In this document: in pieces, positions 1 to 64,000 of the stretch | How the letters are laid out: the number at the start of each line of letters is the position of its first letter | Position numbering within the stretch: the first letter of the stretch is position 1 | From: Myxococcales bacterium | GTDB taxonomy: Bacteria > Desulfobacterota > Binatia > HRBIN30 | NCBI GenBank assembly: GCA_037445065.1 | Contig: JBBILD010000007.1 | Location: 64,001-128,000, forward strand | Direction: 5' to 3' | Length of the DNA: 64,000 nt | Program-made: the position numbers and the translations under genes | The notes under the pieces: model-generated | What the model saw: only the letters and a program-made list of their open reading frames with translations | Databases searched by the model: none | What the model was told of the DNA's origin: nothing

Positions 1-10
1 AGTCCGGCAG

Positions 11-946
11 GTGGAGGGAGTGGCAGCTGCGGTGGGCATGACCTGGTTCGGCGGCGCGTATGAGGAAGAAGGGCGCGTTACGTTCCCGAATTTCGCGGTG
101 GAGGCCGAGTACGTCGGGGCTGTCTACCCAGATTACGGCATCCCCAAAGAACAACTGGAGGATTTCCGCCGCTACCGCGACGGGGCCATCGTCGGGCGCC
201 AGACGATGCGCAAATACAACTGGAAGATCGGTGACCGGATCACGCTCAAGAGCAACTTGTGGCCGGTGGCCTTGGACCTGCGCATCGTCGGCGAAATTCC
301 ACAAGAGCGGGCACCCATGCTCTGGCTTCAGCGCGCATACCTGGACGAAGCCTTGCTCGCCGCGCGCGGACGGGGGCTCGAAATTGTCGGCATCGTGTGG
401 GCGCGGGTGGAGGACCCAGAGCGGGTCGACCAAGTCATGCAGGCCATTGACGATCTCTTCCGCAACAGCGAGGCCGAAACAGCCAGCGAAACCGAGAAAA
501 GCTTTTTCGGGAACTTTTTCGGTTCGCTCAAAGGCTTTGTCACCGTGATCTTGGTGGTCACCGCATTGGTTGCGCTTTGCATCGTGGTGATCGCTGCCAA
601 CACGGCTTCCATGGCGGTGCGCGAGCGGCACGGAGAGATCGCTGTACTCAAGGCCATCGGTTTTTCCCGCCGGCGCATCTTTGCGGCGCTGTTGGCAGAA
701 TCTACCCTGCTCTGCACCAGCGCCGGGCTCACTGGTGTGGCTCTCGCCTACGGCTTTGCTCAGGCACTGCGCAGCTTCGCGGGGTGGAGCCCAGCCCTCG
801 GGCCGCTGGGCAGCTTTCTGGTCACTCCGGGGGTGGCCCTGCGCGGTGTGCTGCTTGCCTTGGCGGTGGGCTTCATCTCCGGGCTCCTGCCCGCTTGGGG
901 AGCAGCGCGCAAACCCGTTGCCCAGTCGCTGCACGAAGTCTTCTGA
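11..946 (+). CDS. ABC transporter permease, MacB/FtsX family (5' end probably upstream of the window)
   Basis: FtsX-type C-terminal motif 'ANTASMAVRERHGEIAVLKAIGFS' followed by TM helices; periplasmic domain N-terminal. Confidence 0.88.
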   Translation: MEGVAAAVGMTWFGGAYEEEGRVTFPNFAVEAEYVGAVYPDYGIPKEQLEDFRRYRDGAIVGRQTMRKYNWKIGDRITLKSNLWPVALDLRIVGEIPQERAPMLWLQRAYLDEALLAARGRGLEIVGIVWARVEDPERVDQVMQAIDDLFRNSEAETASETEKSFFGNFFGSLKGFVTVILVVTALVALCIVVIAANTASMAVRERHGEIAVLKAIGFSRRRIFAALLAESTLLCTSAGLTGVALAYGFAQALRSFAGWSPALGPLGSFLVTPGVALRGVLLALAVGFISGLLPAWGAARKPVAQSLHEVF

Positions 947-958
947 GGGTGGCCCCAC

Positions 959-2134
959 ATGTTGCCGCTGTCGTACAGTTTGAAAAACCTGTGGGCACGC
1001 CCGCTGCGCTCGGCGATGACCGCGCTGGTGATCGCGCTCGTGGTGGTGGCGACCAGTTTGTTTCTCGGGCTGATCTCGAGCCTCAAGCGAACGTTGGTCG
1101 GCACCGGCCATCCGCAAAACCTCGTGGTCATGCGCAAGGGTTCGGACAACGACGGCGCCTCCGCCTTGCCGCAGGAAGCGTACCAGGCCATCCGCTTTCT
1201 CGACGGCATTGCCCGTAACGCCGCCGACCAGCCACTGGTCAGCCCGGAACTGGTTGTACAGCCCTTCTTCCGGACACTCGATGGCGGGCGAGAAAACGTG
1301 CTGGTGCGTGGTGTCGAGCCCATTGCGCTCGAAGTGCACGATCAGGTGCAAATCGTCGAAGGGCGCATGTTTCGCCCCAGTGCCGCGGAGACAATTGTCG
1401 GGCGAGCGGTAGCCGGCCGCTATCGCGGCACCACGCTCGGCAGCGAACTCGAGTTCGGGCGCGGGCGCTGGAAAGTGGTCGGGATCTTCACCGCCGCCGG
1501 CTCGTCCTTCGAAAGCGAGGTGTGGGTAGATGTGCGCGAGCTGGCCAACGATGCCAAACGGCCCCTCCCGTACTCGGGCATTCGCCTGCGCGCCGCAACG
1601 GAAGGGGATCTGGTAGCGCTGCAAGAGCGTATCGAGAACGACCCCCGTTTTGCGCTGCAGGCGCAACGGGAAACGGACTACTACGCCAAGCAGTCGGAAT
1701 CGGCCAATTCCTTGTACGTGTTGGTCGTCGCGATTGCGTTGTTTTCCGGGATTGGCGCGGGCTTTGGTGCCGCCAACACGATGTACGCTGCGGTACAGAG
1801 CCGCATCGCGGAAATTGGGACGCTGCGTGCCATCGGCTTTTCCCGCGCCAGCATTTTGTTTTCGTTTCAACTCGAGGCGCTGCTGCTCGCCATCGCCGGT
1901 TTCGCCGTGGGGAGCCTGATCGCCGTGCTGTTCGCAGCCAGTCTCGGCTCCTGGCTCAAAGGCATCGCCTTCGGTGCTGCCACGTTTACGACCAACGTGG
2001 TTACGCTCGAGGTACGCGCCAGCGATCTCCTCGTTGCTCTGCTCTTAGCCCTCGGCATCGGGCTCAGCAGCGGCTTTGGCCCAGCGTTTCGTGCCGCGCG
2101 CATGCGCCCGATGGAGGCTCTGCGTCGCGGTTGA
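959..2134 (+). CDS. ABC transporter permease, MacB/FtsX family
   Basis: N-terminal 'YSLKNLWARPLRSAMTAL' plus TM, periplasmic domain, 'NTMYAAVQSRIAEIGTLRAIGFS' FtsX motif. Confidence 0.9.
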   Translation: MLPLSYSLKNLWARPLRSAMTALVIALVVVATSLFLGLISSLKRTLVGTGHPQNLVVMRKGSDNDGASALPQEAYQAIRFLDGIARNAADQPLVSPELVVQPFFRTLDGGRENVLVRGVEPIALEVHDQVQIVEGRMFRPSAAETIVGRAVAGRYRGTTLGSELEFGRGRWKVVGIFTAAGSSFESEVWVDVRELANDAKRPLPYSGIRLRAATEGDLVALQERIENDPRFALQAQRETDYYAKQSESANSLYVLVVAIALFSGIGAGFGAANTMYAAVQSRIAEIGTLRAIGFSRASILFSFQLEALLLAIAGFAVGSLIAVLFAASLGSWLKGIAFGAATFTTNVVTLEVRASDLLVALLLALGIGLSSGFGPAFRAARMRPMEALRRG

Positions 2135-2186
2135 CGCAACGGGGCTCGTTTGCAGCACCAACTCTGGTAGTGTGCAGGGAGCACCT

Positions 2187-3398
2187 ATGAGCGACCAGCG
2201 AATCGAAGAACACGTGGCTCGCGAGGCACTCGAGGCGCTGCGCCTCGACCGCGAGCAGGCATGGTCTCCGCGCCAGCGCCGCTGGCGCTGGTGGTGGGTG
2301 GGATTGTTGCCACTGGCAATTGTCGCACTGGGCCTGTGGCGACACTTGCAGGCGGTGCCGGTGGTGAGCGTTGCCGAAGTTACGCGCGCCACTGCGAGCG
2401 AGCTGGGTCCGCTGCCCGTGCTGTCCGGTTCCGGGTACATCGTCACCGGCGAGCGCTACGTGTCCATCGGGGTGCGCGTGCCGGGCCGCATCGAGCGCTA
2501 CTTCGTCGAGGAAGGGCAAACCGTACGCAAAGGCGACCCGCTCGTGCAACTCGACGATCGAGACTATCTCGCCCAAGTGCGCCGCGCCGAGTCCGCCCTC
2601 GCCTCAGCCCGCGCGAGCCTGGAACTCGCTCTGGCTGACCTACAGCGCATTCGCGCTCTGCACGAACAGGGGGTCGTGTCGCAGCAGGAGCGCGATGCTC
2701 AAGAGAGCCGCGCTCGGGTCGCTCGGGCCGCCGTGGAGTCAGCAGAGGCCGAGCTGGAGCAAGCACGCGTCAACCTCGATTACACGATTTTGCGCGCGCC
2801 GACCGACGGCGTCATCCTGGCGAAAACCAAGGAAGTGGGCGAAATCGCCGTGCCTGGTGGCTTCGCCGGTTCCGGCGACCTGATACGCATGGCCAACCTG
2901 TCCGATATCCGCGCCCAAGTGGATGTCAACGAAGCCGACCTGAGCCGGGTTTCCCTCGGGCAGCGGGCAGTGGTGACCCCGGATGCCTATCCGCAAGCGC
3001 AGTACGAGGCCGAGGTGGTCAAATTCTACCCGCAGGTAGACCGCGCCAAGGGTACGCTGCGGATCGAGGTGCGCCTGCGCGCTCCCGACGAAAAACTGCT
3101 GCCCGACATGAGTGCGCGCATTACGTTTCTCGCCGATCCGCAAAAATCCGCGGATGGCTCCGAGCCGCTCATCTTGGTCCCGAGCAGCGCCCTGCGCAGA
3201 AATTCGACTGGGCAGAACTTCGTCTGGGTCGTTGCCAGCAACGGGCGCGTGCAGGCGCAGCCGATTCGAACCGGCACCGCCTTCGGAGGCAGAGTCCAGG
3301 TCCTGGAGGGACTGCGCGGTGGTGAGCAGGTCGTGGTCAGCAACGTCCCACTTTCTGACGGGCAAGCCGTGCGCATCGCCAACGGGTCCGGCTCGTAG
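2187..3398 (+). CDS. Periplasmic adaptor (MacA/HlyD membrane fusion protein)
   Basis: Single N-terminal TM, lipoyl half-motifs 'GRIERYFVEEGQTVRKGDPLVQLD' and 'IRAPTDGVI'-like, coiled coil; start moved to ATG 2187 after GGGAG. Confidence 0.9.
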   Translation: MSDQRIEEHVAREALEALRLDREQAWSPRQRRWRWWWVGLLPLAIVALGLWRHLQAVPVVSVAEVTRATASELGPLPVLSGSGYIVTGERYVSIGVRVPGRIERYFVEEGQTVRKGDPLVQLDDRDYLAQVRRAESALASARASLELALADLQRIRALHEQGVVSQQERDAQESRARVARAAVESAEAELEQARVNLDYTILRAPTDGVILAKTKEVGEIAVPGGFAGSGDLIRMANLSDIRAQVDVNEADLSRVSLGQRAVVTPDAYPQAQYEAEVVKFYPQVDRAKGTLRIEVRLRAPDEKLLPDMSARITFLADPQKSADGSEPLILVPSSALRRNSTGQNFVWVVASNGRVQAQPIRTGTAFGGRVQVLEGLRGGEQVVVSNVPLSDGQAVRIANGSGS

Positions 3399-3572
3399 CG
3401 ACGAAGTTGGCCGGTCGCGCTGTCCCGCGTCTCATCGTACTCGCACGCTGAACAGCTCGAGCGGCAGGCAACGAGCGTTCCCAGCAGCGCAGGAGTGTCG
3501 CCTCGGCTGCCACCGTGCCAGTGGCGCTTCGGCACCGTGCCGGTGCGGCCGGGCGAGAGCCGTGCATCCTCG

Positions 3573-4889
3573 CTAGCGGATCCCTGTCCGGCTCCGAGTG
3601 CGGGCGCGAAACCAAAGGTAAAACGGCAGGCCACTCGCGCTCACTGCCAGCGCCAACGTGCACTCGAGGGGACGGCCCACCAGCATCGCCAAGGCGATGC
3701 CGGCGTTGGCGAGCAAATAGATCGCGGGCAGCCATGGGTACCCCCATGCTCGATAAGGCCGCGGTTGGTGCGCACGGCGCCAGCGCAACACGAACAAGGC
3801 CGTCGTATCGGCCATGGTAGCGAGGACGATGGCGAAGGTGGTGTAGTCGAGCACGCTCGGGAAGCGCTGCAACACGGCCACCAGCGCAGCGGCAGTGGCC
3901 GCCTGCACGACAATGGCCCGGTGCGGGGTACCGAAGCGGGCATGAACTCGATCCACGCCCGGGAAGTAATCGTCCAAACTCATCGCGTACGCGATGCGCG
4001 GGCCCACCAAAATCGTTGCATTCAAGCAACCGAGCACCGAGGCGAGCACGAGCAGGGCGACGACGGCTGCTCCGATCGGCCCGAACAGCCGCTCCGCCGC
4101 CGCCTCGCCGCTGCGCACGGTGCCCGCGAGTTGCTCGATCGGAAGCGCGTAGAGGTAGGCAACGTTGAGCAGCAGATAGAGCGCCGTACAAATCGCCAAC
4201 CCGAGAAACAACGAGCGCGGGATATTTCTTCCCGGCGAGCGGATTTCGCTCGCCACGTAGACCGGAGCGTTCCACCCGAGGTAACTAAAGAGCACGGGCG
4301 AAAGGGCAAGCGCGAAGCTCGACACGAGTTGCGGCTCTCCCGCCGGCAGCAGCGGCGCGAAGTGCCCCCATGAGCCACCACTGCTCGCCAGGCCCCAAAG
4401 CGGCAACAAAACCATGGCGGCAATCTTGAGCAGCGCGGTTCCATTGTTCACTTGCGCCCCGCGGCGCACGCCCCAGTAGTTCACCGCCGAAGTCGCGGCG
4501 ATCAGGAAGACCGCCAGCACGGATGCGGTAAGCGGTCCGAGTGGCAGGAAACGCTCGAGACCCGCAGCAAAGCCGACCGCCAAGGTGGCGATCGTGCCAG
4601 CGTAGATCACAAAAAACGAGAGCCATCCGACCAAAAACCCGGCCAAGGGATGGTAGGCTTCACGCAGATAGACGTAATTGCCACCTGCGTGCGGGAACAT
4701 GGCCCCGAGTTCGGCATTGGCGAGCGCTCCCATGAGCGAGAGCGCGCCACCGACGACCCACGCAAGCAAGAATAAACCCGGGTGTGGCACACTGGCCGCA
4801 ATCGCGCCCGGGGTCAGGAAAATACCGGCGCCGATGATCGAAGAAACACAAAGGAGCGTGGCATCCCAGAGCCCCAGCTCGCGCCGCAA
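3573..4889 (-). CDS. Amino acid permease (APC superfamily, LAT-like)
   Basis: 'SSIIGAGIFLTPG', 'AELGAMFPHAGGNYVYLREAY', 'YLGWN', 'PRPYRAWGYP'; about 12 TM helices; TTG start uncertain. Confidence 0.92.
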   Translation of the reverse strand: MRRELGLWDATLLCVSSIIGAGIFLTPGAIAASVPHPGLFLLAWVVGGALSLMGALANAELGAMFPHAGGNYVYLREAYHPLAGFLVGWLSFFVIYAGTIATLAVGFAAGLERFLPLGPLTASVLAVFLIAATSAVNYWGVRRGAQVNNGTALLKIAAMVLLPLWGLASSGGSWGHFAPLLPAGEPQLVSSFALALSPVLFSYLGWNAPVYVASEIRSPGRNIPRSLFLGLAICTALYLLLNVAYLYALPIEQLAGTVRSGEAAAERLFGPIGAAVVALLVLASVLGCLNATILVGPRIAYAMSLDDYFPGVDRVHARFGTPHRAIVVQAATAAALVAVLQRFPSVLDYTTFAIVLATMADTTALFVLRWRRAHQPRPYRAWGYPWLPAIYLLANAGIALAMLVGRPLECTLALAVSASGLPFYLWFRARTRSRTGIR

Positions 4890-4992
4890 ACGGTCGCGCG
4901 GATGGCGGTCCAGGGCGAGCGCCGCCTCGCCGGAAGGCGCCCGTTCGGGCCGTTCAAACGAACCCGCAGCGAACAGCGGCGTGGTCGTGCCC

Positions 4993-6123
4993 TCAGACCG
5001 TGAAAATGTGAATCGTGCAGGCGGAGCCGAGCCCGATCACGTGGGCGAGTCCCACCTTGGCGTTCTCTACCTGGCGGGCACCCGCTTCGCCGCGCAAGTG
5101 GGTGACGATCTCATAAATGTTCGCAACCCCGGTGGCGCCAAGTGGGTGTCCTTTGGAGAGCAAGCCGCCGCTCACGTTGACCGGTAGGCGCCCGCCCCAT
5201 TCGAACCATCCCTCGTCCACCGCGCGCGCCGCCTCTCCTTCCGCGCACAAGCCCAAATTCTCGTAGTGCAAGAGTTCGGCGGTGGCAAAACAATCGTGCA
5301 GCTCCACCAAGTCGAGGTCCTCGGGCCCAATCCCCGCGCGCTCGTAGGCTTGCTTGGCGGCATTCCGGGTCAGGGTGTTCACGTCCGGCAGGGTCAGATC
5401 GCGCTCCGTCCACGGATCCGAAGTCAGTACAGAACACGCTACCTTCACCGCCTTGCGATCGGATTTCTTCGTGACCGACTCCGAGACCAGCACCGCGGCA
5501 GCGGCCCCGTCTCCAGTTGGGCAGCACATGTAAAGCGTGTTCGGATAGGCCACCATGCGCGCCTTGAGCACGTCCTCCAGGCTCACCTCTACCTGGTACT
5601 GGGAAAGCGGGTTTTTAGTGGAGTGCTTGTGATTCTTCACCGAGATTTTCGCAAAATGCTCCACCTTCGTGCCGTACTTCCGCATGTGCTCGACGCCGGC
5701 CTGCGCGAACACGGCAGGCATGAGCCCGCTACCCAAAATGCCTTCCACACTCTCGCGCCTTTCCCCGGCGCCGAGCAAACCGGCCTTGCCCATTTGCTCC
5801 GATCCCACCGCCAGGGCGATATCGTATTCGCCGCTGCCCACGGCAAAGTACGCCTCGCGAAAGGCGGTGGAGCCGGTGGCGCAAGCGTTGGCCACGTTGA
5901 CCACGGGGATCCCGGTCTGGCCGATTTGCTGGAGGATGCGCTGCCCGACCATGGCGTGCGACTGAAACAAGTTCCCGCTCGCCAGTAGTTGCACGTCATC
6001 AATGGTCATCCCGGCGTCCTGCAGCGCGAGCAGAGCGGCCTCGGCCGCGAGTTCGGCAACGTCTTTATCCGGATAGCGGCCAAATTTGATCATCCCGACC
6101 CCGAGCACGTAAACATCTCGCAT
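4993..6123 (-). CDS. Thiolase, SCP2/lipid-transfer-protein type
   Basis: 'NACATG' catalytic Cys, 'ELHDCF', 'NVSGGLLSKGHPLGATG'. Confidence 0.93.
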   Translation of the reverse strand: MRDVYVLGVGMIKFGRYPDKDVAELAAEAALLALQDAGMTIDDVQLLASGNLFQSHAMVGQRILQQIGQTGIPVVNVANACATGSTAFREAYFAVGSGEYDIALAVGSEQMGKAGLLGAGERRESVEGILGSGLMPAVFAQAGVEHMRKYGTKVEHFAKISVKNHKHSTKNPLSQYQVEVSLEDVLKARMVAYPNTLYMCCPTGDGAAAAVLVSESVTKKSDRKAVKVACSVLTSDPWTERDLTLPDVNTLTRNAAKQAYERAGIGPEDLDLVELHDCFATAELLHYENLGLCAEGEAARAVDEGWFEWGGRLPVNVSGGLLSKGHPLGATGVANIYEIVTHLRGEAGARQVENAKVGLAHVIGLGSACTIHIFTV

Positions 6124-6179
6124 GGTTAGCCTCCTCTTCCAGTTCCTACTCGCCTACTCGGCCGTCGCCTCGTCGTTTC

Positions 6180-6635
6180 TTAGCGCGCCTCGGCGGCTTG
6201 CACTGGACGGAAAAAAAAGGCGATGACGTCATTGCCATCCTTGTCCTCGCGGACTTTGCGAGTCACCATTTCCACCGGCATTCCGAAGGGGATGCGACTC
6301 GGGTCTGGCTCCACGTCCACTAGCGTGCAACGTACGCTGATCCCTTCGGGCAGGTCCACGATTGCCGCCACATACGGAACCGGCACGCCAGGCATGGACT
6401 GGTGGACGATCGAGTACGTCCACAGCGTGCCGCGATCGCTCACCCGTGTTTCCTCGAAGGCCCCAGCGTAATGGCAGCGGGCGCAGGCCACCCGCTTGCC
6501 CCAGTACAGCGCACCGCAGCGCGGGCACCTCTTGGCCACCAAGTACGGCTTCTCTCCACGCTCTCCTAAGCGCAAAAATGGCACGATCGGGCGTTGCGGG
6601 CGCGGCTGGGCTGCCTCGCTCTGTGCTTCTCCCAT
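6180..6635 (-). CDS. DUF35 Zn-ribbon/OB-fold acyl-CoA-binding protein (thiolase partner)
   Basis: CPRC...CARC Zn ribbon, 'GTLWTYSIVH', 'GMPVEM', 'FFFRP'; directly upstream of thiolase; ATG 6635 chosen (GTG 6683 alternative). Confidence 0.9.
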   Translation of the reverse strand: MGEAQSEAAQPRPQRPIVPFLRLGERGEKPYLVAKRCPRCGALYWGKRVACARCHYAGAFEETRVSDRGTLWTYSIVHQSMPGVPVPYVAAIVDLPEGISVRCTLVDVEPDPSRIPFGMPVEMVTRKVREDKDGNDVIAFFFRPVQAAEAR

Positions 6636-6698
6636 GCTTTGTTCCTCCGGCTTGTGCAACTCGCGAAGTCCGAGCTTTTTCACGGGTGCACCGTTGAA

Positions 6699-7718
6699 TC
6701 AAGGCTGTGGCGACACCCGCCGTGCCGCGGGCAGCGGCGGCTGCCGCGTCACCATCGCAATGGCCGCAAACACGAGAACACCCCCAATCGCGTGCCACCA
6801 CGTGAGCGGCTCGTGCAGGAGATAGGCAGCCAGCACACTCGCCAGCACTGGTACGGCAAGAAACGTGATCGAGATGGTGAAGGCAGAGACGTGCTGGTGC
6901 GCCCAGTTCGACAGCGCATGGCCTAGCGTCCCTGGAAACCAGGCAATCCAGAGCAGCCCCAACCAGTCCCACCCGCGCGGCGAGTCGAGTTTCTGGCCGG
7001 TGGCCAAGGCCACGCCGGTGAGCAACACGGCAGCGGTGCTAGTGAGCCCCGCCACGTATTCCCAGGTAGAAAGCCACTGGCGGATTCGTTTGGAGGCGAG
7101 AAAGTACGCGGTGAAGGCAAACAAGTTGAGCGTGGCGAGCAAGTCGCCAGCCGGGCTCCACGCCAAACCCTGGCTCGAGCCCACGATCACCAAGCTGACT
7201 CCGGCCACTGCCAGCAAGCACCACAACCATGCTGCCTTGCCGCTGCGTTCGCCGAACATGCGTCCTGCCACCAGCAGCACCAGAACCGGCTGCAAAGCAC
7301 CGAGCACCGTTACGTTGGCCACGCTCGTGAGTTTGAGGCTGGTGAAGAACAGCACCTGATGGAGGGCGAACAACGATCCTCCGATCAACGAGGCCACACA
7401 CCAATCGCGGTCGAGCAGCGCTGGCCGGCGGCTCCACAACACCGGCAGCCAAACCACCGGCAAAGCAAACCACAAGCGGTAGAAGGAAACCACGATGCCA
7501 CTCGTGGAGACGAGTTTCGCCACCACGTTGCTCGCACTCCACACCAACACCACAACGGCCAGGGCAGCAAGGCCGAGCTCGGGCCGCGTGGCGCCAGCCG
7601 CCACAGGACGAGCGGAGGCTCGGCGCCGCTCCCGTACCGGGTCGTTACGGTTGTCTATCGGGTGGGCCGAGGAACTCACTCTGGCCACGGGTACCGATCC
7701 AGCGGAAAGGCATGGCAC
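6699..7718 (-). CDS. DMT/EamA family transporter
   Basis: Two EamA repeats, about 10 TM ('LKLTSVANVTVLGALQPV', 'LAVPVLASVLAAYLLHEPL'); true start may be downstream. Confidence 0.88.
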   Translation of the reverse strand: MPCLSAGSVPVARVSSSAHPIDNRNDPVRERRRASARPVAAGATRPELGLAALAVVVLVWSASNVVAKLVSTSGIVVSFYRLWFALPVVWLPVLWSRRPALLDRDWCVASLIGGSLFALHQVLFFTSLKLTSVANVTVLGALQPVLVLLVAGRMFGERSGKAAWLWCLLAVAGVSLVIVGSSQGLAWSPAGDLLATLNLFAFTAYFLASKRIRQWLSTWEYVAGLTSTAAVLLTGVALATGQKLDSPRGWDWLGLLWIAWFPGTLGHALSNWAHQHVSAFTISITFLAVPVLASVLAAYLLHEPLTWWHAIGGVLVFAAIAMVTRQPPLPAARRVSPQP

Positions 7719-9520
7719 TCCGTGCGCGCCTGGTAGTCAGTGGCGGAGAAGACGCGGCCCCACTCGACCAGGTAGCGATACACGGTGCAGCGCTCGCGCG
7801 CCGAACGAAGCCGCGTGTCGTGCGGCAATTCCGCGAGGATTGCCTGCGCTACCTCCTGCCCGCTCTGCATGCGAATCCCACCGCCAGCGGGCGTGTCGAA
7901 CACGAGAAACCGCGGCGCCTTCGCATCCCACGGCAACCATTCGGGCAAGGTGCCGTCCTGGCCCCGCGCCGGCGCGCCGCTGGCAGCAAAGCGGCTCCAG
8001 TACTGCATCATCGCGGAACTCAGCCACAGGCGTCCGTCGCGATTGGCGGCAGTGAACATGCGGTTTCCCAGGCGCCCGAGATCGAAGTGCCCGAACACGA
8101 ACGGGATCTCAAAGCCGTGCGCCGCTCCGAGCAGGGCAGAAAGATCGGTGCCCCACAAGCGAGGCTGCTCATCCCAATCGAAGCGGTACACAAAGACCGT
8201 TCCCTCTTGTTCCGCAATGGCTTGCGCCGGCTCGTCCGCCCCAGTGGCCTTCCACAGGCGCGACATGTACTCGGCGAGTACACCGTAGAGTCGCTCGTTG
8301 CGGATGCGGGGCAAAACCCACAAACGGTAGCGCACCAAATCTCTGTCCTGAGAAAGGAACAGCTTGTTTTCGTCGCGGTTGGTGCCGACGATCACCGGAA
8401 CTCGCTGCCCTCCGCCCGCGCGCAGCACCTCGAGCGGCTCGCGCGCCGGCAGCACGTGGCCGTCGCGAAACACGAGCGGCATGCGGATCATGCCGGAGGG
8501 CTGAGGCTGGTAAAGAGCGAGGAAGGTACGAGCCGGCACCGACCTGAGTTCGGCGGCAAGCTCGGCCGGCGCCGCCTTTGCGAGGCGCTCGAGTGCTGCT
8601 TCCCGGCTGCCCGCCTGCTCGCTCAGGTAGCGCAGGACCACCTCGGCGCCGCCGTTCGGGTCGCCACCCTGATCCACCGGCACATCGGCGCGGCCCGGTT
8701 CCGCAAACCGCAAGCCACCACTCTGCACAATGGCGCGGTGGAAAAGCCCGCTCGCGGCCGGGGAGAGCAACAAGCTAAAGACATTCGTTCCACCCGCCGA
8801 CTCACCAAAGATCGTCACCCGGCTCGGATCGCCTCCGAAGGCGGAGATGTTTTCTTGCACCCACTGCAAGGCGCGAATGAGGTCCAACGTGCCGAAATTT
8901 CCTGAAGCATCGCGCAAGTTGTCGGCCTGGGCACGCAAAACCGGATGGCGAAACCACCCGAAGGGCCCTAGTCGGTACTGCACCGTGACCACGATCACGC
9001 GCCCAGCCACCGCCAAGTGGCCACCTACGTAGAAGCGCGCGCTTCCGATCGTGTTCCCACCGCCATGGATCCACACCATGACCGGCAAGCGTGGAGGATT
9101 GGCGCGCAACTCCTGCGGCGTAAATCGCGGTGCCCAAATGTTGAGCGTGAGGCAATCCTCGTCGCCGACCACCTCGCCGGCGCGGCCTTCCACTCCACCG
9201 AGGGGGCTTGCGTATTGCACGCACGGGGCTCCGAAATGGGTCGCGACCAGGGCCTCTTTCCACGGCGGCACTGGCTCGGGGGCGCGCCAGCGGCGCCCTC
9301 CGACCGGCGGGGCAGCATACGGGATCCCCAGCCACGCGTCGCTCTGGTAACTGTGCTCCATCCCGATTACGGGCCCGGCCGGCGGCTCGCGGTACGTGCG
9401 TGGGTCGGGCTGGCCGACCCTCGGCCCCCGTGGCCGGCAGGCGAAGGCCGCCAAGCAAAGCACAAGACAGGCGAGGATCCACAAAAGGCCCAAGTTGCCG
9501 GAACGCGTCTGCCGTCTCAT
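7676..9520 (-). CDS. Type-B carboxylesterase/lipase, probably exported lipoprotein
   Basis: 'LGIPYAAPPVG', 'EDCLTLNIW', HGGG oxyanion motif, GESAG nucleophile, 'GTNRDE', 'AAHGFEI'; hydrophobic N-terminus ending 'AAFAC'. Confidence 0.92.
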   Translation of the reverse strand: MRRQTRSGNLGLLWILACLVLCLAAFACRPRGPRVGQPDPRTYREPPAGPVIGMEHSYQSDAWLGIPYAAPPVGGRRWRAPEPVPPWKEALVATHFGAPCVQYASPLGGVEGRAGEVVGDEDCLTLNIWAPRFTPQELRANPPRLPVMVWIHGGGNTIGSARFYVGGHLAVAGRVIVVTVQYRLGPFGWFRHPVLRAQADNLRDASGNFGTLDLIRALQWVQENISAFGGDPSRVTIFGESAGGTNVFSLLLSPAASGLFHRAIVQSGGLRFAEPGRADVPVDQGGDPNGGAEVVLRYLSEQAGSREAALERLAKAAPAELAAELRSVPARTFLALYQPQPSGMIRMPLVFRDGHVLPAREPLEVLRAGGGQRVPVIVGTNRDENKLFLSQDRDLVRYRLWVLPRIRNERLYGVLAEYMSRLWKATGADEPAQAIAEQEGTVFVYRFDWDEQPRLWGTDLSALLGAAHGFEIPFVFGHFDLGRLGNRMFTAANRDGRLWLSSAMMQYWSRFAASGAPARGQDGTLPEWLPWDAKAPRFLVFDTPAGGGIRMQSGQEVAQAILAELPHDTRLRSARERCTVYRYLVEWGRVFSATDYQARTECHAFPLDRYPWPE

Positions 9521-9704
9521 TCCCTCACTGCTACTCGCATGCGCGCACAAACGAAAGCCGGGCCTCGTCCGCAGTTCCCACGCTCTTGGCTAAGAAAGAG
9601 ACGCTGGCGAGAAAAGAGAAAGGATTGCTCAAGTTGACACAAGCCGCGACTGCATGCGAGCTTCGAGCACTTCGATTACGGGCCAGGCAGCCACGGAGGC
9701 AACC

Positions 9705-11162
9705 ATGTTGAAGATTCCTGCTAAGGGACGGAGCAAAGAGGAAATCCTGCGCGACCTCGAATCGTTTCGCGCCAACGATGTGGATTGGCGCAGCGGGCGC
9801 ACCTGGGCGTACGTGTACGATCCCGGACCGGAAGCCGAAGAGGTCATCAAGCAAGCCTACATGATGTACCTTTCCGAAAACGGCCTCGACCCAACCGCCT
9901 TTCCCAGCGCGCTGCGCCTGGAGACGGAGCTGGTTGCGATGGCGGCCAGTCACTTGCGCGGCGATGAGAACGTGGTCGGCAATTTCACCTCTGGTGGCAC
10001 CGAGAGCATTTTGCTGGCGGTCAAAACCGCGCGCGACTGGGCACGCGCCCATCGGCCGCAAGTCAGCGAGCCGGAGATCGTGCTTCCGGTCACTGCCCAC
10101 GCCGCGTTCCAAAAAGCAGCGCACTATTTTTGCGTGAAGCCGGTGCTGGTGCCAGTAGACCCGGTTACGTTCCGCGCCGACCCGGCCGCCATGGAGAGGG
10201 CCATCACACCGAACACCATCCTACTGGTCGGGTCTGCCGTGTCCTACGCACACGGGGTGGTGGATCCGATCCGCGAACTCGGAGAGATTGCCCAGCGGCA
10301 CGGCAAGATGTTCCATGTTGACGCATGCATGGGGGGCTTTCTCCTGCCCTATTTCCGCCGCCTCGGAGCCCCCGTGCCCGACTTCGAGTTTCACGTACCC
10401 GGGGTAACGTCGATCTCCATGGACTTTCACAAATACGCCTTTGCCGCCAAAGGCGCCTCGGTCATCCTCTATCGCAATGCCGAGCTGCGCCAGTATCAGA
10501 TTTTTACCTGTGCCTCGTGGACTGGCTACACGGTGGTGAACCCCACGGTGCAGAGCACCAAGTCAGCCGGGCCGCTGGCCGCCGCGTGGGCAGTCCTGAA
10601 TTTCTTCGGCGACGAGGGATACCTACGCATTGCACGCACGGTGCTGGAGGCCACCCGCTATCTGGCGAGCGAGATCGAGAAAATCCCCGGTTTGCGTCTC
10701 CTCGGAAAGCCGGACATGAACCTGATCGCCTTTACCTCGGATGAGGTGAACGTGTTTCACATCATGGACGAGATGAAGGCGCGTGGCTGGTACGTGCAAC
10801 CACAACTCGGGTACCTCGGATCGAAAGAAAACATCCACCTGTCGGTCAATCCGGCCAACGTGCGCTGGACCGAAGCGCTGCTTGCCGATCTGCGCGAGTG
10901 CGTGGAAGCGGCGCGCAAGGCGGCGAATGACGAGGCGGGCGCCCTCAAGGCGCTGTTGGATCAGGTGGACATTGACAAACTCAGCGCCGAGGAAATCCGG
11001 CAAATGCTGGCCTTTGCCGGCATCTCCGGCAGCTCGCTCCCGCAGCGCATGGCGAGCATTAGCACGCTCTTGAACTCCTTGCCACCAAAGTGGGCGGAAA
11101 AACTGCTCACTGCGTACATCAACGACCTCTACCGCTACCGCGAAGGTGGGGCGGGCACCTGA
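9705..11162 (+). CDS. PLP-dependent group II decarboxylase/lyase, sphingosine-1-phosphate-lyase-like
   Basis: 'GNFTSGGTESILLAVKTARD', 'HVDACMGGF', 'SISMDFHKY' PLP lysine; GGAGG before ATG 9705. Confidence 0.85.
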   Translation: MLKIPAKGRSKEEILRDLESFRANDVDWRSGRTWAYVYDPGPEAEEVIKQAYMMYLSENGLDPTAFPSALRLETELVAMAASHLRGDENVVGNFTSGGTESILLAVKTARDWARAHRPQVSEPEIVLPVTAHAAFQKAAHYFCVKPVLVPVDPVTFRADPAAMERAITPNTILLVGSAVSYAHGVVDPIRELGEIAQRHGKMFHVDACMGGFLLPYFRRLGAPVPDFEFHVPGVTSISMDFHKYAFAAKGASVILYRNAELRQYQIFTCASWTGYTVVNPTVQSTKSAGPLAAAWAVLNFFGDEGYLRIARTVLEATRYLASEIEKIPGLRLLGKPDMNLIAFTSDEVNVFHIMDEMKARGWYVQPQLGYLGSKENIHLSVNPANVRWTEALLADLRECVEAARKAANDEAGALKALLDQVDIDKLSAEEIRQMLAFAGISGSSLPQRMASISTLLNSLPPKWAEKLLTAYINDLYRYREGGAGT

Positions 11163-11178
11163 GCAACGAGGAAACCAC

Positions 11179-12633
11179 ATGTGGCGAGTCACCGGTTTGC
11201 TCCTCCTGGCAGTGGCCCTCTTTATGGGCCTGCTCGCGATGCGCGCCGAGCACCTGTCCTCGCGCCAGCCCGTGCCGCTCGCTGTGGAAGCGATCAGCCT
11301 CGACCGGGAGCGGGCGCTCGAGCGCTTTGCCGGAGCGATCCGCATCCCCACAATTTCGGACAGCGAAGAGGGTCCGGTACGCGGAGAGGAGTTCAGCCGC
11401 CTGCACGAGTACCTGGCCGCTAGCTTTCCGCTCGTGCACGCAGGTTTGAAGCGCGAGGTCGTGGGTGGTCACTCCCTGCTCTACACCTGGACGGGGCGTG
11501 ATCCGCGCCTTCCTCCGGTCGTTTTGATCGCTCACATGGACGTGGTTCCTGTGGAGCCTGGTACAGAGGCAAAATGGACCCACCCGCCGTTTGCCGGAGT
11601 GGTGGCGGACGGGTTCGTGTGGGGGCGCGGCGCACTCGACGACAAGATCGGCGTGCTCTCGCTCTTGGAGGCGGCCGAGTGGCTGCTGGGACGCGGCTTC
11701 GTGCCGGCCAGAACGCTCTACTTTGCCTTCGGGCACGACGAAGAGGTGGGGGGCGACAACGGCGCGCTGCGCATTGCCGAGGAACTAGCGGCGCGCGGCG
11801 TGCGGGCAGAGTTTGTGCTGGACGAAGGCGGCTCGCTCATTCGTGACTTTTTGCCTGGCCTATCCGGCCCGGTGGCCTGCGTCGGGATCGCGGAAAAAGG
11901 CAGCGTGGCGGTACGGCTGGAAGTGCGCGCCGAGGGCGGGCACTCCTCTTCACCCCCGCCTCATAGCACCATTGGGCTGTTGGCCCGAGCCCTGACCCGC
12001 ATCGAGGAGCGCCCCATGCCTGCCAAACTGGTGGCTCCGATGCAGGCACTGCTGGAATGGTTGGCGCCGGAGCTTTCGTGGTCGTACCGCTTGGTGTTGG
12101 CCAACTTGTGGCTGAGCAAGCCACTGTTGTTGCGGTTAATGCAGGGCCATGCGGCGACCAACGCGGCAGTTCGCACCACCGCCGCAGTCACCATGGCTGG
12201 CGGTGGGGTGAAGGAAAACGTGCTGCCCTCGTCGGCCTGGGCGGTCGTGAACTATCGCATTTTGCCTGGCGATACGATCGAGCAGGTGCTCGAACACGTG
12301 CGCAAAGTGGTGGATGATCCGGCAGTACAGGTCGAAGCCTTGCCGAGGGGACGCGAGGCCTCAGCGGTCTCCTCGCCCATGCACCCGTCGTTTCAGCAAC
12401 TTGCCGCCTTGATTCGCGCCGTCTTCCCAGACTCGGTGGTCGCGCCCTACCTGACCATCGGCGGAACCGATGTGCGCCACTACCAGCGCATCAGTGATCA
12501 GTTGTACCGGCTCACGCCCATCGTGGTGGAGCGCAGCGATCTGGCGCGCTTGCATGGCACGGACGAGCGGGTCAGCGTCGAGAACTACCTGCGCGCAATC
12601 GAGTTCTACGTACACTTGATGCAGCGGCTCTGA
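11179..12633 (+). CDS. M20 metallopeptidase/amidohydrolase (carboxypeptidase S/PM20D1-like) with N-terminal signal or anchor
   Basis: 'AHMDVVP', 'GRGALDDK', 'GHDEEVGG', 'DEGG', 'GGHSSSPP', 'LHGTDE'. Confidence 0.9.
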   Translation: MWRVTGLLLLAVALFMGLLAMRAEHLSSRQPVPLAVEAISLDRERALERFAGAIRIPTISDSEEGPVRGEEFSRLHEYLAASFPLVHAGLKREVVGGHSLLYTWTGRDPRLPPVVLIAHMDVVPVEPGTEAKWTHPPFAGVVADGFVWGRGALDDKIGVLSLLEAAEWLLGRGFVPARTLYFAFGHDEEVGGDNGALRIAEELAARGVRAEFVLDEGGSLIRDFLPGLSGPVACVGIAEKGSVAVRLEVRAEGGHSSSPPPHSTIGLLARALTRIEERPMPAKLVAPMQALLEWLAPELSWSYRLVLANLWLSKPLLLRLMQGHAATNAAVRTTAAVTMAGGGVKENVLPSSAWAVVNYRILPGDTIEQVLEHVRKVVDDPAVQVEALPRGREASAVSSPMHPSFQQLAALIRAVFPDSVVAPYLTIGGTDVRHYQRISDQLYRLTPIVVERSDLARLHGTDERVSVENYLRAIEFYVHLMQRL

Positions 12634-12944
12634 GCGGGCGTTCGAGCAGCAGCGCGGCAGCTAGCAACCCGATGGCCGAAGGCGAGCTTCGGCTCCTGTT
12701 CCCCGCGCGAGCCGCTACCCAGTTTGGGCTGTGCTGGTACGGGTGCGAACGCGCGCAGGGAGACACTCGGCCGGAGGCGGGAAAACACAGAGTCTCCGTG
12801 TGGTACCGGGGGGGTGAGGAGTGGGAGCGAGGGGATCGTATGAGAGAGATCACGGGCCAGAGTAGGTGCACCGGGATCGGGCCCTCGCGGTACACCAACA
12901 GGGCAAGCAGCGGCGGGCAATAAAAATAAGGAAAGGGCTGGGGG

Positions 12945-12973
12945 TTGCCTGGAAGCGAAAATTTGGCGAAAAT
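12945..12973 (+). promoter_or_regulatory. Candidate imuA promoter (TTGCCT-N17-GAAAAT) overlapped by a GCGAAAAT direct repeat with 11-bp period
   Basis: TTGCCT 12945-12950; GCGAAAAT at 12955-12962 and 12966-12973; ATG at 12982. Confidence 0.45.
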
Positions 12974-12981
12974 CAGGGACC

Positions 12982-13755
12982 ATGCAGTTCCTGTCCGTGG
13001 CTTCCCCAGTACCCGATCTAGCTTCTAGCCCCGGCGGCCAACCAAGCGGGCCGAACAAGCTCCAGCAGGCTGGGAAGGCACCTGCCCCAGCAGTTCCGTT
13101 GTTTCCGGGGCTGCGGCGAGGAAGCGCCAGCGAACCTCTGGCGCGCCTGTCCTCTGGCTGCCCTGCCGTAGATGCACTGCTCGGTGGTGGGTGGCCACGC
13201 GGGCGAATCAGCGAGTTGTGCGGCCCCCGTTCGAGTGGGCGCACTGCTTTGGCGTTGCATACTGCAGCGACCGTGACGCGCAGCGGCGGGTTTGTGGCTT
13301 GGGTAGACGGAGCCGATACCCTCTCCCCTCTTTCCCTTGCCTGGTCTGGGGCCATCTTGTCGCAAATCTACTGGGTGCGCCCGCCGGATTTCCGAGTCAG
13401 TCTGCGCTGCGCGGAATTGTTACTGCAGAGCACGGGCTTTTCCCTGCTCGTGCTCGACTGCGGCGATACGCCCCCGCGCCTTTCCAGCTCTGCACCCTGG
13501 ATACGATTGCAGCGCGCCGCCGAGCAAGCAGGCGCCGCTCTGTTGCTTCTCTCCCCCCGTGCCCTAGCGGGCAGCTTCACAGCTCTGCGCTTGCGCCTCG
13601 AACGGCGCCGCCCGTACTGGCAAGGAGGCGCCTGGCCGCTGTTTCTCGGGTGGGAAAGTACGGGGGTTATCGAGCGCAACAAGCTCGGCAGGGAGGGAAA
13701 ACGCCTCTTGCTTCCGGTGCGTACCTTCGAGCGCCTCACTCCGGGTGGCGCATGA
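12982..13755 (+). CDS. imuA: ImuA (RecA-like mutasome accessory protein)
   Basis: 'LSSGCPAVDALLGGGWPRGRISELCGPRSSGRT' degenerate Walker A, 'AWVD', 'LLVLD'; first gene of an imuB-dnaE2 cassette. Confidence 0.85.
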   Translation: MQFLSVASPVPDLASSPGGQPSGPNKLQQAGKAPAPAVPLFPGLRRGSASEPLARLSSGCPAVDALLGGGWPRGRISELCGPRSSGRTALALHTAATVTRSGGFVAWVDGADTLSPLSLAWSGAILSQIYWVRPPDFRVSLRCAELLLQSTGFSLLVLDCGDTPPRLSSSAPWIRLQRAAEQAGAALLLLSPRALAGSFTALRLRLERRRPYWQGGAWPLFLGWESTGVIERNKLGREGKRLLLPVRTFERLTPGGA

Positions 13756-13777
13756 GGCCAGCGCAGGAGGGGCGGGA

Positions 13778-15265
13778 ATGCCAGTGGCGTGTTTGTACGT
13801 ACCCGATTTCCCACTTGCTGCTTGGATTCGCGCCCAGCCGGAACTCGGAGAAGCACGTCTTGCCATCGCCCGCACGAGCGGGGCGCAGGCAGAACTCGTG
13901 GCTGTCTCCGCTGCGGCCCGCCAGCGTGGGGTCCTGCCAGGCATGCGCGCCGCGCAGGCGTGGAGTCTGGATCCATCGCTCCTGATTCGCCCCCTTTCGC
14001 CTGCCTTGCTAGCGAGCGCACAAGCTGCCTTAGCGGACTGTGCTGCCTCGTTTTCCCCTTGCGTGGAAGATGCTGGCGATGGCGTGGTGTATCTGGATTT
14101 GCAGGGGCTCATCGGCACCTTGTTTCCCTCGCTGCGCGCTCTGGTCACGGCACTGACCCAGCGTGCAGCGCGCTTCGGGCTTCCTGCACGGGTCGGCGTC
14201 GCGAGAACCAAGCTGGCTGCCCGCTTAGCGGCACGCCAAGGGGACGGGGTCACCCTGCTTGCGCCCCACGAGGAAAGCGAGTTCCTCGCCGCGCTTCCGA
14301 TCGCAGTGCTGCAGCCGAGCGAAGCAGTGGCCGCCACGCTGCAGCGGTGGGGCATTGCCACCCTCGGGCAGCTCGCTGCCCTGCCCGCAGCAGGAGTGGG
14401 AAGCCGGTTGGGTCCGGAAGGAGTCGCGTTGTGGCGCCAGGCACGAGGCGAAGATCCCCATCCTCTGGTGCCCCGCCCGCAACCCGTTTTTTTCGAGGAG
14501 GGGATTGACCTCGACTACGGGGTGGAATCGCTCGAGCCGTTCGCGTTTGTCTTGCGCGGACTCCTCGAGCGCCTCACCACCCGCCTCGCTGCACAAGGAT
14601 GGCTGTGCAGCGCTTTGCACCTGCGCTTGCGCCTGGCCATGCGGCAGCGGGAAGAACACACGCTGCCGGTCGCGTGGCCGCACAACGAAGTCAAGCCTTT
14701 GCTCGCTTTGCTTCGCTTTCACCTCGAGCAGCATCCGCCCCAGGCCCCGATCGAAGGCGTGGTGCTGCGCGCCCTGCCCCATCCGGCACGCCCACTCCAG
14801 CTCGACCTCTTTCGCTCTGCCGGACCCACGGCAACCACCTGGGGGGCCACGCTGACCCAAGTGCTCGCCCTGTGCGGCCCGCAACGGTGCGGCACACCCG
14901 GCGTGCTCGCCTCGCACCGCCCGCAAGCGCATTGCCTCGGCGCGTTTGACCCGATCCAGACTGCGCGCACCACAGCTCCGGCAACCCCGGTGGCTTCCTT
15001 CCCGGTGCTGGCGCTCCGCCACTGGCGGCCACCGCGCCCGGTGGAGGTGTTTTGCGATCGCGACCGGCCCGATTTCGTGCGTGGCGAGGGCGTGGGCGGA
15101 CGCGTGGTGAGCTACGCCGGCCCGTGGCGTTTGCAAGGCGAGTGGTGGCAGGCCGATGCCTACGACCGCACGTACTACGACGTGCACCTGAGCGATGGCG
15201 GTATTTACCGGGTGTACCGTGAAGAGCCGGCAAACCAATGGTTCGTAGAAGGCGTGTACGACTGA
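13778..15265 (+). CDS. imuB: ImuB (catalytically inactive Y-family polymerase)
   Basis: 'ACLYVPDFPL', 'FSPCVE..GDGVVYLDL', beta-clamp motif 'QLDLF', C-terminal 'GPWRLQGEWW...RTYYDV...WFVEGVYD'. Confidence 0.9.
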   Translation: MPVACLYVPDFPLAAWIRAQPELGEARLAIARTSGAQAELVAVSAAARQRGVLPGMRAAQAWSLDPSLLIRPLSPALLASAQAALADCAASFSPCVEDAGDGVVYLDLQGLIGTLFPSLRALVTALTQRAARFGLPARVGVARTKLAARLAARQGDGVTLLAPHEESEFLAALPIAVLQPSEAVAATLQRWGIATLGQLAALPAAGVGSRLGPEGVALWRQARGEDPHPLVPRPQPVFFEEGIDLDYGVESLEPFAFVLRGLLERLTTRLAAQGWLCSALHLRLRLAMRQREEHTLPVAWPHNEVKPLLALLRFHLEQHPPQAPIEGVVLRALPHPARPLQLDLFRSAGPTATTWGATLTQVLALCGPQRCGTPGVLASHRPQAHCLGAFDPIQTARTTAPATPVASFPVLALRHWRPPRPVEVFCDRDRPDFVRGEGVGGRVVSYAGPWRLQGEWWQADAYDRTYYDVHLSDGGIYRVYREEPANQWFVEGVYD

Positions 15266-15301
15266 TGATGCGCACCCGAACGAACGCGAGCGAGACCTAA
15301 A

Positions 15302-18300
15302 ATGCCGTACGTCGAGCTGCGCGCCCATTCTGCTTTCGATTTCCTGCGTGCGGCCTCGCTCCCGGAGGACTTGGTCGAACGCGCTGCAGCCCTCGGCTAT
15401 CGCACGCTAGCACTCGCCGACCGCGACGGCGTCTACGGCGCCCCTCGCTTCCACATGGCCGCCCGCACTGCAGGCGTGCGTGCCTTGGTCGGGTGTGAAC
15501 TGAGCTTGCACCTCCCTTCACCACCCGTTGCGCCAGCCACTGCTCCCCCGCCACTTCCATCCTTGTACGTGCTGGTGCAAAACCGCACCGGCTATCGCAA
15601 CTTGTGCCGCACCATCACAGCCGCCAAGCGAACGGCTCCAAAAGGAGAGTCCCATCTTGGCTGGGAGCAGCTCGAAAGCAACACCGAGGGGCTCATCTGC
15701 CTGGTACGCGATCTGCTGCTCTTTCCGCCGCCAGCAGAGTCGCCCACTTCCCTGCTCGAGCGGTTGCAGCGCTTGTTCCCGGGGCGCCTGTATCTCGAAC
15801 TGCAGCGCCACTTCGACGAACAAGAGGAGCGCGCCAATCGCTACTTGCTGGCGCTGGCCAGCGCCTTTGGCCTGCCGGTGGTAGCCACCAACGAGGTACG
15901 GCACACGACGCCGCGGGGGCGCGCACTGCTCGACGTCCTCACCTGCATTCGCCACCACACCACGCTCGACGATGCGGGATGGCTCCTGGCACGCAATGCC
16001 GAGCGCCACCTCAAGGCACCGGGTGAAATGGCAGCCTTATTTCGCGACCTGCCCGCAGCCATCCACAATACCGAGCGCATTGCCGAGCAATGTGAGTTCA
16101 CCCTGGCCGATCTTGGCTACCGCTTTCCCGACTACCCATTGCCGCCCGGCGAAAGCGCGATGGCCCACCTGCGCGAGCTGGTTTACCGCGGGGCCCGCGA
16201 GCGCTACCGCACCCTCACCCCCGCCGTGCGACGCCAGCTCGAGCACGAGTTGCAGGTGATCGGCAAGCTCGACCTGGCGGGATACTTTCTGATCGTCTGG
16301 GACATTGTGCGGTTTTGCCGCGAGCAGGGCATCCTGGCACAAGGGCGCGGCTCGGCAGCGAACAGTGCCGTGTGTTACGCACTGGGGATCACCGCCGTCG
16401 ATCCGGTAGGAATGGAGTTGCTGTTCGAGCGCTTCCTTTCCGAGGAGCGAGGCGAGTGGCCGGATATCGACATTGACCTGCCCAGCGGCGAGCAGCGCGA
16501 GCGCGTGATCCAGTATGTCTACCAGCACTACGGGCCGCACGGTGCGGCGATGACCGCCAATGTGATCACCTACCGCTTGCGCAGTGCCGTACGCGAAGTC
16601 GGGAAAGTCCTCGGACTTGTCCCCGAGCAAGTAGATCGGCTGGCGCGCCTCCTGCACCGCTTCGAGTTCCGCGACCCGCGCGACGATCTGCTGCCGCAAC
16701 TTCCGGCTGCCGGGCTCGACCCCACCGCGCCGCGCGTCCGCTGGTTCGCTCAGTGCGTGCGTGCAATCCTGCACCTGCCCCGCCACCTAGGCCAGCATTC
16801 TGGAGGCATGATCATCGCTGCTGGGCGCCTGGACGAAATCGTGCCCCTCGAGCCAGCGCGCATGCCCGGGCGGGTGGTGGTACAGTGGGACAAAGACGAT
16901 TGCGCTGACCTGGGCATCATCAAAGTGGACCTGCTCGGCTTGGGCATGATGGCGGTCCTCGAAGACGCCATCCCGCTCATCCGCCAGCACGAAGGCGTGG
17001 AGATCGATCTTGCCCACCTGCCCGCCAACGATGCAAAAACCTACGAGCAACTCCAGCGCGCCGACACCATCGGTGTGTTCCAAGTGGAAAGCCGCGCCCA
17101 AATGGCCACCCTCCCTCGCTTGCGCCCGCGCTGTTTCTACGACCTGGTCGTGGAAGTAGCGCTCATCCGCCCCGGGCCCATCGTGGGGCAAATGGTGCAC
17201 CCGTACTTGCGCCGGCGCGCCGGGCGGGAACCGATCACGTATCCTCACCCCTCGCTCGAACCAATCTTGCGGCGCACGCTCGGGGTGCCGCTGTTTCAAG
17301 AACAGCTGTTGCGCATTGCCATGACCGTCGCTGGCTTTTCCGGTGGCGAAGCGGAAGAGCTGCGCCGCGCCATGGGCTTCAAGCGCTCCCTGGAACGCAT
17401 GCGAGCCATCGAAGCTCGCCTGCGTCAGGGCATGGCAGAGCGCGGAATTACCGGCGACACTGCCGAGCAAATCGTCCGCAGCATCACCTCGTTTGCCCTG
17501 TATGGTTTTCCAGAGTCACACGCGGCCAGCTTTGCTCTGCTGGCGTATGCCTCTGCGTACCTCAAAGCCCACCACCCGGCAGCCTTTGCCTGCGCCTTAC
17601 TCAATCACTGGCCGATGGGATTTTACCACCCTGCCACAATCGTGAAGGATGCCCAGCGCCACGGCGTGCGCGTGCTGCCCATGGATGTCACTCGCTCGCG
17701 CTGGGAGTGTACGTTGGAGCGTGCCGCGCCCGGCCAGCCGTTGTGCCTGCGCCTGGGTTTGCGCTTCGTTGCCGGGTTGCGCAGCGCGGCGGCCGAGCAA
17801 CTCGTGCGCGAGCGCGAACAAAGCCCGTTTCGTTCGCTCGAAGATTTGGTGCGCCGCTGCGCGTTACGCAGCGAAGAACTCGAACGCCTGGCTGAGATCG
17901 GCGCCTTCGCCTCCTTCGGCCACACCCGCCGTGCAGCCCTCTGGCAAGTGACAGGAATCGCGCGCGGGCCGCTCTTTAGCAAATCCGCTTCATCGGCAGA
18001 GCACACCCACCGGCAAGATCGCACAGAAGCAAGCCCGCTTGCGGACATGAGCGCGTGGGAACGCACGCTTGCAGACTACCGCGGAACCGGGCTCACCGTC
18101 GGCCCGCATTTGCTGGCCCACTTGCGCTCCTATCTCGACCAGCGTGGTGTAGTACGGGCCCAGCAGCTCGCCACTCTCGCCAACGGGCAGTGGGTGCGGG
18201 TGGCAGGTTTGGTCATTGTCCGGCAACGTCCCGGCACAGCAAAGGGCTTTTGCTTTCTGACCTTGGAAGACGAAACCGGCATTGCCAACGCTGTTCTCTC

Positions 18301-18490
18301 CCCCACCCTTTTCGATCGCTATCGCACCCTCGTTCACACCGCTCCCCTGCTGCTCGCGGAAGGCCCGCTGCAAAAGGTGGACGGGGTCATTCACGTACGC
18401 GCCCAGCGCTTGACGGCTCTCGCCCTCCCCCGCCCGCGTCTTACGCAGCGGGGGCGCGGCTACCGCATGCGCTTGACCCCAGAGGAATAG
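15302..18490 (+). CDS. dnaE2: Error-prone DNA polymerase DnaE2
   Basis: PHP domain 'YVELRAHSAFDFL', 'GRGSAANSAVCY', 'PDIDID', 'PRHLGQHSGG', 'YGFPESHAASFA', OB fold 'RQRPGTAKG'. Confidence 0.96.
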   Translation: MPYVELRAHSAFDFLRAASLPEDLVERAAALGYRTLALADRDGVYGAPRFHMAARTAGVRALVGCELSLHLPSPPVAPATAPPPLPSLYVLVQNRTGYRNLCRTITAAKRTAPKGESHLGWEQLESNTEGLICLVRDLLLFPPPAESPTSLLERLQRLFPGRLYLELQRHFDEQEERANRYLLALASAFGLPVVATNEVRHTTPRGRALLDVLTCIRHHTTLDDAGWLLARNAERHLKAPGEMAALFRDLPAAIHNTERIAEQCEFTLADLGYRFPDYPLPPGESAMAHLRELVYRGARERYRTLTPAVRRQLEHELQVIGKLDLAGYFLIVWDIVRFCREQGILAQGRGSAANSAVCYALGITAVDPVGMELLFERFLSEERGEWPDIDIDLPSGEQRERVIQYVYQHYGPHGAAMTANVITYRLRSAVREVGKVLGLVPEQVDRLARLLHRFEFRDPRDDLLPQLPAAGLDPTAPRVRWFAQCVRAILHLPRHLGQHSGGMIIAAGRLDEIVPLEPARMPGRVVVQWDKDDCADLGIIKVDLLGLGMMAVLEDAIPLIRQHEGVEIDLAHLPANDAKTYEQLQRADTIGVFQVESRAQMATLPRLRPRCFYDLVVEVALIRPGPIVGQMVHPYLRRRAGREPITYPHPSLEPILRRTLGVPLFQEQLLRIAMTVAGFSGGEAEELRRAMGFKRSLERMRAIEARLRQGMAERGITGDTAEQIVRSITSFALYGFPESHAASFALLAYASAYLKAHHPAAFACALLNHWPMGFYHPATIVKDAQRHGVRVLPMDVTRSRWECTLERAAPGQPLCLRLGLRFVAGLRSAAAEQLVREREQSPFRSLEDLVRRCALRSEELERLAEIGAFASFGHTRRAALWQVTGIARGPLFSKSASSAEHTHRQDRTEASPLADMSAWERTLADYRGTGLTVGPHLLAHLRSYLDQRGVVRAQQLATLANGQWVRVAGLVIVRQRPGTAKGFCFLTLEDETGIANAVLSPTLFDRYRTLVHTAPLLLAEGPLQKVDGVIHVRAQRLTALALPRPRLTQRGRGYRMRLTPEE

Positions 18491-18563
18491 GCGCTGCCGA
18501 CAGGAGCTCGCTCTCGCAACGCCTCCCCAGCCCCCATCTCAGGGCAGAACCCGGGGCGAGGCG

Positions 18564-19475
18564 TCAACGGGAAGATGAAGCGGACTCGGCCCGCTTGCGC
18601 ACGAACGCAAGCCAGTTCGCGATCTCGCGGCGGCGCACGGAATCATCGAGCAAAGTGCGGTCGGCCCCCAACTCCTGCGCCGCTTCGGCGCACCCCGGGT
18701 CTCGGTGCAAAGCTTCGCACGCAGCCACGAAACGCTCGACTGCCGCTTCGCTCGCAAAGCGGCGCTGCCGCAACAGCTCCTCGGCGCGAAACACACACAA
18801 GCGCGCGATCTCGTGAAAGTCGTACTCCGGATGGTACTGCACGCCCCAAAACGGCGCCGGTGTCTCCAGCGCGAGGGCCTGCACCGGCGAGTACAGGTTG
18901 GCAGCAAGCCACTGCGCTCCCTCGGGGAGCGTGACCACGTGGTCCGCGTGGCTCGTGAAGGCAAGAAAGGCCGCAGGTTTGCGCGTGTACATGGGGTGCT
19001 CGACGGCTGCAGCCAGCAACTGAATGGGCTGTGCGATCCCGAATTCCCGCCCCACGGGATGGGCTGCACAACGCCCGCCAAAGGCCACCGTGGCCAGTTG
19101 TACTCCCCAGCAACTCCCGAACTGCGGGACGCCACGGGCCGCGGCTGCGCGAACCAATTCGATCTGCCGCTGCACGCGCGGGTCCTGGTCGTGGTACACC
19201 GTGAGGCTCGAACCGGTCCACACCACCCCGCCGTAGCGCTCGAGTTCCCCGCCGCTGGGAAGCGGGCAATCCAAGTCGGCTGCGCACACCACGTCCACCG
19301 CCACGTCTGCGGCAAGTCGCAGGAGAACCCAGCGCCACAGCTCTCCTGCCTCGCTGGCGCCTGCCTCACGCAGGCGCTGGCGCACCTCGCGCGGGTACGC
19401 CTCGCATACCAAGATCGCCAGGCCCTGGCTGCGTCTTGCCGCCAACAACTTGCCCTCAGCGCGGCATGTCGCCAC
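18564..19475 (-). CDS. Class I glutamine amidotransferase-like protein
   Basis: 'FGSCWGVQL' nucleophile elbow and 'VQYHPE' complete the Cys-His-Glu triad; start uncertain. Confidence 0.85.
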   Translation of the reverse strand: MATCRAEGKLLAARRSQGLAILVCEAYPREVRQRLREAGASEAGELWRWVLLRLAADVAVDVVCAADLDCPLPSGGELERYGGVVWTGSSLTVYHDQDPRVQRQIELVRAAAARGVPQFGSCWGVQLATVAFGGRCAAHPVGREFGIAQPIQLLAAAVEHPMYTRKPAAFLAFTSHADHVVTLPEGAQWLAANLYSPVQALALETPAPFWGVQYHPEYDFHEIARLCVFRAEELLRQRRFASEAAVERFVAACEALHRDPGCAEAAQELGADRTLLDDSVRRREIANWLAFVRKRAESASSSR

Positions 19476-20313
19476 GCACGGTCGCCCGGAACATCAGCCG
19501 ATCGAAATCGCGGTAGTCATCCATCGCGTAGTGCTGGACGCTGCGGTTGTCCCAAATCGCCAGTGTGCGCGGCTGCCAGCGCAAACGGCACGTGAACTCC
19601 GGGCGCACACTGTGGGCAAAGAGGAAGTCCAGGACCGCGCGGCTTTCCGCCTCGCTCAGCTCGACGATGCGCTGCGTGAACATCGGGTTCACAAAAATGC
19701 TCTTCCGGCCGCTCTGCGGGTGGGTGCGAATCACGGGGTGGATCACTTCCGAGTAAATCGCCTGCTCGTCGTAGCGATATTGGATCGGAGCCTCGCCGCG
19801 GTATTTGTGCTCGCCGGTCACCCTGGGGTCGTACGCGCGTGCCGCGCTGTGCACGGCGTGCAGGGGGTCCAAAAAGCGCTGCATGGCAGGCGAGAGTGCT
19901 GCGTACGCCCTCTCCATGGAAGCGTACAGCGTGTCGCCTCCGTATGGAGGAATCGTTACTCCGTACAGCAACGAAGCCTTACTCGGTTCTGGGAAGAACG
20001 AGTTGTCCGAGTGCCAGCCCACGCCAAAGCTCGCGGACTCTCCCTTGGGCTTCCACACCCGAACGATTTCCGGATACTCCTCCATGCCTTTGACGATCGG
20101 GTGCACGTCCAGCTCGCCAAAGCGGCGCGCAAAGGCAGCGAGCTGCGCCAAGTCGAGCTGCTGGTCGCGAAAAAAGATCATGCCGAAGTCCACCAAGGCA
20201 GCTTCAATTTCGGCAAACGTTTCGTCATCGAGCGGGGCGGCGAGATTCACCCCGCGCACCTCGGCGCCCATGGCGCCCGACAAAGGCAACACTTCGATTC
20301 GATCGAATTGCAT
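19456..20313 (-). CDS. TauD/TfdA family Fe(II)/2-oxoglutarate dioxygenase
   Basis: 'GAEVRGVNL', 'WHSD', 'GGDTLYA', 'HPVIRTHP', 'WDNRSVQH'. Confidence 0.93.
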   Translation of the reverse strand: MQFDRIEVLPLSGAMGAEVRGVNLAAPLDDETFAEIEAALVDFGMIFFRDQQLDLAQLAAFARRFGELDVHPIVKGMEEYPEIVRVWKPKGESASFGVGWHSDNSFFPEPSKASLLYGVTIPPYGGDTLYASMERAYAALSPAMQRFLDPLHAVHSAARAYDPRVTGEHKYRGEAPIQYRYDEQAIYSEVIHPVIRTHPQSGRKSIFVNPMFTQRIVELSEAESRAVLDFLFAHSVRPEFTCRLRWQPRTLAIWDNRSVQHYAMDDYRDFDRLMFRATVRGDMPR

Positions 20314-20412
20314 CAGAGAAACTCCGCGCGCCTTTTATCGAAGGCCACCGGTACGGAAAAGAGCGCCACCCGGTTGCTTGTCCTTTGCCACCTCTGATTG
20401 AACAGCAGCCCC

Positions 20413-21258
20413 ATGGACGTTCGCACTCTAAAGGGGAAATGGGTGCTGGTCACCGGTGCGGCCAGCGGGATCGGGAAGGCTACCGCCCTGGCCTGCGCGC
20501 GGCGCGGAGCGGATCTCGTGTTGTGCGACCTCAACGAAGGAGGGCTCGCCGAGGTCGCGGCGGCCATCGAGCAGCTCGGCTGCAAAACGCTTGCCCGCCG
20601 CGTCGACGTTTCGGTTCGCCACGAAATGCGCCAGTTCGCCGACTGGGTCGCAAGGGAGGCAGGCGTTTTGGATCTCTTGATCAACAACGCCGGTGTGGGG
20701 CTCGGTGCCAATTTTCTGGACACCCCGCTCGAAGATTGGGACTGGATCGTCAGCATCAACCTGATGGGCGTGGTACACGGGTGCTTCTATTTCATTCCAC
20801 CCATGGTGGAACGCGGTGCGGGAGGTCATGTCGTGAACGTCTCCTCCGCCGCGGGCTACGTGGCAACACCCCCGCTGGCGGCCTACTCGGCGACCAAGTT
20901 TGCCGTGCTGGGCCTCAGCGAAGCGCTGCGGCAGGAGCTGGCCCCGCACCGGATCGGGGTGACGGCCGTCTGCCCCGGAATCATCAACACCCCAATCACG
21001 CGTAGCGCTCGCCTGCGCGGCGCGGCCGCCGACGAGCGCGCGCGCGAGCGTATGGTGCGCTTTTACGAACAGCGCAATTACCCGCCCGAGCGAGTTGCCG
21101 AGAACATCCTCAAGGCCATCCAACGGAACCGCGCAGTGGCGCCTACTTCGCCAGAAGCCTGGGTTTTCTACTACTTGAAGCGATTCGCGCCGGGTCTGAT
21201 CGTACGGCTGAACCGCTGGCTGGCCAGGCGCGCCGGGGCGGTTCCTGGAAGCCGCTAA
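20413..21258 (+). CDS. Short-chain dehydrogenase/reductase
   Basis: TGAASGIG, NNAG, YSATK. Confidence 0.93.
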   Translation: MDVRTLKGKWVLVTGAASGIGKATALACARRGADLVLCDLNEGGLAEVAAAIEQLGCKTLARRVDVSVRHEMRQFADWVAREAGVLDLLINNAGVGLGANFLDTPLEDWDWIVSINLMGVVHGCFYFIPPMVERGAGGHVVNVSSAAGYVATPPLAAYSATKFAVLGLSEALRQELAPHRIGVTAVCPGIINTPITRSARLRGAAADERARERMVRFYEQRNYPPERVAENILKAIQRNRAVAPTSPEAWVFYYLKRFAPGLIVRLNRWLARRAGAVPGSR

Positions 21259-21271
21259 GTCCGCGGCTCGC

Positions 21272-22666
21272 TCAAGCCTCGCGAATCGCGGCAATCAAAT
21301 CGAGAATCGCCTTCTTCCCGTCGGCAAAGTACATCAAGGTGTTGTCCGCCGCGAATAACGGGTTGGGCACGCCGGCGAACCCCGGCGAAAGCGAGCGTTT
21401 CACCACCACCACCGTGCGCGCCTTGTCCACGTCGAGAATCGGCATTCCAGCGATCGGGCCGCTCTGCGCATCGCGGGCGAGCGGGTTGACCACATCGTTC
21501 GCGCCGATCACGATAGCCACATCGGTTTGCTCGAAGAGCGGATTGGCCTCCTCCATGGTCAGCATTTTCTCGTACGGCACATCCGCTTCGGCCAACAGCA
21601 CGTTCATGTGCCCCGGCATGCGTCCAGCCACCGGATGGATCGCGAACAACACCTCGGTGCCGCGCGATTCGAGCAGCTTCATCAAGTCGCGCACCGCGTG
21701 CTGGGCCTGCGCAACCGCCATCCCGTAGCCGGGCACGATGATCACCCGGCGGGCGTTCTCCAGGGTCATCGCCACCTCTTCGGCGCTCACGCTCTTGATG
21801 CGACCGGCGTAAATGTCCTCTTCTGCCTGTGCCCCCGCCGCCACCACACCCACGCCCCCGAACAAGACATTGGGCAGGGAACGATTCATCGCCCTGCACA
21901 TGATTTGGGTGAGGATGATGCCGCTCGCGCCGACCAAGGAGCCGGCGATAATCAGCATGTTGTTGTTCAGAACGAACCCGGTGGCGCACCCGGCAAGGCC
22001 GGAATACGAGTTGAGCAGGGAGATGACCACCGGCATGTCGGCGCCGCCGATGGGAATCACGGTGAGCACTCCCAGCACCGAGGACAACGCCACCACCACC
22101 CAGTACAGCCACAACTGCTCTGGCTGCGCGACCACCCCTGCGCTCAACACCAACACGGCGAGCGCCAGCAGCGCATTCCAGACGTGCCGTCCCGGCAACA
22201 GGATCGGCTGCCCGGGCATGATTTCCTGCAGCTTGGCAAACGCGACGAGCGAGCCCCAAAAGGTGACGGCACCGATGAGCCCAGAGGCAGCGGTGGCAAC
22301 GGTCAACTGTAACGTAACCGGGCGCTCGGCAATCCCCACCGCTTCGATCAAGGCTGCTCCCGCCACCAACACCGAAGCCCCGCCACCGAACCCGTTGAGC
22401 AGCGCCACCATCTGCGGCATCGCGGTCATGCGGATGCGGTAGGCAAGCAGCGCTCCGATCACCGAGCCGAGGAGCAAGCCGGCAAAAATGCCCGCGTACG
22501 ACAGCACTTGGCGGTCGAGCAAGGTGAACACGATGGCGATGAGCATGCCCACCGCGGCGATGCCGTTGCCGCGCCGCGCCGTGCGCGGGTGACTGAGTTC
22601 TTTGAGGCCCCAAATGAACAGCAGGGCCGCAATCAGATACGCAACGTTAATGACCGCTAGCGGCAC
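21272..22666 (-). CDS. pntB: NAD(P) transhydrogenase subunit beta
   Basis: 'MTAMPQMVALLNGFGG', 'IGGADMPVVISLLNSYSG', 'HPVAGRMPGHMNVLLAEA', 'IGANDVVNP'. Confidence 0.97.
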   Translation of the reverse strand: MPLAVINVAYLIAALLFIWGLKELSHPRTARRGNGIAAVGMLIAIVFTLLDRQVLSYAGIFAGLLLGSVIGALLAYRIRMTAMPQMVALLNGFGGGASVLVAGAALIEAVGIAERPVTLQLTVATAASGLIGAVTFWGSLVAFAKLQEIMPGQPILLPGRHVWNALLALAVLVLSAGVVAQPEQLWLYWVVVALSSVLGVLTVIPIGGADMPVVISLLNSYSGLAGCATGFVLNNNMLIIAGSLVGASGIILTQIMCRAMNRSLPNVLFGGVGVVAAGAQAEEDIYAGRIKSVSAEEVAMTLENARRVIIVPGYGMAVAQAQHAVRDLMKLLESRGTEVLFAIHPVAGRMPGHMNVLLAEADVPYEKMLTMEEANPLFEQTDVAIVIGANDVVNPLARDAQSGPIAGMPILDVDKARTVVVVKRSLSPGFAGVPNPLFAADNTLMYFADGKKAILDLIAAIREA

Positions 22667-22669
22667 CGC

Positions 22670-22951
22670 TCAGTCCTTCCGTCGGAACATGCCGAGCATG
22701 CGGTCGGTCACCAGGAAGCCGCCCACCACGTTGATCATCGCGAACACCACCGCGAGAAAGCCCAGAATCGCGGTGAGCAACGTGTGCTGCATGCCCAAAG
22801 AAAGGATCGCGCCCACGATGGTGATCCCCGAGATCGCGTTCGAGCCAGACATGAGCGGCGTATGCAGGGTGGGCGGCACCTTACTGATCACTTCGAAACC
22901 CACCAGGATGGCAAGCACAAAAATGGTCAGCACGTTTACAAACTGTTCCAT
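22670..22951 (-). CDS. pntAB: NAD(P) transhydrogenase subunit alpha part 2 (membrane)
   Basis: 'KVPPTLHTPLMSGSNAISG', 'NVVGGFLVTDRMLGMF'; GGAGGAGG RBS before ATG 22951. Confidence 0.95.
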   Translation of the reverse strand: MEQFVNVLTIFVLAILVGFEVISKVPPTLHTPLMSGSNAISGITIVGAILSLGMQHTLLTAILGFLAVVFAMINVVGGFLVTDRMLGMFRRKD

Positions 22952-22961
22952 TGCCTCCTCC

Positions 22962-24119
22962 TCACGTAAGCTGCGCCAAGGCAGCGCGGACCGCCGGGTG
23001 TACGACTTCTCCATCCCGCACCACCAGCGTTTCGCGCACGATTTCGTCTTGGGCGTCGAACGAAATCTGGCCTTGGCGCATGAGGTGCAAGAAAAAGGTC
23101 GTGAGATTGTTCGAGTACATTTGGCTTGCATGCAGGGGCACGGTGCTCGCCAAGTTCACCGCTCCCACGATGCGCACACCGGCCACCACGATTTCCTCCT
23201 CCGGCTGGGTGAGCGCGCAGTTGCCGCCCCGCTCTGCCGCCAAGTCAACGATCACCGAGTCCGGCTTCATGGAGCGCACCATTTCCTCGGTTACCAGCAC
23301 CGGCGCTTTGCGCCCCGGCACTGCCGCGGTCGTGATCACCACGTCGCTCTCCGCCACTCCGCGCGAGAGCAGTTCGCGCTGTTTCTGGTAAAAGGATTCG
23401 TCTTGTGCCTTGGCGTACCCACCCTTGTCTTCCGCTTCCGCCACCTCGAGCGGCAGCTCCAAGAAACGAGCACCGAGGCTCAGCACCTGCTCTTTGACTG
23501 CCGGCCGAATGTCGTATGCGTACACCACGGCTCCCAGCTTGCGAGCGGTGGCAATCGCCTGCAAACCGGCCACACCCGCACCTAAGACGAGCACGCGCGC
23601 TGGCTGCAGGGTGCCCGCCGCAGTCATCATCATGGGGAAGAGTTTCGGCAAGCGGTCCGCGGCAAGCACCACTGCCTTGTACCCGCTGACGGTCGCCATG
23701 GAGGAAAGGGCGTCCATGCTTTGCGCGCGGGTAATGCGTGGCATCAGTTCGACCGCGAACACGTTCACCCCCGCCTTCGCCAGCCGTGCGATCGCCTCCG
23801 GCGCGCCGAGAGGGCGCTGAAACCCGATCAGCACGCATCCGGGGCGAAGCCGGGGCAGATCATCCGCACCTGTTTTCGGATTCGCCCCCAAGCCCAGCAC
23901 CTGGAAGATCACGTGGGCGCGGGCAAAGACTTCCTCCCGGCTCGGCACAATCTCCGCCCCCTTCTCCGCGTACTGTGCATCCGGAAAGCCCGCCTGCACA
24001 CCCGCTCCGCTTTGCACCACAACCTGGCAGCCGGCTTTTTGCAAAGCCGGGAGCGAGGCGGGCACTAGGGCCACACGCCGCTCCCCAGGGTACGACTCCC
24101 TCGGCACGCCCACAATCAT
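22962..24119 (-). CDS. pntAA: NAD(P) transhydrogenase subunit alpha part 1 (domain I)
   Basis: 'GERRVALVP', 'RITRAQSMDALSSMA', 'GAGVAGLQAIATA', 'VDLAAERGGNC'. Confidence 0.96.
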   Translation of the reverse strand: MIVGVPRESYPGERRVALVPASLPALQKAGCQVVVQSGAGVQAGFPDAQYAEKGAEIVPSREEVFARAHVIFQVLGLGANPKTGADDLPRLRPGCVLIGFQRPLGAPEAIARLAKAGVNVFAVELMPRITRAQSMDALSSMATVSGYKAVVLAADRLPKLFPMMMTAAGTLQPARVLVLGAGVAGLQAIATARKLGAVVYAYDIRPAVKEQVLSLGARFLELPLEVAEAEDKGGYAKAQDESFYQKQRELLSRGVAESDVVITTAAVPGRKAPVLVTEEMVRSMKPDSVIVDLAAERGGNCALTQPEEEIVVAGVRIVGAVNLASTVPLHASQMYSNNLTTFFLHLMRQGQISFDAQDEIVRETLVVRDGEVVHPAVRAALAQLT

Positions 24120-24150
24120 GCGTCTCCTCCTGCCATCGGCCTTGCCCGCC

Positions 24151-24189
24151 GGGTAAACTCGGGAAGTTTACCCAAAGCAAGAGTTTTGT
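24151..24189 (-). promoter_or_regulatory. Candidate pnt promoter overlapped by a perfect 9-5-9 inverted repeat
   Basis: GGGTAAACT-cggga-AGTTTACCC at 24151-24173; minus strand reads GTGACA-N16-TAAACT. Confidence 0.45.
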
Positions 24190-24338
24190 CACCTAGGATT
24201 CGGCCCAATAGACCTTTTCTGCAGTGGCCTGCCACACGTCGGTCTTGGGATTCGTTCCCGCGACCGGCTGGCTGCGCGCGTCTTGCCAGGCGCAGCGCCC
24301 AGCAAGATCCCGAATCGGGCACATGCCAACGGGCGGCA

Positions 24339-25118
24339 CTAGGATCCAGTGGCGTGGTCGTTCCGGGTGGGCTCTGACCAAGCCTTTGGCGGATGCCACT
24401 CTGCCTCTGGCTCCACGCGGCAGGGAACGGCCCACGGCGCCGCAGTGTTTTCCGGCTGCCGTACCTCGGCCGTCGTAACGCCTCCGCGCCGCCCGTCGGT
24501 CACTGAGGCCAAGAGCCGCGCCTTCCGCACCACCGCAGCCATGCACGCCTGCGAGGCGATCCCGTTGCAGTCTACGCCAGAGGGCAACTCCAGCGCAAAC
24601 TCGCCCGTAGCACTGACCTCCTGCCGGTCCGCCAGCGGCAAGCGGCAGCCGGCCACTTCGGAGAAAAGAACCAAGCCGCTTCCGTTCCCGCGGCAGACCA
24701 AGCGGATCGCCCCTCCCGACGGGCAGGCCGCCTCGGCTTGTTGGGCAAAAAACGCCCGCAACGCCGCACTGGCAAGCGCAAGAAACAACGGCGGAGGCGC
24801 GCCATCGGTGCTCCGCGGCTGGGCCGGCTCTTCCACCACCCGAAGCAGCCCTGGCCACGCGGGCGGCTGGAGGACCAAAGCGGTTTCACCCGGAACGCGT
24901 GCAGCCCAAAACAAGCCGACGACGGTCACCGCGCGCAGCATTGCCCGTGATTGTCTTCTAAACCGCATGAGCAGCGGCCGGTAACAGGAGCACAAGGGTT
25001 TTGCCATGCGTTCCTCTTGCGCAGCGAAGAGGATGCCAACTCTTTCGCTCATTGCCGGCTCGTGTCCCGCACGGGTTTCGGTGGCATCGCCTGTGTCGGC
25101 CCCTGACACCGGTGCCAC
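24339..25118 (-). CDS. Hypothetical Cys-containing protein (possibly degenerate or exported)
   Basis: Fills the gap between the MBL gene and pntAA on the same strand; no recognisable motif; start uncertain. Confidence 0.3.
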   Translation of the reverse strand: MAPVSGADTGDATETRAGHEPAMSERVGILFAAQEERMAKPLCSCYRPLLMRFRRQSRAMLRAVTVVGLFWAARVPGETALVLQPPAWPGLLRVVEEPAQPRSTDGAPPPLFLALASAALRAFFAQQAEAACPSGGAIRLVCRGNGSGLVLFSEVAGCRLPLADRQEVSATGEFALELPSGVDCNGIASQACMAAVVRKARLLASVTDGRRGGVTTAEVRQPENTAAPWAVPCRVEPEAEWHPPKAWSEPTRNDHATGS

Positions 25119-25158
25119 AATGCGCGCGCTCGAGCCTCTCCCCGAGTCCCGCGGTGCG

Positions 25159-26028
25159 TCACGCCAAGTCTACCTTCAAGCCTCGCGAGGCCAGGTCGGT
25201 CGCCGTGAACACGCGACGCGCTTGGCGTACTAGCTCGACCAAGGCGCGATCGTCGTGCGACGGGTCGTGGTGAAACAGGAGCAACCTCTCGACACCGGCA
25301 GCCCGCGCCACCTCGGCGGCAATGCGGACCGTGCTGTGGCCCCATCCGACTTTGCCCTTGCGCGCGGCAGCGTACTCTTCGTCGGTATACTGGGCGTCGT
25401 GTACCAGAACCGCAGCTCCCTGCGCGAAGCGCACGACGTCTTCAAACCCCTTCCCCACCGCCTCGATGTCGGTCGCGTACACCAGGGCACGGCCCGCGCA
25501 CTCGACCCGGTATAGAGCCACGCCCAGCTTCGGGTGTGCGCCGCTGATCTGCACCCTGACCCGCGCTGGCGGCCGCCCAGCGAAGCGAAGCACCGCGTGC
25601 CTCGCCAGTGAACGAATCTGTGGGCGGGCGGGCAGCTCCGGCCATTCGACCGGGAAAAAAGCCGGCGACATAGCCATGCGCAGCACGCGTTCGGGTAGAA
25701 ACCCGTGCAGCTTCGGGCCATGGATCCGACAGCGCCAGCCGCGCTCGTACAGAGGCGCGAAAAAGCGCAGACCGTCAATGTGATCGTGGTGGTAGTGACT
25801 CAGGAACACCTCCACCCGGCGATTTCCAGGTTCGCGGAGTAACGCTTGGCCGAGGCCAATTAGGCCCGTCCCCGCATCGAACACCAGCAGGCGGCCTCCG
25901 GCGCGCACTTCCACGCACACCGAGTTGCCACCAACCCGTACCGTGCTCGGCCCTGGCGTGGGATGGCTCCCGCGTACGCCCCAGAAGCGCACCCAGAACC
26001 GCCCCTCGTCCGTTCCCTCCCCGAGCAT
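25159..26028 (-). CDS. MBL-fold metallo-hydrolase (phosphodiesterase-like)
   Basis: 'VRFWGVRGSHPTPG', 'DAGTG', 'SHYHHDHIDG', 'YATDIE', 'WGHS', 'FHHDP'. Confidence 0.9.
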   Translation of the reverse strand: MLGEGTDEGRFWVRFWGVRGSHPTPGPSTVRVGGNSVCVEVRAGGRLLVFDAGTGLIGLGQALLREPGNRRVEVFLSHYHHDHIDGLRFFAPLYERGWRCRIHGPKLHGFLPERVLRMAMSPAFFPVEWPELPARPQIRSLARHAVLRFAGRPPARVRVQISGAHPKLGVALYRVECAGRALVYATDIEAVGKGFEDVVRFAQGAAVLVHDAQYTDEEYAAARKGKVGWGHSTVRIAAEVARAAGVERLLLFHHDPSHDDRALVELVRQARRVFTATDLASRGLKVDLA

Positions 26029-26211
26029 GTGACCTTTCCACCGCCTACCAGCCCGCCTGAAGCAAAGCAACGAGAAGTTCGCGGGGGGGAAACCCGAGCC
26101 CCGGCGCTGAGCCCGTGGCCAGGGAGCAGAAGGCCCGCCACCAGGGGTCACGCTCCGGGCAGAGCACAGGCACCAGCGGCCGCAGCCACTGCAGGCAACG
26201 AACCAGCGGCG

Positions 26212-26859
26212 CTATTCCGGAGCCATCACCGCGCCCAGCGCTCGCACTACGGTGTCCACGAAGCCTCGGATTTCGGCTTCCTGGCGCCCCGAGAGCTGCA
26301 TCTGCACGACCATATGTGCACCGCTGATCATGAGCCGCGCGCCGAGTACCGGGTCGAGCCCCCGGTTGAGCGTACCCTCGCGCTGGCCGCGGGCAATCGT
26401 GCCGGCAATGATCGCCTCCACTTGGTCTTGAAACGCCAAGTAAAGAGGCCACTCCCGATCCCGGATCGAGGTGCTCCAGTGCAGCCAAACGCGCGCGTAA
26501 GCCGGATGGGTGCGCACTGAGTCGGCGAAGGCACGCGCGTGTGCCAACAAGACGGCATCTGCTGGCTCTTGCACTCGCTCGTGAACTTGGGCCGCCTGAT
26601 CCCGATAAAAGCGACTCACTTCTCTCAACACTGCCTCGACCAAGCTCCGCCGGCTGGGGAAGTACACAAAGGTCGTTGCCAGCGAGACTCCGGCACGACG
26701 AGCAATCTCCGCGTGCCTGGCTTCACCAATTCCCCTTTGGGCGAACACTTCGAGAGCACACTCGAGGAGCTGTGCGCGGCGCCGCTCCGGCGCCAATCGC
26801 GAGGCCCGCCGCCTGCGCTCCGAAGCTCGCTTCCCTGCCTGCCGACCCCCACGCGGCAT
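26212..26859 (-). CDS. TetR/AcrR family transcriptional regulator
   Basis: 'LLECALEVFAQRG...EIARRAGVSLATTFVYFPSR' HTH; AGGAG RBS. Confidence 0.92.
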   Translation of the reverse strand: MPRGGRQAGKRASERRRRASRLAPERRRAQLLECALEVFAQRGIGEARHAEIARRAGVSLATTFVYFPSRRSLVEAVLREVSRFYRDQAAQVHERVQEPADAVLLAHARAFADSVRTHPAYARVWLHWSTSIRDREWPLYLAFQDQVEAIIAGTIARGQREGTLNRGLDPVLGARLMISGAHMVVQMQLSGRQEAEIRGFVDTVVRALGAVMAPE

Positions 26860-27396
26860 AACCGCTCCTTACTACCAGAACCGCGTCGCACCAAGAGACT
26901 GCCACGCACCGGCCTTTCGGCGGCCACCCCGGCGCCGGCTTTCCGCTCTCATTTTTGGGGCGGGGCTGTGTTGGGATGCCCTTGCCGTGGGAATGCTGAC
27001 CCGAGTCTGCCCATTTTCAACGGCAGGTACGCACCGGAACGATCCCTCCCGTCGCCCAAACCAAAGCTGTAGGCTCGCAGCGTTCCTCCGCCTCAGAAGC
27101 CACACCCGCAGCGTGCACCTGTGTCGCAACGGTCACCGGACTCGGCGTCTATGGGAGCTGTGGCGCCACCTTCCGGCCCTGCAGCGTGCGCACATGTCAC
27201 TGAAGTCTCGTCGGGGCGGCTCGACCCGCTTGCCCTGCGGTACTCAGTCCGAACCCCTCCGCCGTCTGCCGCTCGGACCGGGCAGCGGTGATGGGGGCTG
27301 CGAAAAACCGCGGGACCCGCGCTCCGGCTCATGTCGAGGGCGTTCTGTTCCGGTGCAGATCCCGCTCGGAACCCCGGGGCTGGCGGCGAGGTGGCT

Positions 27397-27432
27397 GTCC
27401 ACGGAACCAGTCCACGGAACCACACGGAACCA
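27397..27432. repeat. Short tandem repeat (GTC)CACGGAACCA x3
   Basis: GTCCACGGAACCA 27397-27409, GTCCACGGAACCA 27410-27422, CACGGAACCA 27423-27432. Confidence 0.75.
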
Positions 27433-27996
27433 CCGCGGCACGCAAGGAAACGGGCCTGCCTGCGCAGTGCAGCATTGCCGCAGAGACGCCGTGCTCGCTC
27501 CTCTCTGAACGGACCGCTGGCCCTTCGCCACCCGCCGCTCACGGCTCGCAGCCACGAGGGGCACCGTCACCCATCTCGGAGGCGCGCCGCCGTACCGGTC
27601 GTGGTCGGTCATCTCGGAACGGCCCGTTCCCCATGCGCAATTCACCGTTTCTTGCTCATCGCTGGTTGCGGCATCCGCATGAGCCTGCGGAACGACCGTT
27701 CACCCTCACTAGTGGCCGTTCGCTTAGGGCTGCATTGACTCGATATGTGCGCTTGCGGTACGCGCTGCCAGCGGTGAGACGAGCATCACGGCAGCCGACG
27801 CTCCGCGCACGCAGCCGCGTGCCGCGTTTCGCTCGACGCCGACACAGCGGTGACCGTAGCCCGTCGGACAATGACCTCGACCCGACAAGGAGCCGTTTCC
27901 GGCGCATGCCGCGCCGCCCGCATGGCTGCGTTCTCTCGCGAACGCGCGGCCGCTAAGTACACGCACCATCAAGAAGATTCCTAGGAGGTTTTCACC

Positions 27997-28638
27997 GTGG
28001 AAGGGTTGAGCGTACTCGACTTGATCCAGCAGGGCTGGATCGCAACATACCCGTTGCTGCTTTTCTCCGTGGCAACCGTGACCATTATCCTCGAGCGCGC
28101 CTGGTCGTTGCGCGGGCTGATCCCCAGCACGTTGAGCTTGGCGGAACAAGTGCGGGCACCGCTCGAACAAGGCAACTTCCGGGCTGCCCTAGAAGCCGCG
28201 CAAGCTGCCAATGGAACCCCGGCCGGCCGTATCTTCACCGACGTCATTACCCGGCATCAGTCCGACTCTCTGGAGTATCTTTCCGATTTGACGGAGGACA
28301 AGCGCTTCGAAGAAATCGAGGCGCTCAAGGGTCCGCTGTGGGTACTGGGGACGGTCAGCAGCTCCGCGCCGTTCATCGGCCTGTTCGGCACCGTGATCGG
28401 CATCATCAAAGCGTTTCACAACATGGCGGTGATGGGAAGCGGTGGCTTTTCTGTGGTGGCTGCGGGCATTTCCGAAGCTCTGGTGGCCACGGCTCTCGGG
28501 CTCGGCGTCGCCATCCTGGCGCTGATTTTCTACAACTATTTTCAGACCCAAATCGAGCGCATCGAGGCGGCGCTCACCATCGCCTGCAACCGGGTGCTCG
28601 ATGCCATCCATCTGGGGAGGCAGAACCATGGCGTTTAA
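27997..28638 (+). CDS. MotA/TolQ/ExbB proton channel protein
   Basis: 'LGTVSSSAPFIGLFGTVIGIIKAF', 'GISEALVATALGLGVAI'; AGGAGG RBS. Confidence 0.95.
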   Translation: MEGLSVLDLIQQGWIATYPLLLFSVATVTIILERAWSLRGLIPSTLSLAEQVRAPLEQGNFRAALEAAQAANGTPAGRIFTDVITRHQSDSLEYLSDLTEDKRFEEIEALKGPLWVLGTVSSSAPFIGLFGTVIGIIKAFHNMAVMGSGGFSVVAAGISEALVATALGLGVAILALIFYNYFQTQIERIEAALTIACNRVLDAIHLGRQNHGV

Positions 28639-29047
28639 TGCCCGTCACCGGGGCCATAAAGGCATCGTCTCGGAAATCAACATCACACCCCTGACCGACA
28701 TCTTCCTCGTGCTGCTGATCATCTTCATGGTAACCAGCGCCGCGATGGTGGAGTCCGGCGCGAAAATCAGTCTCCCTGAGGTGGATTCCACGGCCGCGCA
28801 ACCGCGCGAAATCACCATCACGGTGACCCCGCAAAACGACGTGTACGTCAACGCCCAACTCACCCCCTATGAACAGTTGGAAGACACCTTGCGGCAACTC
28901 ATTCAGAATCGCCCGGACGTACCGGTGGTGCTGGAGGGGGACCGCGAGGTTTTGTTCGGACAGGCGGTAAAAATCCTCGCACTGGCGCAAAAGGCGGGCG
29001 CCTCGCAAATCGCGATTGCCGCTCAGCCGCGGCGCGCAGCTCCCTGA
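28628..29047 (+). CDS. ExbD/TolR family protein
   Basis: 'EINITPLTDIFLVLLIIFMV' with the conserved Asp; periplasmic 'LEGDREVLFG'. Confidence 0.95.
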   Translation: MAFNARHRGHKGIVSEINITPLTDIFLVLLIIFMVTSAAMVESGAKISLPEVDSTAAQPREITITVTPQNDVYVNAQLTPYEQLEDTLRQLIQNRPDVPVVLEGDREVLFGQAVKILALAQKAGASQIAIAAQPRRAAP

Positions 29048-29049
29048 GT

Positions 29050-30192
29050 ATGAGCGCAGCTCCGCCTCCGACGTCTCGCTCCAACTTCGATCCTTGGGCG
29101 CCGCGCCCCCGCGCTACGGCACGCTGGGTGGTGGTCTCGGGGCTGGTGCACGCCGCACTACTGCTGCTGTTCGCAACCGTGACCCTGACCGTGATCCAGA
29201 AAATCGAGGAGATTCGGGTCAAGGTGCAGGAAGAGGCGATCCCAGGCCCGGAAAATTTGGAGGGGGCAGATTCCCTGCGCGACGTGGCCGGCGCCCTGCG
29301 GCCGGAACAAGCCTTGCCCAAACGAGCCCAAGCGAGCGGGCCCGCGCCGCAAGGCATCCGCGCCCCCGAGCTTCCCGCCATCGGTGGTTTCGGACCGAAG
29401 CTCGGCGGGCCGGTCCTCGATATTCACACTCCAATTTCCTTTGGCGCGGGCGGCGCTGGGGTCGGCGGACTGGGCGGTTCATTCGGTGAATACGTGGGCG
29501 GGCTGCGGCGCGTCGGCCTCGACGTGGCCTTGGTGATCGATACCACCGACAGCATGCAGTTCGTCATTGACGAAGTGCGCTCGCGCCTCAAAGCGTTCGT
29601 CGCCGCGCTGCAACGGATGGTGCCCACTACCCGCGTTGGCATCGTGGTCTATCGGGACAAAGGCGACGACTACGTGGTGAAGTGGACCGACCTCAGCTTC
29701 AACACCCAAAAGCTGCTGGATTTCTTGGCCAACATCCGAGCGGGCGGCGGGGGCGACTGGGAAGAGGCGGTCAAAGACGCACTCGATACAGCAGTGCACG
29801 AACTCAACTGGCGCAAGAAATCTAAAAAGGTCCTGATTATCGTCGGCGATGCACCACCACACCCGTGGGAACTCGACGAGGTCAGGGGAATCGTGCGCGA
29901 GTTTCGCCAGCAAGGCGGCTTCGTGAGTGCGATTGACGTCACCATTCCGGCGCACGAAATCTTCGACCGCCATATGTGGCGCTCTCTCCACGGCAGCAAA
30001 CCGTACCAGCCCTCTCCACTGCCGGACTTCTACCACGAAGTGAGCCGCACTTATGGGGAGATCGCCAAACTAGGCGGTGGCGAACTGGTACAGCTCCGCG
30101 AGAACAAGGCACTCATGCGCAGCATTCTCGAACTGACCTTTGGCAGTCGCTGGAAAACGGAGATGCAAAAGTACCTGAAGGAGTTGACCTAA
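29050..30192 (+). CDS. Membrane-anchored vWA-domain protein with TonB/TolA-like SxxxH anchor
   Basis: TM 'VVVSGLVHAALLLLFATV', Pro/Gly-rich linker, vWA with MIDAS-like 'IDTTDSM', 'VVYRD', 'GGGDWEE', 'IVGDAPPH'. Confidence 0.85.
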   Translation: MSAAPPPTSRSNFDPWAPRPRATARWVVVSGLVHAALLLLFATVTLTVIQKIEEIRVKVQEEAIPGPENLEGADSLRDVAGALRPEQALPKRAQASGPAPQGIRAPELPAIGGFGPKLGGPVLDIHTPISFGAGGAGVGGLGGSFGEYVGGLRRVGLDVALVIDTTDSMQFVIDEVRSRLKAFVAALQRMVPTTRVGIVVYRDKGDDYVVKWTDLSFNTQKLLDFLANIRAGGGGDWEEAVKDALDTAVHELNWRKKSKKVLIIVGDAPPHPWELDEVRGIVREFRQQGGFVSAIDVTIPAHEIFDRHMWRSLHGSKPYQPSPLPDFYHEVSRTYGEIAKLGGGELVQLRENKALMRSILELTFGSRWKTEMQKYLKELT

Positions 30193-30193
30193 C

Positions 30194-32533
30194 GTGGGGC
30201 GAAACGTCTGGCTGCTCGCCCTGCTGGCATTGCTGGCCAGCGCGGTGGCAGGCGCGCAATCCGTGGCCGACATCGTGGCCCGCGCCCGGCAGGTGAAGCA
30301 AAGCTGGTCCGGGGGCCAACCACCGAGCGACGAAGCAGCCCTGCGCCAATCCATCGCCCGGTTAGGAGAGGCGGCCTTGCAGTTCATCGCCCTCAGTGAT
30401 CGCTTCGAGCAGCAAGGGGGAGGGAAGGAAGGGGAAGCTTTGCTGGAAGCATACCGCGCGCTGAGCCAACCGCTCGAAGCCATTTACGAGGCGACAGGCG
30501 GCAAGCTCGAGCGCATGGTGCAAAAGGTCATCGCGGAAGACGGCGACTTGGAAGCTCTCTACGAATCCCCGGAGTACCGCAGAGCCGGCACCCTCGGAGC
30601 GCAAGCACTCTACTATCTGAATTGGGTCCGTTTTTACGGCGCGCGCCGGATGGAAGGCGCCCAACGCAAGATTCTCTTGGAGAAAGCAATGCAGGGTTTC
30701 GGCGAGTTTGCCGGCAGCGACAACGCGGAACTCCGACGCGAGAGCTTGCTCGGCCGCGGCCTCTGCGCCCTCGAACTGGGCGACTTGGACGCCGCCACCC
30801 AGGATCTCCTCGCAGTGGCCGACGACCCGCAAAATCCTGCCGAACGCCGATCCAAGGCGCGCCTGGCCTTGCTCGATGCGTACGTGCGGCATGGTCGGTA
30901 TCGGGAAGCGGTCCAGCTTTCTGCCGCCTTGATGGGTACCGCTGGGGCGGATGCGCGGGTGCGCTTTTTGCACGCCCGCGCCTTGTTGGAACTGGCGCGC
31001 AAAGCCAGCGCCGAAGAAGCAGAACGGTTGCGCAAGGACGCGGTGGCTGCGCTCGAACCGCTGCAGCGTGGCGGCGGGGTGTGGGCCGAACGCGCACAAG
31101 GACTCCTCCTGTCGTTTGCGGACGATCCGGCGCGGCTCGCCAAAATGGTCGAAGGTCCCCGGGCGCGCATCGAGCTGGCCAAAATGCTGCTGCAGAAAAA
31201 GGACTACCGGCAGGCCATCTCCGTGCTCGAAGAGGCGGGGAGGTCCGGGTCTCTTTCCCCCGCACTCGAAGCAGAGCGCCGTTACGTGCTGGGTTTGGCC
31301 CAGTTCCAAAGCGGCCTGTGGCGCGAAGCGGCGGAGAACCTGAGGCTAGCCGCACAGGAGAAGACCGGCGAGGACGCGGCGGAGGCAGCCTACCTCCACT
31401 TCAAGGCTTGGGAGCGGATGGCTGCCGACCAACGGGAACAAGCGGACTTGGCTGCCTACGAGCGAGCCATCCGAGCGTACGTCGAGCGCTTTCCCCAGCA
31501 CCGCTTTGCCTACGAGGGCTTTTTCCGGCTGGGCGAGCTGCTCCAGCAGCGCAAACAGTGCAAGGAGGCGCTGGAAGCATTCGCGCGTGTGAGCGGCGAT
31601 GCGGAGTTTCATGTCCGTGCTCGCTTCGGAGCGCTTCAATGCCGAGTGACCTTGCTCGCCGAGTCGGGTAGCCCCTCTGCACAAACGCTGGCGGAACTCG
31701 GCAGTGAACTTGCGATACTGACCCGGGCCCTCGAAGATCTCAAGCACCGCCAGCGCAACGAGCCCGTGGTGCTGAGCGGTCTCGAAGCGAAACTCACCCT
31801 CCTTCGCGCCGCGTGGCAAAGCTGGCAGGCGGAGCCAGACTGGCAGCAAATCGCCTCCGCGCTCGAAAACTTCGAGCAGCGCTATGCGCAGCAAAGCGAG
31901 CTGTTTGCGGCTGTCAACCGCTTGCGCTTACTCGCCTACTTGCGCCTCGGCCGCTTCCGCGACGCCGAGGCCGTGGCCGAGCGCTGGGCGTCGGAACTGG
32001 TGCGGGAGTTCGGCGCGCAGCAAAGCGAACAACTCGCTGCCGCCTTTGTGCGGGCCGGCACCCAGCGCAAGAACCAAGGCGAGGCCGGTGCCGACCTCGC
32101 CGCCCAACGCGTCGCGTTGCGCCTCTACGAAGCCCTAGCTGCTGCTGACTCGAACAAGCCCAAGTTCCGCCTGACTCTGGCGCGTTTATACGAGAACACC
32201 GGCGACCTGGTTCGCGCGCGCGCGCTGTACGAAGAGGTTCTCACTCAGGACCCCAACCTGCTCGCTGCGCTGCGCGCCCTGGCCGGAATGGCTGAAGCCA
32301 AGGGTGATCTCGAAGCCGCTCGCCAGTACTGGGAGCGTTACGCACGCGCCGCACGCCCGGGCGACGCGCCGTGGTACGAAGGGGAATACCAGCTCGCCCG
32401 CTTACAAAACACAGCCGGCGACCGCGGGGCCGCCTGCGCCCGCCTAGAAAAACTCAAGCCTGCCATGCCTGGGCTCAGTGACGTACAACTCCGCCAGCAA
32501 CTGGATCAGCTTTACCGGCAAGCTTGCCGCTAA
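30194..32533 (+). CDS. Exported tetratricopeptide-repeat (TPR) protein
   Basis: Signal peptide 'VWLLALLALLASAVAGA'; repeated Ala/Leu-rich helix pairs ('YVLGLAQFQSG', 'FRLGELL', 'LARLYENTGDLVRARALYEEVL'); starts 1 bp after the vWA stop. Confidence 0.82.
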   Translation: MGRNVWLLALLALLASAVAGAQSVADIVARARQVKQSWSGGQPPSDEAALRQSIARLGEAALQFIALSDRFEQQGGGKEGEALLEAYRALSQPLEAIYEATGGKLERMVQKVIAEDGDLEALYESPEYRRAGTLGAQALYYLNWVRFYGARRMEGAQRKILLEKAMQGFGEFAGSDNAELRRESLLGRGLCALELGDLDAATQDLLAVADDPQNPAERRSKARLALLDAYVRHGRYREAVQLSAALMGTAGADARVRFLHARALLELARKASAEEAERLRKDAVAALEPLQRGGGVWAERAQGLLLSFADDPARLAKMVEGPRARIELAKMLLQKKDYRQAISVLEEAGRSGSLSPALEAERRYVLGLAQFQSGLWREAAENLRLAAQEKTGEDAAEAAYLHFKAWERMAADQREQADLAAYERAIRAYVERFPQHRFAYEGFFRLGELLQQRKQCKEALEAFARVSGDAEFHVRARFGALQCRVTLLAESGSPSAQTLAELGSELAILTRALEDLKHRQRNEPVVLSGLEAKLTLLRAAWQSWQAEPDWQQIASALENFEQRYAQQSELFAAVNRLRLLAYLRLGRFRDAEAVAERWASELVREFGAQQSEQLAAAFVRAGTQRKNQGEAGADLAAQRVALRLYEALAAADSNKPKFRLTLARLYENTGDLVRARALYEEVLTQDPNLLAALRALAGMAEAKGDLEAARQYWERYARAARPGDAPWYEGEYQLARLQNTAGDRGAACARLEKLKPAMPGLSDVQLRQQLDQLYRQACR

Positions 32534-32538
32534 CCGCA

Positions 32539-32575
32539 ATCGAAGGCTTCAATCGGCGGAATGGCAATTTTGAAT
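32539..32575 (+). promoter_or_regulatory. OxyR-type binding site upstream of ahpC
   Basis: ATCG-N7-CAAT-N7-ATGG-N7-GAAT has the exact spacing of ATAG-N7-CTAT-N7-ATAG-N7-CTAT. Confidence 0.6.
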
Positions 32576-32641
32576 TGGCCTCCGCCACCGCTGCCGCCTA
32601 ATTCGAGCAGCAACATTCTCAGATTTCAGGAGGTAGATCGT

Positions 32642-33181
32642 ATGCTGACCGTTGGTGATCGCTTTCCCTCGTTTCGGCTCAAAGCAGTCGTCAGTCGCGA
32701 GCCGGGCCGTGAATTTCAAGAACTCAGCGATGCGGATTTCGCCGGCAAGTGGCTGGTCGTGTTCTTCTGGCCCATGGACTTCACCTTCGTGTGCCCTACC
32801 GAGATCGCGGAATTCGGCCACCGCGAAGCGGAGTTCCGGGCTCGCAATGCGCAAGTGCTCGGTGCGTCCACCGACACCCACTACGTCCACCTCGCCTGGC
32901 GCAACCAGCACCCGGAACTGCGCGACCTGCCCTTCCCGATGCTGGCCGACACCAAGCGCGAACTCTCGGCCGCTCTCGGCATTCTGCACCCGCAAGAAGG
33001 CGTGGCGCTGCGCGCCACCTTCGTGGTCGACCCAGAGCGCGTCATCCGCTTCGTGAGCGTGAATGACCTGTCCACGGGGCGGAACGTGGATGAGGTCCTG
33101 CGCGTGCTCGCCGCATTGCAGACCGACGAACTGACTCCGTGCAATTGGAAGCCCGGGGAGCCCACCCTGCGAGCGGCTTGA
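32642..33181 (+). CDS. ahpC: Peroxiredoxin AhpC
   Basis: 'WPMDFTFVCPTEI' peroxidatic motif, 'GRNVDEVLRVL', 'DELTPCNW'; AGGAGG RBS. Confidence 0.93.
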   Translation: MLTVGDRFPSFRLKAVVSREPGREFQELSDADFAGKWLVVFFWPMDFTFVCPTEIAEFGHREAEFRARNAQVLGASTDTHYVHLAWRNQHPELRDLPFPMLADTKRELSAALGILHPQEGVALRATFVVDPERVIRFVSVNDLSTGRNVDEVLRVLAALQTDELTPCNWKPGEPTLRAA

Positions 33182-33199
33182 GGCTCGTTTCACATCCGC

Positions 33200-33238
33200 C
33201 AGCGGGAGCCGACTTTCCCCCGGCTCCCGCTGTCTTCC
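33200..33238 (+). terminator. Probable terminator after ahpC
   Basis: 12-bp perfect stem CAGCGGGAGCCG/CGGCTCCCGCTG with 9-nt loop; weak pyrimidine tail. Confidence 0.55.
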
Positions 33239-33307
33239 AAGCAGAAATCCACGCCTTCCGATTGATGCGCGCCGTTCGGTTGTTACTCTGCGCGCCGGAG
33301 GTGCGGC

Positions 33308-34036
33308 ATGAAAGAGACCCTTTCCCAACCAACCACAGCCCCCCGGCAGTGGCACCGGCGGCAAGTGTTGCAAGCGGGTAGCGCGCTGGCAGTGACCCTT
33401 TTGGTTCGCCGGCTCGGCGCGGAAGCGGCTGGACCAATTTCTCTCCCGCCCCTTCCGTGGCCGGAGAAGGCCCTCGAGCCGGTAATTTCCGCGCGGACGA
33501 TTTCCTTTCACTACGGCAAGCACCACCGGGCTTACGTGGACAACACCAACAAGCTCGTCGCCGGTACGGAGTACGCCGACCTGCCGCTCGAGGAGATCGT
33601 GCGGCGCAGCGCCACGCAACCTGGCAAAGGGGCTTTGTTCAACAACGCTGCCCAAGTGTGGAACCACACGTTTTACTGGCACAGCTTGCGGCCCAAGGGG
33701 AGCGGCAAGCCGAGCGGGAAAATCCGCGAGTGGATTGACCGCGATTTTGGCGGCTTCGAGTCGTTTCGCGAAAAGTTTGCGGCGGCCGCCACCGGCCAAT
33801 TCGGCAGTGGCTGGGCGTGGCTCGTGGCAGCCGACAAACGCCTCGAGATCGTAGCCACGGGCAACGCCGACACCCCACTTACAGCAGCCGGGAAAACCCC
33901 GCTACTGACCATTGATGTGTGGGAGCACGCCTATTACCTCGACTACCAAAACCGCCGCGCCGATTACGTCCACGCGGTGATCGACCGACTCCTCAACTGG
34001 GAGTTTGCCGAGCAAAACTTGGCCAAAGCGGGGTGA
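33308..34036 (+). CDS. sodB: Fe-type superoxide dismutase with putative twin-arginine signal
   Basis: 'HYGKHH', '[10 protein letters not shown]', 'QFGSGWAW', 'DVWEHAYY'; N-terminal '[17 protein letters not shown]...AEA'. Confidence 0.92.
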
Positions 34037-34043
34037 GACTGGG

Positions 34044-35546
34044 TCAGCGCGTGGCGCTGCGCCAGCGGGCCTCGACTCGTTTCACGCGATCACCACGGCG
34101 CACCACCCAGGCGACCGTGTCGGGTTGCGGGAACTCGGGGCCCCACAGGACGGTGTCGAACGAATACACGCTGTCACCATCCACAACCGCAACGACCTTT
34201 TGCTTGTGACGGGCCTCCCAGGCCAAGTGCCGGCCGTCGGGTGAAAAACGCGGCCGCCAAGCTTCATCGTAGGCAAGGGGAAACGCTAGCCCGTCCATCA
34301 AGTAACTCCACTTGCCGCGCGGCTCTCGCGCAGCGGCGAACGCTACGCGTTCGCCGGCCGGATCGAACGCAACGCCCCAAACACTGTAAAATGGACCCCA
34401 GCGTTTCCCATCGACAACGAAATCCGCCGGTACGTCGGGACTCACCGGCAGCCCGCGGTAACAAGGGTAGGCCAGGTGCTGCCCGTCATCGGACAACATC
34501 GGCGGCATAAATTCCCAGTAGTGCTCGCAGATCGTGTTCTCGGGCTTGCCGTCTCGGTTCAGCCGCCACTTCGACTCCTCGCCCGGAACCTTTTCCCACC
34601 ACGCCACCACCGGTGCGGAATCGGCTCCGTTCAGCGAATTCACCAGGATGGTGGGCGAGGTACGGAATTGATCGAAGCCAAATGACACTTGCCCGCCGAG
34701 GCTCAGCACGTGCGAGAACGACGCCAGTCGGGTATCGTTCCGATACAGGGCCCAGCCATCCCGATCGTAAGCGAGCGTAACCAGACTCCCGTCTGTGAGA
34801 TAAAGAAGCTTGAACTGGCCGAGCCCCGGCGCCCGCTCGCTCATGCGCAGCGGCGGTGAGGCTTTGTCAGTGGGCGGCCGTTCGAAGACACGCCGCTCCT
34901 TCCCGTTGACAACGAGCACATGCGAGCCGTCCGCGCGCTCAGCGACAAACGCGACCTCCTGGCCATCGGATCGGATCGCCGGTACGGAGACATCCTCGTA
35001 CACACCGAGCAGCTCTCCGTTCGAGTACACAGCAGCCTTGCCCGCGCTGCCCGGCCCTGCCACCTCGCGCGCGAAATTGCCGGCCGTCGCCCAACGGGTG
35101 CCGTTGCGGCTGATGACGAACGGATTGGGTTGTCGAAAACCCGTGCGGGTTTCCTGCCCATTGTCCACCAAAAGCAGATCCTCTTCGCCCAGCTTACGGT
35201 CGATCGCCCAGTACAAGCGCCGTTGCGTTTCGCGCAGCAATACCGGATGAGAGACTTCCTCGTACTCGCGATCTGCGCCGGCGCTGTGGACCACGCGTTC
35301 CCCTGCTGTGGTGCGCTCCACGTATGCGTACGTCACTCCGTCCGACCCGATCGCCAACGTCTGCCGCCGCGCTGTCTCCGGCAAGCGCACCAGCGTGCGC
35401 GCAGAAACTTCGACTCTCCGCGGCGGCACCTCCGCTTGCCGCTGGCATGCAGCAAGGCAAACGAGCGCGAGTGCCCCGCACCAGCTTGCGGTTAGCGTGC
35501 GGCCAAAGCGGGAGCGCCACCGGCGCCCTGCGGCATCGCCGATCAT
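34044..35546 (-). CDS. Hypothetical lipoprotein with beta-propeller-like (PD40/TolB-like) repeats
   Basis: Lipobox 'CLAAC'; repeats 'RSDGQEVAFVA', 'SDDGQHLAY', 'FSPDGRHLAW'; ATG 35546 overlaps the upstream stop. Confidence 0.7.
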   Translation of the reverse strand: MIGDAAGRRWRSRFGRTLTASWCGALALVCLAACQRQAEVPPRRVEVSARTLVRLPETARRQTLAIGSDGVTYAYVERTTAGERVVHSAGADREYEEVSHPVLLRETQRRLYWAIDRKLGEEDLLLVDNGQETRTGFRQPNPFVISRNGTRWATAGNFAREVAGPGSAGKAAVYSNGELLGVYEDVSVPAIRSDGQEVAFVAERADGSHVLVVNGKERRVFERPPTDKASPPLRMSERAPGLGQFKLLYLTDGSLVTLAYDRDGWALYRNDTRLASFSHVLSLGGQVSFGFDQFRTSPTILVNSLNGADSAPVVAWWEKVPGEESKWRLNRDGKPENTICEHYWEFMPPMLSDDGQHLAYPCYRGLPVSPDVPADFVVDGKRWGPFYSVWGVAFDPAGERVAFAAAREPRGKWSYLMDGLAFPLAYDEAWRPRFSPDGRHLAWEARHKQKVVAVVDGDSVYSFDTVLWGPEFPQPDTVAWVVRRGDRVKRVEARWRSATR

Positions 35547-36040
35547 TCCGGCGTGTAGCGGATGACCACGCGGCTGCCGTCCGCAAAGCCTTGCCGGAAC
35601 CGCTGCTCGTGCTGGCTCCACCGATCCGGATACTTCTTGGCGAACACCTCGAGGATCCGCTGCTCCGCTTCTTTGCTTTTCACGATCTCCCCGCGGGCAA
35701 ACAACACCGGCCCGTCCGGTTTGCCGACGGCGATACGCGCCCGCGGTCTTCCCCACCGGATACGCTTGGCGCGCCAGGAACTGGCTGGGGTACCCAAGTA
35801 CACGGCCCCATCATGAAACAGAAACCAGATTTCTGCAGCTCGGCTCCAACTTCCGTCCTTGCGCTGGCTCGATATGTACACGTATTTGGCTTGTTCCAAC
35901 GCGTCGCGAACCTCCGGTGAGAGTTCCGCTCGGCTTCCCTGCGGCCACCACAACAAGCTCCCCGCTGCCAAGATCAACATGCGGATCGCCAGCCTGCGAA
36001 CTCGCTCCGCCCTACTTGCAGCGGACTTTCTGCTGCTCAT
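35543..36040 (-). CDS. Split-barrel (PNPOx/F420-FMN-binding-like) protein with signal peptide
   Basis: 'YISSQRKDGS...EIWFL..DGAVYLGT...SWRAKRI...PRARIAVG...KKY'; hydrophobic N-terminus. Confidence 0.65.
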   Translation of the reverse strand: MSSRKSAASRAERVRRLAIRMLILAAGSLLWWPQGSRAELSPEVRDALEQAKYVYISSQRKDGSWSRAAEIWFLFHDGAVYLGTPASSWRAKRIRWGRPRARIAVGKPDGPVLFARGEIVKSKEAEQRILEVFAKKYPDRWSQHEQRFRQGFADGSRVVIRYTPE

Positions 36041-36900
36041 GCGCCCTCCCCTCCGGAAGAGTTGCTTGCACTCGCCCAGCGCTCACGCGCAAGCCTCTCC
36101 CGATACGCGCGGCTGAGCGGCAGCACGTTCACCGTGCCAGTGATGTCGTTGAGGTCAATGTACACCTCTGTGCGGTACACCTCGGTAATGGCACGGTAGG
36201 TGAGCACGTCGCCCGGTGGTCCAGCGCAATACACGGCGCCCTCGTCCAGAAGCACCACCCGGTCGCAATACTGCGCAGCGAGGTTCAAGTCGTGCAACAC
36301 CGTGAGCACGCTTTTGCCCTCGCCCAGCAGCTCTCGTAACAGGTCGTACATCTCGACCACGTGTCGCAGGTCGAGAAACGCTGCCGGTTCGTCCAACAGT
36401 AGTATGGGAGTGTCTTGAGCAAGCGCTCTGGCCAGCATCACCCGCTGGCGTTCGCCCCCACTCAGCTCCTGGATGGTGCGGTGCGCGAGGTGTGCCACAC
36501 CCGTCCGCTCCATCGCCGCTCGGGCACGAGCCAGGTCTTCGGCATCCTCGAAGGAAAACCCGGCGAGGTACGGCGAACGGCCCATCAGAACCACTTCCAA
36601 CACAGAGAACGGGAACTCCACGTGGGTGTCCTGCGGAACGACAGCGATCGAACGGGCAATCTCGCGCGGCGAAAGTTCGTGTAGGCAGCGGCCGTATAGC
36701 AGCACCTCGCCCGCCCGGGGCCGCACCACGCCGCTCAGGACGCGGAGCAAGGTAGATTTGCCGGACCCGTTCGGACCGATGAGACCGACGAGCTCGCCCG
36801 CACCCAGCGCAAGGGATACGCCTCGCAATACGAGTTGGGATGGCCGGTATCCGAACTCGATTTCCCGAGCCTCGAGCGGGAAGCGCTGAGCTACGAGCAT
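36037..36900 (-). CDS. Cobalamin/iron-chelate ABC transporter ATPase (BtuD/FhuC/HmuV-like)
   Basis: Walker A GPNGSGKST, 'VLMGRSPY', LSGGERQRV, 'LLLDEP', 'VLHDLNLAAQYCD'. Confidence 0.93.
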   Translation of the reverse strand: MLVAQRFPLEAREIEFGYRPSQLVLRGVSLALGAGELVGLIGPNGSGKSTLLRVLSGVVRPRAGEVLLYGRCLHELSPREIARSIAVVPQDTHVEFPFSVLEVVLMGRSPYLAGFSFEDAEDLARARAAMERTGVAHLAHRTIQELSGGERQRVMLARALAQDTPILLLDEPAAFLDLRHVVEMYDLLRELLGEGKSVLTVLHDLNLAAQYCDRVVLLDEGAVYCAGPPGDVLTYRAITEVYRTEVYIDLNDITGTVNVLPLSRAYRERLARERWASASNSSGGEGA

Positions 36901-36913
36901 CGTGCCACTTTTT

Positions 36914-36957
36914 AAAAGCAAAAGCGGCGGCAGGCCAGGGTTAGCCGCCGCCGCTTT
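36914..36957 (-). terminator. Intrinsic terminator between the barrel gene and the ABC ATPase
   Basis: 11-bp stem AAAGCGGCGGC/GCCGCCGCTTT (36921-36931/36947-36957) followed on the minus strand by TGCTTTT. Confidence 0.6.
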
Positions 36958-36984
36958 CGGCGCGAGTTTGTCCCTGCGCGCCAG

Positions 36985-37884
36985 TTACGGGCGGAGTAAG
37001 AAGCTGATCGAGCCGCCGATACCCCAATCCGCCGTCTCGTCCGTGATCCCGAAACTCCCCGTCGGCCGCAACACGATTTCGTAACCGTTTTGCGGAAGGC
37101 GGACGTCAATCCCAGGTTGCCAGGCCAATACGTCAGGGTTGTCCCCAACGGTGTGGACAGTTCCGCCATTGATTTCCGAACGGAACCCGACTTGATCGGT
37201 CCAGCGATAGTAAATGCCTCCCCCGTACACCGTGACTTCCCGCGAACTCGAAGTGTGCGAGGCCACGAACGTGTATCCCCCGTGGGCACGAACCTCGAAC
37301 GGCCCGTAGTGCAGCCCAACCATTCCATACGGAGTGAAGTTGAACTTGCCGGTTCCAGGTTGCAGCGCATTCATGGGCAATACCGACAGGGCCTTCACGT
37401 TGCCCGGCAACAAGGTGGTCTCGGCAGTGGTGAGCCCTCCTTCGGTGGATCCGGTCGGGAATCCCACTGTCACACCCGCACCCGCATCGAAATACTCGCT
37501 GCGCAACGGCACCGCTTTCACAAAAGCGCGCAGATCACCGGGGCCTTCTCCGCCCGCGGTTCGGACGTTCCCGCCAACCCTTTGCTCCACTTCGAGATGC
37601 CGCCAGAACGGGAAGATCAAGCCGGCCTCGAGCAGGTCCATCCCGTAACTCAAGCGCAGCCCACCCGTGTCCGCAGAGGTGGTCGTCTTATTCCCAAGGT
37701 TGTCCTTGACCACATCCTGCGCAAACGTGGCCAGGGGCTCGATCCAAAAGCCTTCGGTGACCGCGGTGTCTGCCTCGAAGCGATCCAGGCTCCGCGTCGG
37801 CGGCGCTTTCTCCTGACTCCACGCCGGGAAAGCGCTCAGTACCAACCCGAGGCAACTCGCAACCACTAGCCCTCGTCGCAGCAT
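36985..37884 (-). CDS. Predicted outer-membrane beta-barrel protein
   Basis: Signal peptide ending 'AFPAWS'; alternating beta-strands; terminal 'DWGIGGSISFLLRP'; strong RBS AAAGGAGGAGG. Confidence 0.65.
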   Translation of the reverse strand: MLRRGLVVASCLGLVLSAFPAWSQEKAPPTRSLDRFEADTAVTEGFWIEPLATFAQDVVKDNLGNKTTTSADTGGLRLSYGMDLLEAGLIFPFWRHLEVEQRVGGNVRTAGGEGPGDLRAFVKAVPLRSEYFDAGAGVTVGFPTGSTEGGLTTAETTLLPGNVKALSVLPMNALQPGTGKFNFTPYGMVGLHYGPFEVRAHGGYTFVASHTSSSREVTVYGGGIYYRWTDQVGFRSEINGGTVHTVGDNPDVLAWQPGIDVRLPQNGYEIVLRPTGSFGITDETADWGIGGSISFLLRP

Positions 37885-38031
37885 AACTCCTCCTCCTTTC
37901 TCCACCCGACCACGCTACTGATGTGGCAAGCTGCCTCCCTGTTCCACAACCGCAACCTCACTGTCAAGCAACACAGCCTCTCCCCGAGCACGCAGCCGGC
38001 ACCCCTGGTTGGTCAGCAGGGCGCTGCCCGT

Positions 38032-39084
38032 TTAGCCGTAGACGCGCCTTTGCTCCCGCCTCAACAAGTACACGAAGAACGGCGCCCCGCTAAGAGCGGT
38101 GACCACACCGACCGGCAGCTCGACGGGCGCGAACAACGTACGGGCCAGCGTATCAGCTACCAGCAAGAAGATCGCCCCGCCGACGAACGAACTCGGAAGC
38201 AACAAGCGATAATCGGCGCCGAACAGCAGGCGCAAGGTGTGGGGAACGATCAGCCCTACGAAACCAATCATGCCGCTCACGGCCACGACCACACCGACCA
38301 ACAACGAGGCCCCCAGGAAGACCGCGGTGCGCACCCGATGGACGGCCACGCCTAACTGCCGCGCGGAGGTCTCTCCCAAACTGAGCACGTTCAACGGCCG
38401 CGCAAAGCGAAACAGCCAAACCGCGGCAACCACCGTGTACACGTTCACAACGGCCACGGTGCGGTAGCCGTATGCAGCCACGCTGCCCATCAGCCACGAA
38501 AGCAAGCCGTGGGCTTGGTAAAAGTCCACCAGCGCGTTCACGCACAAAATCAGGGCCCCAGCAAAGGCGTTGTACACCACGCCGGCCAGCAGCAGCACGT
38601 GTGGCTGCAGGCGCCCGTGCACCAGGGACAAGCGGTACAGCACCGCAACCGAAATCAGGGCACCCAGCGCCGCCGCTACCGGCAGAAGCTCTGGCGAGCC
38701 GAACACTCGCCCGCCGGACACCACCACTGCGGCCACGGCGCCAAGTGCTGCTCCTCCCGACACTCCGATCAAGTGCGGCTCGGCGAGGGGGTTGCGCAGC
38801 AAACCCTGCAACGCCGCCCCTGCGAGGCCCAAACCTGCACCGACGGCACTGGCGAGCAGCGCGCGTGGCAGGCGAGTCTCGAACAAGATCAGATGATGGA
38901 CATTGCCAGCACCACCGGCCCATGCCTCGCGCCAATCAAGTCGCACGTTCCCTGCAACGAGGGCAAGGAGGAAGGAGCCAAACCAAAGCAGCATCAAGAA
39001 AGAGAGGACCGTCACAAAACGGCTCTTGGTCAAGTAGCGAGCGTCTCCGAACTCGCCCGCGTTACCCGTGTTCGGCTGGCTCAT
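38032..39084 (-). CDS. btuC: Cobalamin ABC transporter permease (BtuC/FecCD family)
   Basis: 'RLPRALLA', 'QGLLRNPLAEPHLIGVSGGA', 'LGETSARQLGV', 'GMIGFVGLIVPH', 'ELPVGVVT'. Confidence 0.9.
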   Translation of the reverse strand: MSQPNTGNAGEFGDARYLTKSRFVTVLSFLMLLWFGSFLLALVAGNVRLDWREAWAGGAGNVHHLILFETRLPRALLASAVGAGLGLAGAALQGLLRNPLAEPHLIGVSGGAALGAVAAVVVSGGRVFGSPELLPVAAALGALISVAVLYRLSLVHGRLQPHVLLLAGVVYNAFAGALILCVNALVDFYQAHGLLSWLMGSVAAYGYRTVAVVNVYTVVAAVWLFRFARPLNVLSLGETSARQLGVAVHRVRTAVFLGASLLVGVVVAVSGMIGFVGLIVPHTLRLLFGADYRLLLPSSFVGGAIFLLVADTLARTLFAPVELPVGVVTALSGAPFFVYLLRREQRRVYG

Positions 39085-39091
39085 CCACGCC

Positions 39092-39961
39092 TCACGGAAC
39101 GAGAGGAACGCGCTGCGGGTGCAACCAGCGCGCCAGCATTTCCACAGCTTCCGGAACCCGGGGCCCCGCCCGCAACAGGCGCGAATCTGCGCCGACAAAC
39201 ACACGCCCGCTGCGCACCGCACGCAAATCCGCAAAGCGCGACCAAAACGTCCCGTTGTCTGCTTCCTCGCTACCCATACTCGCGTCCACAATGACTTCCG
39301 GGTCTTGCGCCAAGAGGTACTCCAAATCCACCCGCGGCCAGCCGTGCCCCGCCATGGCTCCCACGTTCTTGCCACCGGCCAGCCGAATCATCTCGTCTTG
39401 CAGCGTTCCTGCCCCTGCAACAATCAGTGGATTGCGCCCCACAAGAAAGAACACCGAAGGTGAGCGGTCCGGCGTGACTCGTTCCCGCACGGCCGCGATA
39501 CGCTGCTCGAACGCACGCGCCAGCTCCTCGCCCTTGGTGGTTTGCTCGAGAAGCCGGGAGACCTCGAGGATGGCGTCGCGCGCCTCGCCTACGCTGCTCG
39601 CCTGGATCACCACCACTCGCAAACCCATATGCATCAGCGCCTCCACCGCACGGCGGTTCCCGGGGCTCGGCGAGGCCAGTACCAAGTCCGGCTGCTTGGC
39701 AAGCACCAACTCCACGGTTGGCACGAGAAACGTGCCCACCCGAGCAATGGCACGGGCTGCGGGCGGTTCGTCGCACTGCATGGTTACTCCTACCAGGCGA
39801 TCGCCGGCACCGAGCGCAAAGACGATCTCGGTGAGTTCCGGCGATAGAGAGACGATCCGCCGCGGCGCCTCCGCCCCACTCCAACACGGGTAGGAAAGCC
39901 AGCACAGCGCAAGCAGGAACCCCTTCCTCGCAAGACGAGAACCGTGGGGCTGCAGCCTCAT
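39092..39961 (-). CDS. btuF: Cobalamin-binding periplasmic protein BtuF
   Basis: 'RIVSLSPELTEIVFALGAGDRLVGVT', 'PTVELVLAKQPDLVL', 'RAGPRV'; inside a riboswitch-led operon. Confidence 0.88.
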   Translation of the reverse strand: MRLQPHGSRLARKGFLLALCWLSYPCWSGAEAPRRIVSLSPELTEIVFALGAGDRLVGVTMQCDEPPAARAIARVGTFLVPTVELVLAKQPDLVLASPSPGNRRAVEALMHMGLRVVVIQASSVGEARDAILEVSRLLEQTTKGEELARAFEQRIAAVRERVTPDRSPSVFFLVGRNPLIVAGAGTLQDEMIRLAGGKNVGAMAGHGWPRVDLEYLLAQDPEVIVDASMGSEEADNGTFWSRFADLRAVRSGRVFVGADSRLLRAGPRVPEAVEMLARWLHPQRVPLVP

Positions 39962-41235
39962 TCCAAAAACACCAAATCGAACGGTGGAAGGCCGGTGGGG
40001 AGCGGACCCGGGGTGAGTTCCACCCCATCCGCAGCACGCAGCACGCGCACGCCAGGGTTGTGAATGTTGCGCTCCACCACGAACAACTGCCCGCGAGTGT
40101 CCAGTTCGATATCGGACAAACCGTCTTGCCGCAGCACCGTCCGTAGCTTTTGCCCCGTGCGCGGGTCGAAGGCCATCAGGGCGGTAGAAAAGTTCGGCAG
40201 CGACACGATCGCGTACGCGAGCGATTCGGACACCAAGACGATGTCCGTGATGTCCCCGCCGAGCGCGTCTTCTCGCACCACCCAGCCGAGGGAGTCGAAC
40301 GAGTCGAGGTCAATGGCCTCGACGCCGCCATCGTTCACGCCGAATTGCCCGACTTCGACGACGTACATGCGGTTGCCGCGGGTGAGCAGGCCTTGAGTCA
40401 TGCCGAATGGGTTCGCGCTCATGAGCTGGAGCGCGCCCACAACCGTGTCGGTGGCGGGATCGATGCGCAGCAACAGGCCTGGCTGCACGGGCGTGAAGTT
40501 CTCCAGGCGCTGCAAGGCCACGTACAGGAACCCTCCGACCACGGTGCTTTGGCTTGCCTCGGGACTGCCGTCCCGGTCCGCGTAGGCGCGCAAGTCAATT
40601 TCCTGTTGGATAAAGTCCGCGCAGTCGGGCCGCGGGCGCAGCCCGACCCGCAACAGATATGGCCGCGCCAATAGGGTCACGTAACCGGTGCGGCCGTCCC
40701 TGAAGGCCAAGTCTTGCGGGTTGGAGCCGTTGCCGGTGGAGCACTGTGCCACGGTGGCAAAGTCTCGATCGGCGTCCAGGATCTGCACGTTGTCGGCGCC
40801 AAAGCGATTGATCACGAACACCCGCCGACCGAACACGCGGGCCACCGGATCCGCCCCCAAGCGCCGCTGCGGGCGACTCGGATCCACGCGGAACGGTGCC
40901 GTGGTCGCGATCGTCGCAAAGCTGCCGGTTTGAAAATCGGTCGTGGTGACGAAAGCGAGAGCGAGTGGCGGCGGCGCTTCGAGTGCGCGCAGCACCGCCT
41001 GAACGAGCTCATCTACGGTCACTGCGCCATCCTCGTTCGCATCGAGTTCCGGGCAGGCACGGACCTCCGCTTCTCCCAAGCCAATGCGCACGCCGAGAAC
41101 CAGTTCGTCAACGGTCACCACCCCGTCGCCGTTACAGTCGCCCAGTTCATCCACCGTGGCCGCCAGCGGGGTTGCAATCGCAATCCCGCTAGCCAAGGCA
41201 GCGGCGAGCACAACCAGACAGATCGCTCGTTTCAT
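39958..41235 (-). CDS. Exported protein: dockerin-like module plus YncE/BtuG-like beta-propeller
   Basis: Signal peptide; 'GDCNGDGVVTVDELV...DANEDGAVTVDELV'; propeller blades 'VFVINRFGADNVQILD', 'GSNPQDLAF', 'LYVALQRL', 'TGLPPFDLVF'. Confidence 0.75.
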   Translation of the reverse strand: MKRAICLVVLAAALASGIAIATPLAATVDELGDCNGDGVVTVDELVLGVRIGLGEAEVRACPELDANEDGAVTVDELVQAVLRALEAPPPLALAFVTTTDFQTGSFATIATTAPFRVDPSRPQRRLGADPVARVFGRRVFVINRFGADNVQILDADRDFATVAQCSTGNGSNPQDLAFRDGRTGYVTLLARPYLLRVGLRPRPDCADFIQQEIDLRAYADRDGSPEASQSTVVGGFLYVALQRLENFTPVQPGLLLRIDPATDTVVGALQLMSANPFGMTQGLLTRGNRMYVVEVGQFGVNDGGVEAIDLDSFDSLGWVVREDALGGDITDIVLVSESLAYAIVSLPNFSTALMAFDPRTGQKLRTVLRQDGLSDIELDTRGQLFVVERNIHNPGVRVLRAADGVELTPGPLPTGLPPFDLVFLE

Positions 41236-41252
41236 CAGTCCTCCGCGTTTCC

Positions 41253-43322
41253 TTACAGTGTCCAGGTTACCGTTCCAATCCAAGAGCGGCCTGGGAGCGG
41301 AAAGCCGCCCACGTCCGAGATCTGGTTGCCGGTGAGGTTGCGCACCTGGAGCAAGAGCCGCAGGTGCTTGCCGAGGTGCCAGCTCAGACCCAAGCCGTGC
41401 GTCGTTCGCGCCGGTACCCGCTGAAAGTTCGCGAGGTCCAAATAATTCCCGGCGATCGCATTCCACTCGTAAAACCCCTCCCAGCGCCCCCACTCGGCGC
41501 TCACGCGTGCGTAGCCCTCCTGGCGCGGGCGCCCTGGCAACTGCTTGCCAACGTAAATCCCTCCTTGCGCGCGGCTGCGATTCTCGGCGTCTTGCAGGGT
41601 GTAGTTGAACTCGGCGCGCAGGACCTGGCGCAAGCGCATCTGCAGGCCCACTTCATGGCCGCGCAGCCGAGCTTGGCCAATGTTTTCCGGACGAAACATC
41701 GCTGCGCTGCGCTGCACGAATACGACCAGATCGCGCACGTCGTTGTCGAAGTAAGCGTATTCGAGCTGGCCCACCTCGAACCAAGCAAACGCGGGTATCT
41801 GCCAGCGAACGCCGATGTCCCGATTCCACGCGCTCTCGGGAACGAGCGAGGGATTGCCAATTACGGTGCCCGATAGCCCGAACAACTCCAGCAAGCTCGG
41901 CGCTCGCTGGTACCGGCCCGTGTTGGCGAGCAACGTCCAGCCCCAACCGAGGTGGTACGCCAGCCCCAGCGAAGGGTTCACTAAGTCGCGGTCGGTGGAA
42001 AGCCGCGGTACTACGCGGCCGAAGGTACGGATGCTCTTGTCCGTAGCATCGTGTAGGTGCTCCCATCGAAACCCGGGAACCACCGTGAGGCGCTCCGCAA
42101 GGACTCGCAGTTCTGGTTGCAAGGCAAGCGCCGTGCGCCAGCGGCGCGCGGGGCTTTCTTCGGGTGCGTTCAGCGCATCGTTGTCGGGCCAAAACCACTC
42201 GTGGCTCGTGCCCAGCAAGCCAGCCACGCTGAGCACTTCGCTGGCATCCCAGGTGAGGTTCCCATCAGCCCCCACGGCCCACGAGAGGTCGGTACGGTCC
42301 TGCTGCCCGCCTCCCAACTCGCCGAAGGGATCGCGAAACGTGCTACGGTCAAGCGTGCTGTACCCTGTCATCGCACCGCTCGTGGCACTCGCAAAGGGCA
42401 GCTCCGGAAACGTGATCCGCAGCGCATCCAGAACGCGCAAGCGCGTGCCTTCGGCATGTAGAGAAGGATTCGCACCACGCCCCGGCAACTCTGTTTGCCT
42501 CCAAAAATTCTCGTGCAAAACCTCCCAGCGCCCGGCGCCTGCGGCTGGAGCCTGGAGATTCAGCAGCACATCCACACTGTCGAAGGAGTTGTGCACGCGG
42601 GTTACGTCGCGATCGTCGAGCGGGTTTTGCGGCGTGTCGTTGTCCGTGCGAAAGCGGAAGTTGCCGGCGCTGCCTGTGTAGGCGACGTGTGCCAGCCAAT
42701 GGAACTCTCCCCACTGGCGCCGATCCGTGGCGGTGGCTTTGCGGGTATCGAACGATCCATACCCGGCCTGTGCTTGTGTGCCGTGATCGCGCTTGGGTAC
42801 CAGATTCACCGCACCTCCCAAGCCAGCAACCGAGAAATTCACCGGAGTCACACCGCGGTACACCTCGATCCGCGCCAAGCTGTCTATGGGGAGATCGGCA
42901 AGGTCCACCACCTCGTTTCGCGCTCGGGAGAGGGGAATCCCATCGAAAAAAATTTGCACTTGGTTGGCCCCTGCGCCGCGCACGGACAAGGTGGCAAAGG
43001 CCCCTAAACCTCCGTACCGGCGCACGCTCACACCGGCGATGTCGGCCAGCGCATCGGTGACGGTTTTGAGTTCCTCGGCGTAGCGGCTGGTATCGATTTC
43101 CTGCGAATAAGCCGTGGGCGCCTTCCGTTCGGTTGCCCGCAGCGCAGGGGCGCGTACCGTCACCTCTGCCTCCACGTCTGCTCCGCGACACGGCGCACAC
43201 AGCGCCGCAACGGCGAGCACTGCGAGAGCAATCCGCACTGCTTGCCGGCACGTCGTCGGCCCCCGGCTTCTCGCTGTCCGCTTGCTCCACCCCCGCCTTG
43301 GCCCAGCGCCACGCCCCTTCAT
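41253..43322 (-). CDS. btuB: TonB-dependent receptor, BtuB-like
   Basis: Plug 'LSVRGAGANQVQIFFDGIPL...IEVYRG...GGAVNL'; barrel 'RAPSLLELFG...GNPSLVPE', 'NLTG...GFPLPGRSW'; ATG 43322 overlaps the upstream stop. Confidence 0.88.
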   Translation of the reverse strand: MKGRGAGPRRGWSKRTARSRGPTTCRQAVRIALAVLAVAALCAPCRGADVEAEVTVRAPALRATERKAPTAYSQEIDTSRYAEELKTVTDALADIAGVSVRRYGGLGAFATLSVRGAGANQVQIFFDGIPLSRARNEVVDLADLPIDSLARIEVYRGVTPVNFSVAGLGGAVNLVPKRDHGTQAQAGYGSFDTRKATATDRRQWGEFHWLAHVAYTGSAGNFRFRTDNDTPQNPLDDRDVTRVHNSFDSVDVLLNLQAPAAGAGRWEVLHENFWRQTELPGRGANPSLHAEGTRLRVLDALRITFPELPFASATSGAMTGYSTLDRSTFRDPFGELGGGQQDRTDLSWAVGADGNLTWDASEVLSVAGLLGTSHEWFWPDNDALNAPEESPARRWRTALALQPELRVLAERLTVVPGFRWEHLHDATDKSIRTFGRVVPRLSTDRDLVNPSLGLAYHLGWGWTLLANTGRYQRAPSLLELFGLSGTVIGNPSLVPESAWNRDIGVRWQIPAFAWFEVGQLEYAYFDNDVRDLVVFVQRSAAMFRPENIGQARLRGHEVGLQMRLRQVLRAEFNYTLQDAENRSRAQGGIYVGKQLPGRPRQEGYARVSAEWGRWEGFYEWNAIAGNYLDLANFQRVPARTTHGLGLSWHLGKHLRLLLQVRNLTGNQISDVGGFPLPGRSWIGTVTWTL

Positions 43323-44314
43323 GGGTGACACGGGAGCGCTTCCACGGCGAACACGAGGTCGGCAGCGGAGATGCGGCCGTCGCCGTTGTGGTCGGCCGCA
43401 GGCGTCGCTTCATGGAACAAGGCGGCGAGCGTGTCCTCGATTCGCCTGCATTGCGCAGGAGAAGCCGCAGGGGTCGGCGTGGGCGAGGGCGAGGAGGTCG
43501 CGGTTGCGGTATGCGTAGCGGCGGCCGTGTACGTGGGAGTTGCGCTCGCGGTCGCGGTCTGAGTTGGTGTGGGTGGAACCGTAGTGCTCGGCGTTAGGCT
43601 CGCGGTCGGGACGGGAACCCCCGGCACACAGACATGAACAGCGGCGATCGCGTCGAGGTCGAACCCGGCAGAGTTCGAGGCAGGCACTCGGTTCCCCGGA
43701 TCGTCCATCTCGTCGCCAGCGTCGCGAATCCGCACGAAGGCAGCCCACGGCAGTCCGACCTCCGCGAGGTCGAAGGCGTCGCCACCGGCCATCAGCGGAT
43801 CGCGCGGATCCATACCGTTTTCCGGGTTCGAGAACACGGGGCTCTTCCCGGCCAGGCCTTGCCAAGAAGCCCGATCGTAGGGAAAAGTGCGAAACTCCTG
43901 ACCGTCTTGGCTGACGGCGACGATCCCGAGTTCTGCAAACACGGGTCCGGTGGGGCCACCAGCGTGAAAGGCGTTTTCGAAGACGATCAAGTCCGCCCCC
44001 GGGCCGTCGCAGATCACGGGCGGATCGAGGCGCAGCACGATTTCGCCGCCGTGGCCCAGGGAGAGCACATCCAACGATCCCTGCAACGCGCCCCCTCCTT
44101 TCGGGGGACCGAGCACGATCCCTGGCAGTTGGTCCTGCCCGAAGCCAGCGTTCCTGCCTGGGGAAAAACTCACCACTGCGTCGGCAAACGACCCCGCTTG
44201 CACCGCACTGGCCCACATGGCGAGCCAGGTGAATAGGGCGAGAGTCGAAGGAGCCAGCGATCCCGCTGGCGACCGCTGGCTCCCCGCCTCCGGCGCTGTT
44301 TCGCTCGCCTTCAC
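43319..44314 (-). CDS. Cell-surface protein with BtuH-like domain, Thr/Pro linker and C-terminal EF-hand/dockerin-like loop
   Basis: 'FADAVVSFSPG', 'LSLGHGGEIVL', 'DGPGADLIVFENAF', 'ELGIVAVSQDG', 'GGDAFDL', 'FVRIRD', 'GFDLDAI'; then PT-rich linker and 'DHNGDGRISAADL'. Confidence 0.7.
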   Translation of the reverse strand: MKASETAPEAGSQRSPAGSLAPSTLALFTWLAMWASAVQAGSFADAVVSFSPGRNAGFGQDQLPGIVLGPPKGGGALQGSLDVLSLGHGGEIVLRLDPPVICDGPGADLIVFENAFHAGGPTGPVFAELGIVAVSQDGQEFRTFPYDRASWQGLAGKSPVFSNPENGMDPRDPLMAGGDAFDLAEVGLPWAAFVRIRDAGDEMDDPGNRVPASNSAGFDLDAIAAVHVCVPGVPVPTASLTPSTTVPPTPTQTATASATPTYTAAATHTATATSSPSPTPTPAASPAQCRRIEDTLAALFHEATPAADHNGDGRISAADLVFAVEALPCHP

Positions 44315-44341
44315 GCGCGTACTTCGTTCACGCGAGTGGTG

Positions 44342-45751
44342 TCAGGGCAGGCAGCGGAACGCCACGCGGTCCACGGCGGCCCGCTGGTTCGCGTCACGCA
44401 CGCGCACCTTGACCTTCTTTTTTCCCGGCTTCACGCGGGTTGGGGTGGTGACCAAAGGCACGTCTACCGGCACGGGGCCAAAGCAAAGCGGACCGGTGAC
44501 AGGCAGCGCTCCGCTCACCGTGGTGGCAAGCTGCTGCAAACTCGCATCAGGGGTTGTGGAACCTGGCTGCCACAGCTCGAAGCTCACCACCCCCGGCGAG
44601 GTGCAGCTGCTGCGCGGCACGTTCAAGCACACCCCCAAGGCAAACTGGCAACTCCCGTTGGAGGCTCCGTCCCGATCGCACGACGGGTCACCGTCGCGGC
44701 AGACCGAGTCGGTTGTCGGCTGTCCCTTCTTGTTCAGGCGCGGGCTCACATCGCTGAACTCGCTCCAGCAATCGCGCGCTGCGGGGGCCTTGCCGCCAAA
44801 GAGTTTCTCGATGGGCGTGAGCGTCGTCACCTGCGACACGCCAAAATCCACCACGTACACCCGCCCGCTGAACGGATCCACGTCCAGGCCCGTCGAGAAC
44901 GAGAAGCCTTCGGCCAATTGAGTCAAGGTGTTACTGCTCAGATCAAAGGCCACCAAGGTGCTGCTGGAAAAGGTGGGCGTGAACCCGCCGGAGATCAACA
45001 ACCGCCCTTGGTGGTCGAAAGCCAGGTCGTAGACGCCCGAGAGACCCGTGAGTGGGAGACTCTCGGTATTGGTGGTGTTGTGGAGCACGAGAATCGAGCC
45101 CTGAAACGTGCTCGAACTCACGTCGCCCACGAACAAATCGCCATTGCTGGCGAAGGCAAGGCCGGCCGTGAAATCCAACATGCCGCGGCGTACCACAAAG
45201 GGTGGGTAGAAAAAGCTGCGATGCTGCCACACCTTCCCGTTGCCTGAGCCCACGGCATCACCCACGTACGGTTCCCCATCGGGGCCGATGGCGACTCCTT
45301 GCGCGTTCGGGATCGAGCCCGCGGGCGCCACCTCGAGTCCGACGGCAGGTAGCGGGCCGGACGCGAGCAACGGTGCGGAGCGGGCAAACAAGGTGTCCCC
45401 CGTGGCTGCGCCGCTCAGTTCGCCGCCGTTGTCGGTGACGAACAAGTACGAACGATTCACCGCCAGGCCACCAATGGAGTTCAGCCCAGTGATCAACGCG
45501 GTTACCGTTCCATCCCAGTCGCGGCGCACCACTTGCTGCTGGCCCGCACCGAACGACCCTTGGCCGACAAAGATCGAGGTACCGAACACAGCGACATCGC
45601 CTTGAACTGTATCGGGCAACGGAATCTGCCCGACGATGTAGTCCGGCGATGCAACAACCGTGGCGCCCGCCACGCGAGCGTGTCCACAGACGACCGTGAC
45701 GCACGCCACAAACGCCAAACACAAAACGACCCTTGAAACCTCTCGCTGCAT
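44342..45751 (-). CDS. Exported beta-propeller protein with Cys-rich C-terminal domain (first gene after the riboswitch)
   Basis: Signal peptide; NHL/SMP-30-like blades 'GVAIGPDGEPYVGD', 'GLAFASNGDLFVGD', 'DLAFDHQGRLLISG'; C-terminal 'DCWSEF...CRDGDPSCDRDG..NGSCQF...RCLP'. Confidence 0.72.
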   Translation of the reverse strand: MQREVSRVVLCLAFVACVTVVCGHARVAGATVVASPDYIVGQIPLPDTVQGDVAVFGTSIFVGQGSFGAGQQQVVRRDWDGTVTALITGLNSIGGLAVNRSYLFVTDNGGELSGAATGDTLFARSAPLLASGPLPAVGLEVAPAGSIPNAQGVAIGPDGEPYVGDAVGSGNGKVWQHRSFFYPPFVVRRGMLDFTAGLAFASNGDLFVGDVSSSTFQGSILVLHNTTNTESLPLTGLSGVYDLAFDHQGRLLISGGFTPTFSSSTLVAFDLSSNTLTQLAEGFSFSTGLDVDPFSGRVYVVDFGVSQVTTLTPIEKLFGGKAPAARDCWSEFSDVSPRLNKKGQPTTDSVCRDGDPSCDRDGASNGSCQFALGVCLNVPRSSCTSPGVVSFELWQPGSTTPDASLQQLATTVSGALPVTGPLCFGPVPVDVPLVTTPTRVKPGKKKVKVRVRDANQRAAVDRVAFRCLP

Positions 45752-45848
45752 GACAAACCTCCCGTTTGTCTGTCAGCGCTCCAGCGGAAGCGCGGTTGTC
45801 GCCGGGCCGATGAGCAAGAGCGAGGCAGCCGCGCGACCGGCGCGCATT

Positions 45849-45925
45849 AAAAAACAACCCGGTAGCGTTCGCACGCTCCGGGTGTGAGTCTTGGGTCGCT
45901 TTGCCATCTCGCCCTCACACCCCGG
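45849..45925 (-). terminator. Riboswitch expression platform: intrinsic terminator with overlapping antiterminator
   Basis: Minus strand ACCCGG-AGCGT-GCGA-ACGCT-A-CCGGGT-TGTTTTTT (45883 to 45849); 45914-45925 can pair with 45878-45888 as the antiterminator. Confidence 0.8.
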
Positions 45926-45949
45926 AAGGCACCGATTTTCCTCCGCTGC

Positions 45950-46100
45950 GGGGCCAGGTCTCCTGGCTCTCGGCAACCTACTCGCGGCGCCTTCCCACCC
46001 GGGCATCCCGAGCAGTGGCAAACTTGCCGCTTTCGTTCCGAATACAGTGGCGGGGGCCGCGCCGGCCTCTCACCGGCTTCCCTCAACCCTGCAGCGCGCG
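45950..46100 (-). ncRNA. Cobalamin (B12) riboswitch
   Basis: Minus strand GGGAAgccGGTGagaggCCGGcgcgGCCCCCGCCACTGTA...GCCACTG...GGGAAGGC...GAGCCAGGAGACCTG (B12 box), upstream of btuB/F/C. Confidence 0.95.
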
Positions 46101-46104
46101 CCCA

Positions 46105-46131
46105 TTTATACGGCCGCGGCAAGCATGTCAA
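46105..46131 (-). promoter_or_regulatory. Sigma70-type promoter of the B12 operon
   Basis: TTGACA (46131-46126) and TATAAAT immediately upstream of the riboswitch; spacer is short (15 bp). Confidence 0.55.
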
Positions 46132-46329
46132 TCCCGCCCCGCGTCCGCTGCCCCTTTCGGTTCCCTACTCCGCGCTCCCCGCCCCGCTGCCGATCGCAGC
46201 GCCCCACCCGCTTGAGCCCGGCGCAAAAAAGAGGCAGACTGATTTTGCGTTTTTTCGCTCGACAAAGTCCCACCCTCGAATCAATACACATACGAATCGT
46301 TCCCGCAGCGCTGCGGAAGGAGGTGCACC

Positions 46330-46764
46330 ATGCAAACGGTGCGAGACGTTCTCGAGCGCAAAGGCCATCAGGTGTGGACCGTGCAAGCGCGGCAGACCGT
46401 GTACGAGGCGCTGGAAATCCTGGCCGAAAAAGACATTGGCGCCCTGCTGGTTTGCGACGGCGACGAGGCAGTGGGGATGTTTTCCGAGCGAGACTACGCG
46501 CGGCACGTGATCCTCAAAGGCAAGTCGTCCAAGGACACGCCCGTGCGCGAGGTCATGAGCGCTCCCTTGCTGTTCGCGAGTCCGCAGCAAAAGATGGAGG
46601 AGTGCATGGCGCTCATGACCGAGCACCGCATCCGCCACCTGCCAGTGTTGGAAGAGGGCAAGATCATCGGCATGATTTCCATCGGTGACGTGGTCAAAGC
46701 GGTTCTGGAAGAGAAGCAGTTCTTGATCCAACAGCTCGAAAGTTACATTACGCTCGGAGGCTGA
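46330..46764 (+). CDS. CBS-pair domain protein
   Basis: 'KDIGALLV', 'GMFSERDYAR', 'RIRHLPV', 'ISIGDVVK'. Confidence 0.92.
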   Translation: MQTVRDVLERKGHQVWTVQARQTVYEALEILAEKDIGALLVCDGDEAVGMFSERDYARHVILKGKSSKDTPVREVMSAPLLFASPQQKMEECMALMTEHRIRHLPVLEEGKIIGMISIGDVVKAVLEEKQFLIQQLESYITLGG

Positions 46765-46822
46765 CCGCTCGCGCCGGAGGCGAGCGCCGAAGCCAGCCTC
46801 CTGGCTCTTTGCGGAGGAACAG

Positions 46823-47404
46823 ATGCCCAACGTTTCCCCAGCAGACTTCAAGCGAGGAATGGTGATTCTGCTCGACGGGGTGCCGCACGTCATCGAGGAG
46901 ATGCACGCCACGGGCACGGCCAAATTCAAGCAAAAGGTTCACGCCCGCATGCGCCACTTAGCCAGTGGGCGCGTCATCGAGCGCACTTTCGCTGACAACG
47001 AAACCGTTACCGCTGCCGAGCTGGAGCAGCGTAAAGCCACATACAGCTACCGGCAGGACGACGTACTCGTGTTTCTCGACAGCGAGACCTACGAACCGCT
47101 CGAACTGCGGGTGGAACAGCTTGGAGACAAGCTCGCCTTCCTCAAGGAGAACGAAGAGTACAAGGCGGTGTTTCTCGACGGTAAGCTCGTGGACGTGCAG
47201 GTTCCCGACCAAGTGGTGTTGCAAGTCGTGGAAACCGGCCCGGCCCAGCGCGGCAGCTCGGACTCCACGTGGAAACCGGCCAAGCTGGAAACCGGCCTCG
47301 AAATCATGGTGCCGCTGTTCATCGAAACAGGGGAGCGCATTCGCGTAGACACAGCGGCACGCAAGTACGCCGGCAAGGAATCGCCAGAAAAGAAAAGCGC
47401 CTGA
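46823..47404 (+). CDS. efp: Elongation factor P (divergent tip loop)
   Basis: 'DFKRGMVILLDG', 'FLDSETYE', 'KPAKLETGLEIMVPLFIETGERIRVDT'; Lys34 sits in TAKF instead of PGKG. Confidence 0.85.
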   Translation: MPNVSPADFKRGMVILLDGVPHVIEEMHATGTAKFKQKVHARMRHLASGRVIERTFADNETVTAAELEQRKATYSYRQDDVLVFLDSETYEPLELRVEQLGDKLAFLKENEEYKAVFLDGKLVDVQVPDQVVLQVVETGPAQRGSSDSTWKPAKLETGLEIMVPLFIETGERIRVDTAARKYAGKESPEKKSA

Positions 47405-47497
47405 GCCGCAGTTTACCGCGCAGCGCCTCCTGCGGGCAGGTGGTGTCGCCGAGATCGCCAGCGCGGTCGGCGAGTGGGACGCGCACAGCCGCGCGCT

Positions 47498-49213
47498 TCA
47501 GGGGAGTACCGTATCCGTGTCCCGTCCGGATCGGAGTACTCGCCCGGGAGTGGCGCCCGTGTCACGGCCGTCGCGCACGATGGCGGTTCCGTTGACCAGT
47601 ACGAACGGAACTCCGCGCGCTCCGGAGTAGAGCCGCTCCACACCGCCGGGAAGATCGCTGCGCGAGCGAATCGGCTCGGCGTCAATTTCGTTCGGATCGA
47701 AGAGAACGAGATCCGCCCACATTCCCGCTTCCACCCGGCCGCGCCCGCGCAACCCGAAGTAGCGAGCGGGAACGTCGGTGATCAGATGAACCGCCTCCTC
47801 CCACGACAAAAGCCCACGCTGTCGTACCGCTTGCGCCAAGAACGCGGTTGGATAGCGGGCGCCGCACATGCGATCGAGATGCGCTCCCGCGTCCGACCCC
47901 CCGATCATCGCGCGTGGGTCGCGCCACACCTCGCGCCGCAACTGCCAGCTCTCTTCGTCATCGTCGGCGGGCAACGGCCACAAGGCGGTGCGAAGCTCAT
48001 CGGCCACCACGATGTCCAGCAAGGTGTCGAACGGATCCGTTGCCCGCTCGCGTGCGATCTCGGCCACGCTGCGGCCACTCAAACCGCGGTTCTCGGGCGC
48101 GAAGGTGTCGCCGATCTCATAGGCACCCCAGCGCGCGAGACTGGCGAGCGCGCCAGTGGCAGACTCGGCGCTCGTCCGCATCTTTTGGCGAGTGGCCGGA
48201 TCGCGCAGGGCCCGGATGCGTTCTTCCACAGGAAGCGACAGCACGGCCCCCCAGCCCGGGAGCGAGTTGAGCGCGCAGTGGTCCAAAAAGCTCATCTTGA
48301 GGCCACCTAAAATGGGCATCGTGAGCGCGACGATGCGCGCCCCCATGGCGCGCGCACGTGCCCCGGCAGCCAACTGGTGTTCATGGCGAGCGCGATTGGT
48401 TGCCGACACGCCGAGGACATTCCAATTGAGCGGGCGCCGCGCCGCGCACGACATCGCGATCATCAAGTTGACTTCGCTCTCGCTGAACTGGGTGAGGCAG
48501 CCATCCACGATCAACTCGAGGGTGGTGCCCGGGTGGTGGCGGACGGCACGCGCCAGAGCGAGCATTTCCTCGGGCCCCGCGAAACGCGACGGCACCGGCG
48601 CGCCATCACCGTCGGCATGGGTGAACGCCTGTGAGGAAGAGAAGCCGAGGCCGCCCGCGGCAAGCGCCGCGCGCAAGAGGCCCACCATGGCGTCGATTTC
48701 TTTCGTTTTTGCCCGCTGGCCCACTGCCGCCGCACCCATCACTCGCCGGCGCAGCGCACAGTGCCCCACGAGGAAGCCCGCGTTCAAAGCGATGCGGCCT
48801 TCCAGCCGGTCGAGATAATCGGCAAAGCTCGTCCAATTCCACGGCACACCTTGCTCGAGCGCCTCCAGTGGCATGCCCTCCACCTTCACCATCATGCGGC
48901 GGATGTAATCCTGATCCTGTTCGCCGAGCGGAGCGAGGCTAAAGCCGCAGTTGCCGGCAATGACGGTGGTCACCCCGTGCACGTTGGACGGAGTCAACGC
49001 TGGGTCCCAAAAAATCTGCGCGTCGTAGTGCGTGTGTGGGTCAATAAACCCTGGGGCTACGAACAGCCCGTTGACGTCCCAGCACTCCCGCGCTGGCTCC
49101 GCGGCTGGACCCAAGTAGGCGATTTTTCCGTCTCGAATCCCGACCGACACTTGCTGGCGGGGCTTGCCGCTGCCGTCAATGACCGTTCCACCGTCAATTC
49201 GTAAGTCCAGCAT
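47498..49213 (-). CDS. N-acyl-D-amino-acid deacylase family amidohydrolase
   Basis: 'APGFIDPHTHYD', 'HGVTTVIAGNCGFSLAP', 'GSDAGAH', 'ADLVLFDP'. Confidence 0.92.
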   Translation of the reverse strand: MLDLRIDGGTVIDGSGKPRQQVSVGIRDGKIAYLGPAAEPARECWDVNGLFVAPGFIDPHTHYDAQIFWDPALTPSNVHGVTTVIAGNCGFSLAPLGEQDQDYIRRMMVKVEGMPLEALEQGVPWNWTSFADYLDRLEGRIALNAGFLVGHCALRRRVMGAAAVGQRAKTKEIDAMVGLLRAALAAGGLGFSSSQAFTHADGDGAPVPSRFAGPEEMLALARAVRHHPGTTLELIVDGCLTQFSESEVNLMIAMSCAARRPLNWNVLGVSATNRARHEHQLAAGARARAMGARIVALTMPILGGLKMSFLDHCALNSLPGWGAVLSLPVEERIRALRDPATRQKMRTSAESATGALASLARWGAYEIGDTFAPENRGLSGRSVAEIARERATDPFDTLLDIVVADELRTALWPLPADDDEESWQLRREVWRDPRAMIGGSDAGAHLDRMCGARYPTAFLAQAVRQRGLLSWEEAVHLITDVPARYFGLRGRGRVEAGMWADLVLFDPNEIDAEPIRSRSDLPGGVERLYSGARGVPFVLVNGTAIVRDGRDTGATPGRVLRSGRDTDTVLP

Positions 49214-49321
49214 CTCTCCTCTCCTCGCGTGCCGTTCCCTGCAGCATGGCAAAGGGGTGAACGTTTGTTAATCCCTTGCTCGCTTCTTCACAAGCACGCC
49301 CCTTTCTGCCACCACTCGTCC

Positions 49322-50521
49322 ATGGTGGACACCAGTTGGCAGGCCTTGCTCGATTGGCTGGGGAGTGCCCCGCGTGAAAACGGCAGCGACGCGCTCGCCG
49401 CCACTGCGCGCTTGCTTCACACGCAGCTCGCCAACCTCGGCTGGCAACCGAGCACGCACGTCTACACAGCGTACCCTTACGAAGCTCGCATTCTCGGTGC
49501 GTTGTTGCTGCTGCTCTCGCTCGCCTACACGCTCTCGATGTGGACCCGCCGCTTCGGCTGGGCCGCACTCCTGCCGCTGTTCGGCTTGGCCGTTGCGTTT
49601 CTCCAGCTCGAGTGGCACTGGCCGCTCGGCTGGTTTGCTGCGGTCGAGCAACAAAACATCATTGCCACGCTGTCGCCTGCTGAACCGAAACAGCGACTCA
49701 TTCTCAGCGCCCACTTCGATACCAAGACCGATTTTCTCGACCATGTGGCGCGGGCGCCGGTGTTTGTCCTTGGCATTCCGCTCACCGTACTCATGGTCGC
49801 GATTGCGCTGGCCAGTTACGTGGGCTTCCATGCCGGGAACTTCACCCCGGCCCGGCGCGCGTTGGCGCGGCTGCTCGGCTGGGCAAGCTTGCTGTATGGC
49901 ACGGCCGCGTTCCTTGCACTGAGCGCCGGTGGACTGATGCGCGAGCGCAGCCCCGGCGTCCTCGACGACGGCGCAGCTTGTGCTGTGCTCTTGCGCCTTG
50001 CGGAAACACTCGCGGCTCGTCCGCCTGCGCACACCGAGGTGCGGTTCGTGTTTTTCTCGGGCGAAGAAATCGGCGCGCAAGGATCGCGTGCTCTGGTGGC
50101 GGAGGAAGGCGCGGGCGGCAAGCCGGCTTTGCCAGAACGGGTGGTCAATCTCGACCCGATCGGAGCTTCGACCGACTTCGCCGTGCTCGCGCGCGAGCGC
50201 GCCTTGTTCTGGAGCTATCGGGCCGACCCTGAAGTGGTGGGGCTGCTCGATCGCGCCCACCAGCGGCTGCGCAAAAAGCCCATTCCCGTGCTTGATCTCA
50301 GTGGGCTCACCGATGCCTGGTCGTTCTTGCGTGCCGGCCGCCCTGCGGCCACGGTGTTGAATCCCGTTCCCCGGTTCGGCATTCCGCGCGGCTTACACAG
50401 CGCGCAGGACCGCGCCGAGCGCATCCCGCTCGGGGCTTTGGAAGAAACTTTGCGCTTTTTCGAAGTCGCGGTGCGGGAGTACGACCGCGTTTCTGCCAGC
50501 ACCAGCGGCGGAGTAACATGA
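49322..50521 (+). CDS. Membrane-embedded M28 family peptidase
   Basis: 'SAHFDTK', 'GVLDDGAA', 'SGEEIG', 'VNLD', 'LHSAQD' with TM hairpins inserted. Confidence 0.8.
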   Translation: MVDTSWQALLDWLGSAPRENGSDALAATARLLHTQLANLGWQPSTHVYTAYPYEARILGALLLLLSLAYTLSMWTRRFGWAALLPLFGLAVAFLQLEWHWPLGWFAAVEQQNIIATLSPAEPKQRLILSAHFDTKTDFLDHVARAPVFVLGIPLTVLMVAIALASYVGFHAGNFTPARRALARLLGWASLLYGTAAFLALSAGGLMRERSPGVLDDGAACAVLLRLAETLAARPPAHTEVRFVFFSGEEIGAQGSRALVAEEGAGGKPALPERVVNLDPIGASTDFAVLARERALFWSYRADPEVVGLLDRAHQRLRKKPIPVLDLSGLTDAWSFLRAGRPAATVLNPVPRFGIPRGLHSAQDRAERIPLGALEETLRFFEVAVREYDRVSASTSGGVT

Positions 50522-51023
50522 GCCGCGGTTTTTGCGCGCGAGCCGGAGTCCTGGGCAGCTCTGGCCTTCACCGCCCGCCGAAGCGCGCCAGCCCACCTCC
50601 CCGTAAGGAGCACACTGCAGGGGCGCGCAGCGCAGCCGGTTGGACGGCCTTCTCCGGAACCGCGGCGGTCGCGAACAACGACCCAAGCCCCCCATCCGTT
50701 CCTGGAGTGGCCACACGCTCCCGCACCGCGGGGCCGGTCATGCGCCAGGAGGATGCCCATCGCTCGCGCGAGACCGAGGGCCAGCTAGGTCGTCTTTGTG
50801 CAACACGAGCGGCATACCTTCGCTCACGCTGAGAGGGTGCGAAGCCAGTCTCGACCACGCCCACATCGTTCCGAGTGTGACCTGCTCTGTGGTCATCGAA
50901 TGGGGGGGGCGGTCGAGCCCAGCAGAACCGTGGCGCGCGTTTCTGCTGCCTCCGAGTTCGCTCACCCCGAGGACAAGGCACACGAGTGCGAGCTTGGCGC
51001 CCGAGCGCCCGTCGCAGCGCCCG

Positions 51024-53450
51024 TCAGCGCGGCAATGCAGGTGGAGCGCCTGCCCCACCCGCCGGTGTAGGCTCCGGCGGAACCTCGGAACCCAAGCCTG
51101 CCACGCTCAGAGCGGTGGCTAAGACGGCCTGCGTTACGCGGTGTGCAAAGGGCAGGTCGAGCGTGGCAAGTGTGTCCGTCGGCCGGTGATAGTGGGGATT
51201 GCGATAGAGCGCTGTGTCGGTCAGCAACACTGCGGCATAGCCCCTGTCCCAAAAGTGCGAGTGATCGCTTAAGCGCGTTGCCACCATGCACGCTCCCTTG
51301 CCGGCGACCACGCCGCTTCCCACGAGCAGGGTACGAACATAGCGGATTGCAGCCTGTTCGAAAGAACGCAGAAGATCAACCGAAGCCTCGTTGGCCACCG
51401 CCGCGATAAAGTTGCCTACATTGAGGCCACTTTGACTCACGCGCAAGCAGCCTGGGATATCCGAGAAAGCACCTTGGCATCCAGGGCGATGGCAGGTGTA
51501 CCCGATCATGTCCAACGAGAACATCCCGAGGAACTCCCGTCCTTCGTAGTGCGCGCGCTGCACGAACCTCAAACTACCCAAGATCCCCACCTCCTCCAAA
51601 CCAAAGGCGACCAGTTCCACAGAGGATCCGGTCTCGACACGGGAGAGCACACGTGCAATTTCGAGGACCGCAGCCACGCCGGAGGCATTGTCATCCGCTC
51701 CAGGGGAGCGGGGAAGGGGCACCGTGTTGAAATGCGCACCGATCACGAGCGCACGGCTCGGATCCCGACTGCCTCTGCGTTTCACAATAATGTTCTCGGT
51801 GTGGCTGAATGGCATGCGCGTGACTTCGTAACCAAAAGACCTGAATTGCCTGACGATGTAGTCGGCAGCGTCGGCCTGAGTCGCTGGAGTATCGCGCCGT
51901 CCCTCGAGGGCGGCGATATGCATCAAAAGCTGATCAATCGAAACTTCTGCCACCAGCCGATCGATTGCACCCGGTGTGGGCGTGGGTTGCATAGGCGGGC
52001 AACCGATCAATGCGTGGCCAACCGCCCGAACCAGTTCGTCCACCGTGACACTGCCGTTTGCGTCGCCATCCGACGCTGCACAGCGTTCGAGCGCGAACTC
52101 CCCCAGCGCTACGTTTACTCCTTGAACCAACTCATCGATTGTCACCCGCCCATCCCCATCGCAGTCGCCGGCGCAGGCTGGGGTAGGAACAACCGTCGCA
52201 GTTCTGGTGAAAGTAGGTGGGGGCGTTCGAGTGGGAGTTGCGGTTTTTATGATCGTGGGGGTCACCGTCATGGTTGGTGCAAGCGTGATCGTTGGCGTTG
52301 GGGTAACGCTGGGCGTCACGCTTGTGTCCGAGGGTAAAGGGAGCGGGCAGCCGCCGGGGACCTCGCGAATTGCGATGCCTGAGAGCCGGCAACCTGCTGG
52401 GCAGCCAGGGATGTGGATCGTGCCCACCACGTCAAGGGAGCGCGTGTCCATTACTGTCACGACACCTCCCGAACGGCCCAGATACGCCAGACTTCCATCA
52501 CGCGTCAGGGCAATTTCACTCGCCGCTAGTAAGACGTGGCGCACGGTAACCGTGGCAGCGTCAACCACTACGAGCGCGTCCCGCCCTGCCACGTACACCG
52601 AGCCGCCATCCGGCCTTACGGCGATGGCACCTGTGGAGGCCCCCGTAGACCGAAAGGAGTCTGTCAATGGATCGAACGCAAGGAACCTGCCAAACCCGGA
52701 ACCACTCGTGGCGTAAACGGTCGAGCCGTCAGGAGCCACACCAATGCCCCCCACTCCTTCGTGATCAGGGTGTCCATCCACAGCGTGAAGGATCCGGATC
52801 TCCTTCATCTTTGCCGTGTCCACCACGGCGATCATGGACTGGCTGCCGGGAACATACACCCGCGAGCCATCTGGGCTGACGGCGAGCTGACCAATGGCAC
52901 CAAGGCTCACTTGAAGCGGAATCGAAGCAATCACCGTGTTCGATTCCAACGACACCACCGAAAGCTCCTTTCCGCCCGCCACGTACAGCCGATCCCCGGT
53001 AGGGCTCACAACCAAAGCTCTGCCATTGACAGGAATCGTCGCCAATGGTTCCCTGCTCGCCCCGTCTAGCACAAACACGCGTTGCGGGCCGAGCTCTTGC
53101 TCCGACACCAGCGCGTAAAAGCGGGATCCATCGGGGGCCACGGCTACATCGGCCACATGCTGCGCCGGGAGGTGCAACGTCGTCAGCACGCGCGGAGCGG
53201 CGGTGTTGATCACAGAGATGCTGGCGACATCGTGAGTGGCCACATAGATGCATTCCTCTCCGCTCGCGGGTCGCAAGGATATGAGGAACATTGCTCCGGC
53301 TGCTGCTCGCCTGGCCCTTCTCCATAGCCCCGCTGTGGACAACACTCTCCTAGCAGGCTCGAGGTACCCACGGTGCATCCGGCGCGCCTGCAGGCGCCGC
53401 GGATTCAGCAGACCTGCCAGCGTACCGCCCAAGCCCATCCGGTAACGCAA
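51024..53450 (-). CDS. Multidomain exported protein: YVTN/YncE beta-propeller, Thr/Pro linker, dockerin-like module, M28 peptidase
   Basis: Blades 'VAVAPDGSRFY', 'LAVSPDGSRVYV'; TPT linker; 'CAGDCDGDGRVTIDELV...DANGSVTVDELV..GC'; M28 'GAHFNT', 'PGADDNASG', 'LEEVG', 'SLDMIG', 'SDH', 'YHRPTD'; true start probably downstream of 53450. Confidence 0.82.
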   Translation of the reverse strand: MRYRMGLGGTLAGLLNPRRLQARRMHRGYLEPARRVLSTAGLWRRARRAAAGAMFLISLRPASGEECIYVATHDVASISVINTAAPRVLTTLHLPAQHVADVAVAPDGSRFYALVSEQELGPQRVFVLDGASREPLATIPVNGRALVVSPTGDRLYVAGGKELSVVSLESNTVIASIPLQVSLGAIGQLAVSPDGSRVYVPGSQSMIAVVDTAKMKEIRILHAVDGHPDHEGVGGIGVAPDGSTVYATSGSGFGRFLAFDPLTDSFRSTGASTGAIAVRPDGGSVYVAGRDALVVVDAATVTVRHVLLAASEIALTRDGSLAYLGRSGGVVTVMDTRSLDVVGTIHIPGCPAGCRLSGIAIREVPGGCPLPLPSDTSVTPSVTPTPTITLAPTMTVTPTIIKTATPTRTPPPTFTRTATVVPTPACAGDCDGDGRVTIDELVQGVNVALGEFALERCAASDGDANGSVTVDELVRAVGHALIGCPPMQPTPTPGAIDRLVAEVSIDQLLMHIAALEGRRDTPATQADAADYIVRQFRSFGYEVTRMPFSHTENIIVKRRGSRDPSRALVIGAHFNTVPLPRSPGADDNASGVAAVLEIARVLSRVETGSSVELVAFGLEEVGILGSLRFVQRAHYEGREFLGMFSLDMIGYTCHRPGCQGAFSDIPGCLRVSQSGLNVGNFIAAVANEASVDLLRSFEQAAIRYVRTLLVGSGVVAGKGACMVATRLSDHSHFWDRGYAAVLLTDTALYRNPHYHRPTDTLATLDLPFAHRVTQAVLATALSVAGLGSEVPPEPTPAGGAGAPPALPR

Positions 53451-53568
53451 ACACTACCGCTGCCGGGCGCTCTGCATGGCCGTGTCCTCCCCTCCCGGAA
53501 ATCGCCTTTTCTCCTTGCTCTGCGCGGGGTGCGCACCCACTGCGTGTCTCCGTGAACCTGCCTTCTTA

Positions 53569-53594
53569 AACGCTCGCGGCGGCCAAAAAGTTCC
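53569..53594 (-). promoter_or_regulatory. ECF-sigma-type promoter GGAAC-N17-CGTT
   Basis: Minus strand GGAAC-tttttggccgccgcgag-CGTT upstream of the multidomain M28 gene. Confidence 0.5.
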
Positions 53595-53808
53595 CAGAAA
53601 ATGCATTTTTTTCTCTGGGCCGGTTGCTTGGGCTTTGTTGCCGGGTGCGGGCTCTTCGTCTCTGCCCGAGCCCCCCTTCTCCAACACACGCTTCCCGCAA
53701 ACGGCTCCCCCACAACGCTGGTGCGGCGCTTCCTCCGCTCGAAGCCGCTTTACTCACCGTGCCTGCCAAAGGACGCTGCCAATATTTGGAAAAGCGACTT
53801 CCCTCAAA

Positions 53809-53834
53809 AACGCACGAGGCCCGCAAAAAGTCCT
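53809..53834 (-). promoter_or_regulatory. Second copy of the ECF-type promoter motif, AGGAC-N17-CGTT
   Basis: Minus strand AGGAC-tttttgcgggcctcgtg-CGTT, 240 bp from the first copy. Confidence 0.4.
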
Positions 53835-53927
53835 CGCACGCGAGCGAGAGGGGCTTTGGTGTTGCAGTGACCTCGGCTCTGGGCTGTGGAGCGTCGCCTC
53901 CCCGGGTGCTCGGCGCTTAGCCCCGGC

Positions 53928-54614
53928 TCAATGCGTGGATGCGGTTCCCTCGCTTTTGCCGGTGCGGGGGAGCGGCGCAGCGGACCAGCAACGCGATGCC
54001 AGTGCCTCCCCCGCGGTGGCGCTGCCACCCGGAGCACTGCACCCCGCAAGGGCCGCGTTGACTGCAACGACCACCTCGTCCACCGTGCCCCGGCCGTCGC
54101 CACTGCGGTCGGCTGCTGCACAGGTCGCAAGCGGTGCGTCGCCAAGGACGATGCTGACACCGCGCGCGGGTTCGTCCACGCTCACGCTGTTGTCCCGGTC
54201 GCAATCGCCGGTGCAAATGGGCGCCCCTCGGGCCAGCAGTACCGAGACCTCATTCGAAAGCGAGTTGACGGTCACGATGTCCAGGCGCCCGTCGCTGGTG
54301 AGCTCGGCCACCCCGAGGTGGCGAGGACGGTCACCGATGCGAACGGACTTTGCGCCAGCGAGCCTGCCCCCTTTGCCGCCAACCTGCACCGACACTTGAT
54401 TCGAGACAGCATTCGCGCTGGCGATGCTCAGGCGGCCATCGCGGCTCAGGTCGTCCACTGCGACCCCGCTTGGCTCCCTGCCGCCCTGGGAGCATCGCGT
54501 TCCAGCCAGCGTGTCTTCCCCAAAACCGCTGCAGCAGAGCGACGACAGCGAATGTGGCCCCCGCCGCGACTGGTGTGCGCTACCCCCCAAAAGCAGCTTG
54601 AAAAAATGTGGCAA
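53928..54614 (-). pseudogene. Decayed FG-GAP/VCBS-repeat protein with C-terminal dockerin-like module
   Basis: Eroded FG-GAP repeats 'PSGVAVDDLSRDGRLSIASAN', 'PRHLGVAELTSDGRLDIVTVN'; eroded 'CTGDCDRDNSVSVDEP...DRSGDGRGTVDEVV..GC'; no signal peptide or good start. Confidence 0.65.
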
Positions 54615-55289
54615 ATGCTACTGCGTCTCGATGACCCGAGCGGGAACCAGTAGGCGCCTGGTCGCGCGCACCAATCACGCCGGGAGGGAACCAAGAGCCG
54701 TAGGCACGCATTCCCCTTCCACCGCCGGCTCGCGCCAGAAGCCGCGCGCTGCAGTCACTCCACAAAGAACGGCGAAAGTATCCTCCAATACCGCCCATTC
54801 CAGGGGACTGCAGGAGCGACGTTCGTGGAGCCGCTGGTGCGATTTGTGGGCTCGTGGCCAAGTTGCACCAAGGGCAGGCGCAAAGGTTTGCCCCGGAGAG
54901 TTGTGGCGTGGGCCGCGGCTTCCCGCGGAGCACGAGCCCCGACCCAGGTGCGGTGCCCTGGGGAACTCGCTGCGCGCCGTCGTGAGCAGCTCTTAGCTCG
55001 GGTTCGCGTGCGAGGGTCTGGCGAGGTTTCGAGCCGTTGGCGCTCGCATGACCCTGCGCGCCCGACCGCTCGACTCTGCGGGCAGATGTAACCCGCTCTC
55101 AATGAACGCGCTCCTGCGAGAGGCGGGCCAGGCGCGCGTGTAGGCGCGGGCCGCACGACCCGTTGTCACGGATGCAACAAAATCGGAACGGGCCGCAGGA
55201 ATGGCCGTGGAGGAACGACAAGCTGAGGTCGTCGCGTCCCCGCATGGCGGGCGTTTTTGTTCTTCCTGGCATGAGGTTGAGCGGTTTGC

Positions 55290-55318
55290 TTGCGCCGTTT
55301 CTGGGGAGCAAGTAGGGT
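55290..55318 (+). promoter_or_regulatory. Candidate leaderless promoter of cnoX
   Basis: TTGCGC-N17-TAGGGT-N7-ATG(55326); no Shine-Dalgarno. Confidence 0.4.
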
Positions 55319-55325
55319 GCTCTAC

Positions 55326-56177
55326 ATGAACCAGCACGTGATCGAAGTTACCGAAGAAAATTTTGAAAAAGAGGTCATCGAACGTTCGCGCACCGTACCG
55401 GTGGTTGTGGATCTGTGGGCGCCGTGGTGCGGCCCGTGCCGCACGTTGGGGCCCCTTCTCGAGCGCCTTGCCGCTGAATTCGGCGGCCAATTCGTGCTGG
55501 CTAAGATCAACGTGGATGAAAACCCGCTCCTCGCCCAAGCCTTTCGAGTGCAGAGCATCCCGTATGTGCTGGCGATTCGCGACGGGCAAATCGTGGCGCA
55601 GTTCTTAGGAGCGCAACCTGAGGCGCGGGTACGCGAGTTCCTGGCCGCGTTGCTGCCGAGTGATGCAGAGCGCTTGTCCGCGCAAGCGACGGCCCGGCTC
55701 GCGGCTGGCAAAGCCGCGGAAGCGGAGAAGCTCTTCCGGCAAGCGTTGGAAATCGACCCGCGCTCTGCGGCCGCACTGCTCGGACTGGCTCGAATTCTAC
55801 TCGAACGCGGGGAAGAAGACGAGGCGCGAACGCTGCTCGACCGGGTCGAACCCGGACCCTACCGTGTGCAAGCCGACCGCCTACTGGCAGAACTCCGCTT
55901 GCGCGAGGAGGTCGGTGCGGACGAAGCCACGTTGCGCCAGCGCCTGGCAGCCAACGCGGCTGACTTGGAGGCTCGCCTGCAGTTGGGAAAACGGCTCGCC
56001 GCTCAGGGTAGGTACCGCGAGGCCTTGGAGGAGCTTCTCGAAGTCGTGCGGCGGGATCGAAACTTCCAAGATCAAGCGGCGCGCAAAGCCATGGTGGATA
56101 TTTTCCAAGTTCTCGGCAGTGGCAACGAGCTAGCGGAACACTATCGCTCAGAGCTGGCGAAAATCTTGTTCAGTTGA
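55326..56177 (+). CDS. cnoX: Thioredoxin-TPR chaperedoxin (CnoX/YbbN family)
   Basis: 'PVVVDLWAPWCGPC' with intact CxxC, TPR helices, C-terminal 'YRSELAKILFS'. Confidence 0.92.
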   Translation: MNQHVIEVTEENFEKEVIERSRTVPVVVDLWAPWCGPCRTLGPLLERLAAEFGGQFVLAKINVDENPLLAQAFRVQSIPYVLAIRDGQIVAQFLGAQPEARVREFLAALLPSDAERLSAQATARLAAGKAAEAEKLFRQALEIDPRSAAALLGLARILLERGEEDEARTLLDRVEPGPYRVQADRLLAELRLREEVGADEATLRQRLAANAADLEARLQLGKRLAAQGRYREALEELLEVVRRDRNFQDQAARKAMVDIFQVLGSGNELAEHYRSELAKILFS

Positions 56178-57272
56178 GTCGGGCGTCGGTCTGGGCGGCT
56201 GCCAGCTCCCCGGCTCTGTTGTACGCAGAGCGGCGCTGGCGTCGTACAATTCCCTGAGCAGGGCAACGCTTGGCCGCCGCTCGCCACTTGCGATCTGCCA
56301 CACCCAGTCCACCACCAAACGATTGAGCGGCGCTGGTACACCGAGGCGTTCTCCGTGCGAGACCACTTCGCCATTCAAGAAGTCCACGGCCGGAGGCCGG
56401 CCGCGCTCGATCGCCGCCAGCATCGAGGAGCGGAGCCGGCGAAAGCGTGCACCTACGGCCAATAGGAGAGCATGTTTGGCGAACAGGGAGGGAGAACCGA
56501 GTTGGAAGCGCTCGCGCGGATCGAGTGCGACCCAGTCGAGGTCAATCGTCCCCGCGACTTTCTCGAGGCGAACCCCGCTGGCTCGCGCTACTTCGACCGC
56601 CTCGGTCATGACCTCGAGACCGAGCCGGCGTGCGAAACGGTAGCGAAGCAAAACCCCCAGGCGTTCTCCCCCAATGGTTCCAAGCGAGCTGATGGCGCAG
56701 TTGATGGCGAGCTTACTCCAGCGGGCGCCCAGCAAATTGGTGGTGCGGGCTACCGGACCCACCGTTTGTAAAACGGTCGCTACCCAGTCGAGCCACCGGT
56801 TGGGGGTCGCGTCAACCGTGCCAATCGTGAAGCCGCCCTTCGAAGTGCGCTCGTACACGCCGGGCGAAATCATGGACCCACCCCAAGCGACAATCGCCCC
56901 GATCACCCGCTCTTTCCCGGCCAGCGACGCGACCCGCAGCTCGCACAATCCATTTTGGAAGCACACGAATGTTCCCTGCGGCGCGAGCAAGGGAAGCGCC
57001 GATTGCACGGCTTCCTCCACCTGGGGTGGTTGCATGGCAAGCAGGATCACGTCGTAGGTCCGCCCCCGCTCCGGGAGGTTCACCTCGGCATGTGCGGGAA
57101 CGTGGATCACTCGCTCGCCGTCGCGTAGCTCGATGCCGTGCCGGCAGAGCGCAGAAGCAATGGCTTTATTGTGGGTGACGATTTCTACGGCCACGCCGCG
57201 GGCGCGCAAGTGGGCGGCAAGCACGCCGCCTACACCGCCGCAGCCGAGAAGCAGCATTCGTGGCTGGCTCAC
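56148..57272 (-). CDS. panE: Ketopantoate reductase family protein
   Basis: 'GCGGVGG', 'FQNGL', 'WSKLAINC', 'SSMLAAIERGR...DFLNGEVV'. Confidence 0.82.
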   Translation of the reverse strand: MSQPRMLLLGCGGVGGVLAAHLRARGVAVEIVTHNKAIASALCRHGIELRDGERVIHVPAHAEVNLPERGRTYDVILLAMQPPQVEEAVQSALPLLAPQGTFVCFQNGLCELRVASLAGKERVIGAIVAWGGSMISPGVYERTSKGGFTIGTVDATPNRWLDWVATVLQTVGPVARTTNLLGARWSKLAINCAISSLGTIGGERLGVLLRYRFARRLGLEVMTEAVEVARASGVRLEKVAGTIDLDWVALDPRERFQLGSPSLFAKHALLLAVGARFRRLRSSMLAAIERGRPPAVDFLNGEVVSHGERLGVPAPLNRLVVDWVWQIASGERRPSVALLRELYDASAALRTTEPGSWQPPRPTPDSTEQDFRQL

Positions 57273-57457
57273 GATGGGTCTCCCTTCTCGTTGCCGATGA
57301 TGGCGGCAAGAGGTGTACAGGGCAAGTACTGGCGCGGCCGGACGCTTGCGTCGCGCGACCGTGCGTGCTCAGCTACTTGGCCGTGGCAGCGCAGGATCAA
57401 GCGGCTCAGGCCGCCGTCGCGGCCGTGGACAGGGCGTCACGAGCTGGTGCGAGTGCG

Positions 57458-58347
57458 ATGCAACCGGCTCGCGTGCGCCTTGCCGACCTGTTCCAACTCA
57501 TGCGCTGGACGCAGTGGAGCAAAAACGCGGTGCTCTTTGGCGCGCTGATTTTCTCCAAGCATTTGTTCCACTTGCCGAGCGTGTTTTGGGCAACCCTTGG
57601 TTTCCTCGCCTTTTGTGCCACCGCCAGCGGTGCCTACGTGTTCAACGACCTGCGCGATTGCGAGCGAGATCGCCAGCACCCGCTCAAGCGCAGCCGACCC
57701 CTGCCGGCGGGGCGGGTTTCGAAACGAGCGGCGGTGTGGCTCTGCGGTGGGCTCTTAGGGGTCGGGCTTACGGGAGCGTTCCTCCTCGGGGGAGAGTTCG
57801 GTCTGTTAGTGCTCCTCTATTTGCTCCTGCAGTTCGCATACACGTTTTTCCTCAAGGAGTTGGTGATCCTCGACGTCATGGCAATCGCTACTGGCTTCGC
57901 CATCCGCGCCGGGGCAGGTGGGGTGGTGATCGGCGTGCCGGTGTCTCCGTGGCTCATCATCTGCACGTTTTTGCTCATGCTGTTTCTCGGTTTCTCCAAG
58001 CGGCGGCACGAGTTGGTGCTGCTCGAAGAACAGGCTGAGCACCACCGAACGACCCTGCGTGAGTACAGCCCGTATTTTCTCGATCAGATGATCAGCGTGG
58101 TGACCGCCTCCACGGTGGTTGCGTACGCGATTTACACGGCGTCACCGGAAGTGCGCGAGAAGCTCGGGACCGACAAGCTGTACCTCACAATTCCGTTCGT
58201 GCTGTTCGGAATCTTCCGCTACCTATACCTCGTTCATCAGCGCGAGGAAGGCGGCAATCCGACGCAGTTGTTGTTGAACGATCGGCCGTTGTTGCTCGAC
58301 ATTTTCCTCTGGGTCATCGCCTGTGCGGCGATTTTGTACTTGCAGCC

Positions 58348-58351
<4 letters not shown>
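57458..58351 (+). CDS. UbiA-family polyprenyl-phosphate phosphoribosyltransferase (DPPR-synthase-like)
   Basis: 'MRWTQWSKN', 'YVFNDLRDCERDRQHPLKRSRPLPAG', 'KRRHEL', 'GIFRYLYLV', 'GGNPT'. Confidence 0.88.
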
Positions 58352-60683
<2,332 letters not shown>

Positions 60684-60691
<8 letters not shown>

Positions 60692-62435
60692 GCTGGTACG
60701 TCATCCGCACCGAAACCTGGTCCTTGTCGCGGAAAAATCCGACCTGCTGGAACTCCCCGCCAATGTGGAAGTAGGCCACGTCGAACAGTAGCCAATCGAA
60801 CATCCGATAGGTGAGGGTGGGATTGACCGCATAGGTCCCGCGCACATTGGCGATCAGCGTCAGACCCGGTGTGAGGCGGCCGTGTAGGTAGTCGGTCTGC
60901 AAGTGCGTTTGGGCAAAGAGTTCCACTTTTTTGAGTTGGACGAAATCGTCCGGACTCATGCCGCTCGTGCCAGGCTTTTGCTGGCCGTTGAAGCGGAAGT
61001 CTTTCTGGCTGGTTTCGTCGAGATTCCAGGAGCCAACGATCGCGTTGACCCAGGTAAACGAGTTTGCTGGGTTGAGCGCGCGCAAGAAGAAGAAGCGATC
61101 CACGCCCAGTTCCCAGCGTACGAAGTCTGCCTCCGGTACGGAACACGCCTGATTGTTGCAAGCTCGTAAAATCGAGAGGGGATCGATTCCACGCCGGATA
61201 CCGAGGTTGATTTCGGGGATAAACGCCGGCTCCTTGCGGAAGTAATTCGCCTGCATGCGAATGATGCTGTCAATGGGCTCGAGGAAAAAGGTGAGCCCGA
61301 GTCCGTATACCTCCACGAACTTGTTGTGGATCGTCTCAGTGACGAAGATCTGCGGTCCTTCCGTGGTCCGCTTGAGCCCTTGGCCGAGTGGCACCGGGGA
61401 ATTCGGGTAGGTGATGTAGTACCAAAAGCTCGCAGTCACCGACCTGGCGATCACGCTTTGGATCCGGGCTCCGTAACGACTCCGGTCGAATCGCTTTTTC
61501 GGGATATGGTCGAACAGCACGAACTGAACCGGAAGTGCCTCGAAGAGATCCCCTAACTGGTCCCGCAGCACCTCCTGGGGATCTTTGCCCGGTACCGAGT
61601 ACGGGCTGACCTCGCGCATGGGGAGAATGCCGGTGTCGACGTCGAGGTCACCCGGTACCCAGTAGGCTTCCACGAAGGCGCTGGAAAACGGGCCCCAAGT
61701 GTCGAAGAGGTTCCAGCTTGCGCGCGCTGTCCACAGCGGAATGCGCGCCTCGTCCACCTCCTGAAACAGCCCGGGCACCGCGAGGGTGAGATCGAAGGGG
61801 TTGTTTTGGTCCAACAGCGCCACGGTGTCCGACTCGCCCCAGGAGATTGCTTGCCGGCCGAGCCGCAAGAAAAACGGGCCTTTGCTGAAATTCAGGTAAA
61901 GCTCGTTGATGCGCCGCCGCGTACCGTAGATGTCGCGCGGGTTTTGCACCTCCACTCCTGGGAAGTACTCGGCCAAAGGAATCGCCTGGGTCACGTCGGC
62001 GCGGAACTCCGGCCCTTCCAGGATAAAGGCCCTCCGTCGCAACGGCTGCGGCCAGCCAGCGTTGACCTGCCGTGCCACCGTCCGAAATTGCGCCGGCCCG
62101 TAATCGTAGATGCCATCGTAAAAGCCCCACGCTGCAACCCGAAAGCTCAAGTCGTCTGGCTTAAAGATCCCCAGCCAGCTCGGCAGGTACGGGGTGAGCT
62201 TCCCCTCGAACTCGGGGTTGTAAAAGTTCCGATGCTCCACCATCTGGCCGAGCTTGGTGTTCGGGAAGGTCACTCCCTCCTCTGAGTTCTCCGTCCGGAT
62301 GGAAAAGCGGCTGTATGTCCGGAGCCGCAACTGGAAGTTCTGGCCCTCGTCAATGTACAGGGCCTGTACGGGTGCCGCCAGCAACCCGGCCACCGTAACC
62401 GCCTTCGCAACCCACACCGTCCACCGACCAAGCAT
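60684..62435 (-). CDS. DUF1302-like outer-membrane beta-barrel protein
   Basis: Signal peptide; 'INELYL...LRLGRQAISWGESD...D.NNPFD', 'EARIPLW'; terminal 'GFFRDKDQVSVRMTYQLN'; AGGAGG RBS. Confidence 0.78.
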
Positions 62436-63067
62436 CTGCTTCGTCCTCCTGTTCGAGTCGTCTGCCCCCTCAAACGAATGTTTGATCGGGGCGCCTGTCT
62501 TCCCCAAAAGGGCACCGTGGCCCGCTTTTACTTCCCGCCGAATCTGCGAGTCAAGCGGAAGATGCTGTGCGACTTGTCCGCGCCCGTTGCAGGAACGACG
62601 AGAGTGCCGACAGCGACTCGGGAAACGCTTGGACAGTGCTTGACTTGTGCCGCTGGCTCCTGCAAGCAAGCGGCTGATTTAAGCGACTGCTTGAACATGC
62701 TGGGATGCCAAGTTCGGGTGCGAGGGTTGCGAGTGGCAAGTTACAGGGGACGTGGGCTTGCCGGTGCGGGCCGCGGTTCCGCGCAGCGGGGCGCAATGCT
62801 GCGCGCGGTGCTCCGTCGAAGACCGTCTGGTGGTCCGGGTGCCTACCGGTGGCAGCGCGGCTCGCCGGGGACAGCGTTTAGACAAGTTGAACGCGAGGTA
62901 CGGGCACGAGCTTGCGAGGCGGCAACCATTTGCAGGTGGATGGGAGGGGGCCCGGTCCAGCAACTCGGGAACAAGAAGTGTTGGAGGAAGGCGCGTTTCT
63001 CGGGATCGGTTTTGGGAATGGTGCCAGTGCTCTGGCGAACGAGTCCGAGTAAAGGCAAGGAGGGCAC

Positions 63068-64000
63068 ATGACAAAGCGGACCCTAGCGCTGCGTAGAGTC
63101 GTGCAGCGGCGGCCGCGGGCGGTGGCCGAGCGGCGGCGGGCGAAGGCGGCACGAGCAGCCATTGACCCGGTGACAGCCGAAATCATCCGCGGCGCCATGG
63201 AGACGATTTGTTACGAGATGGCTACACACGTGAGCCTCACCGCCACCACCCCGATCCTCAACCAGTCGAACGAGCGTAATGCCACGATCCTCGACGCCCG
63301 CGGATCGCTCGCTGCGCTCAGTGTCGGGATTCCGCAGTTCATGTTGAGTTCCACCTTGCCGGTACGCTTTGCCTTGGAGTTTTTCGGTCCGGATGGATTG
63401 TACGATGGTGATGTGCTGGTGGCGAACGACCCCTACCATGGAGGGGGGCACTTGCCGGACTACAACGTGTTCGCCCCAGTGTTCCACCAGGGCGAGATGG
63501 TGCTGATCGCTTCCATTCAGTGCCACCACGCCGATACCGGCGGCGCCATGCCCGGCGGGTACAACGTGGACGCCCGCGATATCTGGGCCGAAGGAGTCCG
63601 CTTCCCGGCGGTCAAGGTGTACGAGCGCGGCCAGGAGCGGCGGGACGTGATTTACATGATGAAGGTCAATAACCGCACCCCCACGTTCTTGGGCGACCTG
63701 CGCGCGCAGATTGGCGCCGCGCAACTCGGGGTACGCCGGTTGAAGGAGGTATTGCAACGATACGGGACTAAAACGGTGCGCGCCGCTGTAGAGTACATGA
63801 TCGACTATGCAGCGCGCCGCTTTCGCGAAGAGGTCTCACGCTGGCCGGACGGAGTGTACGAGTCGGACGTGTACGTGGACCACGACCCGAAGGGCAACCC
63901 CGACATTCATATCCACTGCAAGGTCACCATTCAGGGCAGCGATCTCACCATTGACTTCACCGGTTCCGATATGCGCGACAATCTGCAAGCCTACTCCACC
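63068..64000 (+). CDS. Hydantoinase B/oxoprolinase family protein (truncated by window end)
   Basis: Manual translation from ATG 63068: 'IDPVTAEIIRGAM', 'GDVLVANDPYHGGGHLPD', 'HHADTGGAMPGG', 'GDLRAQ', 'IDFTGS'. Confidence 0.92.
   Translation, partial: MTKRTLALRRVVQRRPRAVAERRRAKAARAAIDPVTAEIIRGAMETICYEMATHVSLTATTPILNQSNERNATILDARGSLAALSVGIPQFMLSSTLPVRFALEFFGPDGLYDGDVLVANDPYHGGGHLPDYNVFAPVFHQGEMVLIASIQCHHADTGGAMPGGYNVDARDIWAEGVRFPAVKVYERGQERRDVIYMMKVNNRTPTFLGDLRAQIGAAQLGVRRLKEVLQRYGTKTVRAAVEYMIDYAARRFREEVSRWPDGVYESDVYVDHDPKGNPDIHIHCKVTIQGSDLTIDFTGSDMRDNLQAYST

Follow-up and report, generated by a model that had tools for sequence, protein, structure and literature searches.

An ExbB-ExbD-type motor encoded with a membrane-anchored vWA protein and an exported TPR protein in Candidatus Binatia

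Described systems and the layout of the locus

Textbooks have long recognised two routes, Ton and Tol, by which inner-membrane energy reaches the outer envelope of Gram-negative bacteria. A further class, the "vWA force transducers", was first described computationally in 2025 (Mol Biol Evol 2025, PMC12204202); in its members, a helix with an SHLS motif leads through a disordered linker to a vWA domain, and their genes adjoin tolQ-like, tolR-like and TPR genes. In that paper, the function is given as unknown, a deletion phenotype is not reported for any member, and an AF3 model puts the conserved His at the edge of the motor. The prototype locus, from Tichowtungia aerotolerans, encodes two transducers. 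The words Binatia, Desulfobacterota and Myxococcota are absent from the main text of the paper, and Binatia is absent from its supplement text.

Within the window, by which we mean the whole 64,000-nucleotide stretch of DNA analysed, positions 27997-32533 of the forward strand carry genes for an ExbB-like protein, an ExbD-like protein, a 380-aa vWA protein and a 779-aa exported TPR protein. The ExbB/TolQ-like proton-channel subunit (213 aa; 27997..28638, +; Pfam MotA_ExbB, 1.7e-30) and the ExbD/TolR-like subunit (139 aa; 28628..29047, +; Pfam ExbD, 1.8e-29) precede the vWA force-transducer candidate (29050..30192, +; Pfam VWA, VWA_2 and VWA_4; AF2 model) and an all-alpha TPR solenoid (30194..32533, +; several TPR Pfam families; AF2 model). 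The first-pass annotation had described four tightly coupled genes, and the sequence bears this out: the exbB stop TAA (28636-28638) lies beyond the exbD ATG at 28628, giving an 11-bp overlap, the exbD TGA (29047) and the vWA ATG (29050) are 2 bp apart, and 1 bp separates the vWA TAA (30192) from the TPR GTG (30194). The exbD start chosen agrees with orthologue starts, and AGGAGG-type sites can be read upstream of the exbB, exbD and TPR genes.

As the class is described in PMC12204202, the locus shares with it the SHLS-type helix with its conserved His, a linker modelled as disordered (the box near residues 55-60 being tentative), the vWA fold, the adjoining tolQ-like and tolR-like genes and a TPR gene, which here lies downstream rather than upstream. 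The PVC-group order given there is TPR, tolQ-like, two tolR-like and vWA, whereas here it is exbB, one exbD, vWA and TPR; the Tichowtungia locus has two transducers, and the window locus, in Candidatus Binatia, has one. Matched to the Tichowtungia prototype by description, the window locus is a Candidatus Binatia addition to the vWA force transducer class. The earlier proposal of a distinct machine, neither classical Ton nor Tol-Pal, is supported, although the idea itself is not new, the class having been published in 2025 (PMC12204202).

That proposal had also likened the locus to the Agl-Glt gliding machinery of Myxococcus xanthus, which is described as an envelope-spanning assembly of a TolQR-type motor with TPR and vWA proteins (PMC9946355, PMC11761067). 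The parts are alike but the analogy is loose, in that the vWA adhesin CglB is given as an outer-membrane lipoprotein (PMC9946355), whereas the vWA protein of the window is anchored in the inner membrane by its putative motor-binding helix. We rejected Agl-Glt membership, as the vWA protein has no lipoprotein leader (a cytoplasmic stub and then a TM helix stand where a leader and Cys would be) and Pfam scans of the neighbourhood revealed no large Glt-like gene set, the conserved genes numbering four.

Both motor subunits find their best NCBIfam matches below threshold, in TolQ (105 bits against a 221-bit cut-off for the ExbB-like subunit) and TolR, and every score for the TolQ, TolR, ExbB and ExbD equivalog models in NCBIfam fell far under its cut-off. 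Across 20 orthologues, the Gly-Thr of the ExbB 'LFGTVIG' helix is invariant, and the Thr of 'ALVATALG' and Ser24 in TM1 are nearly so; the TM Asp of ExbD ('TPLTD') is kept in 23/23 ExbD-like sequences aligned from the window and the 20 motor-linked loci (L001-L020). Judged by sequence against the roles that PMC12905483 assigns to Asp25, Thr148 and Thr181 in motor function, the ExbB/ExbD pair retains residues that proton flow through ExbBD and TolQR is known to require. PADLOC defence models gave no matches for the ExbB, ExbD and vWA proteins and a single chance-level match for the TPR protein (E 0.0041), and Zorya-type or other anti-phage systems with MotAB-like motors were rejected for want of a meaningful match.

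Anchor helix, linker and vWA domain

In the vWA protein, a short cytoplasmic stretch at the N-terminus is followed by a single TM helix, and a disordered linker joins this helix to the vWA domain. We collected 628 homologues at E<=1e-3 and 360 cluster representatives at E<=1e-30, and aligned 30 sequences (the window protein and 29 of 120 listed matches, 56-77% identical). By conservation in this alignment, the TM helix (29119..29199, +) carries an SHLS-like pattern, S30-x3-H34-x6-F41-x3-T45. The 'SGLVH' motif runs from S30 (codon 29137-29139, +) to H34 (codon 29149-29151, +), within a helix modelled by AF2 over residues 20-63 (pLDDT 75-91 over 21-50). S30, H34 and L38 are invariant in 30/30 homologues, and conservation reaches at least 90% at T43 and T45; S-x3-H recurs in 8/8 more distant motor-linked relatives with permuted operons. 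The SxxxH motif first noticed in the third gene is confirmed by this conservation, and so passes a refutation test that had been set beforehand. In 21 aligned anchors from Binatia to Planctomycetota, the S and H are the sole invariant columns. A TM helix precedes the MIDAS motif in 116 of the best 150 cluster representatives, with S-x3-H in 97 of these, A/G/T/C-x3-H in 6 and no His in 13. Compared with the spacing given in PMC12905483, Ser-3X-His-6X-Leu-3X-Ser, the window motif has Phe/Leu for Leu and Thr for the last Ser.

A PDB search with a profile of the anchor gave no match at E<=10, so that a proposed homology with TonB or TolA rests on motif and topology, not on sequence. On the cytoplasmic side, D14-P15-W16 is invariant in the Binatia clade, and a 'PW...S-x3-H' pattern is common to many members of the family; in E. 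coli TonB, Pro-Trp also stands shortly before S-x3-H. Among 16 Planctomycetota-type relatives, 8 carry S-x3-H and 6 carry A-x3-H (these are 26-36% identical), with no motor gene in the flanks covered; either these proteins rely on motors whose genes lie at other sites, or the motif serves a different purpose. In two Planctomycetota relatives (L022 and L033), an FHA domain on the cytoplasmic side precedes the S-x3-H helix. Verrucomicrobiota clusters are among the nearest Atlas clusters.

Residues 52-62, 'IEEIRVKVQEE' (29203..29235, +; IRVKV at 55-59), tentatively form a candidate motor box. V57 is invariant in the 30 homologues, and an alternating hydrophobic pattern occupies this position in most of the 21 anchors; in the AF2 monomer, residues 52-63 continue the helix with falling confidence, and no strand is modelled. 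For the Tichowtungia proteins, a 'stator box' is located by the supplement of PMC12204202 near residues 55-60. The Pro/Gly-rich linker reported earlier is confirmed as residues 60-155 (29227..29514, +), with 22% Gly and 11% Pro, and is modelled as disordered (pLDDT <50 over 61-98 and 100-154). Many of its positions are conserved, L83, P98, P109, P116, K117, G119, G143, F145, G146, Y148 and G150-R153 being invariant in the 30 homologues.

The vWA domain and C-terminal helices span residues 157-379 (29518..30186, +; pLDDT about 85-94). The Pfam check proposed for the third gene returned VWA at 1.6e-11 (residues 158-297) and no TonB_C or TolA family, and searches of all four proteins against Pfam and NCBIfam at E<=0.1 found neither TonB_C nor TolA domain III. 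The top Foldseek match was BatB (3ibs_A, E 2.7e-10, TMt 0.70), followed by 4jdu, a B. fragilis aerotolerance-related membrane protein, and then integrin I domains. Pfam, the AF2 model and Foldseek thus agree with the first-pass annotation that a vWA domain with a MIDAS-like motif stands in place of TonB_C or TolA-III. The locus resembles the Ton system in its motor Asp/Thr residues, Ser-3X-His helix, Pro/Gly-rich linker and a transducer placed third in the operon; it differs in lacking TonB_C, whose place is taken by a vWA domain bearing a metal-site motif, and in having no TonB-dependent receptor gene linked to it. TonB identity was rejected, as no TonB family appeared among the Pfam and NCBIfam matches at E<=0.1.

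The MIDAS-like motif, D164-T-T-D-S168 (D164-x-T166-x-S168; 29539-29553, +), is accompanied by D236 and D267. HMM alignment to collagen VI vWA sets D164/T166/S168 against D-x-S-x-S, D236 against the Thr of GGT and D267 against the Asp of TDG. Canonical metal-dependent ligand binding by this domain is uncertain from the sequence, because D267 is replaced by Gly in 27 of the other 29 vWA sequences aligned and Asp236 occupies the position of the usual Thr.

Linkage across related loci and the TPR protein

To place the locus in context, we compared 80 loci encoding vWA relatives. ExbB and ExbD genes adjoin the vWA gene in 20 of them, exactly the 20 closest relatives, and in 0 of the 60 more distant loci. 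The order is exbB-exbD-vWA-TPR in 12 loci and vWA-exbB-exbD(-exbD)-TPR in 8, with one exbD in the window and 15 loci and two in 5. A TPR homologue is present in 18/20 motor-linked loci; the contigs of the other two (L003 and L017) end before its position. The flanks are otherwise unrelated. Since the genes occur together in 20/20 of the closest loci versus 0/60 of the distant ones, a natural linkage control that the window locus adds, their co-occurrence is more than chance, and co-conservation of the four genes, which had also been set beforehand as a refutation test, holds across two gene orders, with the motor pair in 20/20 loci and the TPR gene in 18/20.

Pfam scans of the window and 17 related loci detected no linked tolB, pal, TonB-dependent receptor or OmpA-type gene, in keeping with the original observation that the operon has no tolB, pal or receptor. 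A TonB-dependent receptor gene does lie elsewhere in the window (41253-43331), and a TonB must therefore be encoded somewhere in the genome. Peroxiredoxin and superoxide dismutase genes lie 3' of the TPR gene. Limnocylindria and Acidimicrobiia are usually counted as monoderm lineages, and two motor-linked loci come from MAGs labelled as such; should those labels hold, a target in the outer membrane is unlikely for these two.

The TPR protein begins with a leader recognised by eye (about 30194-30256, +), hydrophobic and ending in A-G-A, and leaders are also present in all 16 TPR orthologues inspected. Its AF2 model has a mean pLDDT of 92.3, with about 38 helices and 0 strands. The leader, the TPR Pfam matches and the all-helical model all uphold its description as an exported TPR protein of 779 aa. 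The protein has 150 homologues at E<=1e-10, many of which JGI annotates as 'TolA-binding protein', and residues 410-468 give a weak YbgF/CpoB-type match (39.9 against a 90.1-bit cut-off). With Tol-Pal and CpoB (YbgF), the locus has in common the sub-threshold TolQ/TolR matches and a periplasmic TPR protein in the operon of the transducer; it differs in that the window has no TolA domain III, TolB or Pal and in that the TPR protein is a long solenoid of 779 aa. TolA/Tol-Pal identity was rejected, as scans of the four proteins, of the remaining window sequence and of the regions flanking 17 related loci showed no such domains or genes.

An acidic motif of the TPR protein, D116-G117-D118-L-E-A121 (30539..30556, +), has D116, G117, D118 and A121 invariant in 17 locus orthologues and in 59 sequences; that this D-G-D motif is a MIDAS ligand is speculation. 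Complex prediction for the vWA and TPR proteins, the fold check suggested at the outset, scored 0.48 (runs 0.42, 0.49 and 0.48), above the best of 3 controls at 0.08, with contact agreement between runs of at least 46%, partner pLDDT of at least 71 and no interface given. The mark was reached by 116/157 solved complexes and 2/215 mismatched pairs, counts that hold roughly here, where own alignments were used; 18 of the 157 solved complexes and both passing mismatches passed with scores <=0.60. The prediction stands above its controls and lends weak support to physical pairing of the two proteins.

Alternative readings and a proposed mechanism

We consider it likely that the locus encodes a self-contained four-gene proton-driven force-transduction module of the vWA force transducer class; force transduction, ligand and physiological role are what we infer. 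Bat operons, too, pair membrane-anchored vWA proteins with TPR proteins, alongside genes for a MoxR-type AAA+ ATPase and a DUF58 protein; Bat proteins are not known to carry an SHLS helix or to adjoin ExbBD. It is improbable, in our estimate, that the vWA and TPR proteins form such a complex (BatA/BatB-type) without mechanical work, with ExbB-ExbD energising a TonB or TolA elsewhere and adjacency reflecting co-regulation. The closest solved folds, BatB and 4jdu of Bacteroides, the vWA-TPR pairing, the peroxiredoxin and superoxide dismutase genes and the TonB implied by the receptor all accord with this explanation. By contrast, a plain anchor helix would need hydrophobicity alone, yet S30 and H34 in this one are invariant; the motor genes stay linked through gene-order permutation and through one- and two-ExbD forms, and the AhpC and SOD neighbours are common only to the closest locus (L001). 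Pfam scans of the window and related loci found no MoxR-type ATPase or DUF58 gene, which speaks against Bat complex membership.

Somewhat less probable still is a trans-envelope signalling device, in which the vWA protein, coupled to the motor, would detect a ligand in the periplasm or at the surface and report it, or would be gated from the cytoplasmic side, in place of sustained work on the outer membrane. A LytS-type histidine kinase gene does lie immediately upstream of the vWA-exbB-exbD-TPR cluster in two loci (L013 and L015), and in L015 a LytTR regulator gene comes after it (in L013 the scan covered the kinase ORF only), and the FHA domains of L022 and L033 and the invariant cytoplasmic D14-P15-W16 of the Binatia clade point the same way. 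However, two-component genes occur in 2/20 motor-linked loci only, no kinase gene is linked to the window locus, and the one regulator gene beside that locus, a divergent TetR gene, is missing from L001; nor are signalling and force transduction mutually exclusive. Least probable of all is an ordinary, if divergent, Ton or Tol system whose transducer has simply exchanged its C-terminal domain for a vWA domain and still serves TonB-dependent receptors or Tol-Pal: topology, motif, motor kind, TolQ/TolR best matches, the JGI names and the YbgF-like stretch would fit, but the equivalog scores, the missing TonB_C and TolA domains, the lack of linked tolB, pal or receptor genes in the scanned loci, and a vWA fold offering a metal-site interface different from the beta-strand addition by which TonB and TolA C-terminal domains are described as binding partners (PMC12204202, PMC12905483) argue against it.

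For the favoured force-transduction module, an ExbB pentamer and ExbD dimer would form the stator in the inner membrane, and the vWA helix would dock at the ExbB rim via S30 and H34, like TonB and TolA. The segment around residues 55-59 may engage the periplasmic domain of ExbD, such that proton flow would pull or reel in the linker and place the vWA domain under load. The MIDAS-like metal site of the loaded domain could then hold an acidic residue of a partner, for which the top candidate would be the co-encoded TPR protein, perhaps via its invariant D-G-D motif; alternatively, the TPR protein may be a CpoB-like accessory on the conserved linker, with the vWA domain gripping an unlinked envelope target. 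Possible outputs include outer-membrane tethering or homeostasis, adhesion and surface movement. Positions suited to mutagenesis are the invariant S30, H34, V57, linker residues, D164, S168 and D236, and D116/D118 of the TPR protein. A bolder version, which we hold to be doubtful though worth stating, is a third self-sufficient proton-driven envelope machine, in which an ExbBD-loaded vWA domain and an obligate TPR partner, joined via D-G-D, would act as a force-regulated tether or remodeller resembling an integrin catch bond, without a TonB-box receptor.

The class is large, with S-x3-H in at least 97 of the top 150 of its 360 representatives, and the window locus, which comes from an uncultured phylum, contributes a compact form with a single ExbD. 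The Ton/Tol picture would be broadened by a third type of transducer, one with an adhesion-type domain, which may explain how the envelope is energised in lineages without a recognisable TonB or TolA.

Motor linkage of the four-gene module

The module comprises four forward-strand genes, called as ORFs at 27997–32533, that encode an ExbB-like protein, an ExbD-like protein, a vWA protein and a TPR protein. Reading the junctions directly from the sequence, we found that the exbB stop codon TAA (28636–28638) and the exbD ATG (28628) give an 11-bp overlap, that 2 bases separate the exbD stop from the vWA ATG (29050), and that 1 base separates the vWA stop from the TPR GTG (30194), matching the tight coupling described in the first-pass annotation. 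The first protein matches Pfam MotA_ExbB (1.7e-30) and the second ExbD (1.8e-29). Their top NCBIfam matches are TolQ and TolR, respectively; because every score against the NCBIfam TolQ, TolR, ExbB and ExbD equivalogs falls far under cut-off for both proteins, we assigned the motor to neither Ton nor Tol. On these profile scores, it is a motor of the ExbBD/TolQR type outside both curated families. The membrane Asp of ExbD is kept in 23 of 23 aligned sequences, and across 20 ExbB orthologues G-T is invariant and a second Thr nearly invariant; the equivalent residues in E. coli ExbBD, Asp25, Thr148 and Thr181, are given as essential in excerpts of a 2026 review (PMC12905483).

Scanning one genome per species yielded at least 600 pattern matches and at least 538 confirmed relatives, of which we retained the best 80 as loci. 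We looked for motor genes in these 80 by tblastn with the four window proteins, by Pfam, and by ExbB/ExbD HMMs over six frames. All three methods agree: among the best 80, the 20 loci with the nearest vWA relatives all carry ExbB and ExbD, versus 0 of the other 60 by HMM in six frames. Of these 20, 18 also have a TPR homologue and the two exceptions (L003 and L017) stop at a contig edge, so the proposed co-conservation of the four genes is borne out. The window's gene order recurs in 12 of the motor-linked loci and the order vWA-exbB-exbD(-second exbD)-TPR in 8, with two ExbD genes in 5 of the 20. These data show a complete ExbBD-type motor, a vWA head and an exported TPR partner that are tightly co-inherited.

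Locus titles name Candidatus Binatia, Thermodesulfobacteriota/Desulfurellales, "Deltaproteobacteria" and Polyangiaceae/Myxococcales, with Limnocylindria and Acidimicrobiia for two loci. The last two are motor-linked operons in MAGs labelled Limnocylindria (Chloroflexota; L015, DATMAZ010000160.1) and Acidimicrobiia (Actinomycetota; L017, DATFXK010000276.1), groups usually regarded as monoderm. Mis-binning may account for this (the L017 contig is only 2.4 kb long), or it may hint at a target other than an outer membrane. In L013 and L015, the permuted operon is immediately preceded on the same strand by a gene for a LytS-type histidine kinase (L013:4572–5699; L015:4431–6451); L015 also has a LytTR response regulator gene between the kinase and vWA genes. 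In L006, about 400 bp of additional sequence (7297–7720) separates the vWA gene from the TPR gene; the two abut in the other same-order loci. No canonical start codon was found ahead of the TPR leader in L006.

The next tier among the best 80 consists of 16 loci, mostly Planctomycetota, whose vWA part is 26–36% identical. No motor genes were found near the Planctomycetota relatives by Pfam (49 of 101 same-strand ORFs) or by ExbB/ExbD HMMs in six frames. The helix preceding the vWA domain keeps S-x3-H in 8 of the 16 and has A-x3-H in 6. In two Planctomycetota proteins (L022:6215–8401 and L033:6188–8011), a cytoplasmic FHA domain precedes the S-x3-H helix, which is followed by the vWA domain; neither locus has an ExbB/ExbD gene inside its 7-kb flanks. 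In a Mariniblastus MAG (L034:166–2951), the start of the gene for an A-x3-H vWA homologue shares 4 bp with an unrelated TPR gene; this contig stops just upstream, and a motor may lie further up.

Conservation of the anchor helix and a candidate motor box

TonB-type anchors carry the motif Ser-3X-His-6X-Leu-3X-Ser, whose Ser and His touch TM1 of ExbB/TolQ at the motor rim, according to the same review excerpts (PMC12905483). In the N-terminal TM helix of the window vWA protein, the counterparts are S30, H34, F41 and T45. An alignment of the window protein with 29 of 120 listed homologues (56–77% identical, chosen down the list) shows no change at S30 or H34 and at least 90% conservation at T45. 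S-x3-H also lies in the helix of 8 of 8 proteins from the more distant, permuted operons, and conservation of this motif, on which the initial reading depended, therefore holds. Ser and His are the sole invariant columns across 21 anchors ranging from Binatia to Planctomycetota.

To a wider depth, a profile search matched 11,770 of 1.84 billion cluster representatives at E≤1e-3, 5,155 at 1e-10 and 360 at 1e-30. In 116 of the best 150, a crude hydropathy scan located a TM helix before the first D-x-[ST]-x-S; the other 34, mostly fragments, lack a TM helix or the N-terminus. S-x3-H occurs in or beside the helix in 97 of the 116, by a loose pattern test whose match lies outside the hydrophobic core in P0253 at least. 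A further 6 have A/G/T/C-x3-H, and 13 have no His and resemble signal peptides. Among the longer proteins of the best 150, "PW" followed after a few residues by S-x3-H is common, and E. coli TonB has Pro-Trp at the matching position. A profile of the anchor returned 0 PDB matches at E≤10, so homology to TonB or TolA, considered as a candidate, is not demonstrated by sequence. What the anchors show is a TonB-like topology with motor-binding residues under strict selection.

Directly after the helix lies IEEIRVKVQEE (residues 52–62), in which V57 is invariant among the 30 aligned sequences. The published prototype of the vWA force transducers has a "stator box (~ residues 55-60)" in excerpts of its supplement (PMC12204202), and the two agree in position when compared by place in the protein. 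No strand was found at residues 52–62 in the AlphaFold2 monomer model.

The vWA head and the TPR protein

The 380-aa vWA protein matches Pfam VWA at residues 158–297 (1.6e-11). Its AlphaFold2 model, built from the alignment of 30 sequences (mean pLDDT 70.7, pTM 0.57), has a single long helix at 20–63, confident across 21–50, a disordered segment at 61–154 (pLDDT < 50) and a confident vWA fold at 157–379. No TonB or TolA domain was detected by Pfam or NCBIfam, in keeping with the proposal that a vWA domain stands in place of TonB_C or TolA-III. The top Foldseek match in the PDB was 3ibs_A, the BatB protein from Bacteroides thetaiotaomicron (E 2.7e-10, TMt 0.70), followed by the B. fragilis aerotolerance-related membrane protein 4jdu and then by integrin I and anthrax-toxin-receptor vWA domains. 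In a profile alignment to the collagen VI vWA domain, D164, T166 and S168 align with D-x-S-x-S, D236 with the usual metal-site Thr and D267 with the usual Asp. None of the 30 sequences departs from D164, S168 or D236, but 27 of the 29 homologues have Gly at the D267 position. As judged from these alignments, the metal site is MIDAS-like, as originally described, and not canonical. The linker is 22% Gly and 11% Pro; the part modelled as disordered contains 14 invariant positions, which suggests that it binds some partner.

The fourth protein matches several TPR families in Pfam and has a hydrophobic leader, as do 16 of 16 orthologues read. Its model (mean pLDDT 92.3) contains about 38 helices and 0 strands, and D116-G117-D118 and A121 are invariant (17 orthologues; 59 sequences). 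Many of its 150 homologues at E≤1e-10 bear the JGI name "TolA-binding protein", and a YbgF/CpoB-type stretch is sub-threshold in NCBIfam (39.9 bits against a 90.1-bit cut-off). Fold searches returned only generic long solenoids (Ctr9, Ski3, IFT-A; TM 0.2–0.3) and one bacterial periplasmic match, a Campylobacter flagellar-motor scaffold chain (9hmf_K, rank 12), whose TMq of 0.21 is too weak for use.

We predicted a complex from TPR residues 24–690 and vWA residues 52–380 with our own alignments. The pair scored 0.48 (runs 0.42, 0.49 and 0.48), against 0.08 for the best of 3 controls; runs share at least 46% of contacts, with partner pLDDT of at least 71. Of 157 solved complexes, 116 met the mark applied to such predictions, as did 2 of 215 mismatched pairs, rates that are only rough with our own alignments; at scores of 0.60 or below, only 18 of the 157 met it, together with both of the passing mismatches. 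The prediction, which comes with no reported interface, thus lends weak support to a vWA-TPR association. The TPR protein may occupy the metal site as its ligand, may act on the linker as a CpoB-like accessory, or may do neither.

Genomic surroundings and relation to a published class

No recurrent partner emerged from the flanks by Pfam (45 of 87 flanking ORFs at 17 loci; 40 of 69 same-strand ORFs at L012–L019), and flank genes vary from locus to locus: a divergent CDF transporter lies in L005, L007 and L008, and amino-acid permeases in L010, L011 and L020. TolB, Pal, OmpA-type and receptor genes were not found by Pfam in the scanned flanks of related loci, nor tolB, pal or a receptor in the four genes, as initially reported; TonB, TolA and Pal genes were likewise not found in the rest of the window. 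An uptake cluster on the reverse strand (36037–43331; ABC ATPase, beta-barrel outer-membrane protein, FecCD permease, EF-hand protein) includes a TonB-dependent receptor (Plug and barrel; 41253–43331, reverse strand), which implies a canonical TonB elsewhere in the genome, outside the window.

Starting 27 bp past the TPR stop, a forward-strand peroxiredoxin gene (AhpC/TSA; 32561–33181) precedes an Fe/Mn superoxide dismutase gene (pair 32561–34036, forward strand) whose product has an N-terminus resembling, by eye, a twin-arginine export leader. The pair is common only to the window and the closest locus, and we rejected an oxidative-stress link as part of the module. A defence-system identity had no PADLOC support. 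On the reverse strand, 34044–35756 encodes a 570-aa protein with a weak match to PD40 (beta-propeller repeat), 62% identical in the closest locus. Upstream, about 1.1 kb (26860–27996) between a divergent TetR gene and exbB has no convincing ORF; in the closest locus, about 0.5 kb separates an upstream MBL-fold gene match from the exbB match, and a TetR homologue was not found. Rfam gave 0 matches at 24000–35000 (E≤0.1), and 0 sigma-70-like sites were found at 26800–34200. Further off on the forward strand (13745–18490), a second-copy-type gene for DNA polymerase III alpha, with PHP, finger, HHH and OB domains, is immediately preceded by an ImpB/MucB-family (IMS) gene, an arrangement that resembles an imuB-dnaE2 cassette for damage-inducible mutagenesis.

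The locus belongs to a class already in print. The vWA force transducers, as described in excerpts of their report (PMC12204202; Mol Biol Evol 2025;42:msaf138), combine an SHLS-motif TM helix with a disordered linker that carries a motor box and with a C-terminal vWA domain, are encoded beside tolQ-like, tolR-like and TPR genes, occur in Proteobacteria, Planctomycetes, Verrucomicrobia, Bacteroidetes and Rhodothermaeota, and had no known function or phenotype; an AF3 model there sets the conserved His at the edge of the motor. Its main text names none of Binatia, Desulfobacterota and Myxococcota, and its supplementary sequence sets may list them. We found no paper pairing Binatia with ExbB, and the 2026 review (PMC12905483) makes no mention of vWA. 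New here are the single ExbD, the downstream TPR gene and a phylum that the main text leaves unnamed; Binatia are uncultured.

The initial observation is real, and its interpretation as a proton-driven periplasmic force-transduction machine distinct from classical Ton and Tol-Pal stands. In the mechanism we infer, the helix of the vWA protein would dock on ExbB, the box at residues 55–59 would engage ExbD, proton flow would load the linker and vWA head, and the head would hold an acidic residue of a partner. The finding has value for an entire published class that is still without a function, to which it brings a comparative control, motor genes in 20 of 20 against 0 of 60 among the best 80 loci, and a list of invariant residues.
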